From NCBI GenBank assembly GCA_905182125.1, contig CAJJAV010000010.1:68-64067 (forward strand): a stretch of 64,000 bases of DNA, written 5' to 3'. Within the stretch, counting starts at the first letter, position 1; the number at the start of each line of letters is the position of its first letter. Of this stretch, positions 1 to 64,000 are shown in pieces. Under the pieces are notes generated by a model. It was not told where the DNA came from, searched no databases, and saw only the letters and a list, made by a program, of their open reading frames with translations. The DNA comes from an uncultured Candidatus Poseidoniales archaeon. Lineage in GTDB: Archaea; Thermoplasmatota; Poseidoniia; Poseidoniales; Poseidoniaceae. The position numbers were made by a program, and so were the translations under genes.

Positions 1-257
1 ATGAGGTCGGTGCTCACTGGAAGTTTGAAAACATCGCCCATGAAGGTGACACCTGCATCTCGGTCGATCTTTGCTGTGCCTTCGAACACTTGCACGATGA
101 CCATGTCATCGGAGGTGTCGAGCACTTGCCCGTTCTTGATGGTTCCATTGGACAGTCGTAGGGTAACGATTTCTCCAAAAGCAACAGGTTCAGTTTTATT
201 CAAAAAGACCAGAGGCCCTTTCACGTCAGTAATGGTTCGGTATTCTTTTCCAGTCAT
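1..257 (-). CDS. atpB: A/V-type ATP synthase subunit B, N-terminal part (runs off window edge)
   Basis: Manual translation from ATG at 257: [61 protein letters not shown], a typical AtpB N-terminus; GGAGAGG RBS upstream; follows atpA. Confidence 0.95.
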
Positions 258-270
258 GATATTCCTCTCC

Positions 271-2014
271 TCAGTTTTCCTCCACCGTATCGGCGATTTC
301 AGCGGTCATGGTGTCGACCATCGACTCAATAACGTCGACGTAACCCTTCTCGAATCGACCTCGCATGAGGTCGGAGCGGGATGGGACGTTGACAACGTCG
401 TCGAGTTGTGCGCCGCTTGCCATAGCAGACTTTGCAGCGATTCTTGGAACGTTAGATGATGGCCTTGGCCATTTGGTACTGCAAGTGGATGTCACAGTAT
501 GCATCGACTTCGTGGAAACCATTCTGTTGCAAGAAGTATTCACGAATCATCCGTGCGACCTCAAGCGTCAGTTGTTGATCGGTTGGCAGTGCATCGGAAC
601 CGACCAGTTGGACGATTTCTTGCAGTTCTGCTTCAATCTGCAACAGACCACTGATTTGAGTTCGGACTTCTGGGAAGTCTTGTGAAATGTTGTCACGGAA
701 CCATTGGTCGAGGCTTTGTGGGTACAACGAGTAGGAATTCAACCAGTTGATAGCAGGGAAGTGACGTTGTCGTGCAAGACCGGCGTCGAGTCCCCAGAAC
801 ACCTTGACAATTCGCAAAGTACCTTGGGAAACAGGTTCGGAGATATCTCCACCAGGTGGCGAAACTGCACCGATAACGGTGACGGATCCGTCGTCGCCAT
901 TGAGCGTCTCAACACGGCCTGCTCGTTCGTAGAATTCTGCAATTCGGGACGAGAGGTATGCAGGGTATCCTTCTTCGCCAGGCATTTCTTCAAGACGGGA
1001 GGAAATCTCACGCATTGCTTCAGCCCAGCGGGAGGTTGAGTCAGCCATGAGAGCGACGTCGTAGCCCATGTCACGGAAGTATTCCGCGATGGTGATTCCT
1101 GTGTACACAGATGCTTCTCGAGCAGCCACTGGCATGTTAGAGGTGTTTGCAATCATGACGGTTCGCTCCATGAGGGGCTTTCCGGTGTTTGGATCAATCA
1201 AGTGAGGGAATTCGTCCAACACTTCAGTCATCTCATTTCCACGCTCGCCACATCCGATGTAAACCACAAGTTGTGCATCGGAGTACTTTGCGAGTGATTG
1301 TTGGGTGACTGTCTTTCCAGATCCGAACGGACCAGGAATTCCAGCTGCTCCACCCTTAGCGAGTGGGAACAGGAAATCCAGAATGCGCATACCGGTGACA
1401 AGAGGTGTGTCTGGAGCGTACTTCTGCTGGAATGGACGCGGGGTCCGGACGGGCCACTTTTGCATCATCTGCATTTCAGTGCCGTTTTCGAGTACACAAA
1501 CGGTTTGTGTGACGTTGAAGTCGCCGGATTCAATCGACTTCACAGTACCACTCGCAGTCGGAGGGACCATGATTTTGTGAATGATTGTTTCAGTTTCTTG
1601 AACGTGACCGATCACTTGGCCACCGACCACATTGTCACCAACGGCGACTTGTGGGTCAAAGGTCCAGATCTTTTCGAGATCGAAAGCATCAGCGTCAACA
1701 CCACGGGTGATGAAAACACCCATTTCCTTCTCGAGGGTTGGGAGAGGTCGTTGAATTCCATCATAAATTTGGGTCAAGAGACCGGGACCCAATGAAACCG
1801 AGAGGGTTTCTTGAGTGTTCAACACCGGTTCACCGGGTCGAATACCTGAGGTGTCTTCGTACACTTGAATGACGGCTTTATCGCCGTGCAGTTCAATCAC
1901 TTCGCCCATGAGACCTTCGTCGCCAACACGGACGACGTCGTACATAGCTGCTCGCATACCAGTCGCTGTAACAACAGGACCAGAGATTCGGTAAATTACG
2001 CCTTCATTGCTCAT
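271..2014 (-). CDS. atpA: A/V-type ATP synthase subunit A, frameshifted near 455 (probably a sequence error)
   Basis: Walker [17 protein letters not shown] and [10 protein letters not shown] motifs in ORF 452..2029; start 2014 follows a GGAGG RBS; the C-terminal ~55 aa ([29 protein letters not shown]...) lie in another frame ending at 271. Confidence 0.93.
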
Positions 2015-2042
2015 TTTTATTTCCTCCATTTTTGTTGGAACA

Positions 2043-2342
2043 TTACTTCCAAAGGTCGACCCCTATTGCCTTGCGGATGGTGTCCCGCAAAGTGGTGTCT
2101 TCTTCCGTTCCAATGCCAAGCACGGTCGGAGAGACGGATGCCGAGAGTTGGTCACGAAGACGCTCTGGCAAGGCAGCGAGGATTGCGGAGTCGACTACGA
2201 CAATCCCGACGCTTTTGTTGTTGAGAAGTGATTTGAATGTGGAGACCATTGCGTCTTCACCTTCAGGGTTGAGCAGGTGACTGACACCTGCAAGTTGGAA
2301 ACCAAGGGTGAATTCTGGCGTACCTACAACTGCGATATCCAT
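2043..2342 (-). CDS. atpF: A/V-type ATP synthase subunit F
   Basis: [20 protein letters not shown]...[11 protein letters not shown] signature; operon position. Confidence 0.95.
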
Positions 2343-2352
2343 TCCATTCACC

Positions 2353-3396
2353 TCAGTTCAATATGTGTGCTTCCAGCACATCGGTTGGCAAACCCGCTAG
2401 ACGGCCTCGCACAATCAGTCGCAAGTCGTTTACTTCTTGCACCTTCATGGCGATGTAGTGAATGACAGGGAGAGCGGAAACAGGGTGCAGGAAGCTCATA
2501 CGAGCCATCATCTTGTGTTCGCGTTCCTTCAACCAGGTAACGACGACATCGAGGCTTCTGTTTTCCTTTGAGGCCGCAAGAGCTTCTTCAAACGAAGATC
2601 CATCGAAACGAGGCGCTGTTCGGAGCAGGTCGAGCAAAGCGTCTTTTCCACCGGCAGCAATGGCAGAGAAGGAACGCTTAGGCAAAACCCGGCCTCCAGA
2701 AAGGAGCAGGCCGACGGTTTGTTCGTTTGACAACCCCACAGCCTCTGCTTCGAGGATGTTGAGGATGTTGCGATGATCGATTTCAGCAGCAACCAAACCT
2801 CGGAGGAAACGGACAACTGGTCCTTTCCCATTGAGGGCTTGGAGGGCGTGAGCGAAGTAGTGTCGGTCAAGTGCGTCTTCGTAATCTGAGAGACGTGCAT
2901 CGTCTGGTACCGCAGCGAGTGCTGGACCAAACGACTTGCGGCGCATCTGGACCGCAGCGGAGCGCAAATCGTCAGCGCTCTCAATGATCTTGATCCAAGG
3001 CGTGTTAATGTCGTTGAGTTCAGGTAGGATTGCGTGAATGATTTTTTCCATTTCCACATCGTTAGCCACAGACCGAAGAACAACCTTTGCGTTGTGGTAT
3101 TGGTAGCGTGAGGTGTAGATTTCAACCATCGAACGGATTTTTCCGTTACAGATACCAACCATTTTGTCGAGTTCATGTTCGAGGTTGTGGGTAAGGGCGG
3201 CTTCGACCAAGTCGCCACCGGTCAGACGACCGGCGTACAGGTCCATTTCAGCTCGATAGCCAATATCACTGATGGCGACGGTGAGCTGATCTGGGGATTG
3301 GCTGATCAATTGGCGCAAACGGGCACGGTCCGCAAGTTTCTGCCGTCGAGCCTTGGCTCGGGCAGCAACGTATGGTGTGTTTCCTGTCATTACCAT
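2353..3396 (-). CDS. atpC: A/V-type ATP synthase subunit C (d/AC39 family)
   Basis: ~345 aa, YVAARAKARR N-terminus, EIDHRNI and NDLRLIVRGR motifs; lies between atpE and atpF. Confidence 0.9.
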   Translation of the reverse strand: MVMTGNTPYVAARAKARRQKLADRARLRQLISQSPDQLTVAISDIGYRAEMDLYAGRLTGGDLVEAALTHNLEHELDKMVGICNGKIRSMVEIYTSRYQYHNAKVVLRSVANDVEMEKIIHAILPELNDINTPWIKIIESADDLRSAAVQMRRKSFGPALAAVPDDARLSDYEDALDRHYFAHALQALNGKGPVVRFLRGLVAAEIDHRNILNILEAEAVGLSNEQTVGLLLSGGRVLPKRSFSAIAAGGKDALLDLLRTAPRFDGSSFEEALAASKENRSLDVVVTWLKEREHKMMARMSFLHPVSALPVIHYIAMKVQEVNDLRLIVRGRLAGLPTDVLEAHILN

Positions 3397-3405
3397 AATC
3401 ATCCC

Positions 3406-3966
3406 TCAGTCAAATAGAATTTTGTTGGTGGAACTCAATTGGTCTTTCCACGACGTTTCGAGAAGTGTGTCGAAACGCATGTCGTATGATACCGAGCCGT
3501 CGGTGGCTTCGAGGACAAATCCTCCAAGACCATCAACAGCGTCGCCCATTCCTCGCTTTCCAGCGAGTTCCGAGAGCGCCTTTCGATCCATCTCAACAGG
3601 GCGGACATTGAAGTCCTTGCCAATCTCGTCAGCCTTTGCCATGAGGGACTTGAGCAAACTAGCTCGTCCTTTCATTTTCGGGCTGCTGAGTTCTGCATGA
3701 GTCATGGCCAAGGTTTCGTCGAGCACCTTGCGTCGAGCGACAAGAATTTCCTTTTGGTTGGCTTGTCGAGCACTGGCCACAATTTCGCGAGCAAGTTGAG
3801 TTGCTTCACGTTCGGTGCGGCTGGCCGCTTCGGAGCGGATTGTTACAGCCTTCGCCGTTGCTTCAGCCACGATAACATCGGCTTCTTTCTGAGCCTCTGT
3901 GATCATAGCATCGGCTTCCGCCTTGGCTGATTTTGAGATATCTTTTGCGAGTGTTTCAAGCGTCAT
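3406..3966 (-). CDS. atpE: A/V-type ATP synthase subunit E
   Basis: Coiled-coil N-terminus, GLGGFVL..DG.VSYDMRFDTLL C-terminus; operon position. Confidence 0.9.
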   Translation of the reverse strand: MTLETLAKDISKSAKAEADAMITEAQKEADVIVAEATAKAVTIRSEAASRTEREATQLAREIVASARQANQKEILVARRKVLDETLAMTHAELSSPKMKGRASLLKSLMAKADEIGKDFNVRPVEMDRKALSELAGKRGMGDAVDGLGGFVLEATDGSVSYDMRFDTLLETSWKDQLSSTNKILFD

Positions 3967-4033
3967 TGTGTTTCCTCCGTAATGGTGATTTCAATTGACC
4001 AAGCGAACTTGGTCCTTCCATCGTTAGGTGTCT

Positions 4034-4339
4034 TCATAGGAAGAGTGGTAGAGCACCGAGAATAACGATAGATTCAGGCAAAGCAGTGAAAATCAATGCT
4101 GGGCCGAACTTGCTTCCGTCTTCTGCGAGCATACCGACAGCTGCGCTGCCAATGGCTGCCTGGGAGAGGCCAGCGCCAATTGCGGCGAGGCCGAGTGCGA
4201 TACCAGCGCCAATGGCTGTGTATCCGTCACCGTCTGATGCTCCGGCTGGGTCTGCTGCTGCTGCGCCTTGAGCAACCATGGTGATGGCTGCCAAAAGGAT
4301 CAGTGTTCTTAGGCTCATTTTTAGGGTGTTTGTGTTCAT
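4034..4339 (-). CDS. atpK: A/V-type ATP synthase proteolipid subunit K/c with N-terminal leader
   Basis: 101 aa from ATG 4339; Gly/Ala-rich hairpin IGAGIALGLAAIGAGLSQAAIGSAAVG...FGPALIFTALPES with the conserved Glu. Confidence 0.93.
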   Translation of the reverse strand: MNTNTLKMSLRTLILLAAITMVAQGAAAADPAGASDGDGYTAIGAGIALGLAAIGAGLSQAAIGSAAVGMLAEDGSKFGPALIFTALPESIVILGALPLFL

Positions 4340-4377
4340 AATTGCTGCCTCCGTATTTTTGTATGTCCATTGGACTC

Positions 4378-6741
4378 TTATTGCCCCTCCAAGTGAAGGG
4401 CGCGGCCACCGAGCGGTGCAAAAGCACGGCCGGATCCGTCGTAGAATTTGCCCATCCATTCCACAAAGTGGAGACGGGCTGCGTGAATTGTAGGTGAAAG
4501 AATGCCAAGCGCTAGAGCAAAGACTTGGACGAAGAGGAAGATTACCATGCACAGAAGAGCTGTCAAGTAACCCGCAGCGCCACCGGCCTCAATGCCAGCA
4601 ACCATGTTTTCCCATCCGAGGACAATGGAGACCTCAGCGATTTTGACACCAGCCACACCAACGGCCATGATGCGCAGGTATGAGAGGGTGTTTGCGAGAA
4701 GGCCGAAGGTTTCGATTGGCCCCATGATGATGCCGCCAGCCCATCCGAAGCCTTCGTACACTGCAAGACCGATGATGAGGCAAACAATGCCGCCGATGAG
4801 CAGGAGGTTCCACAAAGGCTGGAATTCGAACAGTTCATTGTGGCCCATCACGAAGTTTCGGCAGACCATGAAACCACCAGCGAGGATCATCAGCCACGAG
4901 CCCTTTTCGAAGAAAGCAGCAGAGAAGCCGTGCGCCTTGTTGACGTTCATGAAACCGATGATGAGGCCGACCAGAATGTGGAAGACGCCAAGGTAAACTG
5001 CGAGCGCAACATATTGCTCAAGACCGTGACCTGCGCTTGCTCGGTGGAACGGCATGAGGACGAATGGATGGCTGGCATCTCCGAGTCCAGTTAGGACCGC
5101 AATCGATTCTGGCAAGGTGAAGTGGTGTGACCAATCATAGAAAGAAATCAGCGGTGCGATGTGGGGGTGGCCCGCATGGCTGCCGTCCCAGACGAAGCCG
5201 AAGCCTTCTGCGAAAATGATGCCCCAAATGATGCACCAAACGCCCATCCAGCGAAGCACTGTCATGCCTTTTTGGGCCAACGGGTCAACTGCGAATGGTT
5301 TCGAGCCTAGCCAATATGAAAGACCAACAAGAATAGCGCCATAGCCCCAGTCTCCAAGAATCATCCCGTAGATGAACGGGAAGGTCATCATGATCAACAT
5401 CGAAGGTTCGAAGGAACCATACTTTGGACGGCCGACAAGGTCGACGAGCAATTCAAACGGTTGTGTAGCCTTGCCGTTTTGGAATTCAATTGGCGGTGTT
5501 GGCTCATCGTGATGGTCTGCCTTTGCAGGCATGGAACGAATCATGGTCAGGGTAATGTCGAGTTCTGGCAGGTTGATTTTACCATCGCCGTCCAAATCCA
5601 TGGCCTGGACCAGCTTACCAACTTCCCAAGGTGGAAGGTTAGCGATGCTCGCAGACTTGAGCGCTTGTTGGAATTCGTAACTGTCAACCATTCCTGAGTC
5701 ATCGAGGTCGATGGTCTTGAAAAATTGGAAGACAGAGAGTTTGTTCTTGAAAAGATAATCGGAGAGCATGGTCAACTCTTCAGCGTGCTCTTCGTTATGG
5801 GATTCATCGTTGTGGTGGCCGTGATGTGGATCAACATAGGCTTCGATGCTGACGTGAGAGGCGATGCTTCCAAGTTTATCCTGGACCATCTTGCTTTGTG
5901 CAGTCGGGACCCATCCGTCAAGAGCGAAGGCTTGTTCGCTGACTGCGACCAAGGTTGGCGCGGTGTAGATGGCATCTTCACGGGTCAGGAATTCTTCCAA
6001 AGCGACGACATTGCGTGCGTTTCGTTGAACCCATGCATCGAGGGCGTTCTGCGTGGAAACAATGGTGTTCTCAAGGGATGTGATTTCTGAAGCCAAGTCT
6101 TTGGCTTTCTTGGCAGGCGATCCTTCTCCGGCGGGGATTTGAATAGCTTTGGCGCCAAGTTCAGCCAAACATATCTGGACTTCAGCAGCGTGTTGAGTTT
6201 GGCACGCAACCGCCACGACGCCAGGGGCGCTGTGAAGGAGGATTTCCGTGCCAAGGGCTGCGAAAACGGTCTTTGCTTTGCTTGCACGTGCCGTTTCGCC
6301 AACATATACTTCCAAGCCGTCGAAACCGCCCATCAATTCCAGAGGGATGTCGAGGGGCGCGAGGCGCTCAAGGACCTGAAGTTGCTCAGCAAGAGTGCTG
6401 ATCGAGGATTCGCTGTCACGCACAGTGTCGATGTACGCAAGTGCGTCGTCAATTTTTGGACCAAAGTTCTCCATCAGTTTTTTTGCTTCTGCAATTGAAA
6501 GTGGGCCTTCGTTGTTGTTTGCCTTTACTGATGAGGTGACGGCTCGCACTTTGGTGAGCAATGCGCTGACTTGGTTGGCTCCTTCGTTGGAAAGTGCACG
6601 CCCAACGCCGATGCCGTCTTGGAATTGCCCGTACTCTTCGATGTGTACGCATGAAAGCGAAGCACACATCCTGAGCACCTCTTCCATCTTAACGACGGGA
6701 GCCGCCACGGTGAGGCGGGACATTTCTGCGGTGGCGAACAT
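4378..6741 (-). CDS. atpI: A/V-type ATP synthase subunit I (a) with an internal EF-hand pair
   Basis: 787 aa; FELLVDLVGRPKYGSFEPS, YGMILGDWGYG, LSYLRIMAVG (essential Arg) and RLHFVEWMGKFY motifs; insert carries DLDDSGMVDSYE and DLDGDGKINLPE. Confidence 0.95.
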   Translation of the reverse strand: MFATAEMSRLTVAAPVVKMEEVLRMCASLSCVHIEEYGQFQDGIGVGRALSNEGANQVSALLTKVRAVTSSVKANNNEGPLSIAEAKKLMENFGPKIDDALAYIDTVRDSESSISTLAEQLQVLERLAPLDIPLELMGGFDGLEVYVGETARASKAKTVFAALGTEILLHSAPGVVAVACQTQHAAEVQICLAELGAKAIQIPAGEGSPAKKAKDLASEITSLENTIVSTQNALDAWVQRNARNVVALEEFLTREDAIYTAPTLVAVSEQAFALDGWVPTAQSKMVQDKLGSIASHVSIEAYVDPHHGHHNDESHNEEHAEELTMLSDYLFKNKLSVFQFFKTIDLDDSGMVDSYEFQQALKSASIANLPPWEVGKLVQAMDLDGDGKINLPELDITLTMIRSMPAKADHHDEPTPPIEFQNGKATQPFELLVDLVGRPKYGSFEPSMLIMMTFPFIYGMILGDWGYGAILVGLSYWLGSKPFAVDPLAQKGMTVLRWMGVWCIIWGIIFAEGFGFVWDGSHAGHPHIAPLISFYDWSHHFTLPESIAVLTGLGDASHPFVLMPFHRASAGHGLEQYVALAVYLGVFHILVGLIIGFMNVNKAHGFSAAFFEKGSWLMILAGGFMVCRNFVMGHNELFEFQPLWNLLLIGGIVCLIIGLAVYEGFGWAGGIIMGPIETFGLLANTLSYLRIMAVGVAGVKIAEVSIVLGWENMVAGIEAGGAAGYLTALLCMVIFLFVQVFALALGILSPTIHAARLHFVEWMGKFYDGSGRAFAPLGGRALHLEGQ

Positions 6742-6750
6742 GGAACCAGC

Positions 6751-7062
6751 TCACTGTGAATTTACGGTATCGAGAAGATGTGCTACGGCCTTGTCTTTTC
6801 GGCCAGCGGCTGAAGATTCGATTGCATCAACGACTTTTTGGCCGTCCTTAGCAACACCTTCTGCTTCTTTGTTTGCTCCTGCTCGAGCAGCGTCTAAGGT
6901 GGATTGTGTGTCTGCGACCGAACCATCGGTTGCTTCGGTGATCAGTTGCACGGATTGACGCCGAGCATCTGCTGCGATTTTGCTAACTTCTGCTTGGGCA
7001 TTCGCAAGTTGCTTTTCGGCATCTTGTTCTGCTTGCTTGATTTTGCGAAGGACATCGGCCAT
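6751..7062 (-). CDS. atpH: A/V-type ATP synthase subunit H/G (peripheral stalk)
   Basis: MADVLRKIKQAEQDAEKQLANAQ charged coiled coil, ~103 aa; first gene of the atp operon; GGTGA RBS. Confidence 0.85.
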   Translation of the reverse strand: MADVLRKIKQAEQDAEKQLANAQAEVSKIAADARRQSVQLITEATDGSVADTQSTLDAARAGANKEAEGVAKDGQKVVDAIESSAAGRKDKAVAHLLDTVNSQ

Positions 7063-7159
7063 ACCCAAGATAATCACCAGCAAATTCGCTGAACAGGAGG
7101 GGGTTTATGAGGCTAATGGGGGGGGCTCTAGAGGGGTAAAGAGCACCTAGAGCGTTGAA

Positions 7160-7906
7160 TTACTGCTTAGGCTTGGTTGCACGGAACCGGCTGGCCATGG
7201 CGAAAGGCAACAGTAAACGGCCTTGGACACCTTCATAGCCAACGTCCTTGATCATGGCACGGTAATACCCATTTGTGCCATAGTGCGAATATGTGTTAGC
7301 AAGACCTTTCCACGGGTGGTTCTTGTCTTTGGTGACGTATCGAGCAATCCATTGGACAACAGTTGCCATCCAAATCCGACCTGCAAAACCATGCAACCAA
7401 TTTGCCTTGCCGGCATCACAGATGACTAAACGGCCACCGGGTTTGAGGACCCGATAGATCTCCTCAAGCCCCTTCCGTTTGTCTTGGAAGTCTCTGAAAG
7501 AAAACAAGCAAAACACCACATCATAGGTGTTGTCAGGAAGCGGGATTGCTTCTGCGATAGCCTCGACGTAATCTGCTGGTGGCTCGCCGCGTGCTAATCG
7601 AGCGGAATCAACGCGCTTTTTGGCGACTTTCAACATTTCTGGTGACGGGTCGAGGCAGGTCACTTCGAGGCCGACCAAATCTTCGGCAAACGAACCGGGA
7701 CCACAGCCAACTTCGAGGACTTTCATCCCTGGCTCAGCATGATTGCGAACGTTTCGTCGCCAGCGCTTGTCCTGCCCGAACGTCATGAGCTTATTGACGC
7801 GGTCGTAATTCGGGATGGTCGCTTCCAACTGTGCCTCAAGGATGGTCCATGCGTCCAAATCGATACCAGAGGGGTCGTAACCTCCAGTCGCTTCTCTGCT
7901 TCCCAT
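7160..7906 (-). CDS. ubiE: UbiE/MenG-like class I SAM-dependent methyltransferase
   Basis: YDRVNKLMTFGQDKRWRR, VLEVGCGPG (SAM motif I), YRVLKPGGRL. Confidence 0.75.
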   Translation of the reverse strand: MGSREATGGYDPSGIDLDAWTILEAQLEATIPNYDRVNKLMTFGQDKRWRRNVRNHAEPGMKVLEVGCGPGSFAEDLVGLEVTCLDPSPEMLKVAKKRVDSARLARGEPPADYVEAIAEAIPLPDNTYDVVFCLFSFRDFQDKRKGLEEIYRVLKPGGRLVICDAGKANWLHGFAGRIWMATVVQWIARYVTKDKNHPWKGLANTYSHYGTNGYYRAMIKDVGYEGVQGRLLLPFAMASRFRATKPKQ

Positions 7907-7984
7907 GACCCATGCGCATCTGCCAACCTCTTTGGACATGTCGACGTATTGCCAGGCCCAAAACTGGGCGCAATACCCACCCCG

Positions 7985-8788
7985 TCAAGCGATGCGCTCG
8001 ACAGTTTCCGGGGTGATTCCTTCTTCGGGCGTTACCCGGAAAACGAGGATCTTCAAGTTCTCTGGCGCGTTTCTAAATTTGGAAACGATCATTGAGGTTT
8101 CGAAGTCGGTTCCGATGGTACGCACTTTGAACGAGAGAACCATGTCTGCAATCGATGAAAGTTCTTGCTTGATCACGGGGTCAAGACCGTTGGTCGAGAC
8201 CGAGATGAGCAACAATCCGCGATGGAGTTGAGCGTGAGCTTGGAGCATACGCACCATGGCAACAACTCGGGCTGGATCTTCCCGTTGAAGGAAAAAGTCG
8301 AGGCTGTCCACGACCGCTCGGAAGTAAGGACCCAGAGCCATGATTTCATTGGTCACTTCGGTGAGGTAATCTTGGTTGGTTTCATCAACAAAGCGAGTTT
8401 GGGCAAGCCGTTGAATGTCAGCGAGTTGGAAGCCTTCCAAGCGGTAGCGACTGGCAAGCAACTCTCGTTCGAGAACCGTTGAATTGTATTCTTCACCGAT
8501 GGTGCGTACGTTGATGTCCATTGGCCAACTGTATTTTTGGAAAATCCGAACAATCTCTGCTTGGCCTTCGTTTGTCGAGACATAGAGTGTGTTTTCTGAT
8601 TCTTCTGCAGGCGAGGTGAATTGCTTAGCGAACAATTCGCTTCCAGACCCTGTATCGGTGAACGCAATCAACGTGAAACCTCGAGGGATACCACCATGCA
8701 TTTCATTGTCGAACTTAGGCACACCGAAGGAACCCACCATGCTGAAGAACTCTTCATCTTCGGGATCAAAATCAAACTTGCGTGCCAT
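7985..8788 (-). CDS. KaiC/RAD55-like RecA-fold protein with degenerate Walker A
   Basis: FGVPKFDNEMHGGIPRG start, TDTGSGSE in place of GxxGxGKT, VVDSL Walker B region, IVSKFRN. Confidence 0.75.
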   Translation of the reverse strand: MARKFDFDPEDEEFFSMVGSFGVPKFDNEMHGGIPRGFTLIAFTDTGSGSELFAKQFTSPAEESENTLYVSTNEGQAEIVRIFQKYSWPMDINVRTIGEEYNSTVLERELLASRYRLEGFQLADIQRLAQTRFVDETNQDYLTEVTNEIMALGPYFRAVVDSLDFFLQREDPARVVAMVRMLQAHAQLHRGLLLISVSTNGLDPVIKQELSSIADMVLSFKVRTIGTDFETSMIVSKFRNAPENLKILVFRVTPEEGITPETVERIA

Positions 8789-8799
8789 ATCTGTTCACC

Positions 8800-9390
8800 T
8801 CAATGGATAACGACCTGGCCTCGATCGATTAAATCGGTGCAATAAAGATCAAGATTCGACAACACCAATGGCGGTGTTTGATCGGGTACATTCAGAACAA
8901 CGGAAAGGATTTCTCGCTGGCGGAAGGTGTTGATGAAGGTGTGAAGGTATTCCGCAAGAATGCGGTCTTCATTGTAGATGGCAAGTGCGTTGACGCTGTC
9001 GAGGAAGACAAAGTTGCGCTCTGATGAGGTGGTTCGCAAGATGTAGAGGGTGCGAAGAAGCACTGATTCGAGCATGATTGGACTGTCGACGAAGTGAATA
9101 TTGGAATAAGGCACATCCGTCCCGCCGAGGATACCAGATGAGACCAGGTCGATGAACTGGATTTTCGATACATCGATGCCGATGGATTCGAAAGCCTCAA
9201 TGATTTCAACAGCTCCACGGTTTGCGCTGATGTACACGCCACCCATTTCGAACATTTGCATGAGAGGAATGATTGTGCTCGCCGTGACCATGAAGGCGTT
9301 GGAGTTGCCGCAGCGCACTTGCACCGCACTGTTGAGTGCTACTTCGGTGAGTTGTTCTGCTATTCTCTGATCCAGTTCAAACATAATCAT
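8800..9390 (-). CDS. KaiC-associated inactive RecA-like domain protein (DUF835/DUF7504-like)
   Basis: GVYISANRG, IQFIDLVS and FVFLDSVNALAIYN motifs; no P-loop; sits between two KaiC-like genes. Confidence 0.65.
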   Translation of the reverse strand: MIMFELDQRIAEQLTEVALNSAVQVRCGNSNAFMVTASTIIPLMQMFEMGGVYISANRGAVEIIEAFESIGIDVSKIQFIDLVSSGILGGTDVPYSNIHFVDSPIMLESVLLRTLYILRTTSSERNFVFLDSVNALAIYNEDRILAEYLHTFINTFRQREILSVVLNVPDQTPPLVLSNLDLYCTDLIDRGQVVIH

Positions 9391-10169
9391 GACCCCCATC
9401 GCGAGGTTTTATCGCTTTGTGCGCCCCATTTGAGCATTGGTGTGAGCATAACGCCAAGCGGCGTGAGTTCAATGGCGTGTTTGGCACGACTGTGCGCCGT
9501 ACCTCGCATCTTGACCACCTGTAGGAATCGAAGCAAGTGCCCCATTCGTTCCACGTCACCCATCACAATGATGCCGTCAGCGATTGCCTCTTCCACACCG
9601 AATGAAGACCAGTGGGCGTTCTCGGTCGCTGAAGTAATCTCGGAGATGAGGATGGTTGTGCAACCGAGGGTCGCCAATTTCTTTCCAAGAGTGAATAAGA
9701 AGTCACGAATCAGTTGTTCTGATTTGATCTTGTAACAGAGGGTTGTCACCGAATCGATCACAAGTCGCGTCACCCCAATGGTGTTGACAATGTCGACGAT
9801 TGCTTTGATCAAAGCGTGAACGTCATCCAACTCGAACGAGGCTTTTTCCAAGCCGAGCCAAGAGTAAAGAACGTCCATATCAAAAACGTTGATCAGTCCT
9901 GAATCGACCATGTTCATGTCGAAGAAAGCGTATTGGCGGATGTTCTCGAGGAGTTTGACCGATGGTTCAGTTGCGGTGAAATGGGCGCATGCTTCGCCTG
10001 CGAGGGCTCCCCGTACGAGGAACTCCATTCCAAGGGTGGTTTTTCCTGAACCACAAGTACCTGCAGCCAACACGGTGGACCCGTATGGGATACCGCCACG
10101 GAGAATCTCATCCAATCCATGAATCCCAGTGACACATCGGTCCCGGGTGTAAACGGCGGCTGGTTGCAT
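9387..10169 (-). CDS. Single-domain KaiC-like ATPase
   Basis: TGIHGLDEILRGGIP, GTCGSGKTT (intact Walker A), RLVIDSVT (Walker B), EEAIADGII, LQVVKMRGTAHS; start position uncertain. Confidence 0.9.
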   Translation of the reverse strand: MQPAAVYTRDRCVTGIHGLDEILRGGIPYGSTVLAAGTCGSGKTTLGMEFLVRGALAGEACAHFTATEPSVKLLENIRQYAFFDMNMVDSGLINVFDMDVLYSWLGLEKASFELDDVHALIKAIVDIVNTIGVTRLVIDSVTTLCYKIKSEQLIRDFLFTLGKKLATLGCTTILISEITSATENAHWSSFGVEEAIADGIIVMGDVERMGHLLRFLQVVKMRGTAHSRAKHAIELTPLGVMLTPMLKWGAQSDKTSRWGS

Positions 10170-10261
10170 GGTAACATGCCCAACCAACCGGCCCGGGTTC
10201 ATCAAGCAATCGCCCACCAAGCCTAGGAGGATTGCATTGGAGATGCAAACAGTCAGCCTCG

Positions 10262-11338
10262 TCAAACGTCACCAGGTGAAGGCACCTGCTGAACAGACCA
10301 CGAAGTCAAGGCAGTCGAATTTCCGTCCCATGCCAGCGATTGGCCTGTGATCATGAACAGGCTTGTGTCGCCACCCCATTCAGCACGGAACATGTCGTAG
10401 GGGCGCGCCTCATCCACCTGAGTGTAGCGTAAGGTGAGAACCCCGCTGCCATCGCTCATGCCATTGAACATCCCGACACCGAGGAATCCGTCAACACCTA
10501 AATCGATGACTTGTGAGGCGTTTCCAATCGCTTGTGAACTCGGATCGCCGGTCAGAACCATGGTAGCCTTCCCAGCGATGACACCCGATTTAAACAGATA
10601 ATCAGAGGTGATGGCCGAGGAGGTATGGTTGAGCGACCAACCGCGAAGGGCGATGGCGAAGTCATTCGGATTATAGATTTCAATCCATTCTGGCCCACCG
10701 TTTGCTGGACGGGTCATAAGTTCGGTAATGTGGAGGTCGTTGCTGAGTCGCCCACCGCGATGCACTTCAAGGACAACCTGCCAGACTTCACCATCTTGGA
10801 TGAATTGACGGTTTGCTGTCGAAGAAGCAGATGCTGTTTTGCGGTTTGTACCACCATCAAACAGCATGGCGCCGATTCGACTTGAGTTGGTGCTGGAAAC
10901 CACTTCGATCGAGAGGTGAAGAGAAAAACCTTCATCCAATCCTAAACCATCGATCATGTCACCTTCAGTTAAGTTCTGGATGGCGTTTATTTTGACCGGG
11001 TCAAGGGTACCATTGGTGACCAATCCTGCTTGAATGCGCCCCTCGTCCAAGGCCTCCGCTGTTTGTTCATGCCAGTCGGTTGTGGCGTTGTTGTAATCCA
11101 TACCGGTTTCATTGGCCGGAACAAACCATCCACCGTCGGAGGTGAGGCGGTCCAAACCCTGCACTGCTGCTCGGTCGAGCCGATCAACTGCTGGATCATT
11201 CGAACCCATTTGTAATTGAGCCAGGGAGAGGAAGGCCGTGAGGATCATCAAGAATAAGGCAAAGGCAGAGAGGAATTCAATAACTGCGGTGAGGGCTGTC
11301 TCGTCTCTTTCAAGCGAACGAACCTCCTTACTGCGCAT
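10262..11338 (-). CDS. Type IV pilin-like protein (class III signal peptide-like N-terminus) with C-terminal lamin-tail domain
   Basis: MRSKEVRSLERDETA/LTAVIEFLSAFALFLMILTAFL; LTD motif ITELMTRPANGGPEWIEIYNPNDFAIALRGWSL. Confidence 0.7.
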   Translation of the reverse strand: MRSKEVRSLERDETALTAVIEFLSAFALFLMILTAFLSLAQLQMGSNDPAVDRLDRAAVQGLDRLTSDGGWFVPANETGMDYNNATTDWHEQTAEALDEGRIQAGLVTNGTLDPVKINAIQNLTEGDMIDGLGLDEGFSLHLSIEVVSSTNSSRIGAMLFDGGTNRKTASASSTANRQFIQDGEVWQVVLEVHRGGRLSNDLHITELMTRPANGGPEWIEIYNPNDFAIALRGWSLNHTSSAITSDYLFKSGVIAGKATMVLTGDPSSQAIGNASQVIDLGVDGFLGVGMFNGMSDGSGVLTLRYTQVDEARPYDMFRAEWGGDTSLFMITGQSLAWDGNSTALTSWSVQQVPSPGDV

Positions 11339-11465
11339 GTTTGTGGGTGAGGTTCGGCGCTTCAAGAGGTTGCCGCATGGTGTGAGGACAGAAGGTGAAA
11401 TTCGGGGGTCTTCCCCCCCTTCGGGGGCGATGAGTCTTTGAATCCCCCATGCGAGCCATCGTTCA

Positions 11466-14423
11466 ATGTCGAACCGGACGCAACAATCAAGCGGCCAAAA
11501 AACGGGCAGTTTCTCCATGGTGTTTCTGCTCCTGTTGGCATCGCTAACAGGCCTTATTTCACTGCCAGCAACTGCTGCCGAAGAAAGTGGAGATCTAGGC
11601 ATCATGGCCTCTTTGTCCCCTCTCGATGATTCATGGGCCTCTTCATGGGACCCGCTTAGTTTCGAGGCCACAATTTCAAATCAAGGCTTAGGCACGAGCT
11701 CAAACCGGGCGATGAAGTGGTTCGTCTGCGAGGGCGACATGACCGGCCCTGTCTGCAAATCGAACGCTGATGCAAGCGGTTCGTTCTCCCTTTCGAGCAT
11801 ATTCCCTGGCCTCACCACCAATGTTACAGCGGATGCTGATTGGAATCCATCAGGAGACCAAGGCACCTTTACGATCGTTTATGCATTTGAAGTCAACGAC
11901 CAAGATGCATCCGATGACATGTTGACTCTTACCGTCAACTTGACGCGCTCGTATGTTGATTTAGAAGTCGACACCACCTACAATCCACTTGAGGATCTGG
12001 AAGCAACGGCAACATACGATGGCGCCGTTGTCCTCAACACAGGTACGGATTATGTCCTCAATGCAAAGGGCCTTGTGAATGCATGTGGTACCTGTAATTT
12101 CGAAGCAAACCTTGGCTGGCAACTCTGGACCATTGATGCATCGCCTACCATGATCTCTGATGCCTACACCACTTTTACCAACCTCCCTTCATGGGGCGGT
12201 CAATCCCCCTTCACTCGCTCACTCCCTCAAATGAACAACAGCGCAGAAGGCGAATTTACACTCAAATGGGGCTTGTTCAGCAGCACGGGCACACCGTACG
12301 GGGACCTTGACGAAAGCAACGATATAACCTCGGTCAGCGTGGTATTCGATGACACCATCGACCTCCAAGCAACCTCGATGGTCCCCTCGCATGATCCCAC
12401 CTCAATGACCTATTATTACGGGACAAGCATGGTTACATCCATCGTTTCCAACATCGGTAACAAATCCGTAGACATGGTTTCAGTGGCTTTCCAAGTCTAT
12501 GACCCAATTGGTGAGGTCGAATATGAAACATCATGTATGCTGTATGCCTTCCACCCGGGAGAAACTCGGACGTGCTTTTTCAACGTTACAACCGTTGGTG
12601 CAGATCGTACGCTCACGATTCAAGTCCCAGCGAATCACGACGAAGGTGATGAAACGAAGTACAGCAATAACGCCCTCTCTGAGGTCGCTGACCTCGTCGC
12701 AGGAGACATCAATGCGAACATCGATCAAGCCAGTGCAACCGGCATATACACGACCGGTGAAAACATTCTGATGAGCGCTCGAAACAGCGCCACCGCCGCT
12801 GGTCCACTCAATTACTCGTGGTGGGTCTCTGGTATCATCAACCTCGGGTATGGTGCTGCGTTGAATGTATCAGGTGGGACCCTCGGACTTGGCGACCACA
12901 CTGTAACCCTCCGTGTCACCGATGTGTTTGGTGAATTGGAGTCTGTTCACAAAGAAATCACGGTTTACGAATACATCTCATTGGACAATGGCGAACTGTT
13001 TAGCGGTCAAGCCGTCGCACGCACTTCTGCATACTTAAGGTTCGAATCATCCCTCCCCGTGCTCGGCACATCTTACGGGATTGGTGAAGGGAAGGAGCCA
13101 CTGCTCTTGCTTTCTTTTGAAATCCTCTCGACCATTGATGACTCACCCGAAGTCGGCATGGATTGGATGGACATTCAATTGAATTTGACTGCGCTGCTGC
13201 CTGAAAACATCCCCCTCGAGTCCGTGGGTGTACGCTACTTACCAACCTTGGATGACTACATCTGGGACTACCTTGGCGATTCCACGACCAATGAAGATGG
13301 AACGATCGATGTCACCCTCACAACGAATGGTGTGATTCTCATCATTGGAGAATCTCCTGCTGCAAATTTGAGCACAGGGCACCTGACCAGCACACAAATC
13401 GAAGGTGGACAATTGCACCTCAACTGGACCGCATCAGGCGATGCAACAAATCCCTACATCGGTGGCTGGAACATCTACAAGTTACTGATTGTTCAACAGG
13501 CAGGTACCCTTTTCCCCAACCCAAGCAATGGCGTGAACACATTCATTTGGAAAGAATTGACTGGAGATTCGCTTGTTGCCTCAATCGATGCTTCATCAAA
13601 TAACTGGACGGACCCCGTACCATTGGCGACCGGAGATTGTGCATCGTATGCCATCATGCCAGCGAACCGTGAAGGAGCCCCCGACTTCGAACACATCAAT
13701 GTCAGCTTAGATGAGAACGGCCAAGCAAGCGCTTTTTGTGGTGACGCAATTCCACCGGTCTCAAGCATCAGCAACTTCCAACACAGCTCAACCTTCACCA
13801 ACGACTCTGAGTGTTACAAAATCGTCAATGACTGGAACATGTGCTACGAACTCAACCTCACATGGACTTGGCCAGAGAATGAAGCGAACGGGGAACTGTT
13901 TTGGAACCTGTACATGATCGAACAAGAACCAAACGGCATTGATGTCAGGTTCTTAACACCCATTTTGGAGAACATTGCTTCAACCCCTGGTGAAATGGGG
14001 TATTACAATCAATCTGGTGTTGAGGATTCAAGCCTAAGGCCCCTCAGAACATATTACTTCATTCTCGCACCTGTTGATGCTGTTGGCAATGAAGAAACCA
14101 CAACCGCTTACCCGTCACCAAACGTCGAACGTGTCTACATCCAAGATGAATGGTGGGACTTCTATCAACACCTTATCCCAGAGCCAGAGCCAGAGCCAGA
14201 ACCACCGTTGGGTGTCCCTTGGCTGGGTACGTTAACCGATTACATGCAAGAAGACGAATTCAAGACCACAGGTCTCGCTTCACTGATTGTGTTGGTGTTG
14301 TCAATCATCTCCCTCCCCATTCTGCTGCAAAAGCGAAAGCGATTGAAGCGAGTGATCTCTGCCAGAAAACGCCGAGCAGGCGGTGCGACAGCGGCTGACG
14401 AATTCGATGACTTCTTCGATTGA
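11466..14423 (+). CDS. Large secreted, membrane-anchored surface protein (CARDB/PKD/FN3-like beta-sandwich domains)
   Basis: 985 aa; signal peptide, NIGNK/HTVTLRVTD..G/YYFILAPVDAVGNE-type motifs, PEPEPEPEP linker, C-terminal TM followed by KRKRLKR and DEFDDFFD. Confidence 0.75.
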   Translation: MSNRTQQSSGQKTGSFSMVFLLLLASLTGLISLPATAAEESGDLGIMASLSPLDDSWASSWDPLSFEATISNQGLGTSSNRAMKWFVCEGDMTGPVCKSNADASGSFSLSSIFPGLTTNVTADADWNPSGDQGTFTIVYAFEVNDQDASDDMLTLTVNLTRSYVDLEVDTTYNPLEDLEATATYDGAVVLNTGTDYVLNAKGLVNACGTCNFEANLGWQLWTIDASPTMISDAYTTFTNLPSWGGQSPFTRSLPQMNNSAEGEFTLKWGLFSSTGTPYGDLDESNDITSVSVVFDDTIDLQATSMVPSHDPTSMTYYYGTSMVTSIVSNIGNKSVDMVSVAFQVYDPIGEVEYETSCMLYAFHPGETRTCFFNVTTVGADRTLTIQVPANHDEGDETKYSNNALSEVADLVAGDINANIDQASATGIYTTGENILMSARNSATAAGPLNYSWWVSGIINLGYGAALNVSGGTLGLGDHTVTLRVTDVFGELESVHKEITVYEYISLDNGELFSGQAVARTSAYLRFESSLPVLGTSYGIGEGKEPLLLLSFEILSTIDDSPEVGMDWMDIQLNLTALLPENIPLESVGVRYLPTLDDYIWDYLGDSTTNEDGTIDVTLTTNGVILIIGESPAANLSTGHLTSTQIEGGQLHLNWTASGDATNPYIGGWNIYKLLIVQQAGTLFPNPSNGVNTFIWKELTGDSLVASIDASSNNWTDPVPLATGDCASYAIMPANREGAPDFEHINVSLDENGQASAFCGDAIPPVSSISNFQHSSTFTNDSECYKIVNDWNMCYELNLTWTWPENEANGELFWNLYMIEQEPNGIDVRFLTPILENIASTPGEMGYYNQSGVEDSSLRPLRTYYFILAPVDAVGNEETTTAYPSPNVERVYIQDEWWDFYQHLIPEPEPEPEPPLGVPWLGTLTDYMQEDEFKTTGLASLIVLVLSIISLPILLQKRKRLKRVISARKRRAGGATAADEFDDFFD

Positions 14424-14432
14424 AGTCAACTA

Positions 14433-14519
14433 TGGCGCGGCAGGGGAGATTTGAACTCCCGAGGTGAGACACCACTGGATTAGCAATCCAGCGCAATGGC
14501 CAGGCTATGCGACTGCCGC
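14433..14519 (-). tRNA. tRNA-Ser (GCT)
   Basis: Minus strand GCGGCAG...CTGGA-TTGCTAA-TCCAG, long variable arm, GGGAGTTCAAATCTCCC T-arm, CTGCCGC-G-CCA end. Confidence 0.97.
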
Positions 14520-14607
14520 AGACAAAGCCGCCGACCGATGAAGCAGTCATGAACATGACGGTGGGGTCTGGCTGAGCCTTATCGCTGTTAAACAGGCCAC
14601 TGAGGCA

Positions 14608-15612
14608 TCAAAGTGGTCCAAGTGGACCGAGCCAAGAGGAAGGAGGCACGCACACCAACACAAGGGCGAGGTGCATCCATCCGAGGTAATACAACGAGCG
14701 GAAGAATGATTTCGCAGCTTTTGGCATGCGCCCATTTTCATCGAGTTCTTCCAGTGGATCGATGTCCCAAACTGATTTTGCATACCATACGGTCAAGCCT
14801 CCGGCAATGAAGGCCCAAAGCAGAGGTAAGCCTGAACTCGGCCAAAAGCATGGGACACTACCGAGCAGAAGCAAGCATAGGCAGTAGGCTTTGGAGAGAA
14901 AAATGGTATGCTCAGGGCCTCGAACTTCGTTCATCATAGGCACTTCGGCTTTTGCGTATTCACCTGAGCGGTACAACGCCAGTGCCCAAAAGTGAGGGGG
15001 GGTCCAAAAGAAAATCAAGGCAAAAAACAACCATGGCACAGGGGAGCCAAGCGCAAGAGGGTTCAATCCTTCCAAAATAGAATCGCCTGCTGCTGCAGCC
15101 CAGCCAATCAGCGGCGGTGTCGCACCTGCAATACCCCCGATGACGATGTTCTGAGGTGTGCGTCGCTTCAACCACATCGAATAGATGAGGACGTAGAAGA
15201 ACACCGAGAAAAACGACCAAAAGGCTGCCTTCCAACTGACGAGAAAAAAGAGCGAGGATCCGAGAACAGCAATGGTCGTTCCAAACGCCAAAGCCCCACG
15301 GGCTGAGATGTGCCCCTGTGGCACAGGACGGTTCTTGGTTCGCCTCATCAACGGGTCGATGTCTGCATCGTACCACATGTTGATGGCGTTTGATCCACCG
15401 GCAGAAAGGGTGCCTCCAACAACAGTGATGAAGATGGTGAACATGGTATCTGTCCATGTTCGTTCGAGTGGTGTCACCAAATCATGAACGAGGATCGCAC
15501 AAATGGCAGTCACCTGCAACAGAACAATCACTCGCAACTTCATCAATTGACGAAACACATTGAACCAACCTGGGTGCGGGGTCTGAACCACCTCGTCAGC
15601 ACCCAAATCCAA
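14608..15612 (-). CDS. ctaB: Protoheme IX farnesyltransferase (heme O synthase)
   Basis: LMKLRVI, NMWYDADIDPLMRRTKNRP, LKRRTPQNIVIGG, FWTPPHFWAL; TTG start with GGAGG RBS. Confidence 0.95.
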   Translation of the reverse strand: MDLGADEVVQTPHPGWFNVFRQLMKLRVIVLLQVTAICAILVHDLVTPLERTWTDTMFTIFITVVGGTLSAGGSNAINMWYDADIDPLMRRTKNRPVPQGHISARGALAFGTTIAVLGSSLFFLVSWKAAFWSFFSVFFYVLIYSMWLKRRTPQNIVIGGIAGATPPLIGWAAAAGDSILEGLNPLALGSPVPWLFFALIFFWTPPHFWALALYRSGEYAKAEVPMMNEVRGPEHTIFLSKAYCLCLLLLGSVPCFWPSSGLPLLWAFIAGGLTVWYAKSVWDIDPLEELDENGRMPKAAKSFFRSLYYLGWMHLALVLVCVPPSSWLGPLGPL

Positions 15613-15614
15613 GG

Positions 15615-16682
15615 TTATGCCTCCTCTGTTCTATCACTGAAATGAGAGGCTGAGATATTCATTGAAAACAAGGCACTGCTGGCGATGAGCAAACCTGTGA
15701 TGCCTACGACGAGATGCAGGAGTGAGACCCACTCAGGGAAATTGTCCATTTTAGCTGCGATGATGTAAGTGCCTCCAATCATGACGTTCAGCATCCAGAA
15801 TCCAGCGGTAATATCGGTGATTCGCCCAATGCTTGTTCCTGCATTATGCTCTCTGGCCTCTGAACGGATTCGAGCTGACCCCGCCACCAACACCAGGCCA
15901 ACAATCAATGCCCCGAAGCGATGGACCATTTGAACAAGCACACCTGGGCCATCAAACGAAGGAAGAACACTGCCATTGCACTTTGGCCAGCCGGTTGGGA
16001 ATCCGACTGAACACCCTTGATTGTACTGGCCACCTGCTGTTGAGGAGACCCATGCACCAAGAATGAGCAAGGTGAACACCGCTCCAACCATGGCGTCGAT
16101 ACGACGCTTATTGGCCACGACAAAAGCTTCTGGAAGATAGAACAGTGGATGGAAGGAACCCTCTTTTGATCTCATTTCCATATGCTGGAAAATGAAAGCG
16201 GCTGAGAAGATACACGCCATCGATAAGTGAAGGGCAACCGACCAATCGGCGTTATCGAAGAACACTGTAAGCGCTCCTGCAGTCGCTTGAAGAATCAGCA
16301 TGATACCTGCGAAAACAGCCAACTGGTAGGCCTTCGTTCCGTATGTTGCTCGCTTTGAACGCAACAGTAAGGCGTTGGCGAGAACTGGTAATGCGATGAT
16401 ACCAACCATGGCTCGATGAATCCATTCAGTGAAAATTTCGAACGTTGTGTAACGGTGGTCTTCGCCCCGTGAATCAACTTCTTCGGGATTCGCCTCCCAG
16501 TAAGCAGCCTGTTCATCAACTGAGATGTCAAAGCCCCAGGTTCCAAAACACTGAGGCCAATCTGGGCACGATTCACCAGCATCATTGATGCGAATTGTTC
16601 CACCGGCAACGATGATGACAAGCGCCATTCCCAACAAAACGAGAGGGAGGGTTGAGGGGCGACGCCACCATACACCCTCCAT
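15615..16682 (-). CDS. ctaA: Heme A synthase (COX15/CtaA)
   Basis: CPDWPQC, EWIHR, ALHL, second Cys pair C...WPKC, QMVHR, LLHL; start 16682 supported by a promoter-like TTCAAA at -30..-25. Confidence 0.92.
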   Translation of the reverse strand: MEGVWWRRPSTLPLVLLGMALVIIVAGGTIRINDAGESCPDWPQCFGTWGFDISVDEQAAYWEANPEEVDSRGEDHRYTTFEIFTEWIHRAMVGIIALPVLANALLLRSKRATYGTKAYQLAVFAGIMLILQATAGALTVFFDNADWSVALHLSMACIFSAAFIFQHMEMRSKEGSFHPLFYLPEAFVVANKRRIDAMVGAVFTLLILGAWVSSTAGGQYNQGCSVGFPTGWPKCNGSVLPSFDGPGVLVQMVHRFGALIVGLVLVAGSARIRSEAREHNAGTSIGRITDITAGFWMLNVMIGGTYIIAAKMDNFPEWVSLLHLVVGITGLLIASSALFSMNISASHFSDRTEEA

Positions 16683-16734
16683 GTGCAAAGGTGAGAGGGG
16701 ACCCCTTTTGAACACATTCCTATACCCACGCATC

Positions 16735-17646
16735 ATGGAGGGAAGGAATTTCATGTGTTCATTTGCAGTGCTTGTTGTTGTGCTTGCTTCCAGTGGTTCG
16801 ATTTTAGAGGGGGCTGCCGCTCAAGAAACGAGTTCTGTGCAAGAAGGCGCTACACTTGATGTGCTCTATTTGTCTGAAGCCTGCCTCGGTCTCGAAGAGG
16901 GGTGTGAACAGATTCGCCCTGATCATTTCATCGAATACTTTGGCGCTGATTGGTGCGAACCTTGCAAAGTGGTGGACAGCGACATCGACGCCATCAACAC
17001 AACCGATGCGTTTGTTATGCGACATCACCCCTCACCGTTGGACATATCCTACAACAATGACTCAAATCTTAGATTCAATTGGATGTACAGGTTGCTGTTT
17101 TTACCAAGCCTGATTCACAATGGGGAAGGCTTGCTTACCGGCATCAGCCAAGCGGAAGACCTTGGTGACGTGATGAGCAACAGCACAACGACGTTTGCGG
17201 GTCTGGATACGGTTGCGCTCAACAACACATTGCTCACGTGGAACTCTTCGGTCAACGGTACTGTTTCTGTATGGCGCTTAGGTGACGTAAAGCATGAAAC
17301 TGAAAACTACACACATCAGAACATGGTCATTGGAGCTGCCCATTTCAACGCCACTTCCTTGCAGGGGAACATCAGCCAGATCTTAGAAATGAATGGTACT
17401 GGTCTCGTGGTGATGCTTGAAACCGATGGTGAACGGAGTCTCACTGTGAAATCTGAAAACCCGGCAGCGGGTTTAGATCTCATCGACAACGAAGATGGGA
17501 GGGTCATGTCCGCTATCGAACAAACTTCTGGTGCTCGCCTAGCCATGGCGACAATGGTTGGTTTACTGGTGCTTTTAGCACCGGCCCTGGTCATGTGGAA
17601 GAACGCTCTCAAATCCACTCCAATGGCTGCATCTGAACAAGAATAG
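16735..17646 (+). CDS. Secreted thioredoxin-fold protein with C-terminal membrane anchor
   Basis: EYFGADWCEPC (CxxC), signal peptide, C-terminal TM; divergent from ctaA. Confidence 0.7.
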   Translation: MEGRNFMCSFAVLVVVLASSGSILEGAAAQETSSVQEGATLDVLYLSEACLGLEEGCEQIRPDHFIEYFGADWCEPCKVVDSDIDAINTTDAFVMRHHPSPLDISYNNDSNLRFNWMYRLLFLPSLIHNGEGLLTGISQAEDLGDVMSNSTTTFAGLDTVALNNTLLTWNSSVNGTVSVWRLGDVKHETENYTHQNMVIGAAHFNATSLQGNISQILEMNGTGLVVMLETDGERSLTVKSENPAAGLDLIDNEDGRVMSAIEQTSGARLAMATMVGLLVLLAPALVMWKNALKSTPMAASEQE

Positions 17647-17734
17647 GACCTTCCTGCCGGTCAAGCCCTTGGGTTAGGTTCAAGAAGAGTAGGTAAGTCG
17701 GCAACTTGCGACACTGTTCGCAGGTGCATCTCTC

Positions 17735-17989
17735 ATGGTCAAGCCAGCACGACTCCATACCCGCTTCGAACGAGCCCGAATCATTGGTGCACGCGCACTT
17801 CAGATTGGAATGGGTGCGCCACTTTATGCCAACGAAGAGGTTCTTCGTGAAGCATTCCGAGAAGAACTTATTTCACTCTACGGTCTTGACGAAGCCAACG
17901 TCCGATTTGTATTGGACCCGCTCAAGATTGCGCTCTATGAATACGAACACGAGTTGATCCCAATCGACATCGACCCTCACCTCGATTGA
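17735..17989 (+). CDS. rpoK: DNA-directed RNA polymerase subunit K (Rpo6)
   Basis: TRFERARIIGARALQIGMGAP signature, ending DPLKIALYEYEHELIPI. Confidence 0.95.
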   Translation: MVKPARLHTRFERARIIGARALQIGMGAPLYANEEVLREAFREELISLYGLDEANVRFVLDPLKIALYEYEHELIPIDIDPHLD

Positions 17990-17991
17990 GT

Positions 17992-19086
17992 TTACTCGTT
18001 TATTGCAAACCCGTAGAATTCGGGTTGGCTAACATCAGCCAGTGATTCTCGCTTGACAAGCATGGTACGTACCGCCCATAAATCGACGAACACTCTGTAT
18101 TTTGTTGTAGCATCCAAGTAATCAACACCGCTTGATCCACCTGTGCCCATGCGTCGTCCAATCATCCGTTCAACCATACGAGCGTGAGCAGAGCGGAACA
18201 GCAGCATGCCTTGTTCGAGTCCGACAAAAGCATCGATGAGTTTTCTCGGCCACGAAAGCAAGGGGAGTTCTGGGTACGATTCAATAAACAACAAACCTGC
18301 TCTAGAGCGAGAGATCACGCCCTCTGGCTTGAGGAATGATTCAGCTTGGATACGGGCTGCCTCGATGCGTGGCCGTACCTGAGCCTCTTCACCGTGGCCG
18401 ATTGCAACGATGTGTGCGATGACATCTTCGCCATGGCGTTCCATGACCTCGAGGTGCCCATCGACGAATGCTGCGATGATCTCTGCATCACCTGGTGCAC
18501 CGGAGAGTGACCCATTAATTGGAGTTCGAGCAAGCCACGCACACAGTGCATCGTTGAGGGAAGGGGCGTTGGAAGTGACTTGAAAATCTGACAACACTTT
18601 GGCACTCACTTTCCCTTCGGAAGCGAGTTTCTTCATGTGAAGCAGCGGGTCCATCCCACCCATTCGCTGTTCATTTTCAAGGCCGAGGAGGACTTCCATT
18701 TCCCTCATTTGCCAAGATTCAAAACCTGAAGAAGTCCCTAACTTATCTCTGAAAGCGAGGAAATCTTGAGGCGCTAAGGTTTCCATGACCTTCCACTGAT
18801 TGGCAAGCAATCGGAAGATTTCGGTCACCCGATCTAGATGGTGCACCAGCTGGGGCAAAGACTTCTCTTCGACATGATCCCTGTTAAGGATTGAATGTGA
18901 TTCCTTCAATTCTCGTAAGACCATCTTGAACCAAAGTTCGAAGGTTTGGTGGGTGATGATGAAATGTTGTTCATCGTTGCAAAGGGCGGGACCGTAACCT
19001 TCTGGACCATCTTGTAGGTCCAGAACTTCATTCAAACGCAGGTAGCCTCCGTAAGTCATTCGATGTGTTGGGGAACCTTCGGCCAT
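17992..19086 (-). CDS. kynA: Tryptophan 2,3-dioxygenase
   Basis: YGGYLRLNEVL, FIITHQTFELWFK, FRDKLGTSSGFES, RMIGRRMGTGGSSGVDYL. Confidence 0.93.
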   Translation of the reverse strand: MAEGSPTHRMTYGGYLRLNEVLDLQDGPEGYGPALCNDEQHFIITHQTFELWFKMVLRELKESHSILNRDHVEEKSLPQLVHHLDRVTEIFRLLANQWKVMETLAPQDFLAFRDKLGTSSGFESWQMREMEVLLGLENEQRMGGMDPLLHMKKLASEGKVSAKVLSDFQVTSNAPSLNDALCAWLARTPINGSLSGAPGDAEIIAAFVDGHLEVMERHGEDVIAHIVAIGHGEEAQVRPRIEAARIQAESFLKPEGVISRSRAGLLFIESYPELPLLSWPRKLIDAFVGLEQGMLLFRSAHARMVERMIGRRMGTGGSSGVDYLDATTKYRVFVDLWAVRTMLVKRESLADVSQPEFYGFAINE

Positions 19087-19157
19087 GAGGCGACATCTTC
19101 AACGAGCCCTTGAACTCTTCACCCGAATGGTGAAGGTTGGGGATTGATTGAGCACGG

Positions 19158-19517
19158 TCAAGCGCTAGCGAAGACCTTGTTGGCAATGGAGATTCCAACA
19201 GCGTAGCACCCCGCAGTCATCGACATCGAAATCCAAAGGGCGGGCCAGAAATCCATCCCACGTGCGAGCAACAATGGGAGAGCGATGAAAAGCACCAGCG
19301 AAGGTAAAACAAGCCACAGCACTTCGTTCGAAAAAACAGCAATGCGTTCAGCATCTCCCGTGTCATGGTAAAGCCATACGAGCGTCATAATCGAGGCTAG
19401 AGGCAATGAAATGAGCAAAGCGCCGAGGAGGCTGTTTCGCTTGGCGACCTCACTCGCTGCTACCACAATGCCTCCCGAAAGCAGAATTCGGAGCAACAGA
19501 TTCTGCCAAACCATCAT
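19158..19517 (-). CDS. DUF3147-like small membrane protein
   Basis: LSGGIVVAASEVAKRNSLLGALLISLPLASIMTLVWLY...WLVLPSLVLF pattern. Confidence 0.7.
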   Translation of the reverse strand: MMVWQNLLLRILLSGGIVVAASEVAKRNSLLGALLISLPLASIMTLVWLYHDTGDAERIAVFSNEVLWLVLPSLVLFIALPLLLARGMDFWPALWISMSMTAGCYAVGISIANKVFASA

Positions 19518-19642
19518 CAATCCCTGCTCGTGGGGGTTTGTCGTTCTTGCGCCAGTTTCGCTCCTTAGGAGGATGGTTTTTTCAGTTCAAAAACCGCTTC
19601 TTCAAACATAACCCTCATAGAGCAAATACGGAACCCCTCGAC

Positions 19643-20756
19643 ATGGTCGTACACTCTGATAGTTTGAAGAATTGGCTCGCAGACTATGACGCAGACAACA
19701 TCGTCATCGGTGTCGTCGCCTCGCACTCCTCCCTTCAGATACTTCATGGAGCCCGAATGGAGGGCTTCAAAACCCTCGGTATTGCTGTCGGTGAAAATCC
19801 GTCGCCGCTTCTACAAAGCCTTCCCAGGGGCTGAACCTGATGAATGGTTGATGCTCGATCATTACCATGAGATGTTGGACCATGCAGAATGGTTCCGAGA
19901 GCGTAACGTGGTCATCATCCCACACGGATCGCTGGTTGAATACCTTGGTTCGGACAAATTCGGAGCTCTTGAGGTACCGACCTTTGGCAACCGAGGCATC
20001 CTTCACTGGGAAAGCAGCAGAGCACGACAACGCCAGTGGCTTGAAAGCGGTGGCTGCACCATGCCACGTGTGCTTGAAGACCCGCACGATATCGATGGGC
20101 CTGTCATTGTCAAGTACGCTGGAGCAAAGGGCGGACGGGGCTACTTCATCGCACGAGATTACCGAGATTTCCGACGCAACGTCGATATTGAAGAAGAATT
20201 CACCATCCAAGAATACGTCCTTGGATGCCGTTACTACCTCCACTTTTTCTTTGACCCAACCGCTGAAGATGGCTTCCAAGTTCAAGGCCGTGGCAAACAT
20301 GCTGGCAAGAACCTCGGACGATTGGAACTCATGTCTATGGACCGAAGAGACGAATCAAACGTCGATGAATTCTATAAACTTGGATCGTTGCGAGACCTTC
20401 GTGAAATGGCTCTTGAGCCATCGTTTGTCGTCACAGGCAACCAACCAGTTGTGATCCGAGAGTCCCTGCTCCCTCGTGCCTTTGAGATGGCTGAAGGAAC
20501 CGTTGCTGCATCGTTTGAACTTGAAGAAAACAGCCGTGGTATGCTCGGACCATTCTGTTTGGAAACCATCGTCACTGACCAACTTGAATTCAAAGTGTTC
20601 GAAATCAGTGCACGCATTGTGGCTGGATCAAATCCGTTTGTTGGCGGCTCCCCTTATTCAGATATCAACGAGACACGCATGTCCACTGGACGCCGAATCG
20701 CTCGCTCAATCCGTAAGGCAGCAGATGACAACCGTCTGCATGACATTCTGTCTTGA
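19643..20756 (+). CDS. purP: PurP (FAICAR synthetase, ATP-grasp), frameshifted by one extra C at ~19799
   Basis: IGVVASHSSLQILHGAR..GFKT in one frame, continuing as RRRFYKAF...IPHGS.VEYLG, GAKGGRGYF, IQEYVLG, FEISARIVAG in the next. Confidence 0.88.
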
Positions 20757-20914
20757 TTGGCAGCGGTTTGTCGGCCGAACTGCATTGGTAGCCCTACCAT
20801 GAAGTTCCTCTCCTATGGTGTAACAAAGAGTGTTTCTGAGCGCTAAGATTTGGTTCATACATTGTCAAGGCTGACAATGGAGATACATACAAAAGATCAA
20901 CTTGTGCTTAGTTC

Positions 20915-21061
20915 TTAGTTTCCACAGCCGCAACCATGGGTTTGACAAGAAGGGTCTTCGGATTTGGCAACGACTTCCACTGGCTTTGTCTTCTTCGTTT
21001 GGCGGCGGACAGTATTTTGAAATCGAACTTTTCTCTGGTTCTGAGAGGTACGGCGGTCCAT
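20915..21061 (-). CDS. Putative 48-aa basic protein with C-terminal CxxHxCxC motif
   Basis: MDRRTSQNQRKVRFQNTVRRQTKKTKPVEVVAKSEDPSCQTHGCGCGN; TATA-like TTATTAT at -29..-23 preceded by AAAAGG. Confidence 0.45.
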   Translation of the reverse strand: MDRRTSQNQRKVRFQNTVRRQTKKTKPVEVVAKSEDPSCQTHGCGCGN

Positions 21062-21181
21062 GTGTTTGCGTCCGGCTCCCTTGATAATAACCTTTTGTAA
21101 AAAGTTAATAATCACCGTATCGTAAATTAATAACCAAAGGAGCGATTACATGCTTGATAAGGTAAATCAAAGAATGAATTG

Positions 21182-21733
21182 TTATTGAGCGGATGTTTTC
21201 TTTTCGTTGTAAAGGATAAAGATCCAAGCTGCAATCAGGAGTGTGGTGTTGGTAAACCAAAACCATGGAGTCGACCACCTGATTCCATCAAACATGAGAT
21301 CTGAAATCGGATGAAACACTGGGGTCGGGAAAAATTTGAGCGTGTGAGATGGTATATCTGTCAAGATATGAAAAAACCACGGTGTCCAAAGTATGAATGC
21401 TTGTTTTCCAGGCGTATATGTTGAAAGGAATAAATCCTGCATGAACTTAGGCGTTCCTTTTTTCTCTAAGTAAAGCCACGTTAAGAGGCAACAAATTGTA
21501 ACAATAATCAGGCTATGACTCCACTGGTAAATACCCCAGGAAAGCGGGTGGAAGTCTGCAGTGACAGTATTATCATTAATCTCTGGTTTCTGAAATCCAG
21601 TAAAGGCCCCCACAATCGATGCAGGAACAAATGCGACTAAGTCAGGCAACACTCCCATTGGCCCAGCGACTCTGGCTTTCACTTTCCCACGCGTAACGGC
21701 CATGCCCCATAGCCAGTGTGATAGAACATCCAT
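21182..21733 (-). CDS. Membrane-bound metal-dependent hydrolase (YdjM/DUF457-like)
   Basis: MDVLSHW, GVLPDL, WSHSL and HILTD motifs. Confidence 0.75.
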   Translation of the reverse strand: MDVLSHWLWGMAVTRGKVKARVAGPMGVLPDLVAFVPASIVGAFTGFQKPEINDNTVTADFHPLSWGIYQWSHSLIIVTICCLLTWLYLEKKGTPKFMQDLFLSTYTPGKQAFILWTPWFFHILTDIPSHTLKFFPTPVFHPISDLMFDGIRWSTPWFWFTNTTLLIAAWIFILYNEKKTSAQ

Positions 21734-21782
21734 GGCTTCTGGTTTGAAGTTGGGCTCTTATTGTTGTTGGTCGATGAACGGT

Positions 21783-24700
21783 TCAATACCCATACTTGCT
21801 GGCCATTTTCGTCACAGGTCGATCTTCCCCTGGTGGGCGGTCTCGATCCCTGCGCCTTTTCATTCGACGATCTAAGATAAACACCATGAGAATCATGAAA
21901 CTAAAGAGCACGAGGAAGAGTATTTTAAACGTATTTTGCGGTGTGATTTCAGTGGACGAGGAAGAGGATTCACCAAGAAGGCACGATGATTGACCGATCT
22001 TATCTTGATGCATCCCGAGTGGACACTCGGTCTGTTCCGACTGACCTTCAAGTTTGACATAATGATCGGAATCAGCCCACAAACAATCGCTCTCCAATGT
22101 CGAGCCTGAAATTGGATTGTAGGTGCCAACGCGGCAAAGTATTGTTTGATTCTGACCGGTTTCCAAAACATAAGAGCCGGGTTCAGCGTCGAGGCAATCA
22201 TCGATGGAACCCCTCCCTGGCATTGGATTGTACGTCCCAATAGGGCATGCGATTTCGATGGATTGGGCCGGGAGGTCAACGTAGTACCCCCGCGAAGCCA
22301 ATTCGCACGAAGTGGATGCATTTGCACCCGTTGTTGGATTGTAGCTCCCCAAAGGGCACGGTGTTTCATCTGCGCGCCCTTCTTCATCCACATAGTGCCC
22401 CAGCGAGGCGTTGAGACAGTCCTGTGAATTATTGGAGGCGGCATTTGAGTTGTATGTTCCTTTTTGACAGGGAGTTTGCAGTTCTTGACCCGTCATGTTG
22501 ACAAAATGACCAGGTGTGGCATCAACGCAATCAGAGGCATTGATTGAACCCATGTTCGGGTTGAACGTGCCAAGCCCACATTCACTTTGATTATATTGAC
22601 CTTTGAGGGGTACAAAATGGCCGCCCCAAGCAGGTGTGCATTCCGATTGGCCACTGGCGGGTTGGAATGTACCCCGGCTGCATTCGAGCTGAACCGATTG
22701 GGCAGTCTCATTCACGAAATGGCCAGGATCGGCATCGGTGCACAAGACTTGGCCGGTTTGGTTTACGAATGTTCCAAGGCTGCATTCGGTTTGATTCCAC
22801 TGTCCAAAGGCTTCAGCATGGTGGCCAATGTCTGTTGCTAAGCAATCATTTGGATCAGAAGAGCCGTTCAATGGATTGTAGGTGCCTGGATCACATGGGG
22901 TTTGATCACCTTGGCCTGTTTCATTCACGAAATGACCGCGAGTTGCTGGAAGGCACCACGTGGAGTTGTTTGCTCCACGAAGTGGATTGTATGTGCCCAC
23001 TGAGCACGGTACTTCGGTGGATTGACCAAGAAGCGAAACATAGGAACCGCGTGAAGCGTTGAGGCAGGAAGATTGCCCCGTCTGATTTTGCAAGGTACCG
23101 ATGGGGCATGCAGTTTGGTTGTACCTGCCCGTCTCATTGACGAAGTGACCGATGTCCGCTGGCTGGCAATCTGTTGAAAAGATTGAACCGTTGTCGGGGT
23201 TATAAGATCCTTCGAGGCATGCTGTTTGGTTCACTTGCCCCGTTTCATTGGCATAATGGCCCCATTCTGCTGGCCGGCAGTCGACTTGTTCAGTTTCGTT
23301 TTGGAAGGTCCCGATGGGGCATGGTATTTGCGAAGTTTGAGCGGTCATGTTGACGAAGTGACCCAAGTCAGAAGGAAGGCATGCTTGCGAACGGGTGCCA
23401 GGTTGGAAGGTCCCCACATCGCAAGGTAACTGTTCGCCTTGGCCGATGAGGTCGACGTAGTGGCCCGCTGTGGAATCAAAACAGGCGTTGATGCTTTCAC
23501 CACTTGTTGTTGGGTTGTAGGTGCCAACGGGGCACGGTCGTTCTCCGATTTGTCCAACTTTGTCAACATAATGGCCGATGGATGCATCAGTGGGATAGAT
23601 TGCATCATTCGCAGGCACGTACTTGCCAAGTCCCACCGTGGTGCATGCGTATCGACCATAGGTCGGTGCAACGCATTTCACCGTGCGCATGATGTCTTCA
23701 GGATAGGCGTCTAACGGATCGGCAACGCCGTCACCGTCTTGGTCCCCATTGTCAATGGCAAGGGAACGCGGAATCACAAGAGGAATGGTGTAGGTGAAAT
23801 TGACTTGGTTTGAAGTGTCGTTGTTTCCAATTTGACCGGCGGTACCCTTTCCAGTGCAAGCAACAGATTGGTTGTCATAGAGCACACACGTGCGGTATTT
23901 TCCAGCTGCCAATTCAACAACACTGCGCTCAGAAGCAACACTGCTAGCAGGGGTTGGATTGAATTGATCAGATGTCCCTCCGTTGCCAAGTTGGCCATCG
24001 GAGCCAACACCCCAACACGACGCTGAGCCATCGTCAAGGACGGCACATGTGTGATCAAATCCTAAAGAAATGGCAACTGCAGTTCTTCCGCTACCAAGGG
24101 TGCTCGTCAAGGTAGGCGTGTATTTGTCAGGCCTCACTCCATTCCCCAATCGGCCACCATTTCCGTACCCCCAACAAGAGACTTCGCCATTGTCGAGGAT
24201 TGCACAGGTATGCATGGCACCAGCAGAGATCGCTACTGCAGTCCGACCAACGCCAAGACTGCTGACTAATGTGGGTGTATTCTGATTTACCGAGGAGCCG
24301 TTACCCAGAACGCCGGAGATTCCTCTCCCCCAACAAGAGATTGAGCCATTATCAAGCAAAGCGCATGTATGCGATTCCTTCGTTGTAACATCAATCGCCG
24401 TTCGTCCCGCCCCAAGGCTACCGGTCAAAACTGGCGTGAAGCGCTTTTGAGTGGTTCCGTCGCCCAACTGCCCGTAGGTATTGTCACCCCAGCAGGCAAC
24501 TGAGCCGTTGTCAAGAACTGCGCAAGTATAACCGTGTCCCGCAGAAAGAGCGACTGCAGTACGGCCTGCTCCAAAGCTAGTGGTCAAGATTGGTGTATTC
24601 TGTTGTCCTGAATTGCCGTTGCCTAATGCCCCCTGCCATCCAGTGCCCCAACAAGAAACTGAACCGTTATCGAGAAGAGCGCAAGTGTGGTACCAGCCGA

Positions 24701-27332
24701 CAGAAATTGCTACAGCTGTGCGGCCTGAACCAAAACTGGATACGAAAACTGGAGCAATTTGATTTGTGGTGTTCCCGTTACCGAGTTGGCCTTCAGCCCC
24801 CCGACCCCAGCATGCAACTGAACCGTTGCCAAGCAAAGCGCACGAGTGATCGCCACCGGCTGAGATTGATGAAACTGAGGGCCCAAGCGTCTTTGTCAAG
24901 ACTGGTGAGGCTTGGTTTGCGATTTCCCCATTTCCGAGTTGACCGTTGAGGCCCGCGCCCCAACATGATATTTTTCCAGAATCAAGAACGACACACCCGT
25001 GGTATGAACCAACTGAGAGGGATGTTGCAAGCTTTCCATCACCAAAGGAAACTGTTGGCGTAGGCACGTACACTCGAGAAGAGCTCCCCGTTCCGAGACG
25101 CCCTGACCCACCCTCACCCCAACAGACAACTTCGCCACTGTCAAGCAGAGCGCAGATGTGGTGGTCGCCTGATGAAACTGAAACTGCAAGTTTCCCTGCA
25201 CCAAATCCACTGGTCAACCCTGGAGATGGACGCTTTGTACTTGTTCCATCCCCATTCTGGCCGTAGGCGCCTTCGCCCCAGCATGAAACATCCCCGACGT
25301 CGAGAAGGGCGCACGAATGGTGGCTGCCAACGGAAACTGAAATCGGGGTCGTGTTGGCAGGGAAAGCATTCACTTGAACCGGAGCGTTCCTTTGGCTTTC
25401 CGTCCCGTCGCCTAATTTTCCGTAATTATTTTTGCCCCAACACATCACGTTTCCATCATCGATTAATGCACAAGCATGATCAGTATAAAGGGACACTGAG
25501 AGGGCTTTTTTGCCCGCTCCAAAACTTGTGGTTGGCGTAGGGTCGGTTGAGGAAGTCGTGGCCCCGTTGCCAAGTTGGCCAGAAGTACCCTTGCCCCAGC
25601 ACGACACTGTTCCATCGCTCAATACCGCACACGTCACCGAGGATCCTGTTGAAATCTGAACCGCAGTTCTGTTGCTTCCAAATTCTCCAACCAGTGTAGG
25701 GCTTGTCAAATCGACCTTTGTGTTGTTAGTAAGGTATTGCTCACCCCAACAAGAAACCGATCCATTATCGAGCAGGGCGCACGTGTGCGTCCATCCTGCA
25801 TCAACGGCCTGTGCGGTTCTTCCTGCACCCAAAGAGAGGGTTGTTGCTGGTGTCAAGTGGTTTGTTTTGTCCCCGGTCCCAAGTTGCCCGTTTGTGTTGT
25901 CACCCCAACACGTGATCGAGTCGTCATCAAGAATGGCGCAGGTGTGCTTGTATCCCGCTGAAAGCCCGCTTGCCTTGAAGTCAAAGCGAATCGGAGTTTC
26001 AAAGATATTAAACACGCCATTTCCATTGAAATCCCGTTCCGAAACAGCGACTGATCTTAGCGCTGGCAGTATCGATAACGGGGTTGGCGAGGGTTGAGTT
26101 GAACCCGGAACACCAGGTGGTGAATCGCCCCAACAGGACACTGAAAAATCATCGAGAATTGCGCATGAGTATGTGTTGCCCGAAGTGATTGAAAGAGCGG
26201 TTCTGTTCACGCCGAGGCTGGATGTCAAGGTGGGAACCAATTGCGTATTTTCCACGCCGTCATTGCCGCCTCTTCCGTTCGCGCTCACGCCCCAACATGA
26301 AACATTACCATCGCTCAATACTGCGCAAGTGTGCTTGTGCTTTGCAGAGATCGCAACTGCCGTTCGCCCTTCTCCAAAGGGCTCGACGGCTTCTGGAGTG
26401 AGTTGGTCTGAAGTGGAACCGCTTCCCAAAAAGCCGTCAAGGCCACTGCCCCAACAAACAACAGACCCTTTGCTAAGCATTGCGCAAGTGTGGTCATCGC
26501 CCGAGGCAAGTGCAACTGGTTTGAACGCTGAAGGAATTGCTGCGATTGGTGCGGGTGAGGTTGATGAGGCAACACCGCCGTTGCCAAGTTGGCCCTTTGC
26601 CCCGTTGCCCCAGCACAGTGTGGAGCCGTTGTCAAGAATGGTGCAGGTATGGTAGAGGCCGCTTGAAATGGATTTAGCACTTCGATTCTCACCCAGGGAG
26701 TCTGTAAGTTGCGGCGAAGCGGAAGAAGAAGTGGCCCCGTTACCAAGTCGACCTTCAGACCCGGCACCCCAGCATGCAATAGCACCATCGTCAAGGATCG
26801 CACAGGTGTGCGAATGGCCTGCGGAAAGGGTGATCGCTTTTTGCCCCGATGGGAAGGGGAGCACAGGGGAAGGAACACTGCTGGTGCTTTGCAATGCACC
26901 GTTGCCAAGTTGTCCGTCTTCGCCTTCCCCCCAACATGAAACTGAACCGTTGTCAAGCAGAGCGCAGGTATGACGAGCTCCTGCAGTGATTGCTTTTGCA
27001 GTACGGCCGGGTCCAAAACTTGAGACATAGACAGGGGTTGATTGATCGGATGTGTCGTTGTTCCCTAACTGGCCGTCCGCTCCTTTACCCCAACAAGCCA
27101 CCGATGCGTTATCGAGGATGGTGCACATGTGTTCAGCGCCGATTGCAATTGTGGCTTGAGTGAAAATCGATCCTTCTTGGAATCCTGCCGCTTGGGCAGA
27201 GGATTGAGAAACCAAAACTGGGCTTTGTCCCGTCGCTTCTTGAAGGGGGGTGGCAAAGGTGTTGATGCCAGCAGAGCAACTCAGTGCAGCCATCAGGAAA
27301 ACCAAAAAATAGGCCTTCAGGGGTCTGCTCAT
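21783..27332 (-). CDS. Giant surface protein: 21 RCC1-like repeats, Ca-binding DxDxDG motif, 15 Cys-rich (GCC2/GCC3, ephrin-receptor-like) repeats, C-terminal TM
   Basis: Repeated GxxHxCAxLDxGxVxCWGxGxxGQLG; DQDGDGVADPLDAYPED; repeated CPxGTYN...C...GHFV..TGQ; signal peptide and C-terminal TM followed by RRMKRRR. Confidence 0.9.
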   Translation of the reverse strand: MSRPLKAYFLVFLMAALSCSAGINTFATPLQEATGQSPVLVSQSSAQAAGFQEGSIFTQATIAIGAEHMCTILDNASVACWGKGADGQLGNNDTSDQSTPVYVSSFGPGRTAKAITAGARHTCALLDNGSVSCWGEGEDGQLGNGALQSTSSVPSPVLPFPSGQKAITLSAGHSHTCAILDDGAIACWGAGSEGRLGNGATSSSASPQLTDSLGENRSAKSISSGLYHTCTILDNGSTLCWGNGAKGQLGNGGVASSTSPAPIAAIPSAFKPVALASGDDHTCAMLSKGSVVCWGSGLDGFLGSGSTSDQLTPEAVEPFGEGRTAVAISAKHKHTCAVLSDGNVSCWGVSANGRGGNDGVENTQLVPTLTSSLGVNRTALSITSGNTYSCAILDDFSVSCWGDSPPGVPGSTQPSPTPLSILPALRSVAVSERDFNGNGVFNIFETPIRFDFKASGLSAGYKHTCAILDDDSITCWGDNTNGQLGTGDKTNHLTPATTLSLGAGRTAQAVDAGWTHTCALLDNGSVSCWGEQYLTNNTKVDLTSPTLVGEFGSNRTAVQISTGSSVTCAVLSDGTVSCWGKGTSGQLGNGATTSSTDPTPTTSFGAGKKALSVSLYTDHACALIDDGNVMCWGKNNYGKLGDGTESQRNAPVQVNAFPANTTPISVSVGSHHSCALLDVGDVSCWGEGAYGQNGDGTSTKRPSPGLTSGFGAGKLAVSVSSGDHHICALLDSGEVVCWGEGGSGRLGTGSSSRVYVPTPTVSFGDGKLATSLSVGSYHGCVVLDSGKISCWGAGLNGQLGNGEIANQASPVLTKTLGPSVSSISAGGDHSCALLGNGSVACWGRGAEGQLGNGNTTNQIAPVFVSSFGSGRTAVAISVGWYHTCALLDNGSVSCWGTGWQGALGNGNSGQQNTPILTTSFGAGRTAVALSAGHGYTCAVLDNGSVACWGDNTYGQLGDGTTQKRFTPVLTGSLGAGRTAIDVTTKESHTCALLDNGSISCWGRGISGVLGNGSSVNQNTPTLVSSLGVGRTAVAISAGAMHTCAILDNGEVSCWGYGNGGRLGNGVRPDKYTPTLTSTLGSGRTAVAISLGFDHTCAVLDDGSASCWGVGSDGQLGNGGTSDQFNPTPASSVASERSVVELAAGKYRTCVLYDNQSVACTGKGTAGQIGNNDTSNQVNFTYTIPLVIPRSLAIDNGDQDGDGVADPLDAYPEDIMRTVKCVAPTYGRYACTTVGLGKYVPANDAIYPTDASIGHYVDKVGQIGERPCPVGTYNPTTSGESINACFDSTAGHYVDLIGQGEQLPCDVGTFQPGTRSQACLPSDLGHFVNMTAQTSQIPCPIGTFQNETEQVDCRPAEWGHYANETGQVNQTACLEGSYNPDNGSIFSTDCQPADIGHFVNETGRYNQTACPIGTLQNQTGQSSCLNASRGSYVSLLGQSTEVPCSVGTYNPLRGANNSTWCLPATRGHFVNETGQGDQTPCDPGTYNPLNGSSDPNDCLATDIGHHAEAFGQWNQTECSLGTFVNQTGQVLCTDADPGHFVNETAQSVQLECSRGTFQPASGQSECTPAWGGHFVPLKGQYNQSECGLGTFNPNMGSINASDCVDATPGHFVNMTGQELQTPCQKGTYNSNAASNNSQDCLNASLGHYVDEEGRADETPCPLGSYNPTTGANASTSCELASRGYYVDLPAQSIEIACPIGTYNPMPGRGSIDDCLDAEPGSYVLETGQNQTILCRVGTYNPISGSTLESDCLWADSDHYVKLEGQSEQTECPLGMHQDKIGQSSCLLGESSSSSTEITPQNTFKILFLVLFSFMILMVFILDRRMKRRRDRDRPPGEDRPVTKMASKYGY

Positions 27333-27410
27333 ACCGGAACCAAACAAGGGGGGGATTTCAACTCTCTTCTTTTCAAGAGGAACTGGCCTTCAAAGGAAAG
27401 CAGGTGATTC

Positions 27411-28673
27411 TCAATTCGAATCCGAAGCAGAGTCAGTGAGTTCATCCAAATCAGGGGCACTCGGCAATTCAGTCCCAGTTGCCGATTGGGAACCTTCTCT
27501 TTCAAGACGCTCATTGAGTTCATTGATTAATTCATTCGAAACTTCAGGGGTTTCCGATGGCGCACTAGGTTCCAGTACATCTTCTGGGATCTCACCACGC
27601 TCAAGGGCTGCGAGGCGGTCTTCGAGGGCCTGCTTGCGACGGCGGCGCTCTGCCATACTCGGCACCTCAAAGGTCGCCACGAGCATGATTGGATCGCCGT
27701 GAGTGAGTGCTGCCTTGTACTCCATCACATCAACAACGCCATCGTTGTCTTCATCGTGAAGTGAATTGATGATCACTTGGAACTTCGTAGGATCTCGAGA
27801 CCGTCGCTTCTTGTGCTTCTTGTAATGGTGCACATAGACTTGATACTTGCCTGCGGGAGCTGTGCCTTCTGGCCAGTAGACGTTTTCCACAGGCTTTTTG
27901 CTTTCTGGGCGAACGTTAGCGTCGACGTCGAGTTCTCCACCGCACTTTGAGATTTTATTCCCTCCGTGTATCCGTTCGCCTGAAGGGCATACGATGTGCA
28001 AATCCAAGTCGTTAAAGTTGTTCCACATCAAGGACACTTGAACGTCAGAAGATCGAGCCCCTTCACGGCTTAGACGTTCCTGAAGATCTTTCATAGCGGC
28101 CTGTGCCGCTTGCTTTGATTGTATATCGTCGGCTTGACGAGCTGATTCGATTTCTGCGATTCGAGCTGTTTCTGCTTCATCCAGTTCGTTTTGACGCACG
28201 GTTTCAAGTTCAGCCAATTGAGCTGAGCGGGCTTCAGCAAGTCGAGCTTCTTCCCTGTCGCGTCGTCGCTGCTCTGCTTCATCTTCGGCCTGTTGAGACG
28301 CTGCGTTCGCTTCGGCTTGGGCTTCTGCGATGGCCGCCAAGCGGAGTCGTTCTGCATCGCGCACACGATTTGCTTCGTCCTTGGCCGTTCGCTCTGCAGC
28401 CTGATTGCGAACGTTGCGTTCTGCATCGAGTTGAGCGACGCGACCACGTGCTAAATCACGGGCACGGCGGCGTTCTTCGACAATAGCCAGTTTAGCGTTG
28501 ATCTGTTGTTTGGCGCTGCCAAATCCTGGCCCACCTGTGTTGTAGCGCAAACCTTCTGGACCGATGCCCTGGCGCATGTTTAGTTTCGTATCGCCACGGG
28601 CAACAATGTACCACAAACCGATACCAAAACCGCCACCAAGGGCGGCTAACATACCCATCGACTGCGCATCCAT
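27411..28673 (-). CDS. Membrane-anchored coiled-coil protein with YfaP/DUF2135-like domain
   Basis: N-terminal TM, long Ala/Glu/Arg coiled coil, DVQVSLMWNNFNDLDLHIVCPSGERI..GGELDVDAN..VENVYWP..APAGKYQVYVHHY. Confidence 0.75.
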   Translation of the reverse strand: MDAQSMGMLAALGGGFGIGLWYIVARGDTKLNMRQGIGPEGLRYNTGGPGFGSAKQQINAKLAIVEERRRARDLARGRVAQLDAERNVRNQAAERTAKDEANRVRDAERLRLAAIAEAQAEANAASQQAEDEAEQRRRDREEARLAEARSAQLAELETVRQNELDEAETARIAEIESARQADDIQSKQAAQAAMKDLQERLSREGARSSDVQVSLMWNNFNDLDLHIVCPSGERIHGGNKISKCGGELDVDANVRPESKKPVENVYWPEGTAPAGKYQVYVHHYKKHKKRRSRDPTKFQVIINSLHDEDNDGVVDVMEYKAALTHGDPIMLVATFEVPSMAERRRRKQALEDRLAALERGEIPEDVLEPSAPSETPEVSNELINELNERLEREGSQSATGTELPSAPDLDELTDSASDSN

Positions 28674-28727
28674 TGACTCACCCTAGGTGGAACCTGTCTA
28701 TTGTAGCATCGGTTGTTTAGGCTTGAA

Positions 28728-31178
28728 TTAGGAAGACAAATCCTTGACTTTTTCGACCAAATCCATTCGCCGAAGTCGCCAAATTCCGAACGGTGTCATA
28801 GCCACAGCGATGAGAATGACACCCGTCATGAGTTGCCAAGCAACACTTGGAACGATCGTGACCGGCACGAAGAACTGCCAAGAAGAGAATGAAGCTGCTA
28901 ATCCGACCGCTCCTCCGTATGCAAACAAAACTCCGACGATACCGCCAATGAGACCGATCAGCAGGCTTTCAAACAGAAGCATCAGACCTAGGCTGCGGGT
29001 CGAGGCTCCAAGCACTCGTAAAGTAGCCAATTCGAAATCACGCTCCGCTACGTTCATGATCATCGTATTGAACATCACAACAATGGTGAACAGGAGGCCG
29101 AGGTACATCATGGTCTGGAAAATTTGGGTCTGCTGGTCCAGTAAACTGTTGATGCCATCGAGCAAGGTTTGCCGCTTGACGACCCCTGTCGAAACTTCAC
29201 CTAAAGCTGAGTCGACCTCTACACCTTCTGGAAATTCCAAATAAATCGAAGTTGCATTGACACCAAGAATCTCGCTCAGATCCCCGCGAAGGAAATACAT
29301 GGTTCGGGCGAGTTCCGCGGTTGCGGTTCCAACAATTTCGACATCGTGTGGTGCGCCATTGATGTGAACTGTTTGTTGTTCTCCAACATTCCATTCGAGG
29401 AAGCGCATGCTCCCTTCTTCCATTACAACTTGAGTGACTGCCATATTCCCAGAAGGAGCCTTGCCATCCAAAAGGGATACTGCGCGCATACCGCTTTCGA
29501 ATGAATCAATGCCAACAAGAGTGAATGTTCGCTCGATATCATCAGCATCAGCAACTGAGCCAAGAGGCATTTCAATGAGCATTTCATAATTGGCAGAATT
29601 GTTCTCCGCCCAATCAAAGACGGGTTGCTCCCCATCTGGCATGATGTAGACTTGCGCATCCCAAGATTGGTCGTTCTCCAAACCGCCTACCATCGTCTCT
29701 TCCAATCCTGCTGACATCATTTGAATCGAACCAAACAGCATCAGAGAAATACCGACTGCGATAAATGTCATCGTAAGTCGGATCGGTTTGCGAACGCTTG
29801 AACGAATCGAAAGGCCAAGCGTTGTAGGCATCCATGAAGTGAGTTTTCGAAGGAGGTTTGAGCCGACGCGCATTTCATTTTGCCCACTCAGCACCTCAAG
29901 CGGGTCGAGTCGACTCGCTTTCCATGCAGGGAATGCTCCGGAAAGGAACACGACACACATGGTAGAGCCGATGACGGTAAGATAGATTGATGACGGAATT
30001 GTACGCACAATGATTGGCATACCAACGAGGTCTTGATAGAAATCAAGCATTCCATTCATGCCCCATGGCCCTGCTAAGGCACCAAGCGCACAGCCAATTC
30101 CACCGATGACAAGAGGCGCAACAAGATAGCCGGTCATGAGCGATGAGCGCTTGACGCCCAGCGTCCGTAATACAGCAATTTCCTTCGCTTGACTTTGCAC
30201 CAAACGCTGCAAACTCAAGACGATCGTGATGGACGCGATTGAGGCAATCATCACGGTAAAGGGAACAGTTGTTCGCTTGGTCCCTTCCAAATCTTGTCGC
30301 ATGACTTCGACCGGTTCATTCTGTCCTCGGTCTCGAACGCGTGCATCCAATTCGGTGGCAGAAAGTGAAGCATCAACAATCCCTTTCAGCACATCAATTT
30401 CTTCACCTTCATACTCAGGCGTATCAGGTAAATCATAGGACGGTGTTCCTTCAACATCCAAAACAATTGTGTTACTTGTTCCAACAGCATGACCTGTCAG
30501 TCGAGCCATTCCAGTATCGGAAAGGTAACCGACCACATACTGGCCTGATTCAGGCGGGAACAACGTACCTTCAGGAGCCATCATCACATGCAAGGGGTGA
30601 TACCCTGTCCCAACAACCGTGAAAGAAGCACTCGTGTTTCCTGCACTAATATTCACCGTATCTCCAAGCTCGATTTCGAGAGCTTCAGTGACGTGAGCAT
30701 CGATCACAATTTCATCAGCAGCAGCCGCTGTTCGACCTATGGAATGCCCTTCAGGCATCCATACGCGGTCAGCATTTGCATCACCAGGAATACCATGCCA
30801 GAAAGAGTTGATGAGGTGCCCCCCAGTGCCATTGGTGTGGAACATTGTACCTTGGGTAACGGTGCGTCCTTCACATGAATCAAGAGAGAAGAGGGCGGCA
30901 GGGTTTGAGCCAAATTCTGATGCTAATGAATCGCAGAAAGCATCCACTTGGCCCGGGCTCCAAGTTGCACTGCGGTTGTCAATCCAAAGATCTGCAAGAT
31001 TTGCACCCCCATCGTCATCGGCTTGCATGGTCTCATACATGCCCCCAAGATTGTGTGCGTAACCGCCAAAAGTGATTCCGGCAAAGACGCCGACGAACAC
31101 CATCAAAACAACGGCTACGAGCCGGAGTTTTGTACGCCAAAGGCTTCGTGCCAAGCGCTTATTCAGGAGGGTCGACAT
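28728..31178 (-). CDS. FtsX/MacB-family ABC transporter permease (two permease modules)
   Basis: QRLVQSQAKEIAVLRTLG and MNVAERDFELATLRVLGAS repeats; GGAGG RBS before ATG 31178. Confidence 0.9.
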   Translation of the reverse strand: MSTLLNKRLARSLWRTKLRLVAVVLMVFVGVFAGITFGGYAHNLGGMYETMQADDDGGANLADLWIDNRSATWSPGQVDAFCDSLASEFGSNPAALFSLDSCEGRTVTQGTMFHTNGTGGHLINSFWHGIPGDANADRVWMPEGHSIGRTAAAADEIVIDAHVTEALEIELGDTVNISAGNTSASFTVVGTGYHPLHVMMAPEGTLFPPESGQYVVGYLSDTGMARLTGHAVGTSNTIVLDVEGTPSYDLPDTPEYEGEEIDVLKGIVDASLSATELDARVRDRGQNEPVEVMRQDLEGTKRTTVPFTVMIASIASITIVLSLQRLVQSQAKEIAVLRTLGVKRSSLMTGYLVAPLVIGGIGCALGALAGPWGMNGMLDFYQDLVGMPIIVRTIPSSIYLTVIGSTMCVVFLSGAFPAWKASRLDPLEVLSGQNEMRVGSNLLRKLTSWMPTTLGLSIRSSVRKPIRLTMTFIAVGISLMLFGSIQMMSAGLEETMVGGLENDQSWDAQVYIMPDGEQPVFDWAENNSANYEMLIEMPLGSVADADDIERTFTLVGIDSFESGMRAVSLLDGKAPSGNMAVTQVVMEEGSMRFLEWNVGEQQTVHINGAPHDVEIVGTATAELARTMYFLRGDLSEILGVNATSIYLEFPEGVEVDSALGEVSTGVVKRQTLLDGINSLLDQQTQIFQTMMYLGLLFTIVVMFNTMIMNVAERDFELATLRVLGASTRSLGLMLLFESLLIGLIGGIVGVLFAYGGAVGLAASFSSWQFFVPVTIVPSVAWQLMTGVILIAVAMTPFGIWRLRRMDLVEKVKDLSS

Positions 31179-31192
31179 CCAATAGCCTCCAA

Positions 31193-31888
31193 TCAAGCAT
31201 CTTCATCGGAGCTGTCGACTTTTTGATCGGAGATGATTTTTCCACTGTCAATACGAATGACACGGGTTGCATACTTGACCAAGCCTTCATCATGCGTGAC
31301 AAAAACTGCAGTGATGTTCTCTTGCTCGCAAGCGTGAACTAAAGCCTCCATGACTTTGTTTGAAGTTTCAGTATCGAGGTTCCCTGTCAATTCATCCCCA
31401 AGCAGAAGAGTTGGGCGCTTTGCGATGCTTCGGGCAATGGCGACACGTTGTTGTTGACCACCACTAATTTCACCAGGAAAACGGTTGATTTCTGCTTCAA
31501 GCCCAACAAGTTTGAGCAATTCTTTGGCTCGCACTGGGTCTTTTTTGCCAGCCAATTCTTGAATTAAGTGAATGTTCTCGAGGACAGTGAGGTCTTGCAG
31601 GAGGTTGAAGAACTGGAACACATAACCAATGTTCTCTCTTCTGAAGGACGTCATTTTCTCTGAATGGCTCCGAGGTACTTCCGTGCCTTGGAACATGTAC
31701 ATCCCATTCGTTGGGCTATCAAGCGCTGAAAGGCAATTGAGCAGGGTCGTTTTTCCGGAACCAGAGGGGCCAAGCAGGATGACGCGTTCACCTTCTTGGA
31801 TTTCGAGGTTGATCCCATCAAGCGCTTTGACGGTACCAGCCGGTGTTTGGTAATGCCTTTGCAGGTCGTTCATTTGTAGCAATGACAT
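31193..31888 (-). CDS. ABC transporter ATP-binding protein (LolD/MacB type)
   Basis: GPSGSGKTT, ISGGQQQRVAIAR, DELTGNLD, VTHD. Confidence 0.95.
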   Translation of the reverse strand: MSLLQMNDLQRHYQTPAGTVKALDGINLEIQEGERVILLGPSGSGKTTLLNCLSALDSPTNGMYMFQGTEVPRSHSEKMTSFRRENIGYVFQFFNLLQDLTVLENIHLIQELAGKKDPVRAKELLKLVGLEAEINRFPGEISGGQQQRVAIARSIAKRPTLLLGDELTGNLDTETSNKVMEALVHACEQENITAVFVTHDEGLVKYATRVIRIDSGKIISDQKVDSSDEDA

Positions 31889-31979
31889 ACGCTCATACTC
31901 CCGATGCTTATTTCCAACAAGCCCGCATACTTCATAATGATGGTACTTAGCAAACCGATTCCTCAGAGTGGTGAAGCAC

Positions 31980-31985
31980 TTATAT
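31980..31985 (+). promoter_or_regulatory. TATA box of the leaderless HTH regulator gene
   Basis: TTATAT at -28..-23 of ATG 32008. Confidence 0.6.
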
Positions 31986-32007
31986 CAAGCATGGACAATC
32001 GTCGAAT

Positions 32008-32643
32008 ATGCGCGAAATACACCTTCGTTGGACGGCTGACACCGTTGCGAACTCCGAATATGGGCCTATTGCTAAAATAGCCCACAATTTAGAGGTTGTA
32101 GGCCATCTTGACATCGGTGAGAAGGGCATCCGGCAATTGATTTATCCAACTTTTTGCGAAGGCAAAGGACCCGATGACCTCAACGATGTACCGTTTCTCG
32201 ATGTTGAATCTGCGTTGGGGGTCGGCGAAGGAGGTTACCTCGTGGTGTGGAATTCTCACCCCCTTTCGATTGCCGCAATCAAGTTTGAAAACATTCACAT
32301 TCTCCCTCCTTACACCTACGGTGGCGAAGGCATCTCAATCAAAGTAAGAGGCGTACCGAGTGGTATTTCTGAATTCTTGAAAATTGCTCGTAAGCTCCTG
32401 CCTCCTGATGTGGTGAAAGTCGTTGAAATGGAAAGCAGCAAAAGCATCGTCGAAACATTGCTCACTGAACGACAAATCAAATGCATGAAAATGGCCGTTA
32501 CATCGGGGTATTACGAACACCCCAAGACCATCAATTTGAGGGAACTCGCAGAATTAATGGACACACCCCGTTCGACGCTTCAAGAACACCTTAGTCGGGC
32601 CGAAGTTGCACTTATGCAATGGGGTTCAGACCAAATTGAATGA
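32008..32643 (+). CDS. HTH_10 (bacterio-opsin activator-type) transcriptional regulator
   Basis: LTERQIKCMKMAVTSGYYEHPKTINLRELAELMDTPRSTLQEHLSRAE. Confidence 0.88.
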   Translation: MREIHLRWTADTVANSEYGPIAKIAHNLEVVGHLDIGEKGIRQLIYPTFCEGKGPDDLNDVPFLDVESALGVGEGGYLVVWNSHPLSIAAIKFENIHILPPYTYGGEGISIKVRGVPSGISEFLKIARKLLPPDVVKVVEMESSKSIVETLLTERQIKCMKMAVTSGYYEHPKTINLRELAELMDTPRSTLQEHLSRAEVALMQWGSDQIE

Positions 32644-32691
32644 GAACACTCAGGTGCAAAACCTTGAGGATGGGGACACGGTGGACACCTC

Positions 32692-33489
32692 ATGGACAAA
32701 GCCGACCGGCTCCAAAAGCTGTTGCCAAATGGCCGTGGTGTCTGGATTCCAATTGACCACGGTGCCTCGGATTTCCCAATCCCTGGCCTCAAGGACACAG
32801 AAGGCGTGATTCGGTCCCTTGTTGCTGCTGGTGTGGACGGTATCATCGCCCAAAAGGGTCTCGTAGATCACTACCATCATCTCTGTGATGGAAGTCCGAC
32901 TTCAATGGTGATTCATTTCTCAGTGTCCACAAGGCACGCAGGACCGGACACTGCAAACAAAGTCTTGGTTGGTCATGCCGATGAAGTCCTCGCCCGTGGT
33001 GGGATTGGGATTTCTTGCCAAGTAAACATGGGCAGCCCAAATGAGGCAAGAATGATCGAGCGGATGGGCGAAATGAGCCGACAGGCCCTCCATCACAACC
33101 TGCCAATGTTCGGCATGGTCTATGCACGTGGGGAACACCTCGACCCAATCGAAGGCGACACAACTGGCGGCAACGCTCATGCTGTTCGCCTTGCTTTTGA
33201 ACTGGGTTGTGACGCTGCAAAGACCGTATGGACGGGTGATAGCGAATCCTTCAGAACCATCGCCTCTGCATCCCCAATACCCATCCTTGTAGCGGGAGGT
33301 CCTTCGACTGGAGACAGCCGAGGCATCCTCACCATGGTACGCTCAGCGCTTGACGCTGGCGCATCGGGCGTTTGCATGGGCCGTCAGGTGTTTGCTCACG
33401 ACAACGTCGAGGGCATTGCCCGTGCTTTGGTGATGCTGGTTCATCAAAACGCATCGGTTGACGACGCTTTGCACGCCTGCAATTTGTGA
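32692..33489 (+). CDS. aroA': 2-amino-3,7-dideoxy-D-threo-hept-6-ulosonate synthase (class I aldolase, DhnA family)
   Basis: PIDHG, ELGCDAAKT (Schiff-base Lys), AGGP and GRQVF motifs; directly upstream of DHQ synthase II. Confidence 0.82.
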   Translation: MDKADRLQKLLPNGRGVWIPIDHGASDFPIPGLKDTEGVIRSLVAAGVDGIIAQKGLVDHYHHLCDGSPTSMVIHFSVSTRHAGPDTANKVLVGHADEVLARGGIGISCQVNMGSPNEARMIERMGEMSRQALHHNLPMFGMVYARGEHLDPIEGDTTGGNAHAVRLAFELGCDAAKTVWTGDSESFRTIASASPIPILVAGGPSTGDSRGILTMVRSALDAGASGVCMGRQVFAHDNVEGIARALVMLVHQNASVDDALHACNL

Positions 33490-33498
33490 GGTAGCATC

Positions 33499-34506
33499 AT
33501 GGAACTTTGGATTGATCTGCGCGAATCCAACACACCTCAAGAGGAAAAACCAATGGGTTTTGAACGCTCAATCGGTGGCGATGTCACTGTCGAAGGCAAC
33601 AAACTCATTCAGGCCGGCACGACGATTGGTGCCGCGCTTCACATCGAAAAAGGCGAAAACCAAGATGAAGCAAGGGCATTGATTGGCAGCGTTTCTTGGT
33701 TGCTTGTCTCCTTTGAAGACTGGTCGATGATTCCTCTTGAAAACTTGATTGCTGCAGCGGAAGGAACACCCACTCAAATCGCTGCTCTCCTCACCAAGGT
33801 GACTCAAATCCAAGGCGCTGCTTTTGCACTTGAACGAGGCGTTGATGCTGTCGTCGTCAGCCCTGATGAGGCCTTGATTGAAGCAGCTCAAATTTCGAAA
33901 GCGCAGCGACTGGAACGGCTGGATGTTGCATCGATACCAGCAACCCCCTCCGTCACCAATCTTCAACTTTGCAATTTGAGGATCACTTCTGTCGAAGAAG
34001 GTGGTATAGGCGAGCGATACTGCGTCGATTTCACTTCACTGCTCAACATCGGCGAAGGCATGCTGATCGGTTCAAACGCCTCGAGTTTTATGCTGGTGCA
34101 CAGTGAGACAATACCTTCTGAGTTCGTACCAGTGCGGCCCTTCCGCGTCAATGCTGGTTCGCCACAGTCGTATGTCTTGATGGGCGATGGCTCAACAAAA
34201 TACCTCTCCGAATTAACTTCTGGCGACCAAGTAACCGTTGTCAACGCCCATGGTGCAACCCGGAATGTCGTTGTTGGACGGCTCAAAATTGAGCAGCGTC
34301 CACTTTTGTTATTCCGGTGGGAATATGAAAACCATAAAGAGGGGCATATGTTCTTGCAACAAGCAGAGACGGTACGAGCCGTTGATTCAACCGGAACCGC
34401 AACTTCAGTAACTTCACTTGCAATTGGGGATAAAATTCTAGGTTGGTCTGACGCGGGTGCACGCCACATTGGAGTCACTATCTCGAGCACCGTTTCAGAG
34501 AGGTGA
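33499..34506 (+). CDS. aroB': 3-dehydroquinate synthase II
   Basis: WSMIPLENLIAA, LERGVD, RYCVDF, LVHSET, RPFRVNAG, KYLSEL, KIEQRPLL, LQQAETV. Confidence 0.93.
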   Translation: MELWIDLRESNTPQEEKPMGFERSIGGDVTVEGNKLIQAGTTIGAALHIEKGENQDEARALIGSVSWLLVSFEDWSMIPLENLIAAAEGTPTQIAALLTKVTQIQGAAFALERGVDAVVVSPDEALIEAAQISKAQRLERLDVASIPATPSVTNLQLCNLRITSVEEGGIGERYCVDFTSLLNIGEGMLIGSNASSFMLVHSETIPSEFVPVRPFRVNAGSPQSYVLMGDGSTKYLSELTSGDQVTVVNAHGATRNVVVGRLKIEQRPLLLFRWEYENHKEGHMFLQQAETVRAVDSTGTATSVTSLAIGDKILGWSDAGARHIGVTISSTVSER

Positions 34507-34510
34507 GCAA

Positions 34511-35398
34511 TTGGCGGTACTAGGAAATGGCAAGGCACATGGTGCTTGTAGCCTCCTCCATGCAGCCGGACTCGGCTACGGAGCAAGTGTTGCCCTCGAC
34601 TTACCAATCGCTGTTCGACTTCTTGACACGCCAAGTAAGCGTGATTTAGATGACCCTGACGGCCTGCTCGACCAGGTTCTTTTGGCTTGGAAGAATGCTG
34701 GCTACGGCTATCCAAACGATCGAACAGCTGATGAATTGCATTGGGCTGTCGCATCCAAAATACCCGCTCGGCAAGGTCTCAAATCGAGCGCTGCGACCGC
34801 AGTTGCTGCTGTTCGGGCGCTGGCTGATGCGACCTCAACTGATCTGGAAGATGCAGAAATCGTGGCCCTCGCAGCACAAGCTCAAATTGACGCCGGTGTG
34901 TCGTTGACTGGCTCCATCGATGATGCATGGGCGTGTGCCACACCTGGATGGAAGCTTGTCGACACTCAAGCAGAGACCATCGGCGAGGGCGTCCTTTTGG
35001 AGAGCCCTGGCCCAAGTTCAGAAGATTGGTACGTCCTTCTGGTTTGTCGAGGCGACAGAGCCCACAGACCAACTCTGGAAGATTTCGTCGACCATCGGGG
35101 AGCCTTCGAACAAGCGCTAAGTGCGCTTCAAGAAGGCAGGGAGCTTGTCGCTCTTACTTGGAACGGTCGAGCCATGCTCAATGTGCTGGGTGATGGACTC
35201 GGTCGAAAACTCACGAATGATGCGCTGATCAATGGTGCACGGGCAGCAGGAGTTTCGGGTTCGGGCACAGCCCTTGTGGTGATCGCTCCAAAGGTCAGCA
35301 AGCCGACATGTGACCGACTGAAACAATATTTTGAGAATCAAGAAGATGGATTTACTGTGATTGAGACTTCGTTCCTCAACCAAATCGTCGAAGAATAA
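34511..35398 (+). CDS. aroK: Archaeal (GHMP-type) shikimate kinase
   Basis: SKIPARQGLKSSAA, VSLTGSIDDAWA and AGVSGSG motifs; TTG start after AGGTGA. Confidence 0.9.
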   Translation: MAVLGNGKAHGACSLLHAAGLGYGASVALDLPIAVRLLDTPSKRDLDDPDGLLDQVLLAWKNAGYGYPNDRTADELHWAVASKIPARQGLKSSAATAVAAVRALADATSTDLEDAEIVALAAQAQIDAGVSLTGSIDDAWACATPGWKLVDTQAETIGEGVLLESPGPSSEDWYVLLVCRGDRAHRPTLEDFVDHRGAFEQALSALQEGRELVALTWNGRAMLNVLGDGLGRKLTNDALINGARAAGVSGSGTALVVIAPKVSKPTCDRLKQYFENQEDGFTVIETSFLNQIVEE

Positions 35399-35457
35399 AC
35401 GCCCGTGATGCCGCACGCAACTTCTTGAAGGAAGCACTGCTGGAAAGAACGAATCAC

Positions 35458-36540
35458 ATGCAAATGAACCTTGGTGAACACCTTCGCTTGACCCTGTATG
35501 GGACGAGCCATGGCCCAAGTGTTGGAGCCATCATTGAAGGGATTCCAAAAGGGCTCATCGTAGATTTTGTAGCATTGCGCCAGGCCATGGCCTCACGACG
35601 CCCTGGTGGGCGTTATGCGAGCAAACGCCGTGAAGAAGACCATGTGGAGTTTCTCAGCGGTGTGACCGATGGATGCACCACTGGCGAAGCGGTGGAACTT
35701 TCCATTGCCAACCAAGATGCCAAATCAAAGGATTACAGTTTCCTACCCAATCACCCACGTCCAGGTCATCAAGACATGGTGATGCACAAGCGCATGAAGG
35801 GTGATGCCGATCTTCGAGGTGGAGGTTCGTCTTCTGCCCGTCTTACAGCTCCTCTTGTGGCTGCAGCAGCACTTGTTGCGCCATTGCTCAAACTTCATGG
35901 AGTCCAGTTTGAAGCCCATGTCGGAGCGATTGGGGCAATCCAAGCAGGTCCAATGCATGATCAACCGCCACGCTGGGCCACTGAAGCATGCAAGGAAATG
36001 CGATGCCGTGATCCAACGGCGGCAGAAGCAATGGTCGAATGCGTTGAAGCCCACCGCATGAACCTCAATTCAGTTGGAAGTCAAGTCGACCTCACCATCC
36101 AAAATGTCCCTTTCGGTCTTGGAGAGCCTTGGTTTGATGGCCTCGAACCAGCATTAGCTCGTGCCATGATGGCAATTCCAGCCGCACGTGGTGTGGTTTT
36201 TGGCCGCGGTTTTGAAGCCGTATCGATGACTGGAAAGGAACACAATGACGCGTGGGGGGGCACACCTGACCACCCGGAACTCCTCGGCGAGAAGCCGGAC
36301 GGTGTGCTCGCAGGATTGGCCACTGGGTCCCCTATTTGCTGTTCTGTGGCCTTCAAACCTCCATCGAGCATCGCAGCTGAACAGCACACCCTCAACCTCG
36401 AAACGGGCGCCATTGAACCGCTGGTTGTCAAAGGTCGTCACGATCCTGTCCTCGGGCCTCGAGCGGTATCTGTGGTTGAAGCCATGGCTACTTTGGTCCT
36501 TACAGACCTTGCACTCAGAGGGGGCTTCATCGATGCCTGA
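35458..36540 (+). CDS. aroC: Chorismate synthase
   Basis: GTSHG, PRPGHQD, RGGGSSSARLTA, AIPAARGV, FKPPSSI, GRHDP. Confidence 0.95.
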   Translation: MQMNLGEHLRLTLYGTSHGPSVGAIIEGIPKGLIVDFVALRQAMASRRPGGRYASKRREEDHVEFLSGVTDGCTTGEAVELSIANQDAKSKDYSFLPNHPRPGHQDMVMHKRMKGDADLRGGGSSSARLTAPLVAAAALVAPLLKLHGVQFEAHVGAIGAIQAGPMHDQPPRWATEACKEMRCRDPTAAEAMVECVEAHRMNLNSVGSQVDLTIQNVPFGLGEPWFDGLEPALARAMMAIPAARGVVFGRGFEAVSMTGKEHNDAWGGTPDHPELLGEKPDGVLAGLATGSPICCSVAFKPPSSIAAEQHTLNLETGAIEPLVVKGRHDPVLGPRAVSVVEAMATLVLTDLALRGGFIDA

Positions 36541-37855
36541 GTCAATCACTGTTCACAAGTTTGGAGGCTCCTGCCTCCGGGATTCATCCGACCTCGATCG
36601 GATCGCTGAAGTGATTGGCGCTTGGGAAGGCCGCTCGATGGTGGTGGTCTCAGCCCTCTGGGGCACAACCGACCGGTTGATGCGAGCCAGCAAAGAACCA
36701 CGTTATGCCAGTCGCTTGGTCAACGATCTATCGAGCCAGCATCTTCGGTTTGCCCCTGGACTGCTGAGCAGTGAACTGGGACCGCTGTTCACGAAGGTGC
36801 TCAAGGGCATCGAACAGTCGCTTGTGGAACTTGCAAGGCAGCCAAACAACGGTGTCGCTATCAACCGACTTCTCGCTGCTGGTGAACGCCTCTCCGCTTT
36901 GGTGATCGCTGACCGCCTCAAACAATACGGAATCAAAGCGCACCCAGTTGGTGCAGAAGACATCGGTTTGAGATTGAATGGCATCAACCGAGCCCCAACT
37001 GTCGATTTGGCGGCCTCAATGGGGTTGCTCGACCGCAATGCGCTTCATGACACACCGGTGATCACAGGTTGGTTCGGTGAAGGAAAGGACGGCGAACTTG
37101 CCCTTCTCAGCCGTGGTGGTTCCGACCATACTGCAACATCAATCGGTCGTTTGGTCGATGCAGCCAGAGTGATTCTTTGGAAAGATGTCGAAGGAATTTT
37201 GCCCCTCAACCCACGTTGGGGCATCGCCACCGACCCGATCGCTTACCTTGGGTACGGCGAGGCAATGGAACTCTCTCGACTTGACACTCCAATCCTTCAT
37301 CCCGCTACGGTCGAACCACTCGCAGACACGGGAATCCCGCTGGAAGTTCGACATCTTCACGGCCAAGTGAACGAACGGGCTGCAACCGTGGTCGGTCCGG
37401 ACCTGTATGAAGAGAACGTGATCAAAGCGATTGGGTGCTTACCGAGCGTGGTTTCAATTCACTGCTTAACACGCTCGCTTGAGCAGCAAAGCCGACGATT
37501 AGGCGAGGTTTTAGTCAACTTTGCCGAAGCGGAAATAGCCTGTTGGCACCTCGATGCTCAGCCTGGAGAAATCAGATGGATTGTTTCTCAACATGATGCA
37601 GACACAGCATGTGAATTAATTGAGAAGCACTTCAGTGAATCGACTTCAGAAACATTCAGCGCCATTGTGTCGCTGGTTGGAAACAGAAAAACAACCCAAA
37701 GAGGCAGTTATATTCGATTAGAGGAAGCCGAAAGATTGGGTGTCGAAGTGTTGTCAGACACCGGTCACGCAGTACGAATGCTCACCAAAACAGAAGACAT
37801 GGCAGAACTCTTGCAGCAATTGAGTCAGCGCTGTGGTTTGAAGCACGCTTTGTAG
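36533..37855 (+). CDS. lysC: Aspartate kinase
   Basis: VHKFGGS, VVVSALWGTTD, GERLSA, LSRGGSDHTA, WKDVEGI; ATG overlaps the aroC stop region. Confidence 0.88.
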   Translation: MPESITVHKFGGSCLRDSSDLDRIAEVIGAWEGRSMVVVSALWGTTDRLMRASKEPRYASRLVNDLSSQHLRFAPGLLSSELGPLFTKVLKGIEQSLVELARQPNNGVAINRLLAAGERLSALVIADRLKQYGIKAHPVGAEDIGLRLNGINRAPTVDLAASMGLLDRNALHDTPVITGWFGEGKDGELALLSRGGSDHTATSIGRLVDAARVILWKDVEGILPLNPRWGIATDPIAYLGYGEAMELSRLDTPILHPATVEPLADTGIPLEVRHLHGQVNERAATVVGPDLYEENVIKAIGCLPSVVSIHCLTRSLEQQSRRLGEVLVNFAEAEIACWHLDAQPGEIRWIVSQHDADTACELIEKHFSESTSETFSAIVSLVGNRKTTQRGSYIRLEEAERLGVEVLSDTGHAVRMLTKTEDMAELLQQLSQRCGLKHAL

Positions 37856-37867
37856 AGAAGCAATGGC

Positions 37868-38791
37868 TCAATCTGCTCGCTTCTCTCGGAAGTTTTGCAG
37901 GTGTGTTGGAAGGTTGAGGGCGAATAAGCCGCCAACCACACAGAAGACAAAGAAGGTTCCAAGAGCGACACCGTAAACTGAAATCAGTTCCACTGATTCT
38001 TCCATTCGAGTGGCCGTGTCTTTGGAGAAGATCCCCACGAAGAAGGGCAGGATGGTGTTGGCAGAGAGCACAACAGTAGCGAGCACAACGGCGATGATTG
38101 GGTTGATGATGAGGGAACGGTGGTACTTTCCAACGATTTTTTGTGGGTTCATGACGTACACTTCATTGGTACGAATACTTGTGTCGAGCATTGAGTAGCG
38201 AAGGACGCCGTTGCTGAGTTCGAAGTACATGATCAAGAGCACAGCATACACCACGACGAGCGCAGAAAGAAGGAACGGCTTGTCTTGAAGACCGAAAAGA
38301 TCGTTTGAGAGGGTGACTTTGGAAGAAGCAAATCGAAGAATAGCGAGGATGAACAAGATATTGCTCACCAAACTGAACCTTCCATCTCGCTGGAAGGTGC
38401 CCCAGAAGCCTGTGCCTGTCGCTGCAACAATCAATACGAGTTGAAGGATCGTTGCAAGACCGAGGCTGCCGGTAATCATGTACCAAACGGTGCCTTCTGG
38501 CGGAGAGATCATGTAAGTCAGCATAGCGAGTGCAACCAGCACTCCGTAAACGCAGAGTTGGAGGGTTTGCACCCACTTAGCGGGTGGTAGGAATTTGTTC
38601 TTAGGGACGAGAGGGCCACCAAGCAAACTTTCGATGAATGTTGGGATTTCAACTTTTGGTATTGCATCCTTAGGGATGTCACTGCCTGAGCCGATTTGGC
38701 CAGCTGCCTTCTTTCGAGAAGGAGCAGATGATCGGACGGTTTTACCATCGTAAAGATGGGCGGTATCACTGGATGGTTTGCTTACAGTCAT
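37868..38791 (-). CDS. Polytopic membrane protein of the MoxR operon
   Basis: Several hydrophobic segments; GAGGTGA RBS; immediately downstream of the DUF58 gene. Confidence 0.7.
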   Translation of the reverse strand: MTVSKPSSDTAHLYDGKTVRSSAPSRKKAAGQIGSGSDIPKDAIPKVEIPTFIESLLGGPLVPKNKFLPPAKWVQTLQLCVYGVLVALAMLTYMISPPEGTVWYMITGSLGLATILQLVLIVAATGTGFWGTFQRDGRFSLVSNILFILAILRFASSKVTLSNDLFGLQDKPFLLSALVVVYAVLLIMYFELSNGVLRYSMLDTSIRTNEVYVMNPQKIVGKYHRSLIINPIIAVVLATVVLSANTILPFFVGIFSKDTATRMEESVELISVYGVALGTFFVFCVVGGLFALNLPTHLQNFREKRAD

Positions 38792-38801
38792 ATTCTTCAC
38801 C

Positions 38802-40115
38802 TCAGAATCCTCGTGCTCCAGCAAGAGCGGTTGATAGAAGCATATCAGGCTCCCAATCCATGATGTTGACGCCGAGGCCACGCAACTCACTGATGAGTAC
38901 GTCGCGCTCTGTCTTCATGACCTCGTATCCAGTTCGATCGATACGGCGGGCATCGAATTCGAATTCAAGAGAGGACGGTGTGAGCACCGTTACGTCGAAA
39001 TCACGTGCTCTGAAATCACGCAGGGCGCTGACGATGGTTGGATCGTCTTCGAGATTGGAAAGGAAGATGATTGGGCTTCCTTTGTTGATGTGCGGCAAAA
39101 TACGGTTGACGACCACTTGCAATGGAATGTTGCCTCGGGCGACAGCTCCTGAAAGTTTGGTCAAGATCACGTACAATTGCTTCTTACCAGTGTCTCGGTC
39201 GACGCTGACGACCTCATCGCCGTACACAATGACACCGACGCTGTCACGACGACTTAGGAAGTACTTGGCCAGTGAAGCAGCGGCGCGAGTCGAGTACACC
39301 AGAGCATTTCTGGAGACTGGACCTGTTTCTGCGACGGACCGGGAATCAACAATAATGATGATGTCCGATACAGCGTCACGTTCACGTTCATTGACCATGA
39401 GTTTGCCTGATCGGGCATAAGCCGACCAGTTGATGGCTCGGAACGAATCGCCTTCGAAGTACTCTCGCAACGAGTAGAACTCGGAACCAGGACCAGGTTG
39501 CCGGATGTTGACAGCACCGGTGAAAATCTTAGGAACACGGGATTTGACGAACGTTTCTTTGAGGTCTTCCATTTTCGGGAACACAAGGAAGTCATTGTAG
39601 ACATGCAATTCTTTTTCCTTGTGAAACAATCCGAAGGGGTCTTGGATCCTGACAGCCACAGGACCTAGACTGTAGAAGCCTCTTAGGGGGCATTCAACGG
39701 TGTATTCGATGTAGGTTTCACGTCGAGGGCCAAGTTCCATGAGGATGTAATTTGCACCGTCTTTGATGCGCATTACTTCAGGAACACGGTCTCGAACTTC
39801 CAAAATCTTGGCGAGCGATGAATGATTCTGCATCCTTAAGGTAACATTGAGTTCGCCGTCTTCGAAAATACGGGCACTGGAGAGCTTTCGCATAGCAGAA
39901 ACACTGCCGAGCGCAACGCCCTCCTCACCCAACCATTCCTCTGCACGTCGGCCGCTTGATGCGACGTCAGCGTGGCCGCCAAACAGGGCAGCCCAAGTCA
40001 GGAACACGAAGATGACCACCGCGATCGTTACAAGCTGGGAGTTTCGCAAGGTCAACCCAAGCAAATACATGGCTACAGCCAAGCTTCCTAGCATAGCAGA
40101 TTTACGGCTCCACAT
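38802..40115 (-). CDS. DUF58 (vWA-like) protein
   Basis: RGFYSLGP, FYSLREYFEGDSFRAINWSAYAR, IIVDSRS; N-terminal TMs. Confidence 0.92.
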   Translation of the reverse strand: MWSRKSAMLGSLAVAMYLLGLTLRNSQLVTIAVVIFVFLTWAALFGGHADVASSGRRAEEWLGEEGVALGSVSAMRKLSSARIFEDGELNVTLRMQNHSSLAKILEVRDRVPEVMRIKDGANYILMELGPRRETYIEYTVECPLRGFYSLGPVAVRIQDPFGLFHKEKELHVYNDFLVFPKMEDLKETFVKSRVPKIFTGAVNIRQPGPGSEFYSLREYFEGDSFRAINWSAYARSGKLMVNERERDAVSDIIIIVDSRSVAETGPVSRNALVYSTRAAASLAKYFLSRRDSVGVIVYGDEVVSVDRDTGKKQLYVILTKLSGAVARGNIPLQVVVNRILPHINKGSPIIFLSNLEDDPTIVSALRDFRARDFDVTVLTPSSLEFEFDARRIDRTGYEVMKTERDVLISELRGLGVNIMDWEPDMLLSTALAGARGF

Positions 40116-40153
40116 CAATCATCACCTCAATTCAATCAGTAACGTATGTCGTC

Positions 40154-41305
40154 TCAAACAGTTGGTACGGGAACTTCTCGTAGAATGGCTTGAATCACTT
40201 CACCAGGTTCCAGTCCCTTGATTTGATGTTCGGGCTTGAGGATAATTCGGTGGGCGATAGCAAGTTCTGAGACGGCCTTGATGTCATCAGGTGTGACGAA
40301 GTCACGACCACGAAGAGCAGCAGCAGCACGAGAGGTCTTGAGCAATGCTTGGGAACCACGGGGCGAAGCACCGACGAGAACACGAGGATCTTCACGGGTT
40401 CGAGAGACGATTTCAACCATGTACATGCGCAGGGCTGGGTCGACGTAAACGTCTTCACAGGCTTGTTGCATGGCAATGACCCGCTGTGGGTCGGTGATCA
40501 CATCGACATCGACTGCGTCCTTACCACGAGCAATACGTCGGCGGAGGATTTCGTCTTCGTCTGCACGGTCTGGGTAGCCCACGGACATCTTGAACATGAA
40601 ACGGTCAAGTTGTGCTTCTGGAAGCGGGTAGGTACCTTCTTGCTCGACCGGGTTCTGTGTGGCCATAACAATGAATGGTGCTGGGAGTTTGTGAGTAACC
40701 GTACCAATGGTCACCTGCTTCTCTTGCATAGCCTCAAGCAAAGCAGCTTGGGTCTTAGGAGGAGCACGGTTAATTTCGTCAGCAAGGAGAAGGTTGCAGA
40801 ACAGAGGTCCTGGCTTGAAGGTGAATTCACCCTTCTTTGCGTCGTAAATGTTGGTGCCTGTGATGTCAGCAGGGAGCAAGTCAGGCGTAAATTGTACACG
40901 CTTGAAATCACAGCCCAACGCATCAGCGAAGGTGTTGGTCATCAAGGTCTTAGCCAGTCCAGGGTAATCTTCGAACAGAAGGTTACCGTTCGACAAGATG
41001 TTGATCAACACATTGTCGATGACGTGTGGCTTACCGATAATCACTTTCGCCACTTCGGCTGCAATCGCACGTGAGATTGCGCCGACGTGGGTCAAGCGGG
41101 CTTTGACCTCGGGGCTGGCTTGGTGCTTCGGCTGGGCCGGAGCGGCCGGTGCTGCTGGTGCTAGGGCTTGAGCCGCTGGTGCTGCTGGTGCTGGTGCTGC
41201 CGGCATTGGTGGTGCTGGCGCAACAGGTGCTGCGGGGGCGGCTGGAGCCATTGGCGCTGGCGGCGCTGGCGCGGGCGGGGCTGCGGGGGGGGCAGGGGGT
41301 TGCAT
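40154..41305 (-). CDS. moxR: MoxR-family AAA+ ATPase with Pro/Ala-rich N-terminus
   Basis: EDYPGLAKT, RVQFTPDLLPADITG, LADEINRAPPKTQAALLEAMQE, ATQNPVEQEGTYPLPEAQLDRF. Confidence 0.95.
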   Translation of the reverse strand: MQPPAPPAAPPAPAPPAPMAPAAPAAPVAPAPPMPAAPAPAAPAAQALAPAAPAAPAQPKHQASPEVKARLTHVGAISRAIAAEVAKVIIGKPHVIDNVLINILSNGNLLFEDYPGLAKTLMTNTFADALGCDFKRVQFTPDLLPADITGTNIYDAKKGEFTFKPGPLFCNLLLADEINRAPPKTQAALLEAMQEKQVTIGTVTHKLPAPFIVMATQNPVEQEGTYPLPEAQLDRFMFKMSVGYPDRADEDEILRRRIARGKDAVDVDVITDPQRVIAMQQACEDVYVDPALRMYMVEIVSRTREDPRVLVGASPRGSQALLKTSRAAAALRGRDFVTPDDIKAVSELAIAHRIILKPEHQIKGLEPGEVIQAILREVPVPTV

Positions 41306-41324
41306 GTCTATTGTCCTCCAAGTT

Positions 41325-42911
41325 TCAATTACCCCAACGTCGGATGTGCGGGATTACCTCTCGCAATTCTTCGCTGGAGTAGATGCGGTTGGAACTGATC
41401 AGTTCAACCAATCGCGGATCACGCACCATTTGCATGATTTCCGCAGAGGATTTGCGCATGAATTCGTCACGCGTCAAATCGTTAAATTGCCGTACTTTGG
41501 AAAGGAGTGCTTCTCTTGTACGCATTTGATATTGAGCAGCATCGACTTTCTTAGGTCGCTCTCTAAATCGAGTAAGATCGAAGACATGGCGCCAGTTTTC
41601 CTTTTCGGGAACGACCATGATGGCGATGGCCAACAGCGCAAACAAGTTGAGGATGATCAGCCATTTTAGGACCACGTCGCTGGTCAGCAAAACAATGGCG
41701 CCCATGGCTTCAGTGAACGGTGAAGAGAGGGCGCTCGACACGTGGCGGCTTTCATCGAAGACGATGTAGAAGTTGGAATTGAATCGGGTGACTGATGTTG
41801 AGATGTCTTCATTGTCTTTTTCCATCATGTCCTGCATCAGGGCTTGGAAGTACTGGCCGTTGCCGTTCCAGCTGGTGTCGCCTTGAGCGTCGGAAAGTCC
41901 GTTGGAATCAGAGTTCCAGCAGTTGTGACCATTTTCCACGTAATAGGGAGAAGTGCATTGTTGGTAACCGAGTTCTTCTGCGATGTCTTGATCCCAAAGG
42001 TGGTTTGCGAGCACTGAGTGATCGGAGACGAAGACAATGGATCCTGTCACGGTGACTTCACCTTGGTCGTTGTCCAATGTCTGGTCCAAGACTTCGATTC
42101 CAGGGTAATCGATTCGGACAATAAGGCCAGTCTTTCCTTCACCCAATGTTGGGTTCTTGTCGCTGTTGATGTCCATGTTGCTGGAGTCTGTGACAATCAC
42201 TGCCGATGTTGAAGCTGCAGCGAGGACATTCACCTCACGGTTGGTATCGGTTTGATCGTCCAGCACCTGAATGGCGGTCGGACGGTGGAAGAGAACAGGC
42301 AATCGGCAGTTATCGTAGACGCCAATGTCGAGGCTGCCTTGGGCACAGGGAATCAAACGCTCATCACCCATTTCAGTGACGTTGGCACGGAGGCTTGCTG
42401 CAGCCCAGAGGCGGCGGTAATCTCCCGGTTGATTTTCATCGAGGTTGTTGGTCATCTCGTAGTAGCGCTGGTCATCAAGGACCATGTCGCCGAAGTACTT
42501 GACGCCGAATTCATCCGCAACGAGTTGTGCATTGGTTGAATTTGCAGCGAGGATCACTTTTCCGCCTTTCTTGGTAACGAAGTCGTACATAGCGGAGGCT
42601 TCTGCTGCATCGAAGGGCTTCTCGGGTCCAGCGATGACAAGCATGGTTCGGTGAGGGTCCTGCCAGTCGTTGACGAGCATAGGGGTCGACATTGTGTTGG
42701 CAATTGAAAAGTCATCGTTTGAAAAATCATTGCGCATCGAAGTAAGTTGTTGGCTGGAATAGGCGTCATCAGCCGTTGCATAAGGAGAAAGAACAGTTTG
42801 TTTGTCCAAGCTGACCAATCCGATGAGTGCAATTGAAAGAACTAAAGAGGTCATCAATCCAATTTTGAGCCAGGATTCAACGGAGAGTTTTTTTGCTTCT
42901 GTTTCTGCCAT
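41325..42911 (-). CDS. DUF4350-like secreted/membrane protein of the MoxR operon
   Basis: N-terminal TM, LVIAGPEKPF..E..AMYDFV.KGG.VILA, IVFVSDHSVLAN, FDESRH, C-terminal TM. Confidence 0.75.
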   Translation of the reverse strand: MAETEAKKLSVESWLKIGLMTSLVLSIALIGLVSLDKQTVLSPYATADDAYSSQQLTSMRNDFSNDDFSIANTMSTPMLVNDWQDPHRTMLVIAGPEKPFDAAEASAMYDFVTKKGGKVILAANSTNAQLVADEFGVKYFGDMVLDDQRYYEMTNNLDENQPGDYRRLWAAASLRANVTEMGDERLIPCAQGSLDIGVYDNCRLPVLFHRPTAIQVLDDQTDTNREVNVLAAASTSAVIVTDSSNMDINSDKNPTLGEGKTGLIVRIDYPGIEVLDQTLDNDQGEVTVTGSIVFVSDHSVLANHLWDQDIAEELGYQQCTSPYYVENGHNCWNSDSNGLSDAQGDTSWNGNGQYFQALMQDMMEKDNEDISTSVTRFNSNFYIVFDESRHVSSALSSPFTEAMGAIVLLTSDVVLKWLIILNLFALLAIAIMVVPEKENWRHVFDLTRFRERPKKVDAAQYQMRTREALLSKVRQFNDLTRDEFMRKSSAEIMQMVRDPRLVELISSNRIYSSEELREVIPHIRRWGN

Positions 42912-43099
42912 TTATCCCCCTCCTTTTTTGTATCTCGCGTAACAACTGCTCGTAAGACATCTGTCGGAACTTCGCTCCACTCATAATGGTTCTCCATGAG
43001 TGCTCCGATGAAAATAGAAGCGCCAAGGGGTTGATATACCCCCTATGCACAAAATATCGAACATTTTCGACGCAGAAGGGTAAGAAAACAGTCGTTTAT

Positions 43100-44077
43100 T
43101 CAAAGGGTGGACCTTTTCCGACCGATTACGCCGACAGTGGCGAAGATCAACACAGCTTCCAACGCAAGGAAGCCGGGCAGGGTGTTGGATTCAACTTTCA
43201 AACCTGAATCTACAGAATCATCTTCACCGTCATTGGTGCTCGAGGAGGAAACATCGTCGACATAGGCAAACACTTCGACATCAAACGTGGTGCTTCGTCC
43301 GACATCGTCGCCTTCTGAAATCAGAGAAATTGTAACTTCACAAGACCTGCGCGGTTGACTCTCAGAAGCGACCAAGGTAAGGGTGGCAGTGGCATCCTTA
43401 CCATTGCGCGCACCGGTTGGGTCGACGAGGGTGTTCGCAAGTGCTTCAAGCCCATCGACGGTAAGATGGGGGCAACTACGAACTTGTGCTGATGCTTCCT
43501 TCACGGCATCGTTGGCGTTCCCGAGGTTGATCATTTGAATCGAAATTTCGACCGTGGAACCTGCGTGAAGTTCATCGTTTGACGGTGTGATTTCCGGACG
43601 CAAATTAAAAATTTTCGGAACATGAATCGTACCTTCAATCTCTTGATCCCCTGTCGAGGTGTCGCCAACATTTTCATTGGCCGAGATGGTCAATGTCGAG
43701 GTGTTGTCAGGATTGTATTCACGTGCATCTACGCTGGAGTCTGTTGCGATGTTGATGGTGAAGCTCTTGTTTTCACCTGCGCCAACCGTGATTGATTCCG
43801 GGCCATCGAAGGTGAACGGCACCCATGTGTTGATTTCATAGGTCAATTCTAATTGTACTTGGCTCATCCGCGTGTTCTCAACATAAGCAACAATTTCGCC
43901 TTCGATATCCCAATCATCTTCCATGCTGACGGTAAACCCATCATCCATGTCAGTGGACCATCCAAGGGTCCAACTCGGTGCTTCGAATTGATCTTGTGCA
44001 ATCACCGAAGGAGGCAGGCTCAGCCCCACGGTAAGCAGGACTGTAAAGGCGAAAAAGAGGGTCCCGCGTTTGTTCAT
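43100..44077 (-). CDS. Secreted surface protein with PGF-CTERM-like C-terminal sorting signal
   Basis: Signal peptide; Ig-like repeats; ends LPGFLALEAVLIFATVGVIGRKRSTL. Confidence 0.7.
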   Translation of the reverse strand: MNKRGTLFFAFTVLLTVGLSLPPSVIAQDQFEAPSWTLGWSTDMDDGFTVSMEDDWDIEGEIVAYVENTRMSQVQLELTYEINTWVPFTFDGPESITVGAGENKSFTINIATDSSVDAREYNPDNTSTLTISANENVGDTSTGDQEIEGTIHVPKIFNLRPEITPSNDELHAGSTVEISIQMINLGNANDAVKEASAQVRSCPHLTVDGLEALANTLVDPTGARNGKDATATLTLVASESQPRRSCEVTISLISEGDDVGRSTTFDVEVFAYVDDVSSSSTNDGEDDSVDSGLKVESNTLPGFLALEAVLIFATVGVIGRKRSTL

Positions 44078-44081
44078 CAAA

Positions 44082-45059
44082 TCACTTCACCATTCCTTGC
44101 ACTGCTCGCTTTGCCAGGACACGAACCATCGATCGGCGGTACCTTGGAGGAAGCGCCGTGTTATTCACAGGTTTGACGCTCTTTTGAAGGCTGGAGGACA
44201 GTGCCTTGATCGATGCCGCCCCTTTCCAGCCGTCGGCCAGAACTGCTGCGACTTCTTCGGGATGGCAGCGTGGAATTGACTCAAGCGCTGTTGTGGCCAA
44301 AACGAGGGTCGAAGGATCGCCTTCAATCCACGATGCTGCAACGCCAGCTTCAGGGAAATCCCATGAATCACGTACACGCAGTTTTTGATAGGAACCTGTC
44401 CGAAGAGCTGCCTCTTCCGGAAGGGTCACCTTGAGAAGGAATTCTCCTTCTTCGAGAACATTCTTTTTCATCCCGTCAAGCTGGTAGAACGATTGAATCG
44501 GCAGGGTGCGAGCACCGTTCGGCCCAATCAAATGCACACTCGCTCCGAGCACCATCAACGTCGGGGCAATGTCGCCTTGGTAGGTCGCTACGCAGAGGGT
44601 GTTTTGATTTGGAATCACCCGGCAGTCTGCTCCAGAACCACAGTCTGCTTTGTGGCACCAATCGATGGAGCGGCGCCAATCTTCACCTTGGTTGTACCAG
44701 AAGCACCGCGTATCAAGGCACAGGTTGCCTCCGAGCGTGGCATTGGTTCGAATCAATGAAGAGGCCACTTTGGAAGCGGCTTGTACAATCACGGGGTGCA
44801 CTCCATTGGCTTCAGTCAAGTCAGCCAGTCGAGTCATGCAACCTAATTCGCTGGCTGAAATGGTCGAGGTCCCCTCGATTCGAGCAAGTGAAATCACGTG
44901 TGGCTTGGTGTTGATGTGCCACTTGTAGTTTGGCAACAGGTCTGTTCCGCCTGCGACCCAGTCAAAGGATTCTCCAGAGGCCATCAACTGAGCAGCCAAT
45001 TCACATGCTGCATCGACCGATATCGGGTGGTGAAGGGTAAAAGGTGGCATCAGCATCAT
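44082..45059 (-). CDS. hcrB: FAD/[4Fe-4S] subunit of a xanthine-dehydrogenase-family enzyme, HcrB-like
   Basis: AGGTDLLP, ATLGGNLCLDTRCFWYNQ...WCHKADC...CRV...CVATYQGDIAP Cys-loop insertion, KLRVRDSWDFP. Confidence 0.8.
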   Translation of the reverse strand: MMLMPPFTLHHPISVDAACELAAQLMASGESFDWVAGGTDLLPNYKWHINTKPHVISLARIEGTSTISASELGCMTRLADLTEANGVHPVIVQAASKVASSLIRTNATLGGNLCLDTRCFWYNQGEDWRRSIDWCHKADCGSGADCRVIPNQNTLCVATYQGDIAPTLMVLGASVHLIGPNGARTLPIQSFYQLDGMKKNVLEEGEFLLKVTLPEEAALRTGSYQKLRVRDSWDFPEAGVAASWIEGDPSTLVLATTALESIPRCHPEEVAAVLADGWKGAASIKALSSSLQKSVKPVNNTALPPRYRRSMVRVLAKRAVQGMVK

Positions 45060-47860
45060 TCATCACCGTCCATGTGTCGTTGTTCTTTTTTGAGCCACGC
45101 CTTTCCTGCAAGACCCAGTGCAGCAAGTTGCTCCGGGTCTGGTTCGGTTGCCATTCGCCAACCTTCAACTTGATCTTCGAGTGGAATGTTTGGATCGAAA
45201 CCAAACAAAACACCGTTGACGTAAGGACTGGTGTCTTCACTGCGTTGGCGGGCCTGATCGCGGATCTTGTGTTCTGCAGCGCGTTTGACAAGCAATGGTT
45301 GCAATTCTCCGTGTTCGACGCGTGGGGGAAGGAGATCAAGTGGGTCGTCAACGCCTGCTGCTTTCATTCCTTTTTCAATGCCCTTGAACACCACATCAGG
45401 TGTCAATGGCAAGTCGCGAAGTCGGATGCCAATCGCATCGTAGACGGCGTTCACAACAGCTGGAAGAATCGGCAGAAGTGGTCCTTCGCCAGCCTCTTTC
45501 GCACCGAATGGACCCTCAGGGTCGCATGATTCAATGATGATTGGTTCGACATGGGGCATTTCATGCACAGACGGAATTTTGTAATCTAGCAAGTTCGGGT
45601 TCTGCAAATGTCCGGTTCGGCCATAGACCATTTTCTCAGAAAGCACTTGTCCAAGGCCCATATGGCAGGAACCAATGATTTGGCCCTTGACCGCTAAGGG
45701 GTTGAGTGCCTTACCACAGTCGTGGGCTGCCCATACCTTGGTGCATTTTATCATTCCAGTCTCGACATCAACATCCACTTCAGCAACGTAGGCTGAGAAG
45801 GAATAGGCTGGAGCAAGTCCTGCGGCCGCACCCTTGTGAACACCACCCATTGGAGGCGAACGGTAGGCACCACTCGCAATGAGGGCTCCTTTGTCTTCCT
45901 GGGCCTTGTGCAAAGCCTTGAGGTAAGACGTCCCTATGGCCGGGTCGTGTTTGTAGTAAATTCGGCGATCGTTGAGCACGAGGTTGTTCGGATGATAACC
46001 AAGAATTTCCCATGCTGCCTTGAGCAATTGCTCACGAATTTCAAGCGCTGCTCGAATGGCTGCGTTCGCATTCATGAACGTCACTCTGCTGGAATACGAC
46101 CCAAGGTCAACCGGTGAGGTGTCGCTTTCATGGCTCTTTACGTGAATCATTTCAATCGGAAGCGCTAGAACTTCGGAGACCACTTGGGCAACGGCTGTTG
46201 TCGAACCCTGCCCGATGTCGGCTGCACCGGTGTGAACCGTGACGCCACCGTCCATGTCGACCTGAATGTGCACCGTTGCGTGTGGGAAACGGTTTGGATC
46301 CCAGTGGATCGGCAGTCCGGAGCCTGAGATGAAGAAACCACACCCAATCCCTATGCCTTTTCCGAGCGGCATTTGTCGGAACTTAGTGTCCCACTGGGAG
46401 CCTTCTCGTACTTTTTCAAGTGCTTCGCGCATACCATTGGAAGTGATTCTGAAACCACTGATTGTGCGGCTGTGGGGTGGCAAAAGGTTGGCTAAACGAA
46501 GATCCATCGGGTCGACCTTCATCTGGTCTGCCATCTCATCCAGCCCAACTTCGACTGCACATCGTGTGTTCACAGCACCGTGGCCACGCATAGCGCCAGA
46601 AGCTGGTTTGTTGGTCCAAACCCGGGCACCTGTGTAATGGAAAGAGCCAAGTTCGTAAGGTGCGGTTGCAAGGACACCGTTGTAGTAAGAGGTGACGTGA
46701 CCGAAGGAAGCAAAACCGCCACCATCAATCAGAGCATCGATATCGAAACCAGAAATACGAGCATCATCATCTGCCGTCATCTTGACCTCAATGTGGCTTG
46801 GGTGACGTCCACGGTTGATCCAGTAGACTTCTTCTCGGTCGAATGTGATGCGGACAGGCCGTCCTGCTTTTCGAGAAAGAATTGCTGCACACATCTCGTG
46901 AGGGAACGGATCTGATTTTCCACCAAAACCGCCACCAACAAAGGTTCGGATGACATTGATTTGATGCATTGGGACATCCAAGACCGTTGCTAGTGCGCGA
47001 TGGGTGTAGTGAGGCACTTGTTGAGGGGTATAGAGTTGCAAACGTCCGTTTGGATCCCAATGGGCAACCACTGCGTGGGGTTCAGTGAACCCGTGGTGGA
47101 CACCTGCCATTTTCCACTTGCCGTGTGAAGAGGCAAGGGGTTCTTTGACCAGGGAACGGTCTCCAAATTCTTGGAACACTCGCTTTTGGACGTTGGTCCG
47201 AGCCAAGTGGTACTTGCCACGCCAATGAATAGGCTCCTCCACATCTTCGAGGCCCTTTTTAGGATCAAACACCGGCTCTAGAACTTCGTATTCAACCTCG
47301 AACAGGTTGAGTGCTTCCATGGCCGTCGCTTCGTCAACTGCTGCGACAGAAGCAACAAGGTCGCCGACGTGACGAACCTTTTCCACCGCCATTGCGTGTT
47401 CGTCTTTGGTGACTGGGAGCACACCAAATCGGTGAGGTGAATCAGCACCAGTTGCAACTGCGAGAACGCCTGGCAAGGCCTCGACCTTCGAGGTGTCAAT
47501 CGACTTGATTCTGGCGTAGTGATGCGGTGAGCGTAGGATTTTCCCAATCACTTCATTGGCCAGACGAACGTCATCGCCGTACCAAGCCTGACCGGTGACT
47601 TTGGCGTTTGAATCAACCAATGCAGTTGGTTTTCCAACCGAAGTTCCGGTACGTACACGATCGTGCACGTGGGAGCCTGCAGGCTGCGCTTCTCGACCAC
47701 CCACCGTTTCGGGGATGAAATCGAGGTCGCGTGGCGACATTATGGGTTTTGAACCACCTGAGCCGGGAGGCGGGAATGCTTGCTTTCCTGCGACGCGTTT
47801 GCCATCCTTGCGAGTGACTTTTCCAGCCGAACCTGGCTGTTGACGGTATCCTCCAGACAT
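45056..47860 (-). CDS. hcrA: Molybdenum-binding subunit, 4-hydroxybenzoyl-CoA reductase alpha-like
   Basis: KVTGQAWY, GGGFGGK, GAMRGHG, GAADIGQGS, GSYSSRVTFM, GKALNPLAV.GQ, FGAKEAGEG. Confidence 0.78.
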   Translation of the reverse strand: MSGGYRQQPGSAGKVTRKDGKRVAGKQAFPPPGSGGSKPIMSPRDLDFIPETVGGREAQPAGSHVHDRVRTGTSVGKPTALVDSNAKVTGQAWYGDDVRLANEVIGKILRSPHHYARIKSIDTSKVEALPGVLAVATGADSPHRFGVLPVTKDEHAMAVEKVRHVGDLVASVAAVDEATAMEALNLFEVEYEVLEPVFDPKKGLEDVEEPIHWRGKYHLARTNVQKRVFQEFGDRSLVKEPLASSHGKWKMAGVHHGFTEPHAVVAHWDPNGRLQLYTPQQVPHYTHRALATVLDVPMHQINVIRTFVGGGFGGKSDPFPHEMCAAILSRKAGRPVRITFDREEVYWINRGRHPSHIEVKMTADDDARISGFDIDALIDGGGFASFGHVTSYYNGVLATAPYELGSFHYTGARVWTNKPASGAMRGHGAVNTRCAVEVGLDEMADQMKVDPMDLRLANLLPPHSRTISGFRITSNGMREALEKVREGSQWDTKFRQMPLGKGIGIGCGFFISGSGLPIHWDPNRFPHATVHIQVDMDGGVTVHTGAADIGQGSTTAVAQVVSEVLALPIEMIHVKSHESDTSPVDLGSYSSRVTFMNANAAIRAALEIREQLLKAAWEILGYHPNNLVLNDRRIYYKHDPAIGTSYLKALHKAQEDKGALIASGAYRSPPMGGVHKGAAAGLAPAYSFSAYVAEVDVDVETGMIKCTKVWAAHDCGKALNPLAVKGQIIGSCHMGLGQVLSEKMVYGRTGHLQNPNLLDYKIPSVHEMPHVEPIIIESCDPEGPFGAKEAGEGPLLPILPAVVNAVYDAIGIRLRDLPLTPDVVFKGIEKGMKAAGVDDPLDLLPPRVEHGELQPLLVKRAAEHKIRDQARQRSEDTSPYVNGVLFGFDPNIPLEDQVEGWRMATEPDPEQLAALGLAGKAWLKKEQRHMDGDE

Positions 47861-47865
47861 GATGA

Positions 47866-48468
47866 TCACCTTGCGTGGCCCGGCGGCATTTGCGGCTCTT
47901 CGGGTCCTGTTGGATGTGGATCGGGGTGTGGATCGCTTGCAGGGGCAGCGGGTTCGACTTCACCGCGGTGAATTGCAGCAGCAGCTTGGATTGATTCGAC
48001 GATTTGCTGGTAGCCTGTGCACCTGCAGAGGTTTCCTTCGATAGCACAAGCAATTTCCTTGTCACTCGGGTTGTTGTTCTCATTGAGCAGGGCTTGTGCC
48101 GTGACGAGGAAACCAGGCGTGCAAAAGCCACATTGGGAGCCGCCATATTCGGCGAAGCAAGATTGAATCGGGGCGAGATGTGCGCCTTCAGATAAGCCTT
48201 CAACAGTGATGATCGAAGAACCTTCAACTTGACCTGCTAAGCAGAGGCAAGACAAACGAGGCGTTCCGTCAATCAGGACGCTGCAACAACCGCATGTACC
48301 AAGATCGCAACCGCGCTTCACGCCGAGCGTCCCTACTTTGTCACGCAAAACGTCGAGCAAAATCGCATTTGAAGGTGCGAGGACTTCAACAGGTCTTCCG
48401 TTGACCTCTGCAGACCAAATTTCCTTCTTCGCGACTGGGATCATATCAACGTGTTCAGTGCCTACCAT
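47866..48468 (-). CDS. hcrC: 2x[2Fe-2S] subunit of a xanthine-dehydrogenase-family enzyme, HcrC-like
   Basis: GCDLGTCGCCSVL..SC, QCGFCTPG and NLCRCTGY motifs. Confidence 0.85.
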   Translation of the reverse strand: MVGTEHVDMIPVAKKEIWSAEVNGRPVEVLAPSNAILLDVLRDKVGTLGVKRGCDLGTCGCCSVLIDGTPRLSCLCLAGQVEGSSIITVEGLSEGAHLAPIQSCFAEYGGSQCGFCTPGFLVTAQALLNENNNPSDKEIACAIEGNLCRCTGYQQIVESIQAAAAIHRGEVEPAAPASDPHPDPHPTGPEEPQMPPGHAR

Positions 48469-48529
48469 GGTTGTCGCCTACGGCGAGGTAGGGGGCAGTG
48501 CATATCAACCTGAGGTATGATAATTTTCA

Positions 48530-50131
48530 TCAATCATCAATGCTCGGTCGTTGACGAACAGACATGACATCATCTTCACCAGCTGGTGGATCGACCCAAT
48601 CTTCGTCGCCTGGAAGGATTAAACCTTCACCGACACCAACAAGGCGGCTTGCCAAATTGCGTTGACGAAGGACCAATTCATCCCAATTGACTTCTTCATC
48701 ACGCCATGCTTGCCACCGCTTGAGTGAGCGGTAATTCACAACCACCTTGGCGTAGAGCCGAAGGTGGGCCTTGGCTGAAGTCGGCCACCAAAGGAAGAAA
48801 ACGCAGAACACCAGATAAAATGGAAGACGCGTTAAGTTTTCCAAGAGCCAATGCATCTGCAACAACTCATTTACCGGACTCGCATCATTGAGCAGCAACC
48901 ACGTCGCAGCCAGCGATGCAATCAGCCACCAAAGTGGGAAACAGACCATGGCAGATAGCAACTTGATCGTGCTGAGAATTGAACCATCTGCCCCTTTCGA
49001 TTTCATGCGACCGACAATCATGGCATTTGCCCGATACGGCACAAGGTTGCCAATCATGGCACCCCACGTGATCAAACCGAACATCCACACACCGGCCCAA
49101 GCCCACAAGAGGAACGATTTAGCGAAACCAGAGTAAGAAAGGCGTTCAGGACGTGAATCGACATCGAATGGAGTGATGCCTCGGTGGTCGAGCGCCTCAA
49201 AGTGGGCTTCGGCTTCTTCAACGATCGAGGTGGCGGTCTCGGGGTTGTTCTTCGCCATGTATTCCCACCCAGCACGCACGCGACGAGCACCGAGGACGGC
49301 GTGGGCGTAACTTGGTTTGTTCAATTTACCAGTGGTTTGCCGGGCCCGCTCAGCATAAGCCAAACTTCGACCCTTCCAAATCAGGGTGCGTTCGCGCCAT
49401 GTTGTCTTTGAGAGGCTTGCTCGTTGGAGTTCAGTGCTGATGTCTTCAGTTGCGACTTTGACCCATGCTCGATCTTCTTGGTCTTGGAGCACTTCATCGT
49501 CGAACTCTTCTGGGATTGGCGGGAACACCATGGCTCGTTCTATCACCACGGCTGCACGCTCCCGGAAGCGTTGAGAATTGGAATAATGCAATCCAATTGG
49601 AATCATTTGCGGTTCAGCCAATCCATCACGTTGCGCTTCCCGGCGAGCAGCAAGAAGAATTCGTGCAGCGCCTGAGCGCACACGTTTGACGTTCGAACCA
49701 GTGTGCGTAGTCCCTTCTGGGAATATCATCAATCGCCCACCTTGGGCTACAAGAGAAGAAACATCGGAAAGCATCTCTGCGTTTCGCAAGCGCGCAGCTC
49801 CCTTGTCGGCACTGTCCTGGGCCCGTTCGACGGGCACGCCGCCGCCAGCACGAAGCAAGCGGCCGATGAGTGGCATTTTGAACAAGGTGTGTTTTGCAAT
49901 CATCGAAACCCTTCCAGGCAACGAGGCGTTCAACAGCATAGGATCGACCAAACCACTCGGATGCCATGAAATGAACATCACTCCCCCTTTTGGTGGAATG
50001 TTCTCATCATCGACAATGTTGATTTCGCGGAACCAGACTGAGACAAGGGAGCGGAAAACTCGCCGGGCAATGCGATAGGCCCGATTGGCTCGAGGATGGT
50101 GCTCATCCACGGGATCTTTTAGCCATCGCAT
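48530..50131 (-). CDS. Lysophospholipid/glycerol-phosphate acyltransferase (PlsC-like) with C-terminal TM region
   Basis: WHPSGLVDP (catalytic His/Asp block), MIAKHTLF, GGVPVER, IFPEGT. Confidence 0.85.
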   Translation of the reverse strand: MRWLKDPVDEHHPRANRAYRIARRVFRSLVSVWFREINIVDDENIPPKGGVMFISWHPSGLVDPMLLNASLPGRVSMIAKHTLFKMPLIGRLLRAGGGVPVERAQDSADKGAARLRNAEMLSDVSSLVAQGGRLMIFPEGTTHTGSNVKRVRSGAARILLAARREAQRDGLAEPQMIPIGLHYSNSQRFRERAAVVIERAMVFPPIPEEFDDEVLQDQEDRAWVKVATEDISTELQRASLSKTTWRERTLIWKGRSLAYAERARQTTGKLNKPSYAHAVLGARRVRAGWEYMAKNNPETATSIVEEAEAHFEALDHRGITPFDVDSRPERLSYSGFAKSFLLWAWAGVWMFGLITWGAMIGNLVPYRANAMIVGRMKSKGADGSILSTIKLLSAMVCFPLWWLIASLAATWLLLNDASPVNELLQMHWLLENLTRLPFYLVFCVFFLWWPTSAKAHLRLYAKVVVNYRSLKRWQAWRDEEVNWDELVLRQRNLASRLVGVGEGLILPGDEDWVDPPAGEDDVMSVRQRPSIDD

Positions 50132-50202
50132 AAACAGATGAAACCATGTTTGCTTTTATCATCATCTCCGGCGAAGGAGAGAAAGAAGGCTCAAATTAAG
50201 CC

Positions 50203-52206
50203 TCAAGCACTGTCACTGTCGGCAACCAAAACATCTGAATCGATTTCGGCTTCAATTGCTTCACCTTCTGTACGAAGGGTCTTGAAGTCGACACCTGCGA
50301 GGGATCCTTCTTCTTTGTCGCTGATCACTCCAGTGAGCAACAGGACCACGAAAAAGACCACAACGAAGCCAAGCAAAGCCACGGCCAAGGTGGTCGTTGA
50401 AAGTCCACTCGAGAGTTCACCTGTCGTCACAAAAGCATTGTCGGTGTCCATCAGCATGATGTTAGCAGAAATCAGAGGCGAAGATGAGGCCCCCCCACTA
50501 CCATTGGCTTTGATCGCTCGCAATGAGATTGTATGGTTGCCCTCCACATCGATCCCCGGCAAATGCTCGAGTTGATGGATTATATCGATGGCCGCCAATG
50601 TACCAGAGGTGTCGCCTGGGGAAAAGCTGTGTATGTTCGACCAGTCATCACGCAAGTGGTTACTGCGCCATTGAATTGTGTCGACATCACCTTGAGCGGT
50701 ATAGGAAAGGGACCCATCAGGGGACATATGGAAACGGCTGTCCATACCGACACCCGTCGTCACTGTCACTTCGAGCGTTGTATCAAAATCATAATCTCGC
50801 TCAGCGGCTTCATACACTGCTTCAAGGGCCCGGACTTCACCGTGGCCGTAGACGTTGTTTTGACGGTTCTTAGGAAGGAAGTCTTCTGCACAAGGCTCGT
50901 TTGCAGCCATGTAGATGCACAATCTGTAGGTGGACGTTTCCTGCATGATGTTCTTGATATCGAATGGAGACAAGTCCGGGTTGGCTTGATACATCAACGC
51001 TGCAACTCCAGCGGCGCCGGGAGTGGCCATCGAAGTCCCGGACATAGCGGTGTACTGATCGCCGGAGTTGAAGGCGACCGACATGACGTTGCTGCCTACA
51101 TAGGCGATGTTCGGCTTGACACGGAGTTCTTCAGTAGGACCTTGACTCGAGTAGATCGCAATGGCCGAATTTTTGTCAAGAGCACCGACAGTGATAGCGT
51201 CCTCTGCGGAACCAGGTGTGCCGATTTGTGCAGAAACGCCGTTGTTACCTGCCGCGATAAAGATGGCAATACCAGCCGACATCATTTCATTGGCATATCG
51301 GTTGACGCTGTCATCTTCAGATGATGCCCACTCCGCAAGCCCTGGTCCACCAAGACTCATCGAAGCCCCACGAATGTTGAATTTGTAGCGGTTTTCAACC
51401 GTCCATTCCATCCCTGCCATCACCGTGGCAAAGGAGCCTGAGCCACCAGCATCAAGCACCTTGACGCCAACGAGGAAGGCTTGTGGTGCCATTCCAATGT
51501 GCTCATAATTTGGAGCGCCTGTTCCTGCGGTCGTACCCGCACAGTGAGAGCCGTGTCCTTGGTCATCGTAAGGGAACACTTCGGTCCCATTGGTGAGCGA
51601 TGGATTGTTGACTGGGTCGTAAAAGGCGATGACCTTCGGATCATCAGTGGAATTATCGTCATCGAGGTCATCAAGGCTGGCGTGCGCACCATCAATACCT
51701 GTATCGATGATAGCAACGGCTGAGCCTGCGCCATCGTACCCTGTATCGGCCCAGACCGTATCGACTCCGTGGAGGACTGCAGCATCACCGTTTGCAGTGG
51801 TCAATATGCCATCCAATTCCAACATAACAACACCTGGGAGGGTGGTCGCTTCGAGAATTTGGTCAACTGGCACCCTGCCTGCCAACGCATCAATTCCTTC
51901 CAAAGTCCATTGGTGCTGGAATTCGATTTCACGCTCGAGCAGAGCGACGTCCTGTGCATCAGGAGTGTGATCGAAATCAACGATCAGAGGCAATGTGCCA
52001 TCTTCATCCAAAAACAGTGGGTTGTCCTTGTGGAATTCAATCATGTCGCCGATGCCATTGCCGTCTCGATCGACGGTTGTTTCGACCCACCAGCCTTCTG
52101 AGTCATCGTTGGATGGCTCGGCAACAACTGGCACCGCCATTGCCAAAGCAGGGAAAAGAAGTAAGCTCAAACAGAGCATGGAAAGAATGGTTCGGATCTT
52201 TGACAT
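50203..52206 (-). CDS. Secreted S8 subtilisin-like serine protease with pro-domain and C-terminal TM
   Basis: IIDTGID, HGSHCAG and GTSMATP catalytic triad; signal peptide MSKIRTILSML. Confidence 0.93.
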   Translation of the reverse strand: MSKIRTILSMLCLSLLLFPALAMAVPVVAEPSNDDSEGWWVETTVDRDGNGIGDMIEFHKDNPLFLDEDGTLPLIVDFDHTPDAQDVALLEREIEFQHQWTLEGIDALAGRVPVDQILEATTLPGVVMLELDGILTTANGDAAVLHGVDTVWADTGYDGAGSAVAIIDTGIDGAHASLDDLDDDNSTDDPKVIAFYDPVNNPSLTNGTEVFPYDDQGHGSHCAGTTAGTGAPNYEHIGMAPQAFLVGVKVLDAGGSGSFATVMAGMEWTVENRYKFNIRGASMSLGGPGLAEWASSEDDSVNRYANEMMSAGIAIFIAAGNNGVSAQIGTPGSAEDAITVGALDKNSAIAIYSSQGPTEELRVKPNIAYVGSNVMSVAFNSGDQYTAMSGTSMATPGAAGVAALMYQANPDLSPFDIKNIMQETSTYRLCIYMAANEPCAEDFLPKNRQNNVYGHGEVRALEAVYEAAERDYDFDTTLEVTVTTGVGMDSRFHMSPDGSLSYTAQGDVDTIQWRSNHLRDDWSNIHSFSPGDTSGTLAAIDIIHQLEHLPGIDVEGNHTISLRAIKANGSGGASSSPLISANIMLMDTDNAFVTTGELSSGLSTTTLAVALLGFVVVFFVVLLLTGVISDKEEGSLAGVDFKTLRTEGEAIEAEIDSDVLVADSDSA

Positions 52207-52370
52207 AATGACGCCTCGCAGATAAACCAACGAGCCCGGGTTTTTCAACCCATTGAGGAAATGACTGCGCTCCTCAAGACGAAAATGGAGGGTCGCAAAC
52301 AAAAGGGCGTTCAATTGCCAAGTAAACGGGTGAATCTTTTTATGGAAAATAAAAAGGTCATCTGAGTTGT

Positions 52371-55300
52371 ATGGCAGCACCACGTAGAAACACACCCGTC
52401 GCCCAAGTACCGCATCAAGGCACAGCCCCTGCCCTTGGGACTTCACTGCTTGCGAAAGGACGTCAATCAGCGCCTCCGATGATAGTCCGGGCCCCTGGGG
52501 TGGACATCGATGACGCTGAACGGTCCCTCGTGCGGTTTTCACAAATCATCATGCTTGGCATTGCTATCTGTGGAATTTGGTTCAGTATCTACAACATCGC
52601 TTTCAGCAGTGAAGGCACGTCCAACGCCGACTTCGCCGTTCTCTTCTTTGGAGGAATGCTTTCAGCCGGCTTCGCTATTGGTTGGATTGAAGCCCAGAGC
52701 AGAGAGAACGACCATCAACTTCGTGACGTTCAAGATTACATGCTCGGAATTGGTTTCTTCTTCGCTACTGTCGGCACGGTGTGGGGCGCTCGCTTCATCA
52801 TTGGCTTGTTTGAATCTGGAGCATGGTTTGGCCAGAACACTGCGGATGATGGATGGTACCCAAATGGAAACGGAATTTACGTTCAAACTGCTGCAATCCT
52901 CCTCCTCATGATGGGGCAATACAAACTGCTGCAACGCTACAAAGGTCAAACGACCTTCGGCTGGGCAGTTGCCTCTTATGCCCCAATGATTGTGTTGTTG
53001 GGTGCTGGAATGAACATCTGGCTCAAATGGTCCGGAGACGTTGTCAGCTATGAAATCGGGATTTCCCTCATTGTGTTGAGCATCGCTGCAATGGAGATGG
53101 CATTGCGTTCAAACAACTCGATCAACCTCACTGTAATTGTGATTGCTTCAAGCATAGCGCCAATCCTGTTTGAGATTGCGCATGATGTCACTTTTGAACA
53201 AAGCGGTGGTGCATTATCCCTCCTGCTTTACATCATTGCCATCCAAGGATATTATGCTTCGAAGAAAGAATTGAGAACGGATATCATTCAACGGGCCTCC
53301 TTGGTGCTCATTGGCGTCATTATCCTAGCGATGCTCTATGCCCGCGGTGATAATCTGAACCTGATCATAGGGCCGCTTACGACTGAAGCATTGGGTGGGT
53401 TCAGCACCTATCTTTCGCTCACCGTCGCCCTCTGGTTAGCCGTTCTTGGTTTCTACTTCCCTGCTATGCTCGATCAGCGATTGCCTTGGATTCCCGTTGG
53501 TTTAGCATTCGCTCTCATGATTATCCCTACCGATCAAAGCACCGTTCCTTGGTTGGTTACCATTGCGATCCTCCCCTACATGCTGCTTATCTCAACCGCA
53601 ACCCGACGCTGGGTTGCAAACGCCACGTTGGGTATGGCTGCTTTATCATTCATCGTTGTTGACCTCATGGCTCGACTCCAAGACATTGAACAGGTTGACG
53701 CCTATGGGGTGCCTGGTTTGCATTTGCTCATTCCCGTTGCTTTGATTGCGGTATCTGAACTTGCTCAACGAGCTGAAAAAGTTGATGTTCAAATTCACAT
53801 GTTCGTCATTGGCTGTATTACACTTTCCCGCGCAGTACTGTTCGCAGATGAATGGTATATGCCTTGGTTCTTTGTTGTCTATTTGCTCTACCTTGCTAAA
53901 AGAGGGTTTGATGCTATCGATGAAAACGCATTGCTTCAGGCCCGATGGAAGGCAACCATGAGTGCTTTAATCGCCAACGCTGTCATCATTGCATTGATGG
54001 TCGTAGGTTCCCTAAAGGTGCCAGATCAATTTATGTTTGGTGGATACAGCCTCCATGTCTTTTTCCTTGGAGGAATAACCTACCTCCTCTTGCGTTCCGG
54101 TCGAAGGAAAGAATTCGATTTGGGTATGATTGTCAACTGGATCGGCAGCCAGGTCAGTGGCGCCCCGCAGTATGACTCATTGACAAACACCTGGATCAAA
54201 TCCGCTCCCAAAGAGAGCGATGACAACCAATGGATCAAAACCAATTCATGGAGCCCACTCGCCCGAAGTTCACTTGTGATTCCATTTATCATGATGACGG
54301 CTGGTATCTTCATGACCATGGGGAATGCAGAAACCGAGGAAATGAGAAATTTCATCAAAACCCCGATTGGCATCCTCCTGTTAGCCTTCCCAATTTCTGG
54401 ATTAGTTTTGGAAATCCTTGAGTTGGAAAGCATCAGTTCCAAGGCCAGGTCAAGCGCTGTCTGGATCCTCTTTGGAATTGGTGTGGGCCCTTCGTTGACC
54501 ATCAATGGTATTCGAGACGAAATGAGAAGCATGGATGAATATGCAGGAATGTATATCCTTCCTGCTGCCATTCTTCTCGACCTCATCCTCGTAGCAGCAC
54601 CCTTAATCGTCGCTTGGGCGATTGGCCGGCGTGGTCTTGACAAAGATGGGATTTCAATCAATGCGGACTTGGCAGCCATGATGGGGCTGATTGCCTTGGC
54701 TTGCCTTGACACATCTGGTGGATTGTTGCTGATTCCGATGCTGATGCTCGTTACCTACCAGTCCGTACGTTATCGCCACAGCTTGGCTTTGATGTTTGCA
54801 CCGCTCGCCCTGATCGTAACGCAAAATCAATGGTTGGACTACCAAGGACTTGGATGGAAAATAGTTGATTTGCTTCCATATTCCATCCAAGAGACCTCAT
54901 GGGTGTTTGGTTTATCGCAACTGAGTGGAGCACTCATCGTCCTTCAGATGACGTACATCCTGTATTCTCAATTCTCAGAATATCAAGACAAGCAGAAGCG
55001 GGAATTACCTTGGCTCGGAGCCTGGGTTTGGATGGCAATTGGACTCATTGCCATGTTCCCTGAGCTGGACTGGTTCCAATGGATGCCACTTCTTTTCACC
55101 TCTGGTTTGATGGTGAATGCTTGGATGAGGGGGCAGGTGCAATACCTACCGCTCCTCGGAGCAGCAGAATTTATTTCTTTGATCATCGCGTTGAGTAGTC
55201 AGTCTTGGAACTTGAGCGATTACGACGTGTTCTCTTATGCCTCACTGATCACGGGGGCGACTGCACTTGTGTACTCAGCCCTTCATGAAAATGGAGTCCT

Positions 55301-56414
55301 GTATCGGAACATGGAAAAGGTCATCACCATGACTCATTCGAACATAAAATTGCCAGAAACAGAAGAAGAAAGGCAAGAGTTGAATCAGCAGTTTCAGATT
55401 ATAGGTTACATTGGTTTGACTTTCTCCTTTACCGTTTTGTGGGGTGTTGGAACAATGATTGGTGCACTACTGATCACGCGGAAAGTGGCTTTGAAAGGTC
55501 AATTCAACATGCTTCTTTTCGCCCCATTGGCTCATAGCCTAGCGCTCTATAATTTCTTGATGCAGACCGAGGCGCTGAGCGGTACACTCAGTCTTTCCTT
55601 GATTGGAGGGCTTCTGATTGCTGAGGGATTAGCGTTTGTTGTAGCCTCGATTAAGAACGATGCAATTTATGATCAACCAATCTTTGATTGGCCAAGTGAT
55701 GAAACGTTCTTTGAATTCATGGATCGTCTTGGAATCATGGGTGTGGGTACGACCATTGCTGGTATTTTCTTCCTCCTCAACAGCAGTGATTGGAACACCT
55801 TGGCTTTTGGGCTGACAACCTTGGTCCTAATTGGCGTTGGAATTCAAGGATACAGTCCTGAATTTGAAGCAAGATGGCGTCGACTGTTCGGTGGCTATGG
55901 ATCGATTGTAACGACGTTCATCACCGCATCCACGCTTGAGAATGATTTGATGCAGAATATTGGCTACATGCTTGGAGCCATCGTCACCATGGGCTGGATT
56001 TTCATGAGCAGCAGCCGCCTTGGAGACACAAACGAACTTTACATCCCTGACCCGAATGCAGTGCAGCCCGTTGAAACAATCCAACAACCAACAGTGTCAG
56101 CAATCGTCGAAGTGGTTCAGGAGCCGGTTGTTGATGAACAAGAAGCACCCGTTGACGAGAAACCGAAGGATGACTCATTGCTACCAAGAGAACAAGCTGA
56201 ATTGCCTGACCTGGTCGTTCCGTTCGCAATCCCACCACCCGTACTTGCTGTGAAAGAACGTGTCCAAACACGTCACGGGTTTGAAATCGAGTTGCCCGAT
56301 GGAATGTTTGAGAACATCATCACTTCGATGGATATGACGCCTCATGAAGGATTCAAACCTGTGGTCTCCTTTGGACCGAGGGGCGAGATCATGCTGAACT
56401 TCGTAGCTGTTTGA
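52371..56414 (+). CDS. Very large polytopic membrane protein of unknown function
   Basis: 1347 aa, nearly continuous hydrophobic segments, acidic linker and small soluble C-terminal domain; start may be 52479. Confidence 0.8.
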   Translation: MAAPRRNTPVAQVPHQGTAPALGTSLLAKGRQSAPPMIVRAPGVDIDDAERSLVRFSQIIMLGIAICGIWFSIYNIAFSSEGTSNADFAVLFFGGMLSAGFAIGWIEAQSRENDHQLRDVQDYMLGIGFFFATVGTVWGARFIIGLFESGAWFGQNTADDGWYPNGNGIYVQTAAILLLMMGQYKLLQRYKGQTTFGWAVASYAPMIVLLGAGMNIWLKWSGDVVSYEIGISLIVLSIAAMEMALRSNNSINLTVIVIASSIAPILFEIAHDVTFEQSGGALSLLLYIIAIQGYYASKKELRTDIIQRASLVLIGVIILAMLYARGDNLNLIIGPLTTEALGGFSTYLSLTVALWLAVLGFYFPAMLDQRLPWIPVGLAFALMIIPTDQSTVPWLVTIAILPYMLLISTATRRWVANATLGMAALSFIVVDLMARLQDIEQVDAYGVPGLHLLIPVALIAVSELAQRAEKVDVQIHMFVIGCITLSRAVLFADEWYMPWFFVVYLLYLAKRGFDAIDENALLQARWKATMSALIANAVIIALMVVGSLKVPDQFMFGGYSLHVFFLGGITYLLLRSGRRKEFDLGMIVNWIGSQVSGAPQYDSLTNTWIKSAPKESDDNQWIKTNSWSPLARSSLVIPFIMMTAGIFMTMGNAETEEMRNFIKTPIGILLLAFPISGLVLEILELESISSKARSSAVWILFGIGVGPSLTINGIRDEMRSMDEYAGMYILPAAILLDLILVAAPLIVAWAIGRRGLDKDGISINADLAAMMGLIALACLDTSGGLLLIPMLMLVTYQSVRYRHSLALMFAPLALIVTQNQWLDYQGLGWKIVDLLPYSIQETSWVFGLSQLSGALIVLQMTYILYSQFSEYQDKQKRELPWLGAWVWMAIGLIAMFPELDWFQWMPLLFTSGLMVNAWMRGQVQYLPLLGAAEFISLIIALSSQSWNLSDYDVFSYASLITGATALVYSALHENGVLYRNMEKVITMTHSNIKLPETEEERQELNQQFQIIGYIGLTFSFTVLWGVGTMIGALLITRKVALKGQFNMLLFAPLAHSLALYNFLMQTEALSGTLSLSLIGGLLIAEGLAFVVASIKNDAIYDQPIFDWPSDETFFEFMDRLGIMGVGTTIAGIFFLLNSSDWNTLAFGLTTLVLIGVGIQGYSPEFEARWRRLFGGYGSIVTTFITASTLENDLMQNIGYMLGAIVTMGWIFMSSSRLGDTNELYIPDPNAVQPVETIQQPTVSAIVEVVQEPVVDEQEAPVDEKPKDDSLLPREQAELPDLVVPFAIPPPVLAVKERVQTRHGFEIELPDGMFENIITSMDMTPHEGFKPVVSFGPRGEIMLNFVAV

Positions 56415-57782
56415 TCAGTCACGTGTTCGTGCGCCTTCAGCACCGGTCACCTGCTGAACAGATGGGGCTGATGGGAAGGCATCCCAGTAGGCCTCTCGCG
56501 CTTGTTGGTTGATGTCCATGCAGAGGACAACGTCCGATGCTCGGTCAGGAAGTGTTTCTGTGCCGTTGAGGTGCTTGATAATCGGCTGAATATTGGACAA
56601 GTTGACCAACCCCCAGCCCGTTTGTGTGCACGGAGCCACAGGTGAGATGGGCATCGTTCCCGAGGTTGGATCCCAGTCGAGGTCAGGGTACCATGCAGAG
56701 AGGTTGAGAGCCTCACGGACTTGAGCATTCGTGACTGTGAACGGATTACCATCTGTGTCCGTACCGTTGACAAGGTGTTTGGAACGAGATTCAGGTGAGG
56801 CTCCTGATGAGGGGTCCTCGAATTCATCACGCAAGGATTCCAAGACAAAGGAGAGGATGCCAGCGGTTCGTGGCGTCGCAAAAGAGGTCCCTGATGTCTC
56901 GTGGTAGCCATCGATGTCATCGTGGTTCGGCAGGACCTGAGTCCAATCGGCTGAAATGTCAGGATACGACCCTGACATGATTTCTTTTTGGTCATCGCCT
57001 TCTTCTGCATAACCTGCGATGCCGATCGACCATGGAGGTCCTGCTGTAGCATCTTGAACGGCTGGAGATGGGCTGTTATCTGCTGCACCTGTGTGGATTT
57101 TACCATAGGTGACCACGGCCGATTCTGTTGCTCGTTCTATGCCCGGGACTGGAACTGAACCCGGCGCACCAAACGAAGTCGTGATCACATCCACAAGCGG
57201 TTGGTCGGCGGCTGATTGCACCGCTTCGCTGGAAAAACCTTCGACAAAGAAAATCACCGCCATTGGATTGGCGTCAAGAACGGCGCCAGTGACCGCTGAG
57301 CCATGCCCGTCAGAGGGATCATCTAAGATCAGAATATCACTGTCACCATCGGGTGAACTTCCGATGATTTTGGTTCCGGGGAAATAGACAATATCGCTGG
57401 CAGTGAGGTTGTCCCAACAGGATGCTTTGTCTGCATCATAGCGTTCTTGCCAGGTGCCTTCAAAAGTCAATTCGCACGTTTTGGTGACACCTAACTCGTC
57501 TTGCAACCATTGAGGATAGGTTTCATTGGTGCGGAAATGGTCGTGGTAGACATTGATGCCCGTATCGATTGGAGCAACGACTGAAAAGGGGCGCCATCCG
57601 TCATCTTCAGAGGCAACGGACTGAACCATGTTTGCTTCTGGGGCGTCATTGAAAATCGACAAGACTGTTACGAAGGAGACCACCAAAAGCGTGGAAAGGA
57701 GGAGGGCAAGCAATTGTCGAGAAGTCATGCTGCTTGGCGACAACTCAAGTGTCACCTGTGAAGCATCATCAGCATCGGCCAT
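56415..57782 (-). CDS. S8-family serine protease
   Basis: PIDTGIN, DGHGSAVTG, SGTSFATP; N-terminal TM/signal; GGAGG RBS. Confidence 0.85.
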   Translation of the reverse strand: MADADDASQVTLELSPSSMTSRQLLALLLSTLLVVSFVTVLSIFNDAPEANMVQSVASEDDGWRPFSVVAPIDTGINVYHDHFRTNETYPQWLQDELGVTKTCELTFEGTWQERYDADKASCWDNLTASDIVYFPGTKIIGSSPDGDSDILILDDPSDGHGSAVTGAVLDANPMAVIFFVEGFSSEAVQSAADQPLVDVITTSFGAPGSVPVPGIERATESAVVTYGKIHTGAADNSPSPAVQDATAGPPWSIGIAGYAEEGDDQKEIMSGSYPDISADWTQVLPNHDDIDGYHETSGTSFATPRTAGILSFVLESLRDEFEDPSSGASPESRSKHLVNGTDTDGNPFTVTNAQVREALNLSAWYPDLDWDPTSGTMPISPVAPCTQTGWGLVNLSNIQPIIKHLNGTETLPDRASDVVLCMDINQQAREAYWDAFPSAPSVQQVTGAEGARTRD

Positions 57783-57853
57783 GTGTATACCTCCACCGCA
57801 ATGGCTCAAGAACCCTGCGCCCTATTGAAGAACTACCGATATCTGGCCAAATC

Positions 57854-58396
57854 ATGAGCGAAGCGGCCGACCGTTTGGTCTGGATTGACCTTGAGATGAC
57901 TGGATTAGATGTGACCAAGGAATCCATTATTGAAATAGCAACTGTGATCACTGATGGAGAACTCAATGTGCTGGCTCAAGGGCCAAACTTGGCTATCAGC
58001 GTCGATGAGTCATTGCTTGCAGGCATGGACGAATGGAACACCACCCATCACACATCCAGCGGTTTAGTGGAGCGGGTGAAACATCAAAGTGTCTCTCTTG
58101 AAGAAGCGGAACGACAAACCTTGGAATTCCTATGCGAATGGGTCCCTGAGGGCACGGCCCCGTTGTGTGGAAACAGCGTTTGGAATGATAAAAAATTCAT
58201 GGAAAAGGAGATGCCTAGCCTCGTTGCCCACCTTCATTACCGAATGATTGATGTTTCAACGGTCAAAGAATTGGCACGCAGATGGTACCCTGGAATCAGT
58301 CGCTATGAAAAGAAAGGGGCGCATCTTGCCCTCGATGATATCCTTGAGTCAATCGAAGAACTGCGCTACTTCCGAACACGAGTGTTCAAGAAATAA
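57854..58396 (+). CDS. orn: Oligoribonuclease (DEDDh, Orn/REXO2 family)
   Basis: LVWIDLEMTGL, MDEWNTTHH.SSGL, PLCGNSV, HYRMIDVSTVKELARRW, HLALDDILESIEELRYFR. Confidence 0.95.
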   Translation: MSEAADRLVWIDLEMTGLDVTKESIIEIATVITDGELNVLAQGPNLAISVDESLLAGMDEWNTTHHTSSGLVERVKHQSVSLEEAERQTLEFLCEWVPEGTAPLCGNSVWNDKKFMEKEMPSLVAHLHYRMIDVSTVKELARRWYPGISRYEKKGAHLALDDILESIEELRYFRTRVFKK

Positions 58397-58401
58397 ACGG
58401 C

Positions 58402-59316
58402 TCATTGACGCCACGTTGGCTCAGAGGGATCGACGCCTTTGTGCCTCGACATGATTTGAGCGACCACAGCGACTGCGATTTCTTCTGGTGATTCAGCCCC
58501 GATGTGAACACCAATTGGGCAAATCACTTGATTGAGCATGCTTTGTACGATCCCTTGTTCGAGCGCCGCTTTTTCAAAGGCCTGCCACTTCGACCTGCTT
58601 CCAATCACCCCGATCCTTGGTCCATTTTGACCGTCGAGGGCTGCTTCATCATGTTGTAATGTAGCCAAAATACCCAAGAGACGCTCCTGATCTTCAGACC
58701 AATCATGGCCGAGCAAAAGCACATCAGAGTAACGGTTGAGGGTGACAGCATCATGGTGTTTGACAAAGGTCGGTGCGTCCATATGAAGATGGTTTTTGGC
58801 GTTCGAAAAGAGGGTGACGTCACAAAATTCGGCTCGTGTGTCATGAACTGAATGATCCCAGCCAACCGCATCCAAGGCAGGAGCGATCGCTTGAGCACAG
58901 TGGCCACCGCCAATCAACAAAACATGTGGCATCGGAACAAGGACCTCCAGACTGAGGGTCACTCGACCCCCACAAAGCGAATCTAGAGGTGTTACTTCAT
59001 AGCCCTTCGCACCTTTATTCAACCCAAACTTCACCACTTCACCAGATGGACGATAATGTTCATCCAAGAGGGTGTTGCTTCGCTTCAAAACCATCATCTC
59101 AAGGCCTGCTCCACCGACGGTACCCGTCCATTTCCGGTCTTTGGAACGCATTGCCAGGCGGGCTCCAACCTTTCCAGGAACACTGCCTGATGTCTGAACG
59201 ACGCTTGCTAAGACAACCCTGTGACCTTGTTCAAGCTGGGTCAAAACCCAAGCGAGCACAGCCACAGTCATATCTGCCGCTTGAAGCGCTCCCACATACC
59301 CTTTGCCCCAAACCAT
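58402..59316 (-). CDS. xdhC: XdhC/CoxI-family molybdoenzyme maturation factor
   Basis: GSVPGKVGARL, GTVGGAGLE, SLCGG, IGGGHCAQA, IGVIGSRSK, CPIGVHIGAESPEEIAVAVVAQI. Confidence 0.92.
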   Translation of the reverse strand: MVWGKGYVGALQAADMTVAVLAWVLTQLEQGHRVVLASVVQTSGSVPGKVGARLAMRSKDRKWTGTVGGAGLEMMVLKRSNTLLDEHYRPSGEVVKFGLNKGAKGYEVTPLDSLCGGRVTLSLEVLVPMPHVLLIGGGHCAQAIAPALDAVGWDHSVHDTRAEFCDVTLFSNAKNHLHMDAPTFVKHHDAVTLNRYSDVLLLGHDWSEDQERLLGILATLQHDEAALDGQNGPRIGVIGSRSKWQAFEKAALEQGIVQSMLNQVICPIGVHIGAESPEEIAVAVVAQIMSRHKGVDPSEPTWRQ

Positions 59317-59321
59317 GGTGC

Positions 59322-59909
59322 TCAAGAAAGCAGAACCGATTCAAGGCCCCTGAGGAGAATCAGATCGGCTGGAGTGTCGATGTTCAGACCAATGTGAGGA
59401 GCGGCTGCCTCAACCAACTCTGGTTTGAAAAGGTCCCGAAGTGGTGTTTCAGCGGGTGCTGAAAGAACGGCCGCAATGTCTGGGTCGTGAAGGAGAAGAG
59501 GATGGCCTGCACGGCCTTGGAAGGCCAAAGTCGAGGTCGCGCTTTGTTGCATCAAGGAACGAACGTGCTCTGTGGTCCAGCCTGGACGGTCGACGGGTGC
59601 AATGAGAACGCGTCGAGGCGTTCGCCCTTTGTCACCCATCAAAGAAAGCAAACCGCATTGTACTGTCCCAGTACGGCCCTTTTCTGGTTCTTTGTTGACG
59701 ACGACCGTTGCGTTCAATGCTTCCTTCATCACTTCAAAGTGCAATGACTGCCGTGTCACCACAACCACTGGAGCACAACCTGCGTCGAGTAAACGCTGTA
59801 CGGCAAGCCCCACGAGTGTGGTCGAACCGACTTCAACCAACGCCTTTGGCTGACCCAAGCGCTTGCTTGCGCCTGCAGCAAGGACAAGAGCGGGGCATCC
59901 TCGGACCAT
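59322..59909 (-). CDS. mocA: Molybdenum cofactor cytidylyltransferase-like (MocA/MobA NTP transferase)
   Basis: LVLAAGASKRLGQPKAL, PVDRP, GHPLL, NIDTPADL; adjacent to xdhC. Confidence 0.78.
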   Translation of the reverse strand: MVRGCPALVLAAGASKRLGQPKALVEVGSTTLVGLAVQRLLDAGCAPVVVVTRQSLHFEVMKEALNATVVVNKEPEKGRTGTVQCGLLSLMGDKGRTPRRVLIAPVDRPGWTTEHVRSLMQQSATSTLAFQGRAGHPLLLHDPDIAAVLSAPAETPLRDLFKPELVEAAAPHIGLNIDTPADLILLRGLESVLLS

Positions 59910-59980
59910 GGTCGTGGCTTGGTCAGATGTTTGATTGCCTTTTCCTTTTTGTTGATATAGACTGAAGCGGTTTGACGCCC

Positions 59981-60742
59981 ATGATGGCGAGCGGAAACCC
60001 ATTCACAGAACCTGAACTGCGATCGCTTGAATTGTTACAGAGCATCGCTGAAGCAAATCCATGGCTTGAGTTTATTGAGCAAACTGAAGAACGAATAGAG
60101 ATTCATGTTCGAGGACAATCGCGTCGATGGTATGTGATTGAAGCAAAGCGGGCCATGATTCAGCACTTCCTCAACCACAACATCGTGCACAACACGTGGA
60201 GCCTCGAAATACAAGGTGGTGCGAGGAAAAGGGACATCATACATCGCAACCAGTACTGTGCCAATTTGTGCCTCAATCTTCGTCAGTCAGCAGATCTGCC
60301 AGTGGGGGATAAAATCGCAGCACTGTGCCTCTCACTGCACAACGATGTGACCACTGCCATGAACATTCATCTGTTGGCACAATTCCTCGTTTGTCCGCGT
60401 AATGATTTAGCAAAAGTAATGATTTTCCAAGATGAAATGGTTGTGCTGCACAGCATGTTCGCAGGAAGAGATGATCAAGATCTAAACCCTCCAGCTATGT
60501 TTGATATTGCAGACGAACAATTCAATTGGGACGATCAAATTGACGGAATGGAACGTGGCGAAGAGGTTCCTGATGAACCGGTCGAACATGAGCACCCAAG
60601 GGGCACTGAAGAAACCCCTCCCGAAAATGATCCACCTGTGATGAGTGAGGAAGAGATTGAAGAACAGCGATTATGGAGCGTCTATGAACAACATATGGAA
60701 GACATCGCTCGTCAAGAAGAATGGGACAACAGAGAGCCCTAA
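59981..60742 (+). CDS. Hypothetical protein with acidic C-terminus
   Basis: Open frame of ~253 aa between recognised genes; TTGATATA at -29..-22. Confidence 0.65.
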   Translation: MMASGNPFTEPELRSLELLQSIAEANPWLEFIEQTEERIEIHVRGQSRRWYVIEAKRAMIQHFLNHNIVHNTWSLEIQGGARKRDIIHRNQYCANLCLNLRQSADLPVGDKIAALCLSLHNDVTTAMNIHLLAQFLVCPRNDLAKVMIFQDEMVVLHSMFAGRDDQDLNPPAMFDIADEQFNWDDQIDGMERGEEVPDEPVEHEHPRGTEETPPENDPPVMSEEEIEEQRLWSVYEQHMEDIARQEEWDNREP

Positions 60743-60756
60743 CATCCAAGCCTTGC

Positions 60757-61905
60757 TCAGATATCTTTGGTGATTTCTCGACCAATGATCATGCGTTGAA
60801 CTTGCGAGGAACCCTCGTAAATTTGCATCACCTTAGCAGCACGCATCAACTGGGCTACAGGGTATTCTTCTGAGTAACCATAGCCGCCATACACTTGCAC
60901 GGCATCGGTTGAAACTTCCATAGCAGTGTCCGCTGCAAATCGCTTTGCATGAGCGGCCGATTCGGTATTACGGATGCCAGCATCTGATTCAGAAGCGGAT
61001 TTCCAAGTGAGCATGCGTGATGCTTCGATTTTAGTTTTCATGTCTGCAAGCATAAATTGAATGGCTTGGTGTTGATGTAATTTCTTTCCAAACGTCATTC
61101 GTTCGCCTGAGTATCGCAATGCGTGCTCATAGGCGGCTCGAGCCAAGCCAGTAGCGTGCGCTGCAATGTTTGGCCGGGACATGTCGAAGGCCTTCATGGC
61201 GTTCATCCAGCCACCTGATTCAGAACCGCCGATCAAATGCGATGCTGGGACTCGAACATCATCGAAGGTGATGGAACGGGTGTCCGAGCATCGTTGACCC
61301 ATGTTGATCTCCTTCTTGCCAAGGCTAAAGCCGACAGCGTCTTTCTCGACAATGAATCCCGACATACCGCGATACCCTGCATCCATGTCGGTCTTTGCAA
61401 GCACGAAGAAAAAGTCTGCGTGCCCTGCTCCTGTGATCCACATTTTGGAACCATTGATGATGTAGTCATCACCGTCAGATACAGCGCTTGTTTTGCAAGC
61501 TGCGACATCAGAACCTGCACCCGGTTCAGTCACGGCATACGAAGCGAGGGCTCCATCTTCAGCGACCTTTCGAAGCCAGATTTCTTTCTGGTCATCTGTC
61601 GCTCCGGTGATGATTGGTGCGCATGCAAGAGCGGTGGCATAGGCAGCCGTAGCAAAACCAGGGTCGCCCCAAGCCAGTTCTTCATTGACAAGAACCTCTT
61701 CCATCGAGCCAAGACCTGGGCCTCCGTAGGTTTCTGGAATGTGGAGGTTCAAAAGACCCATTTCGTGGGCTGCAAGGATGGTTTCCTTGGGGTAGGTCGA
61801 CGTTGCATCCCAATGTTCTGCTTTGGGTCTGATTTCATCGACGGCGAATTCATGGGCCAGTTCTTTCAACATCTCTTGCATTTCATCAAGTTGGAAGTTG
61901 ACCAT
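60757..61905 (-). CDS. Acyl-CoA dehydrogenase
   Basis: AVTEPGAGSD, INGSKMWIT, MGQRCSDT, YSGERMTFGK, VQVYGGYGY, QIYEGSSQVQR. Confidence 0.95.
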   Translation of the reverse strand: MVNFQLDEMQEMLKELAHEFAVDEIRPKAEHWDATSTYPKETILAAHEMGLLNLHIPETYGGPGLGSMEEVLVNEELAWGDPGFATAAYATALACAPIITGATDDQKEIWLRKVAEDGALASYAVTEPGAGSDVAACKTSAVSDGDDYIINGSKMWITGAGHADFFFVLAKTDMDAGYRGMSGFIVEKDAVGFSLGKKEINMGQRCSDTRSITFDDVRVPASHLIGGSESGGWMNAMKAFDMSRPNIAAHATGLARAAYEHALRYSGERMTFGKKLHQHQAIQFMLADMKTKIEASRMLTWKSASESDAGIRNTESAAHAKRFAADTAMEVSTDAVQVYGGYGYSEEYPVAQLMRAAKVMQIYEGSSQVQRMIIGREITKDI

Positions 61906-61943
61906 ACCAACGGGAGGAGGCCGCCCTTTATGTCTCCATTGAT

Positions 61944-63074
61944 TCAACCAATGGTAAACAACGCTCGACGATGCGCTTCGAGGGTGAGGAGGAACAAACA
62001 ATAGATGGCAATCATGACCCATCCTTCCCATTTCTTGAACTCATAGGAGGTTCGCATCATCAGCAAGGCAGAGAAGCAGCCAATGATGGTGAATGGTATG
62101 ATGATGTAAACGATCAAATCGTAACCTGCTGGAGTGATTGCAAGCGGTGCAATCAATCCTGCGATTCCAATGGAGAGCAGGGGGTCGGTGATGTTTGAAC
62201 CAATCAAGGTCCCAATCGCAACACCTTGGCTTCGTTTTGCAGCCATAAGAGCGATGGTCAGTTCGGGCAATGAGGTACCAATTCCGAGTAAAATTGTGCT
62301 GATGATGGCATCAGGCACTTCAAGTTCAGTTGCAATTGATTCAACGTTTTGAATCAACTGATCTGCTGCATAGACTGCAAATGTAAGACCGGCAACCACC
62401 ATGATGAAGTAAGCCGCAGTGCTCCATGACGTGCCGTGAACTTCAGTTGGTTCCATACCTTGCATTTCTTCTTTTTGAATTTCCTTTCGGTTGGTTAGCA
62501 GCCAAGTGATGTACACCACATACAGGGACACTAAAATTCCGGCTTCCCATTGCTGGAGTGTTCCCTCCGTGATCAGGAAGAGACTGAGAATAAGAACGGA
62601 AAGAAGCATGATCTGCCCGTCCCGCTTCAACCAAGACTCCCTAATTTTCAAGCCCTTATTGACCACGACAATGCCCATGATGAGCGTGATCTGGACCAAT
62701 ACAGAACCGAGGATGTTGCCGATGGCTGTGTCAGCAAAACCCGGTGTCGTTGCTATCTTTGTTGCTGATGAGGCAGAGATGAGAATCTCAGGTAACGAAG
62801 TTCCAATCGAGACGATCGTGAGTCCGATGACAACCTCGGGCAAACCCACCCTGCGTGCAAGCCCTTTTGCCCCTTCAATAAAGAAGTCAGCTGAGAAAAT
62901 CAGAAGGAAAAGGGCAAGAAGGACAATGACGACCATGACTGCGATGTTGTTCACGCTTACTTCAGTTGAAATCAGTTTGACCGCCATGAGTCCAAGAAAG
63001 AGCGCCCCTGTGGTGATGACGGTCTGGAAATGGACAAGTTGTGGAATCCCCATCACTTTCTCATTGGACTCCAT
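61944..63074 (-). CDS. Calcium/sodium antiporter (CaCA, YrbG/NCX_Mj family)
   Basis: Two alpha repeats GTSLPE...GNILGS and GTSLPE...GTLIGSN. Confidence 0.92.
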   Translation of the reverse strand: MESNEKVMGIPQLVHFQTVITTGALFLGLMAVKLISTEVSVNNIAVMVVIVLLALFLLIFSADFFIEGAKGLARRVGLPEVVIGLTIVSIGTSLPEILISASSATKIATTPGFADTAIGNILGSVLVQITLIMGIVVVNKGLKIRESWLKRDGQIMLLSVLILSLFLITEGTLQQWEAGILVSLYVVYITWLLTNRKEIQKEEMQGMEPTEVHGTSWSTAAYFIMVVAGLTFAVYAADQLIQNVESIATELEVPDAIISTILLGIGTSLPELTIALMAAKRSQGVAIGTLIGSNITDPLLSIGIAGLIAPLAITPAGYDLIVYIIIPFTIIGCFSALLMMRTSYEFKKWEGWVMIAIYCLFLLTLEAHRRALFTIG

Positions 63075-63174
63075 GCGCCTGCGTACGCAACCACCTTCTT
63101 CACCATTATGTTGAACGGGGGGTGCAAAAGGTCGATTGAAAAGACACATAATCTGTGGTCACCGCCCCCCGATT

Positions 63175-63798
63175 ATGTTGCGCCGTCTCCTTGCCGAGTT
63201 CATCGGCACATGGTTCATGGTTGGCGTGGGCTGTGGAAGCATTGCCATTGGAGCACCTGGATGGGTAATCTCGTGTGCATTTGGGGCCGCTGTCACACTT
63301 GCAATCTTAGTGTTTCAACCGATCAGCGGTGCCCACATCAATCCAGCCGTGAGCATTGCCTTTGCTCGAAGCGGGCACCTCGAAAAGCAAGCTCTTCTGC
63401 CTTACATCGCCGCTCAACTTGCCGGAGCCTTCGCTGCAGCATGGATGCTCAAAGGAGTCGGACCAACTGAACTTGCACCTGACGTAAGTCGTGCAATGGG
63501 GGCCGGCATTGAGGTGTTCATTACCTTCGCACTCATGGCTTCCATCTATTGGATTGTGGTGAAATCCGAAACGCATGTTTCGATTGCTTTTTTTGTCGGT
63601 GCCACCGTTGCTTTGTTGGCCTACCTGTTTGGACCATTGACCGGAGCCTCGATGAATCCTGCTCGAACCTTTGGACCAAACATGGTCCAGGGGCTCTATT
63701 CCAGCCTCCCCTTCTATTGGGTCACAACCATCATTGGTGCCCTGATTGCAGCCGAAATTTTTGTTCGACTTCAAGCATCGACAAAGCCTCAAGACTGA
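63175..63798 (+). CDS. Aquaporin (MIP family)
   Basis: SGAHINPAVS and GASMNPARTFGP (two NPA boxes). Confidence 0.95.
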   Translation: MLRRLLAEFIGTWFMVGVGCGSIAIGAPGWVISCAFGAAVTLAILVFQPISGAHINPAVSIAFARSGHLEKQALLPYIAAQLAGAFAAAWMLKGVGPTELAPDVSRAMGAGIEVFITFALMASIYWIVVKSETHVSIAFFVGATVALLAYLFGPLTGASMNPARTFGPNMVQGLYSSLPFYWVTTIIGALIAAEIFVRLQASTKPQD

Positions 63799-64000
63799 GC
63801 CGTAAACCGGACGACTTCAATGACGTGATCCGTCGAGGGCACGGTGAAGTCTTCCAGTGGAGGTGAGAATGGAACCGGTGTGTCAAGTGCGCCGATCACA
63901 ACTGGTGCAGCCTCGAGTGCATAGAAGCAAGATTCCAAAATTCGGCTCTGAACTGTGTGACCTAAACCGCCGCACCATTGCCCTTCTTGCAAAATTACAA
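63789..64000 (-). CDS. 2-oxoacid dehydrogenase E1 beta subunit, C-terminal part (runs off window edge)
   Basis: VILQE..WCGGLG..V..RI.E..F..LEAAP...GALDTPVPFSPPLE....P pattern. Confidence 0.8.
   Translation of the reverse strand, partial: VILQEGQWCGGLGHTVQSRILESCFYALEAAPVVIGALDTPVPFSPPLEDFTVPSTDHVIEVVRFTAQS

Follow-up and report, generated by a model that had tools for sequence, protein, structure and literature searches.

Few biological machines have been studied as thoroughly as the rotary ATP synthases, whose activity is known to be regulated by inhibitor proteins, by the conformations of individual subunits, by reversible dissociation and by partners that act in trans. The locus described here raises the question whether such an enzyme may also respond directly to Ca2+, through a sensor that is part of one of its own subunits. 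In the window (the whole stretch of 64,000 nucleotides that was analysed), atpI encodes stator subunit I (a) of an A/V-type ATP synthase, and an earlier note on this DNA had claimed that a pair of EF-hands is inserted in this protein, at the joint between its cytoplasmic arm and its membrane domain. The insertion site is the hinge on which the arm pivots and at which contacts between stator and rotor block rotation. If Ca2+ were to switch the enzyme from there, it would directly tie Ca2+ signalling to energy conversion, a first for archaea, in which cytoplasmic Ca2+ signalling is, to our knowledge, essentially uncharacterised. The organisms concerned belong to Marine Group IIa (MGIIa), which are among the most abundant archaea of the surface ocean, with an external Ca2+ concentration of 10 mM.

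Subunit I and its EF-hand module

The product of atpI matches the Pfam family V_ATPase_I (PF01496) with an E-value of 6.6e-32 (110.8 bits, against a cut-off of 30.7), and it is also matched by the NCBIfam PRK05771 models (best E 4e-106), under their equivalog cut-offs. Its AlphaFold2 (AF2) model comprises a two-lobed cytoplasmic arm, in which a long coiled coil connects two alpha/beta lobes, and a C-terminal multi-helix membrane domain. The best Foldseek matches to this model are subunit a of the Thermus thermophilus, yeast and mammalian enzymes (E 2e-22 to 1e-16), with chain N of the T. thermophilus V/A-ATPase (6qum, E 2e-22) at the top, and the profile of the arm aligns with 3rrk and with T. 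thermophilus residues 4-315. Subunit I/a of A/V-ATPases carries an essential arginine on a long tilted membrane helix, facing the c-ring; the corresponding residue in AtpI, R690 (in LSYLRIM), is invariant (n = 53 sequences) and aligned with the motif of Thermus and Enterococcus. The A1AO operon around atpI is normal, with the order atpH-I-K-E-C-F-A and all genes on the minus strand (Table 1). The C-terminus of atpA lies in another frame, and ATP-synt_VA_C is covered only over positions 1-83 of 101.

Table 1. Genes of the atp operon, segments of AtpI (positions in the window) and the second protein that carries the module
Feature	Position	Strand	Basis
atpH, peripheral-stalk G/H-like, upstream of atpI	6751..7083	-	V-ATPase_G_2 E 4e-4 (under gathering score) and operon position
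atpI, 787-aa ORF	4378..6741	-	
Cytoplasmic N-terminal arm (a_sol), residues 1-305	5827..6741	-	AF2 pLDDT mostly 80-94
N-side tether, residues 306-321, His/Asp/Glu-rich, partly ancestral hinge	5779..5826	-	pLDDT <50 at 306-318
Helix 0 of the module, residues 322-332 (E-L-x-M-L-x-x-Y-L), amphipathic	5746..5778	-	AF2 helix 321-332
EF-hand 1, residues 337-363	5653..5733	-	AF2 helix 337-343, strand 351-353, helix 354-363
EF-hand 1 loop DLDDSGMVDSYE, residues 345-356	5674-5709	-	PS00018 match 68/68
EF-hand 2, residues 374-402	5536..5622	-	AF2 helix 374-381, strand 388-390, helix 391-402
EF-hand 2 loop DLDGDGKINLPE, residues 382-393	5563-5598	-	PS00018 match 68/68
C-side tether, residues 403-415, His/acid-rich	5497..5535	-	pLDDT <50 at 404-411
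Membrane domain (a_CT), residues 416-787, begins PPIEF..FELLVDLVGRPKYG	4378..5496	-	Aligns with T. thermophilus 308-645 and E. hirae NtpI
atpK, c subunit / proteolipid	4034..4339	-	ATP-synt_C E 4.4e-12
atpE, peripheral-stalk E subunit	3406..3966	-	vATP-synt_E E 8.9e-11
atpC, subunit d/C, rotor socket	2353..3402	-	vATP-synt_AC39 E 2.6e-47
atpF	2043..2351	-	ATP-synt_F E 1.4e-13
atpA, catalytic A subunit	452..2029	-	ATP-synt_ab E 3.4e-76
Oxidase-fold membrane protein with EF-hand tail	G000 C6; L021 2672..4648		

After the final strand of a_sol and ahead of PPIEF/FELLVDLVGRPKYG, where a_CT starts, i.e. at the equivalent of T. thermophilus residues ~311-316, the alignment contains a block of 94 aa in insert-bearing AtpI, compared to 2-6 aa in the same columns of insert-less relatives. 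The net length of AtpI is 787 aa, versus ~687 aa in the sister clade. The insertion at the joint between arm and membrane domain is thereby borne out, and both EF loops lie at the positions given for them in the earlier note. Next to V_ATPase_I, the Pfam models EF-hand_7 (33.6, with a gathering score of 30), EF-hand_1 (31.6/25.4), EF-hand_6 (29.5/25) and EF-hand_5 (28.3/25.9) all score above gathering, and on the excised insert EF-hand_7 reaches an E-value of 4.2e-9.

The module consists of an amphipathic helix (helix 0) and two EF-hands, ~87 aa in length. In the AF2 model it is predicted to form helix 0 and twice a helix-loop(strand)-helix (pLDDT 72-80, against <50 for the flanks), paired in such a way that a short antiparallel sheet would run between the loops. 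It thus appears as a separately folded domain on two disordered tethers, in line with the helix-loop-helix context that had been read from the sequence. Because AF2 places the module unreliably relative to the rest of the protein (pTM 0.50), no contact partner can be deduced from the model. The description of the pair as calmodulin-like holds in so far as the module corresponds to a single lobe, one EF pair with an extra N-terminal helix, but the four EF-hands, two lobes and central linker of calmodulin were not found in it.

The canonical EF-hand pair is conserved throughout the insert-bearing clade. Both loops fit the PROSITE EF-hand pattern (PS00018) in all 68 insert-bearing homologues, which is far beyond chance, and ligand positions 1, 3, 5, 9 and 12, together with Gly6 and a hydrophobic residue at position 8, are retained in each of them, down to 57% overall identity. 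Loop 1 has invariant D345, D347, S349, G350 and E356, with D or E at position 9; in loop 2, D382, D/N384, D386, G387, N390 and E393 are invariant or conservatively replaced. In helix 0, E322, L323, M325, L326, Y329 and L330 are (near-)invariant across the AtpI inserts and the paralogous tails described below. With a dN/dS of 0.034, the module lies close to the membrane domain (0.030) and below the arm (0.052), and the values of the tethers are 0.075 (N-side) and 0.137 (C-side); mean pairwise identity is 0.41-0.48 for the His tracts versus 0.67 for the EF module. Because the His tracts evolve faster, it seems that selection acts mainly on the EF module.

Distribution and origin of the module

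The insert is limited to a subclade of one genus of the Poseidoniaceae (MGIIa); among the homologues compared, those of the sister clade in this genus lacked it, as did those of Poseidonia, MGIIa-L2 and the other families. The clade-wide conservation that the earlier note had proposed as a check is therefore found for the ligands of the insert bearers, but not for the insert itself across the Poseidoniales. In the tree, all 48 non-redundant sequences with the insert fall into a single clade (SH-aLRT 99), whose sister is the insert-less clade of the same genus, and none of these 48 descendants has lost the insert. Judged from these sequences, it was gained once, in the ancestor of the subclade. 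Since the sister clade, Poseidonia and MGIIa-L2 run the same enzyme without the module, the latter is not essential to the ATP synthase.

In insert-less Poseidoniales the site of insertion is occupied by a hinge that is 16-23 aa long and contains 5-9 His, and the T. thermophilus sequence reads VDEHHEADRIP there, from which it follows that a pre-existing His-rich hinge was split by the insertion. The His/acid-rich flanks that had been regarded as part of the insert (DPHHGHHNDESHNEEHAEE and KADHHDEP) are indeed present, but they derive from this ancestral hinge. In all insert-bearing sequences the N-side tether measures 20-25 aa and the C-side tether 11-15 aa; at ~21 and 13 aa they are together longer than the insert-less hinge of ~18 aa. 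The 'HNDE' that precedes the module in both AtpI and its paralog in the source genome (G000) was considered as a recombination scar, a reading that was dropped because HNDE is not conserved in other AtpI inserts.

That paralog is a 658-aa protein encoded elsewhere in the genome, with a C-terminal module that is 65% identical to that of AtpI over 99 aa (E 3e-41), a likeness that takes in helix 0, PPW and NLPEL. Its family is order-wide, occurring also in family f2 and in genomes with insert-less AtpI, and the module tree places those of AtpI amid genus-level paralog modules. With 87 columns, this tree bears on the direction of the transfer only, and not on the exact donor lineage or the monophyly of the AtpI modules. 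The direction that it supports is from an order-wide tail to a clade-specific insert, and the AtpI module was thus probably copied from the C-terminal tail of this membrane protein. The only sequences in which a close form of the module (at least 50% identity) turned up were members of these two host families and some short, unclassified fragments.

The host protein has 12-14 transmembrane segments, followed by the module and often by a SAP domain. Its AF2 model (pLDDT 69.7, pTM 0.67) resembles cbb3 CcoN (9g6b_A/3mk7: E 7e-9, target-normalised TM 0.76-0.78), followed by NOR and ba3, so that the predicted structure has the 12-TM catalytic-subunit fold of heme-copper oxidase subunit I. The latter contains six conserved His, the ligands of two hemes and CuB. 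In the membrane part of the host only H84 and H268 are invariant (n = 28 sequences), for which reason it is not a canonical oxidase. The proposed transfer would then be a case of domain shuffling, in which the tail of a cofactor-less oxidase relic supplied a cassette that was duplicated, inside one genome, into the hinge of the ATP synthase. A lanmodulin-like reading of the module was rejected; the NCBIfam LanM model matched the paralog only (E 0.15), and the loops are without Pro at position 2.

The assumption of the earlier note that EF-hands are rare in archaea fails for this lineage, as each genome of the genus yields 6-18 EF-hand_7 matches, versus their presence in 1 of 14 control genomes. 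An HMM made from the EF modules was too narrow to serve for an inventory of the genome's EF-hand proteins, and matches to a regular expression for the loop were mostly thrombospondin-type-3-like repeats of surface proteins, not EF-hands.

A putative Ca2+ switch and its alternatives

The presence of an EF pair in the stator hinge suggests that Ca2+ may act directly on the rotary enzyme. The preferred reading, to which we give an even chance, is that the copied module binds Ca2+ at the hinge and couples the activity or assembly of the ATP synthase to cytoplasmic Ca2+. A helix and EF pair of ~87 aa would have been copied within the genome from the cytoplasmic C-terminal tail of the oxidase-fold protein and inserted once, in the subclade ancestor, into the ancestral His-rich hinge of subunit I, where two flexible His/Asp-rich tethers would keep it at the base of the arm's proximal lobe. 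This site would coincide with the pivot of the arm, since a_sol pivots on its proximal subdomain and the contacts between a_sol and subunit d, which block rotation in V/A-ATPases, mechanically inhibit Vo (PMC7367684). Both loops most likely bind Ca2+, and binding may expose a hydrophobic cleft for the capture or release of an amphipathic helix. This helix could be helix 0 of the module itself or belong to subunit d/C, to the c-ring loops or to the proximal E/H stalk; the atpC product (subunit d/C) is no more than a candidate target. Capture or release of the helix would alter the compliance of the stator or act as a rotor brake, through which the enzyme's activity or assembly could follow cytoplasmic Ca2+. 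A bolder version, entertained only tentatively, holds that this would be the first built-in Ca2+ sensor of a rotary ATPase, in a clade that is dominant among surface-ocean archaea, with the EF lobe as a Ca2+-dependent clutch or brake on the rotor (subunit d or the c-ring) or on stator compliance. The cassette would then be mobile throughout the lineage, with copies on cytoplasmic loops or tails of several membrane proteins of energy metabolism and transport (oxidase-fold protein, AtpI and a permease), allowing cytoplasmic Ca2+ to coordinate membrane bioenergetics directly. The organism is uncultured; because the module is small and self-contained, a recombinant peptide would suffice to assay its Ca2+ binding.

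Whether conservation of the module reflects a switch is another matter, as purifying selection supports a function but is silent on which. The module could be a constitutive structural or docking domain, permanently loaded with Ca2+ or Mg2+ or independent of metal, that binds a partner; it could, for instance, tether the ATP synthase to a further protein by which the module of the oxidase-fold protein is recognised too, or the two modules could pair. The presence of one module on two membrane proteins of a cell suits a shared partner no less than a shared ligand, and EF-hand pairs can be structural elsewhere: in mEAK-7, a V-ATPase partner, the EF-like domain is purely structural and without Ca ligands (PMC9263379). 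However, such ligands usually drift in purely structural domains, as they did in mEAK-7, whereas every one of the 68 AtpI modules, like the paralog tails, retains all Ca-ligand positions, with the bidentate Glu12 and with Gly6. Furthermore, resting Ca2+ is expected to be low at this cytoplasmic site, where a canonical loop would normally cycle between an empty and a bound state. A constitutive structural or docking domain is considered rather unlikely. The functional unit could also be the His/Asp-rich hinge itself, sensitive to pH or to transition metals as the earlier note had allowed, with the EF pair lengthening or stiffening it or binding a metal other than Ca2+. Such a hinge is ancestral in Poseidoniales AtpI, has a counterpart in Thermus (EHHEAD) and grew with the insertion; moreover, NuoL of the source genome has a His/Asp-rich loop and no EF pair, which makes such tracts look like a habit of the lineage in its bioenergetic membrane proteins. 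The higher dN/dS of the tethers than of the EF module argues against the hinge as the functional unit, as do the all-oxygen ligands with Glu12, which represent the chemistry of a Ca2+ site and not of one for Zn, Ni or Cu, and this explanation is regarded as improbable.

Two further explanations deny the insert any role in the enzyme. It could be a neutral passenger domain, since a flexible, low-complexity hinge is the site where insertions do the least harm and close relatives do without it. Yet the dN/dS of the module is on par with that of the membrane domain, its ligands and hydrophobic core are invariant, and neither loss nor decay is seen in the 48 non-redundant descendants, whose identity goes down to 57%, so that a passenger is strongly disfavoured and very improbable. 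Finally, the genome is metagenome-assembled and has apparent indel errors elsewhere (the frame break at the C-terminus of atpA, a split nuoM), and the insert could be an assembly or binning artefact in which a chimeric contig fuses atpI to an EF-hand gene. In fact, 68 loci share this in-frame insertion at one and the same site. Their sources are dozens of independent assemblies, studies and assemblers, among them the single-cell genome AG-333-I22 and the 2-Mb MG-II chromosome CM001443.1, and the phylogeny of the insert tracks that of the rest of the gene, by which an artefact is for practical purposes refuted.

Comparison with known systems

In agreement with the earlier note, the literature search returned no description of this insert or of any other stator polypeptide with a built-in Ca2+-binding domain. 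Among 1.84 billion representative proteins there was likewise none besides this clade, the combination of the flanks and the EF pair being matched only by the clade's own cluster; 10 other hits that were compatible in length and position were rejected as subunit I, having no V_ATPase_I domain. Of the same family, fold and operon context as AtpI are T. thermophilus chain N (6QUM/5GAR/5Y5X), Enterococcus hirae NtpI (8WCI) and the N-terminal domain of the Meiothermus protein (3RRK). These prokaryotic subunits I/a share the two-lobed arm, the membrane domain with its essential Arg and a short His-containing hinge, but none of those solved or retrieved has a folded domain in the hinge, where AtpI carries its module of ~87 aa on two tethers. 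In the oxidase-fold protein, a host with only two invariant His, the module is C-terminal instead of inserted internally.

An EF-hand Ca2+ sensor whose target is the N-terminal, cytoplasmic portion of a member of this subunit family is known from Drosophila, in which V100 (V0 subunit a1) is bound in trans by Ca2+-calmodulin (PMC3987144). There, the sensor is a separate protein with four EF-hands that affects SNARE assembly and not pumping, whereas AtpI of the archaeal ATP synthase has a single EF pair in cis. The best analogue for the way in which helix 0 and the EF pair might work together is the ATP-Mg/Pi carrier of mitochondria (APC/SCaMC), which like AtpI is a membrane protein of energy metabolism with canonical EF-hands and an amphipathic helix in cis. 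This transporter is regulated by its EF domain, which in the Ca2+-bound form captures the self-sequestered helix (the 'locking pin') (PMC6283063). In the eukaryotic carrier this has been shown experimentally and the four EF-hands are located at the N-terminus, as opposed to the one internal pair of AtpI, known from sequence and model. Another rotary ATP synthase stator subunit with a predicted Ca-binding domain is ICAP2, the apicomplexan F-type b-subunit homologue (PMC6133553); it belongs to a mitochondrial F-type enzyme, is a different subunit, was predicted by fold recognition (74.5% probability), and is unrelated to AtpI in the sequence and position of the domain.

The EF-hand module in subunit I

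A pair of EF-hand loops had been noticed, from the nucleotide sequence only, in subunit I (a) of the A/V-type ATP synthase (AtpI), and both loops were indeed located within the atpI reading frame (see table), which is part of a standard archaeal A1AO operon (atpH-I-K-E-C-F-A). AtpI scores 110.8 bits against Pfam V_ATPase_I (cut-off 30.7) and matches the NCBIfam models for V-type ATP synthase subunit I, while at residues 338-393 four Pfam EF-hand families each exceed their gathering score. The excised 112-aa stretch matches EF-hand_7 (E 4.2e-9) and EF-hand_1 (E 6.6e-10) as well, so that both family models proposed as a check, EF-hand_7 and V_ATPase_I, are matched above threshold.

Coordinates of the AtpI module and of related EF-hand proteins (nt positions of AtpI refer to the window; G000, source genome; C3, C6 and C27, its contigs; L021 and L022, loci)
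Feature	Location	Strand	Basis or remark
AtpI, 787 aa	4378..6741	minus	ORF + Pfam V_ATPase_I
EF loop 1, DLDDSGMVDSYE	residues 345-356, nt 5674-5709	minus	AtpI
EF loop 2, DLDGDGKINLPE	residues 382-393, nt 5563-5598	minus	AtpI
Extra helix (helix 0) of module	residues 321-332		AlphaFold2
EF-hand 1	helix 337-343 / strand 351-353 / helix 354-363		AlphaFold2
EF-hand 2	helix 374-381 / strand 388-390 / helix 391-402		AlphaFold2
Polytopic membrane protein, 658 aa	G000 C6, L021 2672..4648	minus	C-terminal EF module
597-aa protein	G000 C27, L022 2205..3998	plus	N-terminal double zinc ribbon
Permease-like polytopic transporter	G000 C3:126197-127912	plus	C-terminal EF-hand pair

In an AlphaFold2 model built on a 53-sequence alignment (mean pLDDT 74.7), the cytoplasmic arm is well folded and residues 321-402 form a separate domain (pLDDT 72-80), with values below 50 at residues 306-318 and 404-411. 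The pair is thus predicted as a domain of its own, and the module (i.e. an amphipathic helix 0 and the two EF-hands) is modelled as a textbook EF pair with a short inter-loop sheet. Foldseek matched the whole model to T. thermophilus subunit a (6qum_N, E 2e-22) and also to subunit a of eukaryotic V-ATPases. In a profile search of PDB sequences the junction aligned to Thermus 'FEPVDEHHEADRIPVVLDNPPWVKPFELLV', which places the insertion point at about residues 311-316 of the Thermus subunit of known structure, after the final strand of the proximal lobe and ahead of the membrane domain. The module is cytoplasmic, since the arm of subunit I is where the peripheral stalks and the A1 head attach.

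The His-rich flanks had been counted as part of the insert, which does not hold: AtpI of insert-less Poseidoniales has a 16-23-aa hinge there, 5-9 residues of which are His (e.g. EYVEDHHHAGDEGHQHTN), and Thermus subunit a likewise has EHHEAD at the equivalent hinge. The insertion split this older His-rich hinge, which makes the flanks part of the host protein rather than of the cassette. In insert-bearing AtpI these tethers (20-25 aa and 11-15 aa) are conserved in length and fast-evolving in sequence.

Distribution and conservation of the insert

In the genome search most genomes of the GTDB genus gave an end-to-end AtpI match (57-83% identity); in two same-genus genomes and every genome of other families the match was restricted to residues 1-316 and 409-787, the frames there being about 685-740 aa long. 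Among 101 extracted subunit I sequences the block is present in 68 (including one MGIIa-L1 MAG, the single-cell genome AG-333-I22 and the MG-II chromosome CM001443.1) and absent from 33 (including Poseidonia spp. and one MGIIa-L2 MAG). A maximum-likelihood tree of the non-insert columns groups every one of the 48 non-redundant insert-bearing sequences into a single clade (SH-aLRT 99), sister to a clade of the same genus that lacks the insert, and therefore indicates one gain and no loss. The alignment across Poseidoniales that had been proposed thus gives a divided answer: insert and ligands are kept within their own clade, but are not present order-wide. When 1.84 billion representatives were scanned exhaustively with HMMER, one cluster only, this clade, matched both flanks and EF-hands; a further ten candidates, compatible in length and position, were rejected because they lacked a subunit I domain.

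That the insert is an assembly artefact is very unlikely, because many independent assemblies carry it. A neutral passenger is very unlikely too, in view of the insert's conservation: both loops fit the PROSITE EF-hand pattern in 68/68 insert-bearing AtpI, with positions 1, 3, 5, 6 and 12 invariant in loop 1 and 1, 5, 6, 9 and 12 in loop 2 (position 3 being D/N), and the module has a dN/dS of 0.034 (Nei-Gojobori, 67 pairs), which lies between the values of the membrane domain (0.030) and the cytoplasmic arm (0.052) and below those of the two linkers (0.075 and 0.137).

Typical Poseidoniaceae atpI contigs also occur in MAGs labelled Flavobacteriales and Rhodobiaceae (L033, CALKHD010000188.1; L103, CALDQY010000012.1), where they are probably mis-binned. 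For P0019, a cluster of insert-bearing AtpI, the longest contig is given as 104,430,999 bases, by far more than any archaeal genome, and is probably a contaminant sequence in a eukaryotic assembly.

EF-hands in the lineage and the source of the module

The earlier note held EF-hands to be rare in archaea, which is not what is seen here: EF-hand_7 has 17 matches in the source genome; genomes of the genus have 6-18 each and those of other families 1-8, whereas only 1/14 control genomes has any. Many are Ca-binding repeats of surface proteins, and true EF pairs occur elsewhere in a zinc-ribbon membrane protein, a permease-like transporter and a secreted multi-EF protein. Gene modules that are specific to Poseidoniaceae and contain calcium-binding domains were noted in a comparative study, which does not mention the ATP synthase (PMC9258230). 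EF-hands are thus a speciality of this lineage and no rarity. The zinc-ribbon protein also has a membrane segment, two pairs of EF-hands, and linkers and a tail that are very acidic, and relatives of its architecture recur in the genus (clusters P0289, P0242, P0225); of the transporter's two loops the second (DADENGVIDIDE) is canonical, the first (DFGKKNHLTLPE) being degenerate. In NuoL (G000 C9:221-1837(+) and 2623-4265) a His/Asp-rich loop is present (HEMHHAHHHLHHHDGHGDDHDDHHDDD) and an EF-hand pair was not found. The nuoL C-terminus and the following nuoM are broken up into several reading frames, a pattern suggestive of indel errors in this MAG.

The C-terminal module of the 658-aa membrane protein matches the AtpI insert with 65% identity over 99 aa (E 3e-41), extra helix included, and when the insert by itself was run in a word-limited database search, only two host families matched, both from Poseidoniales. 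The family of this protein is order-wide (including another Poseidoniales family, f2, and genomes with insert-less AtpI), with the EF pair always near the C-terminus and often with a SAP domain after it; some relatives (P0125) have two EF pairs. In a module tree (87 columns) the AtpI modules fall among the genus-level paralog modules, with the f2 paralogs outside. Although the resolution of this tree is weak, the tail is the more widely distributed of the two, which gives the direction of transfer within the lineage as tail to AtpI. Both hosts retain the extra helix (E-L-x-M-L-x-x-Y-L), the PPW between the EF-hands and the NLPEL motif, and the moved unit was therefore the helix plus the EF pair. 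We are highly confident of this anatomy and origin.

The membrane part of the donor host had no Pfam match, and its AF2 model (pLDDT 69.7, pTM 0.67) is most similar to cbb3 CcoN (E 7e-9, TM 0.76-0.78 target-normalised), then to NorB and ba3. Only two His are invariant in this membrane part, however, and the host has the fold of a heme-copper oxidase but not its set of ligands. Directly downstream is a gene for a YchF/Obg-like GTPase (L021 1360..2652).

Possible role at the stator hinge and neighbouring genes

In Thermus, the arm pivots on the proximal subdomain, and in isolated Vo its contacts with subunit d act as a mechanical block to rotation (PMC7367684). The AtpI module is tethered at the base of the corresponding proximal lobe, and with tethers of ~21 and ~13 residues it could extend to subunit d/C, loops of the c-ring, the proximal E/H stalk or the surface of the membrane. 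In mechanism, the ATP-Mg/Pi carrier comes closest: its EF-hands, when Ca2+-bound, take hold of an amphipathic helix in their own chain, and the transporter is released (PMC6283063); by analogy, helix 0 could act as the captured helix. Ca2+-calmodulin binds eukaryotic V-ATPase subunit a1 in trans (PMC3987144). Caution comes from the V-ATPase partner mEAK-7, whose EF-like domain is structural and, its ligands lost, binds no Ca2+ (PMC9263379). The module is best read as a clutch or brake at the stator hinge that responds to Ca2+; Ca2+ binding is likely, while regulation of the ATP synthase is possible but somewhat doubtful.

An EF-hand in any A/V-ATPase subunit I/a was not found described in the literature, in agreement with the earlier note. 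The nearest published item is ICAP2, an apicomplexan b-subunit homologue with a predicted Ca-binding domain, which is F-type (PMC6133553). Machine and domain are both known; their combination is undescribed and conserved, and its site is mechanically meaningful.

Elsewhere in the operon, atpA (452..2029(-)) has an early stop and covers ATP-synt_VA_C at 1-83 of 101 positions only, while the rest of its C-terminus seems to run on in a different frame (ORF 271..543); the early stop probably reflects a one-base assembly indel and no real truncation. The c subunit (4034..4339(-), 101 aa) has an additional hydrophobic signal-like N-terminal segment ahead of its single hairpin, with Gln in helix 1 (GLSQAAIG) and Glu-Ser in helix 2 (ALPESIV), a motif that partially resembles a Na+ site. 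Downstream of the operon, at 7985..10169, lie three linked KaiC/RecA-fold genes, including ORFs 7985..8788 and 8800..9399.

Follow-up and report, generated by a model that had tools for sequence, protein, structure and literature searches.

The Cys-rich stalk of the large surface protein encoded in the window (the whole stretch of 64,000 nucleotides that was analysed) is probably a rigid, glycosylated spacer, which displays three RCC1 propellers on a type I surface protein of Ca. Poseidoniaceae (Marine Group IIa). The stalk keeps about half of the cysteines of its canonical relatives, and this half-stapled form is a structural variant that is common in Poseidoniales and also occurs in some protists. 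It does not amount to a new kind of system. The uncultured Marine Group II archaea rank among the most abundant microbes in surface seawater. To our knowledge, hardly anything is known about the surface of their cells, about how they attach to particles or algae, or about the receptors of their viruses. The family described here, in which a Cys-rich rod carries propellers or a protease as its head, appears to be one of the main large surface proteins of the group, and we found no paper on it.

The gene and its features are listed in Table 1. The ORF that starts with TTG encodes 1854 aa, and an ATG at position 27332 would give 1849 aa. This ATG is likely the true start, because the length then matches that of the database protein P0002 (1849 aa), which is 99% identical to the window protein (P0001). 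In the Pfam search, PF25390 (760.9 bits, 5 stretches) and PF00415 (455.8 bits, 18 stretches) both scored above threshold in the head, and its 21 blades would be enough for three seven-bladed propellers. The Asp-rich linker that follows has no match in Pfam; by its appearance it may bind calcium. As read from the translation, the order is signal peptide, propellers, stalk, transmembrane helix, and short tail. The first-pass annotation had suggested that the stalk projects the propellers, and this order does place it between them and the membrane. Thus placed, the rod would keep the three propellers, the presumed binding head, off the cell surface. In addition, NCBIfam has no model for the window protein, and a promoter and terminator scan with bacterial models, which are not applicable to archaea, found nothing above shuffled sequences.

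Table 1. Features of the surface protein gene (positions are those of the window)
Feature	Position	Strand	Basis or remark
Whole gene	21783..27347	(-)	1854-aa ORF from TTG; type I membrane surface protein
Putative signal peptide (MSRPLKAYFLVFLMAALSCSAG...)	27261..27332	(-)	Read from translation
Head, 21 RCC1 blades (C[WT]G motifs)	23808..27170	(-)	Pfam PF25390 E=3e-229, PF00415 E=8e-140; motif count
Asp-rich linker IDNGDQDGDGVADPLDAYPED, last propeller to stalk	23694..23756	(-)	From translation
Degenerate N-terminal stalk cap (C1225, C1235, one Cys-less B-type half-unit)	23544..23675	(-)	
15 two-Cys units (30 half-units), Ephrin_rec_like type, 23 sequons	21975..23543	(-)	
Segment modelled with AlphaFold2 (aa 1303-1527, units 2-7)	22767..23441	(-)	Mean pLDDT 95; small beta-hairpins in chain
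Ser-rich flexible linker (GESSSSSTEITPQNT)	21930..21974	(-)	From translation
Predicted transmembrane helix FKILFLVLFSFMILMVFIL	21873..21929	(-)	Hydrophobicity
Cytoplasmic tail, short, basic (DRRMKRRRDRDR..., 29 aa)	21786..21872	(-)	

The stalk (aa 1225-1791, window 23675..21975) comprises the degenerate cap followed by 15 units, which are 34 or 37 aa long; the last one is truncated. The units follow the motif C-P-x-G-T-[YF]-[NQ]...C-x-x-[AS]-x-x-G-H-[FY]-V-x-x-x-G-Q-x-x-Q-x-x-C, and two types of half-unit can be distinguished, A ([QE]-x-x-C-P-x-G-T-[YF]) and B (C-x-x-[AS]-x-x-G-H-[FY]-V). One of the two Cys is left in every half-unit, CxxC is absent from the stalk, and the spacing between Cys alternates strictly between 20 and 14 or 17 residues. 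These results bear out the first-pass annotation, which had reported 15 tandem units of this motif with two Cys per unit instead of four. The identity between units is 41% on average (range 27-56%), and Tandem Repeats Finder detected no DNA-level tandem repeat in the stalk. Thus, the array is old and was not expanded recently, and the lack of a DNA-level repeat also led us to reject a recent repeat expansion or an assembly artefact.

The same annotation had assigned the repeats to GCC2/GCC3, and both profile and fold searches agreed with this. PF07699 (Ephrin_rec_like, GCC2_GCC3) matched the window protein in 6 stretches with 94.9 bits (cut-off 23.1, E=2.4e-27). The canonical half-unit motif C-x-x-C-x-x-G-x-[YF] with both Cys does not occur in the stalk, and the model picks up 6 of the 15 units, so that the two-Cys form is weakly seen; in a six-frame search of the genome, single units scored 24.9 and 20.6 bits. 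As every half-unit retains one of the two Cys, the two-Cys stalk is a sub-variant of PF07699 and no outsider. When a profile of six-unit windows was searched against PDB, Mst1, the mastigoneme protein of Chlamydomonas reinhardtii, was the sole match (E=3.5e-32). The AlphaFold2 model of aa 1303-1527 (pLDDT 95, pTM 0.77) led to the same protein, since the best Foldseek matches were the Mst1 structures 9b4h, 8wa2, and 8tx1 (E 6.6e-13 to 8.5e-9, TMq 0.55-0.79). The model shows a rod of stacked small beta-hairpins, as in the solved PF07699 members. The stalk would then be a membrane-proximal rod of 30 stacked half-units with the Ephrin_rec_like / growth-factor-receptor Cys-rich fold.

Canonically, a half-unit of this fold begins with C1-x-x-C2, and C2 is bonded to C1 of the next half-unit, which produces a continuous disulfide ladder. 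We found that the Cys at these junctions are kept or lost together. The C2(i)/C1(i+1) junctions of 119 archaeal-type proteins included 2067 with both Cys, 1918 with neither, and 2 that were discordant, that is, 3985 concordant junctions against 2. In the window protein, 13 junctions had both, 13 had neither, and none was discordant. The second Cys of one CxxC is replaced by Ala or Ser and, in the CxxC that follows, the first Cys by Gln or Glu; the lost pair becomes A...Q in 66% of cases. The first-pass annotation had noticed the change of the second Cys to Ala or Ser; this holds for CxxC to CxxA, but the description was incomplete, because the change is always coupled to CxxC to QxxC in the next half-unit. 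Furthermore, the A and Q of the archaeal consensus coincide exactly with those columns of an HMM-anchored alignment in which more than 50% of the full-ladder eukaryotes, but not the archaea, have Cys, and in the Mst1 alignment the archaeal "a" and "q" lie under both Cys of Mst1 (C-T-A-C, C-K-P-C).

Since the Cys positions are lost in pairs, every second rung of the disulfide ladder would be replaced. The covariation and the column correspondence imply C2(i)-C1(i+1) bonds of which every second one is lost, and the connectivity that we infer for the archaeal rod comes from this covariation and from the Mst1 alignment. A non-covalent Ala(Ser)...Gln(Glu) pair may take the place of the disulfide in the alternate rungs, and the remaining 15 disulfides would each close a loop of 14 or 17 residues within one unit. 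This alternate-rung rule, by which C2(i)-C1(i+1) is either kept or swapped for Ala...Gln, can be regarded as a putative grammar of the rod that is readable from sequence. It may help annotation, as the Pfam model half-sees the variant, and it may also help to design rigid protein spacers that contain a smaller number of disulfides.

The two Cys of each unit come with one well-conserved His (that of G-H-[FY]-V), and they could also bind a metal or stay reduced without forming disulfides. We consider this very improbable. The strict both-or-neither coupling of the lost positions fits disulfide partners, and these positions align to Cys of Mst1, whose domain has 26 disulfides according to the cryo-EM papers. 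Moreover, the His varies within the family (at several positions the consensus is G-x-Y-V), three ligands per unit make no standard structural metal site, and the protein is exposed to oxic surface seawater.

The stalk is also rich in sequons. The first-pass annotation had reported more than 20, and we counted 23 N-x-S/T sequons in aa 1272-1789 against 6.15 ± 2.2 expected from 5000 composition-preserving shuffles, and 0/5000 shuffles reached 23. The propeller part had 19 against 12.4 expected. The density in the stalk was 4.44 per 100 aa (4.72 in aa 1269-1755), and the median of the family was 1.3. Dense glycosylation as a family-wide property was rejected on this median, and therefore the fold does not need glycosylation. 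However, the ortholog group of the window protein has a sequon density 3-4 times higher than the other Poseidoniales stalk proteins, and this density is conserved. Among ten orthologs, 92% of sequons remain sequons, and Asn is kept at 92% in sequons versus 76% outside them. In addition, contig C24 of the same genome encodes an STT3/AglB match (54.6 bits, above the cut-off) with the WWDYG motif. N-glycosylation of the stalk is thus suggested by its sequence, and in this clade it would be heavy and carried out by the genome's AglB. Being conserved and specific to the clade, the sequon load points to one lineage of MGIIa with a spike that is probably heavily glycosylated.

The stalks of these ten orthologs (65-94% identity) are all exactly 522 aa long with 30 Cys. 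The rod is fixed in length and probably measures about 20-30 nm. For comparison, the Cys-rich domain of Mst1 forms a rod of 26 nm with 26 disulfides (PMC11015965) and a rung spacing of about 11 A (PMC10602792). Mst1 (PDB 8tx1, 8wa2, 9b4h) resembles the archaeal protein in its long extracellular rod of stacked Ephrin_rec_like hairpins, which is N-glycosylated in Mst1, and in its disulfide ladder, which is predicted for the archaeal rod. However, the Mst1 rod consists mostly of CxxC half-units (26 disulfides in 678 aa), whereas the archaeal rod has no CxxC and would have half the rungs. Mst1 also carries N-terminal Ig-like domains instead of RCC1 heads, and it has a hydroxyproline PPII tail and polymerises into a filament, whereas the archaeal protein has a transmembrane anchor.

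The Mst1 rod is no passive spacer; it is the dimerisation and filament interface (PMC11015965). Two Cys-rich domains of Mst1 meet in antiparallel orientation in a homodimer interface larger than 7,400 A2, and the domain also makes the filament contacts (PMC11015965). With so strong a fold match to the closest solved structure, the archaeal rods might likewise pair, antiparallel or side by side, into dimers, fibres, or a surface canopy whose packing is modulated by glycans, and the exact length of 522 aa would suit a lattice too. We regard such an assembly module as unlikely. The transmembrane helix directly after the rod would hold all rods base-down and parallel to each other, whereas the Mst1 dimer is antiparallel, and about 23 N-glycans along the rod would impede tight rod-rod packing. 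In addition, the heads on related rods vary and include RCC1 and subtilisin (Pfam lists of P0048, P0080, and P0029), which fits a generic spacer.

After Mst1, Foldseek listed ELAPOR1 (PDB 9vqm) and the TNF receptors 4-1BB and CD40 (E 1e-3 to 1e-2), which share the class of disulfide-laddered hairpins. This likeness would allow the repeats to be a ligand-binding or receptor part that signals across the membrane, as in TNF or Eph receptors, but we judge this to be quite improbable. These matches are weak (TMq 0.2-0.25), and the domains concerned are short and ligand-binding with another module grammar. The cytoplasmic tail is basic, and neither Pfam nor sequence reading recognised a domain in its 29 aa. 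Furthermore, which of the two evolves faster, stalk or head, differs between orthologs. Within the family, the number of half-units varies between 9 and 50, as is typical of spacers, and a spacer is also the reading that we prefer for the stalk.

The two-Cys form is present in 69/201 genomes of the class. It is common in Poseidoniales and nearly absent in other Thermoplasmatota. Of the 120 homologs listed, 109 have no CxxC, and a further 9, of archaeal type, contain a single CxxC over their full length, so 118 have at most one. In the terms that the first-pass annotation set for itself, the variant is already common in prokaryotes. Searching the literature for this domain in archaea or MGII returned nothing relevant, and we found no paper that describes the two-Cys variant. 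Other proteins of Poseidoniales that combine RCC1 or subtilisin with Ephrin_rec_like have the same architecture and a two-Cys stalk, and they are known as database entries only. The ortholog group of the window protein differs from them in its three propellers, its exactly 15 units, and its denser, conserved sequons. Many high-quality genomes of the same genus lack the gene, and it is therefore not essential.

The first-pass annotation had taken the two-Cys form for an archaeal variant. This does not hold, because proteins of Carpediemonas membranifera contain the same strictly alternating two-Cys A...Q units, and Aureococcus has a partial form. The full-ladder PF07699 proteins of Triparma, Naegleria gruberi, and Mnemiopsis leidyi have the C-x-x-G-x-[YF] motif of the half-unit and the spacing G-Q-x-x-C in common with the archaeal stalk, but they keep both Cys at every junction, whereas the archaeal stalk loses every second pair; the number of lost rungs is 0 in Naegleria, Mnemiopsis, and most Triparma proteins. 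The Carpediemonas proteins (FG-GAP or "mastigoneme-like"; P0099, P0123, P0127-P0129, P0140, and P0157) also share the G-H-F-V...G-Q..Q motif and a propeller head on a stalk. Their similarity to the archaeal stalks (33-37% for P0008, P0018, and P0019) matches that to their own paralogs. The difference is that the head is an FG-GAP_2 propeller and not RCC1, and some of them also have canonical CxxC half-units. PF07699 scored 22.1 bits against P0140, which is below the cut-off, and an RCC1 label for P0123 was not supported by Pfam.

In a FastTree phylogeny of six-unit windows, Carpediemonas was nested inside the archaeal group, but this placement fell away under IQ-TREE AU tests. A single clade of all 76 two-Cys windows was not rejected with the Cys/Ala/Gln columns removed (p-AU 0.61), and neither was a clade of all archaeal rows apart from the eukaryotes (p 0.81). 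Thus, we make no claim on the direction of transfer. It is possible, and we propose it tentatively, that the A...Q form arose once and then passed between domains, as a stalk module common to Poseidoniales and marine protists (Carpediemonas, partly Aureococcus). The simplest route would lead from a eukaryote to the ancestor of Marine Group II, and the clade of the window protein would then have made it a spike of fixed length under a dense glycan shield. Such a single origin and transfer is compatible with the data but not demonstrated by them, and they give it no direction. The gene and its surroundings have the same GC (0.52-0.53), which gives no sign of a recent transfer. This exact variant, common to archaea and protists, offers a concrete case for studies of gene exchange between planktonic archaea and eukaryotes. 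The Carpediemonas genes are eukaryotic, and the contigs that carry them are 142 kb to 1.9 Mb long.

The Cys-rich repeats lie in a single ORF (P0001, the window's own protein; other P-numbers are homologous database proteins) of 1854 aa counted from TTG. Since a 99% identical database protein has 1849 aa, the ATG at 27332 is probably the true start. Read from the translation, P0001 comprises a signal peptide, RCC1 blades (the head), an Asp-rich linker, the Cys-rich region (the stalk), a Ser-rich linker, a TM helix and a tail. Its gene belongs to a co-directional row with gaps of 50-64 nt.

Coordinates of P0001, its parts and other features of the window
Feature	Position	Strand	Remarks
ABC ATPase	31193-31888	minus	first in row
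FtsX permease	28728-31196	minus	second in row
420-aa TM and coiled-coil protein	27411-28673	minus	third in row, upstream neighbour of P0001 gene
P0001 gene	21783-27347	minus	fourth in row
Head of P0001			21 RCC1 blades, sufficient for three propellers (Pfam PF25390, E = 3e-229; PF00415, E = 8e-140)
Asp/Gly-rich DFNGNG	26016-26033	minus	between propellers 1 and 2; calcium-binding look, no Pfam hit
Asp/Gly-rich DNGDQDGDGVADPLD	23694-23756	minus	precedes stalk; calcium-binding look, no Pfam hit
Cys-rich region	aa 1225-1791		coincides exactly with first-pass 21975-23675
C-terminal part of P0001			Ser-rich linker, one TM helix, basic tail of 29 aa (from translation)
183-aa membrane protein	21182-21733	minus	after P0001 gene
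A-type ATPase subunit I	4378-6741	minus	EF-hand pair (Pfam EF-hand_7, E = 5e-8)

The stalk consists of a degenerate cap followed by 15 two-Cys units, each 34 or 37 aa long except for the last, which is truncated. The Cys-to-Cys spacing alternates strictly, 20 residues and then 14 or 17, and each unit contains an A half ([QE]-x-x-C-P-x-G-T-[YF]-[NQ]) and a B half (C-x-x-[AS]-x-x-G-H-[FY]-V-x-x-x-G-Q). The first-pass annotation had described these repeats correctly in all points, and its overall interpretation was supported in part. In addition, no tandem repeat was found at the DNA level in the stalk, and the mean identity between units is only 41%. Thus, the array is old.

The canonical half-unit is C1-x-x-C2-x-x-G-x-[YF]. 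A reduced-cysteine form with Ala or Ser in place of the second Cys had been proposed, and this is right for C2 of the B half in P0001; what had been missed is that C1 of the A half is lost too, being replaced by Gln or Glu. All junctions between consecutive half-units were scored in 119 archaeal-type homologs, and C2(i) and C1(i+1) were both Cys at 2067 junctions, both non-Cys at 1918 and discordant at 2 (13, 13 and 0 in P0001). A...Q accounted for 66% of the replacement pairs. Furthermore, in an HMM-anchored alignment, the columns that are Cys in >50% of full-ladder eukaryotes (all rungs Cys) and not in archaea coincided exactly with the consensus A and Q columns of the archaea, and in the HMMER alignment to the Chlamydomonas mastigoneme protein Mst1 the archaeal 'a' and 'q' stand under Cys of C-T-A-C and C-K-P-C. 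The simplest reading of this covariation is that C2(i)-C1(i+1) is the bond of a disulfide ladder and that both partners of every other rung have been replaced together. In that case 15 disulfides would remain in P0001, each closing a loop of 14 or 17 residues from the A-half Cys to the B-half Cys of the same unit. That the stalk Cys bind metal or stay reduced instead is hardly credible. In P0202, P0238, P0264, P0276 and P0282, which have no RCC1 blades, we observed a sub-variant of the alternating stalk whose lost rung is Ala...Ala or Ala...Pro, not Ala...Gln.

The similarity to GCC2/GCC3 repeats suggested at first pass was confirmed, as Pfam Ephrin_rec_like (PF07699, formerly GCC2_GCC3) matched P0001 with E = 2.4e-27, in only six stretches. 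A profile built from six-unit windows of 41 sequences (alignment A1) found a single protein in the PDB, Mst1 (E = 3.5e-32). AlphaFold2 prediction of aa 1303-1527 from A1 (mean pLDDT 95, pTM 0.77) gave a chain of two-residue strands forming small hairpins around each x-x-G turn. In the Foldseek search against the PDB, Mst1 entries were on top (E 6.6e-13 to 8.5e-9, TMq up to 0.79), followed by ELAPOR1 and TNF-receptor Cys-rich domains (E about 1e-3 to 1e-2). Cryo-EM work reports that the Cys-rich domain of Mst1 (678 aa) forms one rod, 26 nm in length and containing 26 disulfides (PMC11015965); these are stacked like a ladder, with about 11 A from rung to rung (PMC10602792). We also noted that PF07699 sees the two-Cys form poorly: 6 of the 15 P0001 units were recognized, single units score 20-25 bits, and P0140 of Carpediemonas, with 24 half-unit junctions, reaches 22.1 bits, which is under the cut-off. 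A dedicated two-Cys model would improve annotation.

We consider it likely that the stalk is a rigid, fixed-length, glycan-coated spacer presenting the three RCC1 propellers. With the rise of about 1 nm per rung known from Mst1, the 30 rung positions would give a rod of about 30 nm; scaling by residue number would give about 22 nm. Related stalks bear other heads (subtilisin), and the number of half-units ranges from 9 to 50 across the family, which fits a generic display device. An assembly interface, the role of the rod in Mst1, seems unlikely for P0001, and a ligand-binding or receptor function of the rod is more doubtful still.

As for the glycan coat, the stalk has 23 N-x-S/T sequons, compared with 6.15 +/- 2.2 in shuffled sequences (0 of 5000 shuffles reached 23), and the same test showed no comparable excess in the propellers. 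Recurrent sites are V-N-E-T following G-H-F-V, and N-Q-T immediately ahead of the A-half Cys. In ten orthologs (stalk identity 65-94%), the stalk always has 522 aa and 30 Cys, with 20-26 sequons; 92% of the P0001 stalk sequons are kept as sequons, and sequon Asn are kept at 92% versus 76% for other Asn. In addition, the genome has a homolog of STT3/AglB, which exceeds the Pfam cut-off and contains WWDYG. Since the sequons are dense and conserved and this enzyme is present, heavy N-glycosylation is plausible in this clade, and sequon conservation suggests that it is under selection. Per 100 aa, the P0001 stalk has 4.4-4.7 sequons and those of the ortholog group (P0002-P0017, leaving out P0008 and P0016, which are more distant) have 4.7-5.3; the median of the family is only 1.3, and we therefore rejected dense glycosylation as a trait of the fold. 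The sole STT3/AglB match is a 3162-aa ORF on contig C24 (locus L016, 99-9587, minus strand), in which a multi-TM STT3 part containing WWDYG occupies the N-terminal region, some 2000 aa of extracellular sequence rich in sequons come next, and a TM helix lies at the C terminus. It is far longer than usual AglB proteins, which have about 600-1000 aa.

The two-Cys form had been regarded as an archaeal variant, and this does not hold, because Carpediemonas membranifera has the same units. Among the 120 homologs listed, 118 are archaeal-type with at most one CxxC each (109 without any), and the two exceptions are P0099 of Carpediemonas and P0040, which comes from a 388-kb contig; in both, G-H-F-V...G-Q..Q two-Cys units are intermixed with canonical ones. 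A second search seeded with P0099 reached named eukaryotes. In several proteins of Carpediemonas the alternation is as strict as in archaea (P0140 with 12 rungs kept and 12 lost, P0157 with 11 and 11, mostly A...Q); about one third of the rungs are lost in Aureococcus, Triparma keeps nearly all (at most three lost per protein), and no rung is missing in Naegleria and Mnemiopsis. As heads, the Carpediemonas proteins have FG-GAP_2 propellers, and therefore the design of a propeller on a half-stapled rod is present there too. Furthermore, the A1 profile matched 16,686 proteins at E <= 1e-3 (6,917 at E <= 1e-10; 1,684 at E <= 1e-30) in a library of 1.84 billion representatives. The alternating type was found in 36 of 117 new top matches, all below 3000 aa and 20 of them with RCC1-like blades; the giant proteins (3000-8000 aa) were not of this type. 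The two-Cys form is already common in databases.

For the trees, six-unit windows were used after the lost-rung columns had been deleted; as the windows are not strictly orthologous, the trees are weak evidence. With FastTree, a single cluster of weak support took in every archaeal row together with P0040 and most of the Carpediemonas rows, and the IQ-TREE tree needed only two changes for the two-Cys state. Neither the constraint that all 76 two-Cys windows form one clade (p-AU 0.61) nor that the 58 archaeal rows form one clade apart from all named eukaryotes (p-AU 0.81) was rejected, so a single origin with exchange between domains, in either direction, is only allowed. The GC content of the P0001 gene equals that of its surroundings. 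In addition, the similarity of two orthologs to P0001 is mosaic (P0003, 94% in the stalk and 82% in the head; P0006, 94% in the head and 70% in the stalk), which points to recombination inside the genus between alleles of the head and of the stalk.

The genome studied here is archaeal. The MAGs carrying orthologs are named Candidatus Poseidoniaceae or Poseidoniales, i.e., Marine Group IIa. The A1 profile matched 69 of 201 genomes of the class, in 13 of 25 genera; phylum-wide, 24 of 301 genomes matched, 23 being Poseidoniales and the other match weak. PF07699 had no match in any of 14 control genomes. Within the genus, the gene is present in 9 genomes and absent from at least 20, including near-complete ones or assemblies of 1-6 contigs, and matching genomes of the sister family are usually multi-copy. 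Thus, the stalk gene looks like a flexible gene in MGIIa. All five matches in the genome studied here (1.85 Mb, 31 contigs, 82% complete) lie inside the P0001 gene. In the literature, we found no paper on an Ephrin_rec_like-type domain in archaea or MGII, and a Poseidoniales phylogenomics paper treats adhesion only via flagella, thrombospondin and flotillin.

The 420-aa neighbour, preceded on the same strand by the FtsX/ABC pair, combines a TM helix at its N terminus with a long coiled coil rich in Ala, Glu and Arg and, at its C terminus, a domain containing 'VSLMWNNFNDLDLHIVCPSGE...'. The protein had no Pfam match at E <= 1e-3, and its VSLMWNNFNDLDLHIVCPSGE motif presumably resembles DUF2135/YfaP-type domains. 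PurP and the A-type ATPase subunit I are also encoded in the window.

Follow-up and report, generated by a model that had tools for sequence, protein, structure and literature searches.

The window, a stretch of 64,000 nucleotides from an uncultured Poseidoniales archaeon, carries the genes for a molybdenum-flavin-iron-sulfur enzyme with three subunits. The enzyme falls in the clade of 4-hydroxybenzoyl-CoA reductase (HBCR), within a distinct "standalone" subclade, hereafter S-clade. Sequence comparisons point, with moderate confidence, to an aroyl-CoA dehydroxylase, probably ferredoxin-linked, that may supply a Box-type pathway without BoxA. The enzyme is a core gene of Poseidoniales and not peculiar to one genome.

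The hcr-like operon

Three overlapping open reading frames on the minus strand span exactly 44082-48468 in the order small, large and medium subunit, as in hcrCAB (Table 1). All motifs quoted in the earlier note were present in the translations, including AMRGHG, GAADIGQGS, GSYSSRVTFM, GAKEAGEG and GGGFGGKSD, and the Cys loop of the medium subunit reads CLDTRCFWYNQGEDWRRSIDWCHKADCGSGADCRVIPNQNTLCVATYQGDIAP. The small subunit shows both cysteine motifs, CDLGTCGCC...C and CGFCTPG...CRCTGY, the Pfam domains Fer2_2 (103 bits) and Fer2, and a proline-rich tail at the C-terminus. The large subunit comprises Ald_Xan_dh_C, MoCoBD_1 and MoCoBD_2. Its GTG start codon overlaps the small-subunit stop by 4 nt; translation probably starts at ATG 47860 instead, giving 934 aa, equal in length to the database protein P0004.

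HcrC, HcrA and HcrB were the top NCBIfam models by wide margins, and all three subunits stayed under the NCBI equivalog cut-offs: 178 bits for TIGR03193 HcrC (cut-off 258), 776 bits for TIGR03194 HcrA (cut-off 995; runner-up XdhA 516) and 231 bits for TIGR03195 HcrB (cut-off 405; runner-up family 85).

Table 1. Coordinates in the window of the hcr-like operon, its maturation genes and the linked acyl-CoA dehydrogenase (ACAD)
Feature	Position	Strand	Remarks
Medium FAD subunit, HcrB-like	44082-45059	-	325 aa; Pfam FAD_binding_5
Inserted loop, FAD subunit residues 114-156	44592-44720	-	four Cys aligned to Thauera HcrB [4Fe-4S] ligands
Large Mo subunit (molybdopterin cytosine dinucleotide type), HcrA-like	45056-47869	-	937 aa from GTG
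Small 2Fe-2S subunit, HcrC-like	47866-48468	-	200 aa
XdhC-type chaperone, molybdenum cofactor insertion/sulfuration	58402-59325	-	Pfam XdhC_CoxI + XdhC_C
MocA-like nucleotidyltransferase	59322-60002	-	Pfam NTP_transf_3, 91 bits
ACAD, linked to mocA-xdhC	60757-62031	-	four of four ACAD Pfam domains

The earlier note had staked its assignment on the cysteines of the extra cluster. C119, C135, C146 and C156 align with C122, C138, C146 and C155 of Thauera HcrB, four of four ligands. They are conserved in all Thermoplasmatota orthologues and in 72/72 FAD subunits encoded beside S-clade large subunits. The loop also has a Poseidoniales-specific insert of three residues bearing a further cysteine (KADCGSGADC).

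Phylogeny and comparison with the Thauera enzyme

The phylogenetic analysis (IQ-TREE, LG+C20; supports are ultrafast bootstrap / SH-aLRT) placed the large subunit inside the loop-bearing Hcr clade (100/99) and not with generic aldehyde oxidoreductases, the outcome on which the earlier note's proposal depended. Within this clade it falls into the S-clade (100/99), where Thermoplasmatota (100/99) and Poseidoniales (100/100) are well supported. Relatives linked to benzoyl-CoA reductase (BCR) are the sister group of the S-clade, and Thauera HcrA is sister to both together (98/88). The relatives P0126, P0127, P0128 and P0132 adjoin class-I benzoyl-CoA-reductase-like genes, and the position of the BCR-linked relatives therefore indicates an ancestry in aroyl-CoA dehydroxylation. 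The sequences support an Hcr-type enzyme rather than a generic aldehyde oxidoreductase, xanthine dehydrogenase or CO dehydrogenase.

The likeness to Thauera HcrCAB pointed out in the earlier note held on alignment. The Thauera structure 1RM6 was the best match by sequence and by fold: the large subunit scored 597 bits with 1RM6_A (next, a CoxL, 262), the medium subunit 166 bits with 1RM6_B (next 77), and the AlphaFold model of the large subunit matched 1RM6 with a TM score of 0.92. Identities are 42% to Thauera HcrA (BLAST), the only biochemically characterised HcrA available for comparison, and 36% to Thauera HcrB. The catalytic Glu795 and Gln284 are retained, as are 20/20 Hcr-specific invariant residues. 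Of the 160 columns without variation in true or BCR-linked HcrA, Poseidoniales large subunits keep 145. Neither CoxL motif, AYxCSFR or AYRGAGR, was found in the large subunit, which bears out the difference from CoxL that had been pointed out before.

Some differences from Thauera HcrA are lineage-specific. The large subunit carries extensions of ~75 aa at the N-terminus and ~105 aa at the C-terminus, both conserved across Poseidoniales, which could alter specificity. The Poseidoniales-specific changes T213Q, Y316F and Y348W (Thauera numbering) lie beside the Mo-site Gln or at conserved Tyr positions. The earlier note also took GGGFGGKSD in place of GGGFGARTE as a hint of a different substrate. 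However, GGGFGGKSDP is common to BCR-linked relatives and outgroups and Thauera is the exception; the loop difference is thus no sign of a new substrate.

Distribution and genomic context

The large-subunit gene is present in single copy in 200/201 Poseidoniales genomes, covering 24/24 genera. Orthologues occur in other Thermoplasmatota, and the S-clade is large and spans multiple phyla, so that the enzyme first described for one genome is far more widespread. The novelty claimed for it stands only in part: in the searchable literature the enzyme is either passed over or taken for xanthine dehydrogenase, but the name "4-hydroxybenzoyl-CoA reductase subunit alpha" has already been given to many Poseidoniales orthologues by JGI and NCBI. 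Poseidoniales are described as respiring aerobically, in agreement with the aerobic host assumed at the outset, and the complete pathway to the molybdenum cofactor is reported to be core in the order (PMC6461757). An oxygen-respiring host contrasts with the oxygen sensitivity reported for Thauera HBCR (10.1101/2025.01.17.632430), and this was counted against a dehydroxylase.

The XdhC-type chaperone presumably serves the hcr-like enzyme, since the genome has only one large subunit of the xanthine oxidase family. The MocA-like protein is the candidate enzyme for synthesis of the cofactor's cytosine dinucleotide form. The mocA gene adjoins xdhC here and in relatives, and in other Thermoplasmatota both genes are located directly ahead of the three structural genes. 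The best NCBIfam models of the neighbouring ACAD, both under cut-off, were acryloyl-CoA reductase AcrC (369 bits) and cyclohexane-1-carbonyl-CoA dehydrogenase (346 bits). Its adjacency to MocA and XdhC is kept in the Poseidoniales loci L089, L094-L097, L099, L101 and L102. In KSB1 and Calditrichota-like loci, whose gene order is ECH-ALDH-ALDH-ECH-thiolase-ACAD-hcrCAB-HADH, the hcr-like genes have an ACAD homologue with 51-54% identity immediately upstream. The genes of locus L084 have their best matches in the source genome in the window ACAD, for the ACAD copy, and in genes of the BoxB cluster. We infer that the window ACAD is a pathway partner of the molybdenum enzyme.

The gene search proposed in the earlier note recovered a BoxB-like di-iron epoxidase gene. 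It was present in 60/61 Poseidoniales genomes, clustered with genes for three crotonase-family proteins, a 3-hydroxyacyl-CoA dehydrogenase (HADH) and an aldehyde dehydrogenase (ALDH). The protein is short, with ~394 aa, and its BoxB scores of 165-224 bits lie below the cut-off of 499; it keeps the di-iron motifs and is closer to BoxB (224 bits) than to PaaA (37 bits). The genome also encodes candidate 2[4Fe-4S] ferredoxins, together with one 2-oxoacid:ferredoxin oxidoreductase. In contrast, neither BCR nor a dedicated aryl-CoA ligase was found in the genome, whose single AMP-forming ligase resembles a fatty-acid ligase, and canonical BoxA was not found in 41/41 Poseidoniales genomes.

BoxB-like genes co-occur with the enzyme beyond Poseidoniales. 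Among other Thermoplasmatota they were present in 9/18 Hcr-positive and 16/219 Hcr-negative genomes (p = 1e-5, uncorrected for phylogeny; 7 of the 9 positives come from family f10). BoxB-like or HGD-D genes together were encoded in 17/18 Hcr-positive versus 67/219 Hcr-negative genomes, also uncorrected for phylogeny. Family f22 combines the S-clade enzyme with BCR-like in place of BoxB-like genes. Canonical BoxB was found in 21 of the 50 bacterial genomes that carry an S-clade operon; 10 more had a short BoxB-like gene and 17 no BoxB at all. No hcr-like and BoxB-like genes lay next to each other in Poseidoniales or in the 64 S-clade loci inspected outside the order. The core BoxB-like cluster favours the reductive, benzoyl-CoA-producing direction; the analysis yielded no evidence for the oxidative one suggested in the earlier note.

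Alternative functions

An ancestral HBCR may have been recruited as an oxidative hydroxylase of (hetero)aroyl-CoA or other acyl-CoA esters, with furoyl-CoA dehydrogenase as an analogy. It would work in the usual direction of xanthine oxidases, with ferredoxin or the respiratory chain accepting the electrons that leave via the [4Fe-4S] cluster. The aerobic host, its lack of BCR, the 17/50 bacterial hosts with no BoxB, scores below every equivalog cut-off and the substitutions near the Mo-site Gln are in line with this, as are bacterial operons with ACAD, ECH, thiolase and ALDH and no dearomatising enzyme close by. We consider it unlikely, given the strongly supported nesting among BCR-linked relatives of the dehydroxylase type, the retained Hcr-specific residues and the strong co-occurrence with BoxB and BoxB-like genes, whose products use unsubstituted benzoyl-CoA. 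The extra [4Fe-4S] loop, which the title of Unciuleac 2004 ties to an "inverted" electron flow in HBCR, also speaks against it. More doubtful is a role mainly as redox partner of the BoxB-like epoxidase, in which the surface [4Fe-4S] cluster stands in for the missing BoxA and a substrate at the Mo site is optional. Both systems are core and co-occur across phyla, but their genes are not adjacent, and S-clade enzymes also occur without BoxB or, in f22, with BCR-like genes. Conservation of the full molybdenum site, and of MocA and XdhC as dedicated maturation proteins, implies that the molybdenum centre is catalytic.

Two further functions are very improbable. One is a xanthine or purine dehydrogenase, as assumed for MGIIb from "xdhC and yagS" annotations: a metatranscriptome study read these genes as xanthine dehydrogenase and found a xanthine/uracil permease highly transcribed (10.1101/2020.09.16.299958). 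XdhA was indeed the second-best NCBIfam of the large subunit, but HcrA exceeds XdhA by 260 bits and HcrB exceeds XdhB by 146 bits; the [4Fe-4S] loop is present and Xdh-like representatives fall in the outgroup of the tree. The residue after GGGFGGK is a serine, at a position which we take to be the substrate-binding glutamate of purine dehydrogenases. The other, a generic aldehyde oxidoreductase linked to ferredoxin and similar to PaoABC or the Methylobacillus aldehyde oxidase, would suit heterotrophs that make aldehydes. The FAD subunits of these enzymes have a [4Fe-4S] loop as well, and 5y6q_B and PaoB (5g5g_B) align across this region. It is just as improbable as a xanthine dehydrogenase: PaoC reaches 201-289 bits with the large subunit (HcrA 597-776), the scores of the FAD subunit are 77 and 64 bits versus 166 for 1RM6_B, and the enzyme stands apart from both types in the trees.

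Proposed pathway

As an aroyl-CoA dehydroxylase, the enzyme would receive electrons from a low-potential donor, most likely a 2[4Fe-4S] ferredoxin of the genome. They would pass from the [4Fe-4S] cluster via FAD and two [2Fe-2S] clusters to the molybdenum centre, which may remove the para-hydroxyl from 4-hydroxybenzoyl-CoA or a very similar aroyl-CoA. The resulting benzoyl-CoA would not be reduced but taken up by the BoxB-like epoxidase cluster elsewhere in the genome, and the ACAD beside mocA-xdhC may be part of the same CoA-ester pathway. Scores below the equivalog cut-offs, the modest identity to Thauera HcrA, the Poseidoniales-specific substitutions and extensions, the missing aryl-CoA ligase and BoxA, the short BoxB-like protein, the separate location of the two gene sets and the bacterial hosts with no BoxB weigh against this reading. 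No discussion of an oxygen-dependent benzoyl-CoA ring-opening route in Poseidoniales was found in the searchable literature. If this pathway holds true, a close relative of the "anaerobic" HBCR would feed oxygen-dependent ring-opening in abundant, oxygen-respiring archaea of the ocean (Marine Group II).

Identity and architecture of the operon

The three overlapping genes form a real Hcr-type operon, as correctly recognised by the earlier note. The order is small–large–medium. Open reading frames and Pfam domains assign two [2Fe-2S] clusters to the small subunit, Mo with molybdopterin cytosine dinucleotide (MCD) to the large subunit (Ald_Xan_dh_C, MoCoBD_1 and MoCoBD_2) and FAD to the medium subunit. 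All motifs quoted in the earlier note were present in the translations. The GC content is even throughout the operon region, at 0.49–0.54, and thus gives no sign of a recent insertion. The three Mo domains and the XdhC and MocA maturation genes place the enzyme in the xanthine-oxidase family of the MCD type.

Coordinates of the Hcr-type operon, its neighbours, the BoxB-like cluster and related loci. Plain numbers are positions in the window; G000 is the genome of the window, other G handles are genomes, C numbers contigs and L numbers inspected loci.
Feature	Position	Strand	Remark
Small subunit	47866-48468	-	both [2Fe-2S] motifs
Large subunit	45056-47869	-	three molybdopterin domains; probable start ATG 47860, giving 934 aa, the length of database protein P0004
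Medium subunit	44082-45059	-	FAD subunit
Pro-rich tail of small subunit	47866-47960
Disordered Gly/Pro-rich N-terminus of large subunit	47740-47869
326-aa protein	43100-44080	-	signal peptide and PGF-CTERM-like anchor
DUF4350, MoxR AAA+ ATPase, DUF58	38802-42911	-
Acyltransferase	48530-50131
Shikimate-pathway genes	33499-37855	+
Split FAD subunit of a relative	L003 12802-13747		GCA_038141355.1
BoxB-like gene, ~400 aa	G000:C16:46807-48024	-	outside the window, other contig; 224 bits to BoxB
Near-identical partial BoxB-like copy	G000:C19:42477-43268		end of contig
Aldehyde dehydrogenase of BoxB-like cluster	G000:C16:40692-42107
Crotonase-family gene of BoxB-like cluster	G000:C16:42129-42884		appears frameshifted in the assembly
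3-Hydroxyacyl-CoA dehydrogenase of BoxB-like cluster	G000:C16:44508-45365
~186-aa protein	L022 9006-9566	-
~186-aa protein	L023 12122-12685	+
~186-aa protein	L021 9238-9789	-
FNR-like protein	G027:C1:526527-527099
FNR-like protein	G022:C5:47415-47993
FNR-like protein	G014:C1:318228-318803
BcrAD_BadFG and HGD-D genes in G041	L023 1439-5648		L023 = G041:C5:40000-59900
BCR-linked Hcr-like locus L018	G226:C55:66000-85900

The Hcr models were the top NCBIfam families: HcrC (TIGR03193) with 178 bits, HcrA (TIGR03194) with 776 bits and HcrB (TIGR03195) with 231 bits. None of the three subunits reached the equivalog cut-offs of 258, 995 and 405 bits, respectively. Among solved structures, the large subunit matched the alpha subunit of the Thauera aromatica 4-hydroxybenzoyl-CoA reductase (HBCR; PDB 1RM6) with 597 bits, the next structure scoring 262. 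The medium subunit matched the beta subunit with 166 bits against 77 for the next. By BLAST, the large and medium subunits share 42% and 36% identity, respectively, with their T. aromatica counterparts. 1RM6 was also the structure that an AlphaFold model of the large subunit (mean pLDDT 71.6, pTM 0.77) matched best, at a target-normalised TM of 0.92, followed by quinoline oxidoreductase with 0.84.

The FAD subunit carries the inserted [4Fe-4S]-binding loop of HcrB. The ligands C122, C138, C146 and C155 of Thauera HcrB pair with C119, C135, C146 and C156 of the window protein (alignment-derived numbering), in agreement with the ligand match expected by the earlier note. In Poseidoniales, a three-residue insert adds one further cysteine to the loop. 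The large subunit has extensions of about 75 amino acids at the N-terminus and about 105 at the C-terminus. Both are kept throughout the order with recognisable motifs, and the C-terminal extension is predicted to be folded (pLDDT 64–94).

A 4-nt overlap, GTGA, joins the tail of the small subunit to the N-terminus of the large one. Both subunits are fused in several relatives (P0127, P0128, P0131 and P0132), and the junction looks like a remnant, or a precursor, of a linker. In L003, the locus of an 84%-identical relative, a frameshift divides the FAD subunit into two open reading frames precisely where the [4Fe-4S] loop starts; either the assembly is wrong here or the gene is broken.

Other members of the xanthine-oxidase family were weighed as assignments. 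A transcriptome study of Marine Group II (MGII; Poseidoniales) took "xdhC and yagS" as xanthine dehydrogenase (10.1101/2020.09.16.299958). That reading is unlikely: the runner-up models XdhA (516 bits, cut-off 780) and XdhB (85 bits, cut-off 310) are far behind the Hcr models, and the trees also speak against it. A generic aldehyde oxidase, raised in the earlier note as the competing grouping, is equally unlikely in view of scores and trees, which group the enzyme with Hcr. PaoABC of Escherichia coli and the Methylobacillus aldehyde oxidase are likewise three-subunit enzymes of the family with a [4Fe-4S] loop in the FAD subunit, but they are far more distant in all subunits; scores and trees ruled out the PaoABC reading. 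These two are periplasmic aldehyde oxidases, not CoA-ester enzymes. A CO dehydrogenase was rejected on the sequence GAMRGHG, which is neither the AYxCSFR of form I nor the AYRGAGR of form II, on scores of 285–312 bits to CoxL models and on the trees.

Phylogeny and genomic setting of the relatives

To find the nearest relatives outside Poseidoniales, 1.84 billion cluster representatives were searched. Thauera HcrA was taken from the structure alignment and has P0141 as its own cluster representative. The tree of the large subunit was calculated with IQ-TREE (LG+C20, 55 rows, 761 columns; supports given as ultrafast bootstrap/SH-aLRT). It resolved a broad-sense Hcr clade (100/99) and a clade with loop-bearing FAD partners (100/99). 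Thauera HcrA and P0141 are the sister (98/88) of a remaining group (100/99), which has two parts: a small set of relatives linked to benzoyl-CoA reductase (BCR), with P0126, P0127 and a Thermoplasmatota copy of the same class, and a large standalone subclade, the S-clade (100/99). Thermoplasmatota (100/99) and Poseidoniales (100/100) were recovered as groups. The window large subunit lies within the loop-bearing clade, in the S-clade rather than on the Thauera HcrA branch. A quick tree and FastTree gave the same picture. The four loop cysteines are kept in 72/72 FAD partners of the S-clade; the partner of P0132 (locus L008), the sole one inspected outside the loop clade, has no loop.

P0126, P0127, P0128 and P0132 adjoin pairs of HGD-D and BcrAD_BadFG genes, which are class-I BCR-like, together with ligase, thiolase, hydratase, SDR and 2-oxoacid:ferredoxin oxidoreductase genes. 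The ancestral setting of the clade was therefore anaerobic aroyl-CoA metabolism. The enzymes P0126, P0127 and P0128 (loci L005–L007) and that of L018 are the nearest relatives outside the S-clade, with 45–50% identity, and share the motif GGGFGGKSDP and the loop with the window enzyme. Their genes adjoin two HGD-D and two BcrAD_BadFG genes, a ligase, a thiolase and an SDR, whereas the window operon is without these. Within the S-clade, P0125 is surrounded by housekeeping genes, and nine Thermoplasmatota orthologues (54–58% identity) are each encoded in a compact module, mocA-xdhC-small-large-FAD. At 64 S-clade loci from named genomes outside Poseidoniales, no BCR-like or BoxB-like gene lies within 10 kb; the hosts include marine "Rickettsiales" and Deltaproteobacteria MAGs, Planctomycetota, Acidobacteriota, Gemmatimonadota, KSB1, Calditrichota and Krumholzibacteriota.

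Locus L018 comes from the same class but another order. Its Hcr-like genes are arranged as ECH...SDR-thiolase-small-large-ACAD (ECH, crotonase family; ACAD, acyl-CoA dehydrogenase), and four HGD-D genes of that contig lie 12–20 kb upstream of them. The genome also has a second, distant paralogue of the xanthine-oxidase family, which adjoins a 2-oxoacid:ferredoxin oxidoreductase.

Active site conservation

Six true or BCR-linked HcrA sequences have 160 invariant columns, of which 145 are kept in Poseidoniales. Twenty of the 160 are Hcr-specific, that is, the residue occurs in less than one third of the outgroup sequences. Nineteen of these are kept in 16/16 Poseidoniales sequences and the remaining one in 15/16; the window enzyme has all 20. 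Examples in Thauera numbering are Y326, W454, S520, S522 and E255. The catalytic glutamate (Thauera E726, window E795) and the glutamine at the Mo site (Thauera Q214, window Q284) are conserved. Changes specific to Poseidoniales are few and mostly conservative, with T213Q beside the Mo-site glutamine, Y316F and Y348W standing out. This retention is consistent with a conserved substrate class, without proving that class. Part of it goes back to shared ancestry, as the clade is nested among the BCR-linked sequences.

Thauera HcrCAB (PDB 1RM6/1SB3) and the window enzyme are alike in subunits, gene order, fold, loop with four cysteines, catalytic Glu and Gln, the 20 clade-specific residues and membership in a well-supported clade. 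They differ in that the window enzyme belongs to the S-clade and is not orthologous to the Thauera branch, scores below the equivalog cut-offs, and has the terminal extensions, the extra loop cysteine and the three substitutions. Its host is aerobic, and BCR, an aryl-CoA ligase and an anaerobic aromatic gene cluster were not found in the window genome (82% complete). Apart from HBCR, the urolithin C 9-dehydroxylase UcdCFO (Ucdh) of Enterocloster bolteae is the one reductive dehydroxylase characterised in the xanthine-oxidase family. It, too, is a three-subunit enzyme with an MCD cofactor and needs XdhC for activity, but it has no [4Fe-4S] loop, uses NADH, converts a substrate other than a CoA ester and is only about 33% identical to HBCR (PMC11760930; 10.1101/2025.01.17.632430). 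The window enzyme is much nearer to HBCR.

Distribution, maturation and neighbouring genes

The Hcr-type enzyme is a core gene of an abundant aerobic archaeal order and a member of a large, multi-phylum HBCR subclade. The large subunit is full length and without stops in 200/201 sampled genomes of the order and present in 24/24 genera and 61/61 high-quality genomes. It is nearly always single copy, with 68–98% identity across the order. A plasmid collection contained no match to the large subunit above 35% identity. Many orthologues already carry the JGI/NCBI label "4-hydroxybenzoyl-CoA reductase subunit alpha". In the literature searched, no paper discussed an HBCR-type enzyme of Poseidoniales, and HBCR, benzoyl-CoA or box genes were nowhere joined with the metabolism of MGII or Poseidoniales.

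The XdhC and MocA-like transferase genes are located 10 kb from the operon, within the window and beside an ACAD; this ACAD-MocA-XdhC adjacency is kept across Poseidoniales. A complete molybdenum cofactor pathway is core to Poseidoniales, and no client of the xanthine-oxidase family was named for it (Rinke et al., PMC6461757). The enzyme is the sole large subunit of the family in the window genome and near-universal in the order, and so the pathway has at least one client.

Directly after the FAD subunit follow the 326-aa protein, which is secreted, and DUF4350, MoxR and DUF58 genes. The synteny of the operon with this cluster is kept across the order. These neighbours were rejected as partners: the 326-aa protein goes with the DUF4350/MoxR/DUF58 cluster, and no functional link is evident despite the synteny. 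The upstream acyltransferase was found in only part of the order and was rejected as part of the operon.

Genes of the shikimate pathway, 6–10 kb away from the operon, keep their synteny in L003. The set consists of 3-dehydroquinate synthase II, a GHMP-type kinase, chorismate synthase and a 536-aa protein of the amino-acid-kinase family. The proximity is probably coincidental.

Box-type genes

The pathway context that defines HBCR, upstream of BCR and together with a 4-hydroxybenzoate-CoA ligase, was not found in the window genome. At 82% completeness, it had no HGD-D or BcrAD homologues, and its one AMP-forming ligase resembles a long-chain fatty-acid ligase (FadD-like). It encodes three candidate ferredoxins and one 2-oxoacid:ferredoxin oxidoreductase. 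The search for box genes proposed in the earlier note had an unexpected outcome: a BoxB-like protein of about 394 amino acids in 60/61 genomes of the order. In the window genome, its score is 224 bits for BoxB and 37 for PaaA; the range of 165–224 bits stays below the BoxB cut-off of 499. Its cluster codes for three crotonase-family proteins, a 3-hydroxyacyl-CoA dehydrogenase (HADH), an aldehyde dehydrogenase (ALDH) and a conserved 186-aa protein. BoxB of Azoarcus evansii (PDB 3PER; with BoxA, BoxC and BoxD) is its best match and shares the di-iron ExxH/D/ExxH motifs and the clustering with crotonase, HADH and ALDH genes, but the BoxB-like protein is about 80 residues shorter. Canonical BoxA was detected in 0/41 genomes of the order; the best match reached 93 bits (cut-off 459) and covered the FNR-like half only.

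This match, the only partial one to BoxA, is an FNR-like protein of about 430 amino acids. In several genomes, its gene keeps a distance of 16–17 kb to the BoxB-like gene on one contig, and the protein may be an electron-transfer partner. The gene for the conserved protein of about 186 amino acids, which has no family match, comes directly after the BoxB-like gene at all Poseidoniales loci examined, and its product may act as a partner subunit.

HGD-D gene pairs were present in three MGIIb genomes (G041, G037 and G081) among 101 sampled. In G041, the one inspected of the three, a full class-I BCR-like set of two BcrAD_BadFG and two HGD-D genes directly adjoins the BoxB-like cluster. It may represent dearomatisation of an apparently anaerobic kind in an aerobic order, contamination or a recent transfer.

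Co-occurrence and operon evidence tie the Hcr-type enzyme to oxygen-dependent Box-type genes. Among 237 Thermoplasmatota genomes outside Poseidoniales, a BoxB-like gene was present in 9/18 Hcr-positive and 16/219 Hcr-negative genomes (p = 1e-5), one family providing most of the BoxB-like positives. BoxB-like or HGD-D genes were present in 17/18 and 67/219 genomes (p = 9e-8). The p values (Fisher) ignore kinship. HGD-D by itself is a weak link (9/18 versus 56/219, p = 0.05). Canonical BoxB was found in 21 of 50 bacterial genomes with an S-clade operon, 20 above the cut-off and one split between contigs, and the short BoxB-like form in 10 more. In KSB1 and Calditrichota-like loci, genes in the order ECH-ALDH-ALDH-ECH-thiolase-ACAD precede the hcr-like genes in the same orientation, and HADH follows. 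The best match of the ACAD of locus L084 in the window genome is the ACAD beside mocA-xdhC (51% identity), and those of its ECH, ALDH and HADH are genes of the BoxB-like cluster.

Proposed function

On the sequence comparisons, the enzyme most likely acts as a reductive dehydroxylase of 4-hydroxybenzoyl-CoA or of a close analogue. We infer the direction, electron donor and coupling as follows. A low-potential ferredoxin would drive the reaction through the extra [4Fe-4S] cluster, and the benzoyl-CoA product would be supplied to a BoxB-like epoxidase route without BoxA. The S-clade enzyme and the short BoxA-less BoxB-like cluster may form one undescribed hybrid pathway, with reductive dehydroxylation followed by O2-dependent epoxidation, as a core trait of all Poseidoniales. 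This proposal is tentative, and we see it on the doubtful side of even. The main weaknesses of the dehydroxylase reading are family scores below threshold, the lack of an activation enzyme, the separate location of both modules and the shortness of the BoxB-like protein. A further one is the oxygen sensitivity reported for the Thauera HBCR (10.1101/2025.01.17.632430).

The strongest alternative is that the enzyme derives from HBCR but hydroxylates aroyl- or heteroaroyl-CoA oxidatively. The host is described as an aerobe (PMC6461757), and the earlier note had read the motif GGGFGGKSD as a hint to another substrate. That hint did not hold: the motif is common to the BCR-linked relatives, and GARTE of Thauera is the derived state. 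The retained Hcr-specific residues fit a conserved substrate class, and in the literature searched furoyl-CoA dehydrogenase was nowhere linked to HBCR. It is also a possibility that the Hcr-type enzyme serves as the reductase of the BoxB-like protein; BoxA is missing from the order, and the genes of both modules are not adjacent.

Poseidoniales are among the most abundant archaea of surface seawater, and we know of no cultured member. The usual model of MGII is that of protein and lipid degraders, and HBCR is a textbook "anaerobic" enzyme. If the hybrid pathway is true, 4-hydroxybenzoate or benzoate-type compounds from phytoplankton would be catabolised by the most abundant planktonic archaea at the ocean surface, and the "anaerobic" HBCR family would have an oxygen-compatible branch distributed over many aerobic bacterial phyla. 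If the link between both gene sets holds, MGII would have a pathway for aromatic acids, which are one class of dissolved organic matter of phytoplankton and terrestrial origin. HBCR would then have a large branch working in aerobes, which raises the questions of oxygen tolerance and of which ferredoxin supplies the enzyme. The assignment to Hcr also corrects the "xanthine dehydrogenase" reading in the interpretation of MGII transcriptomes.
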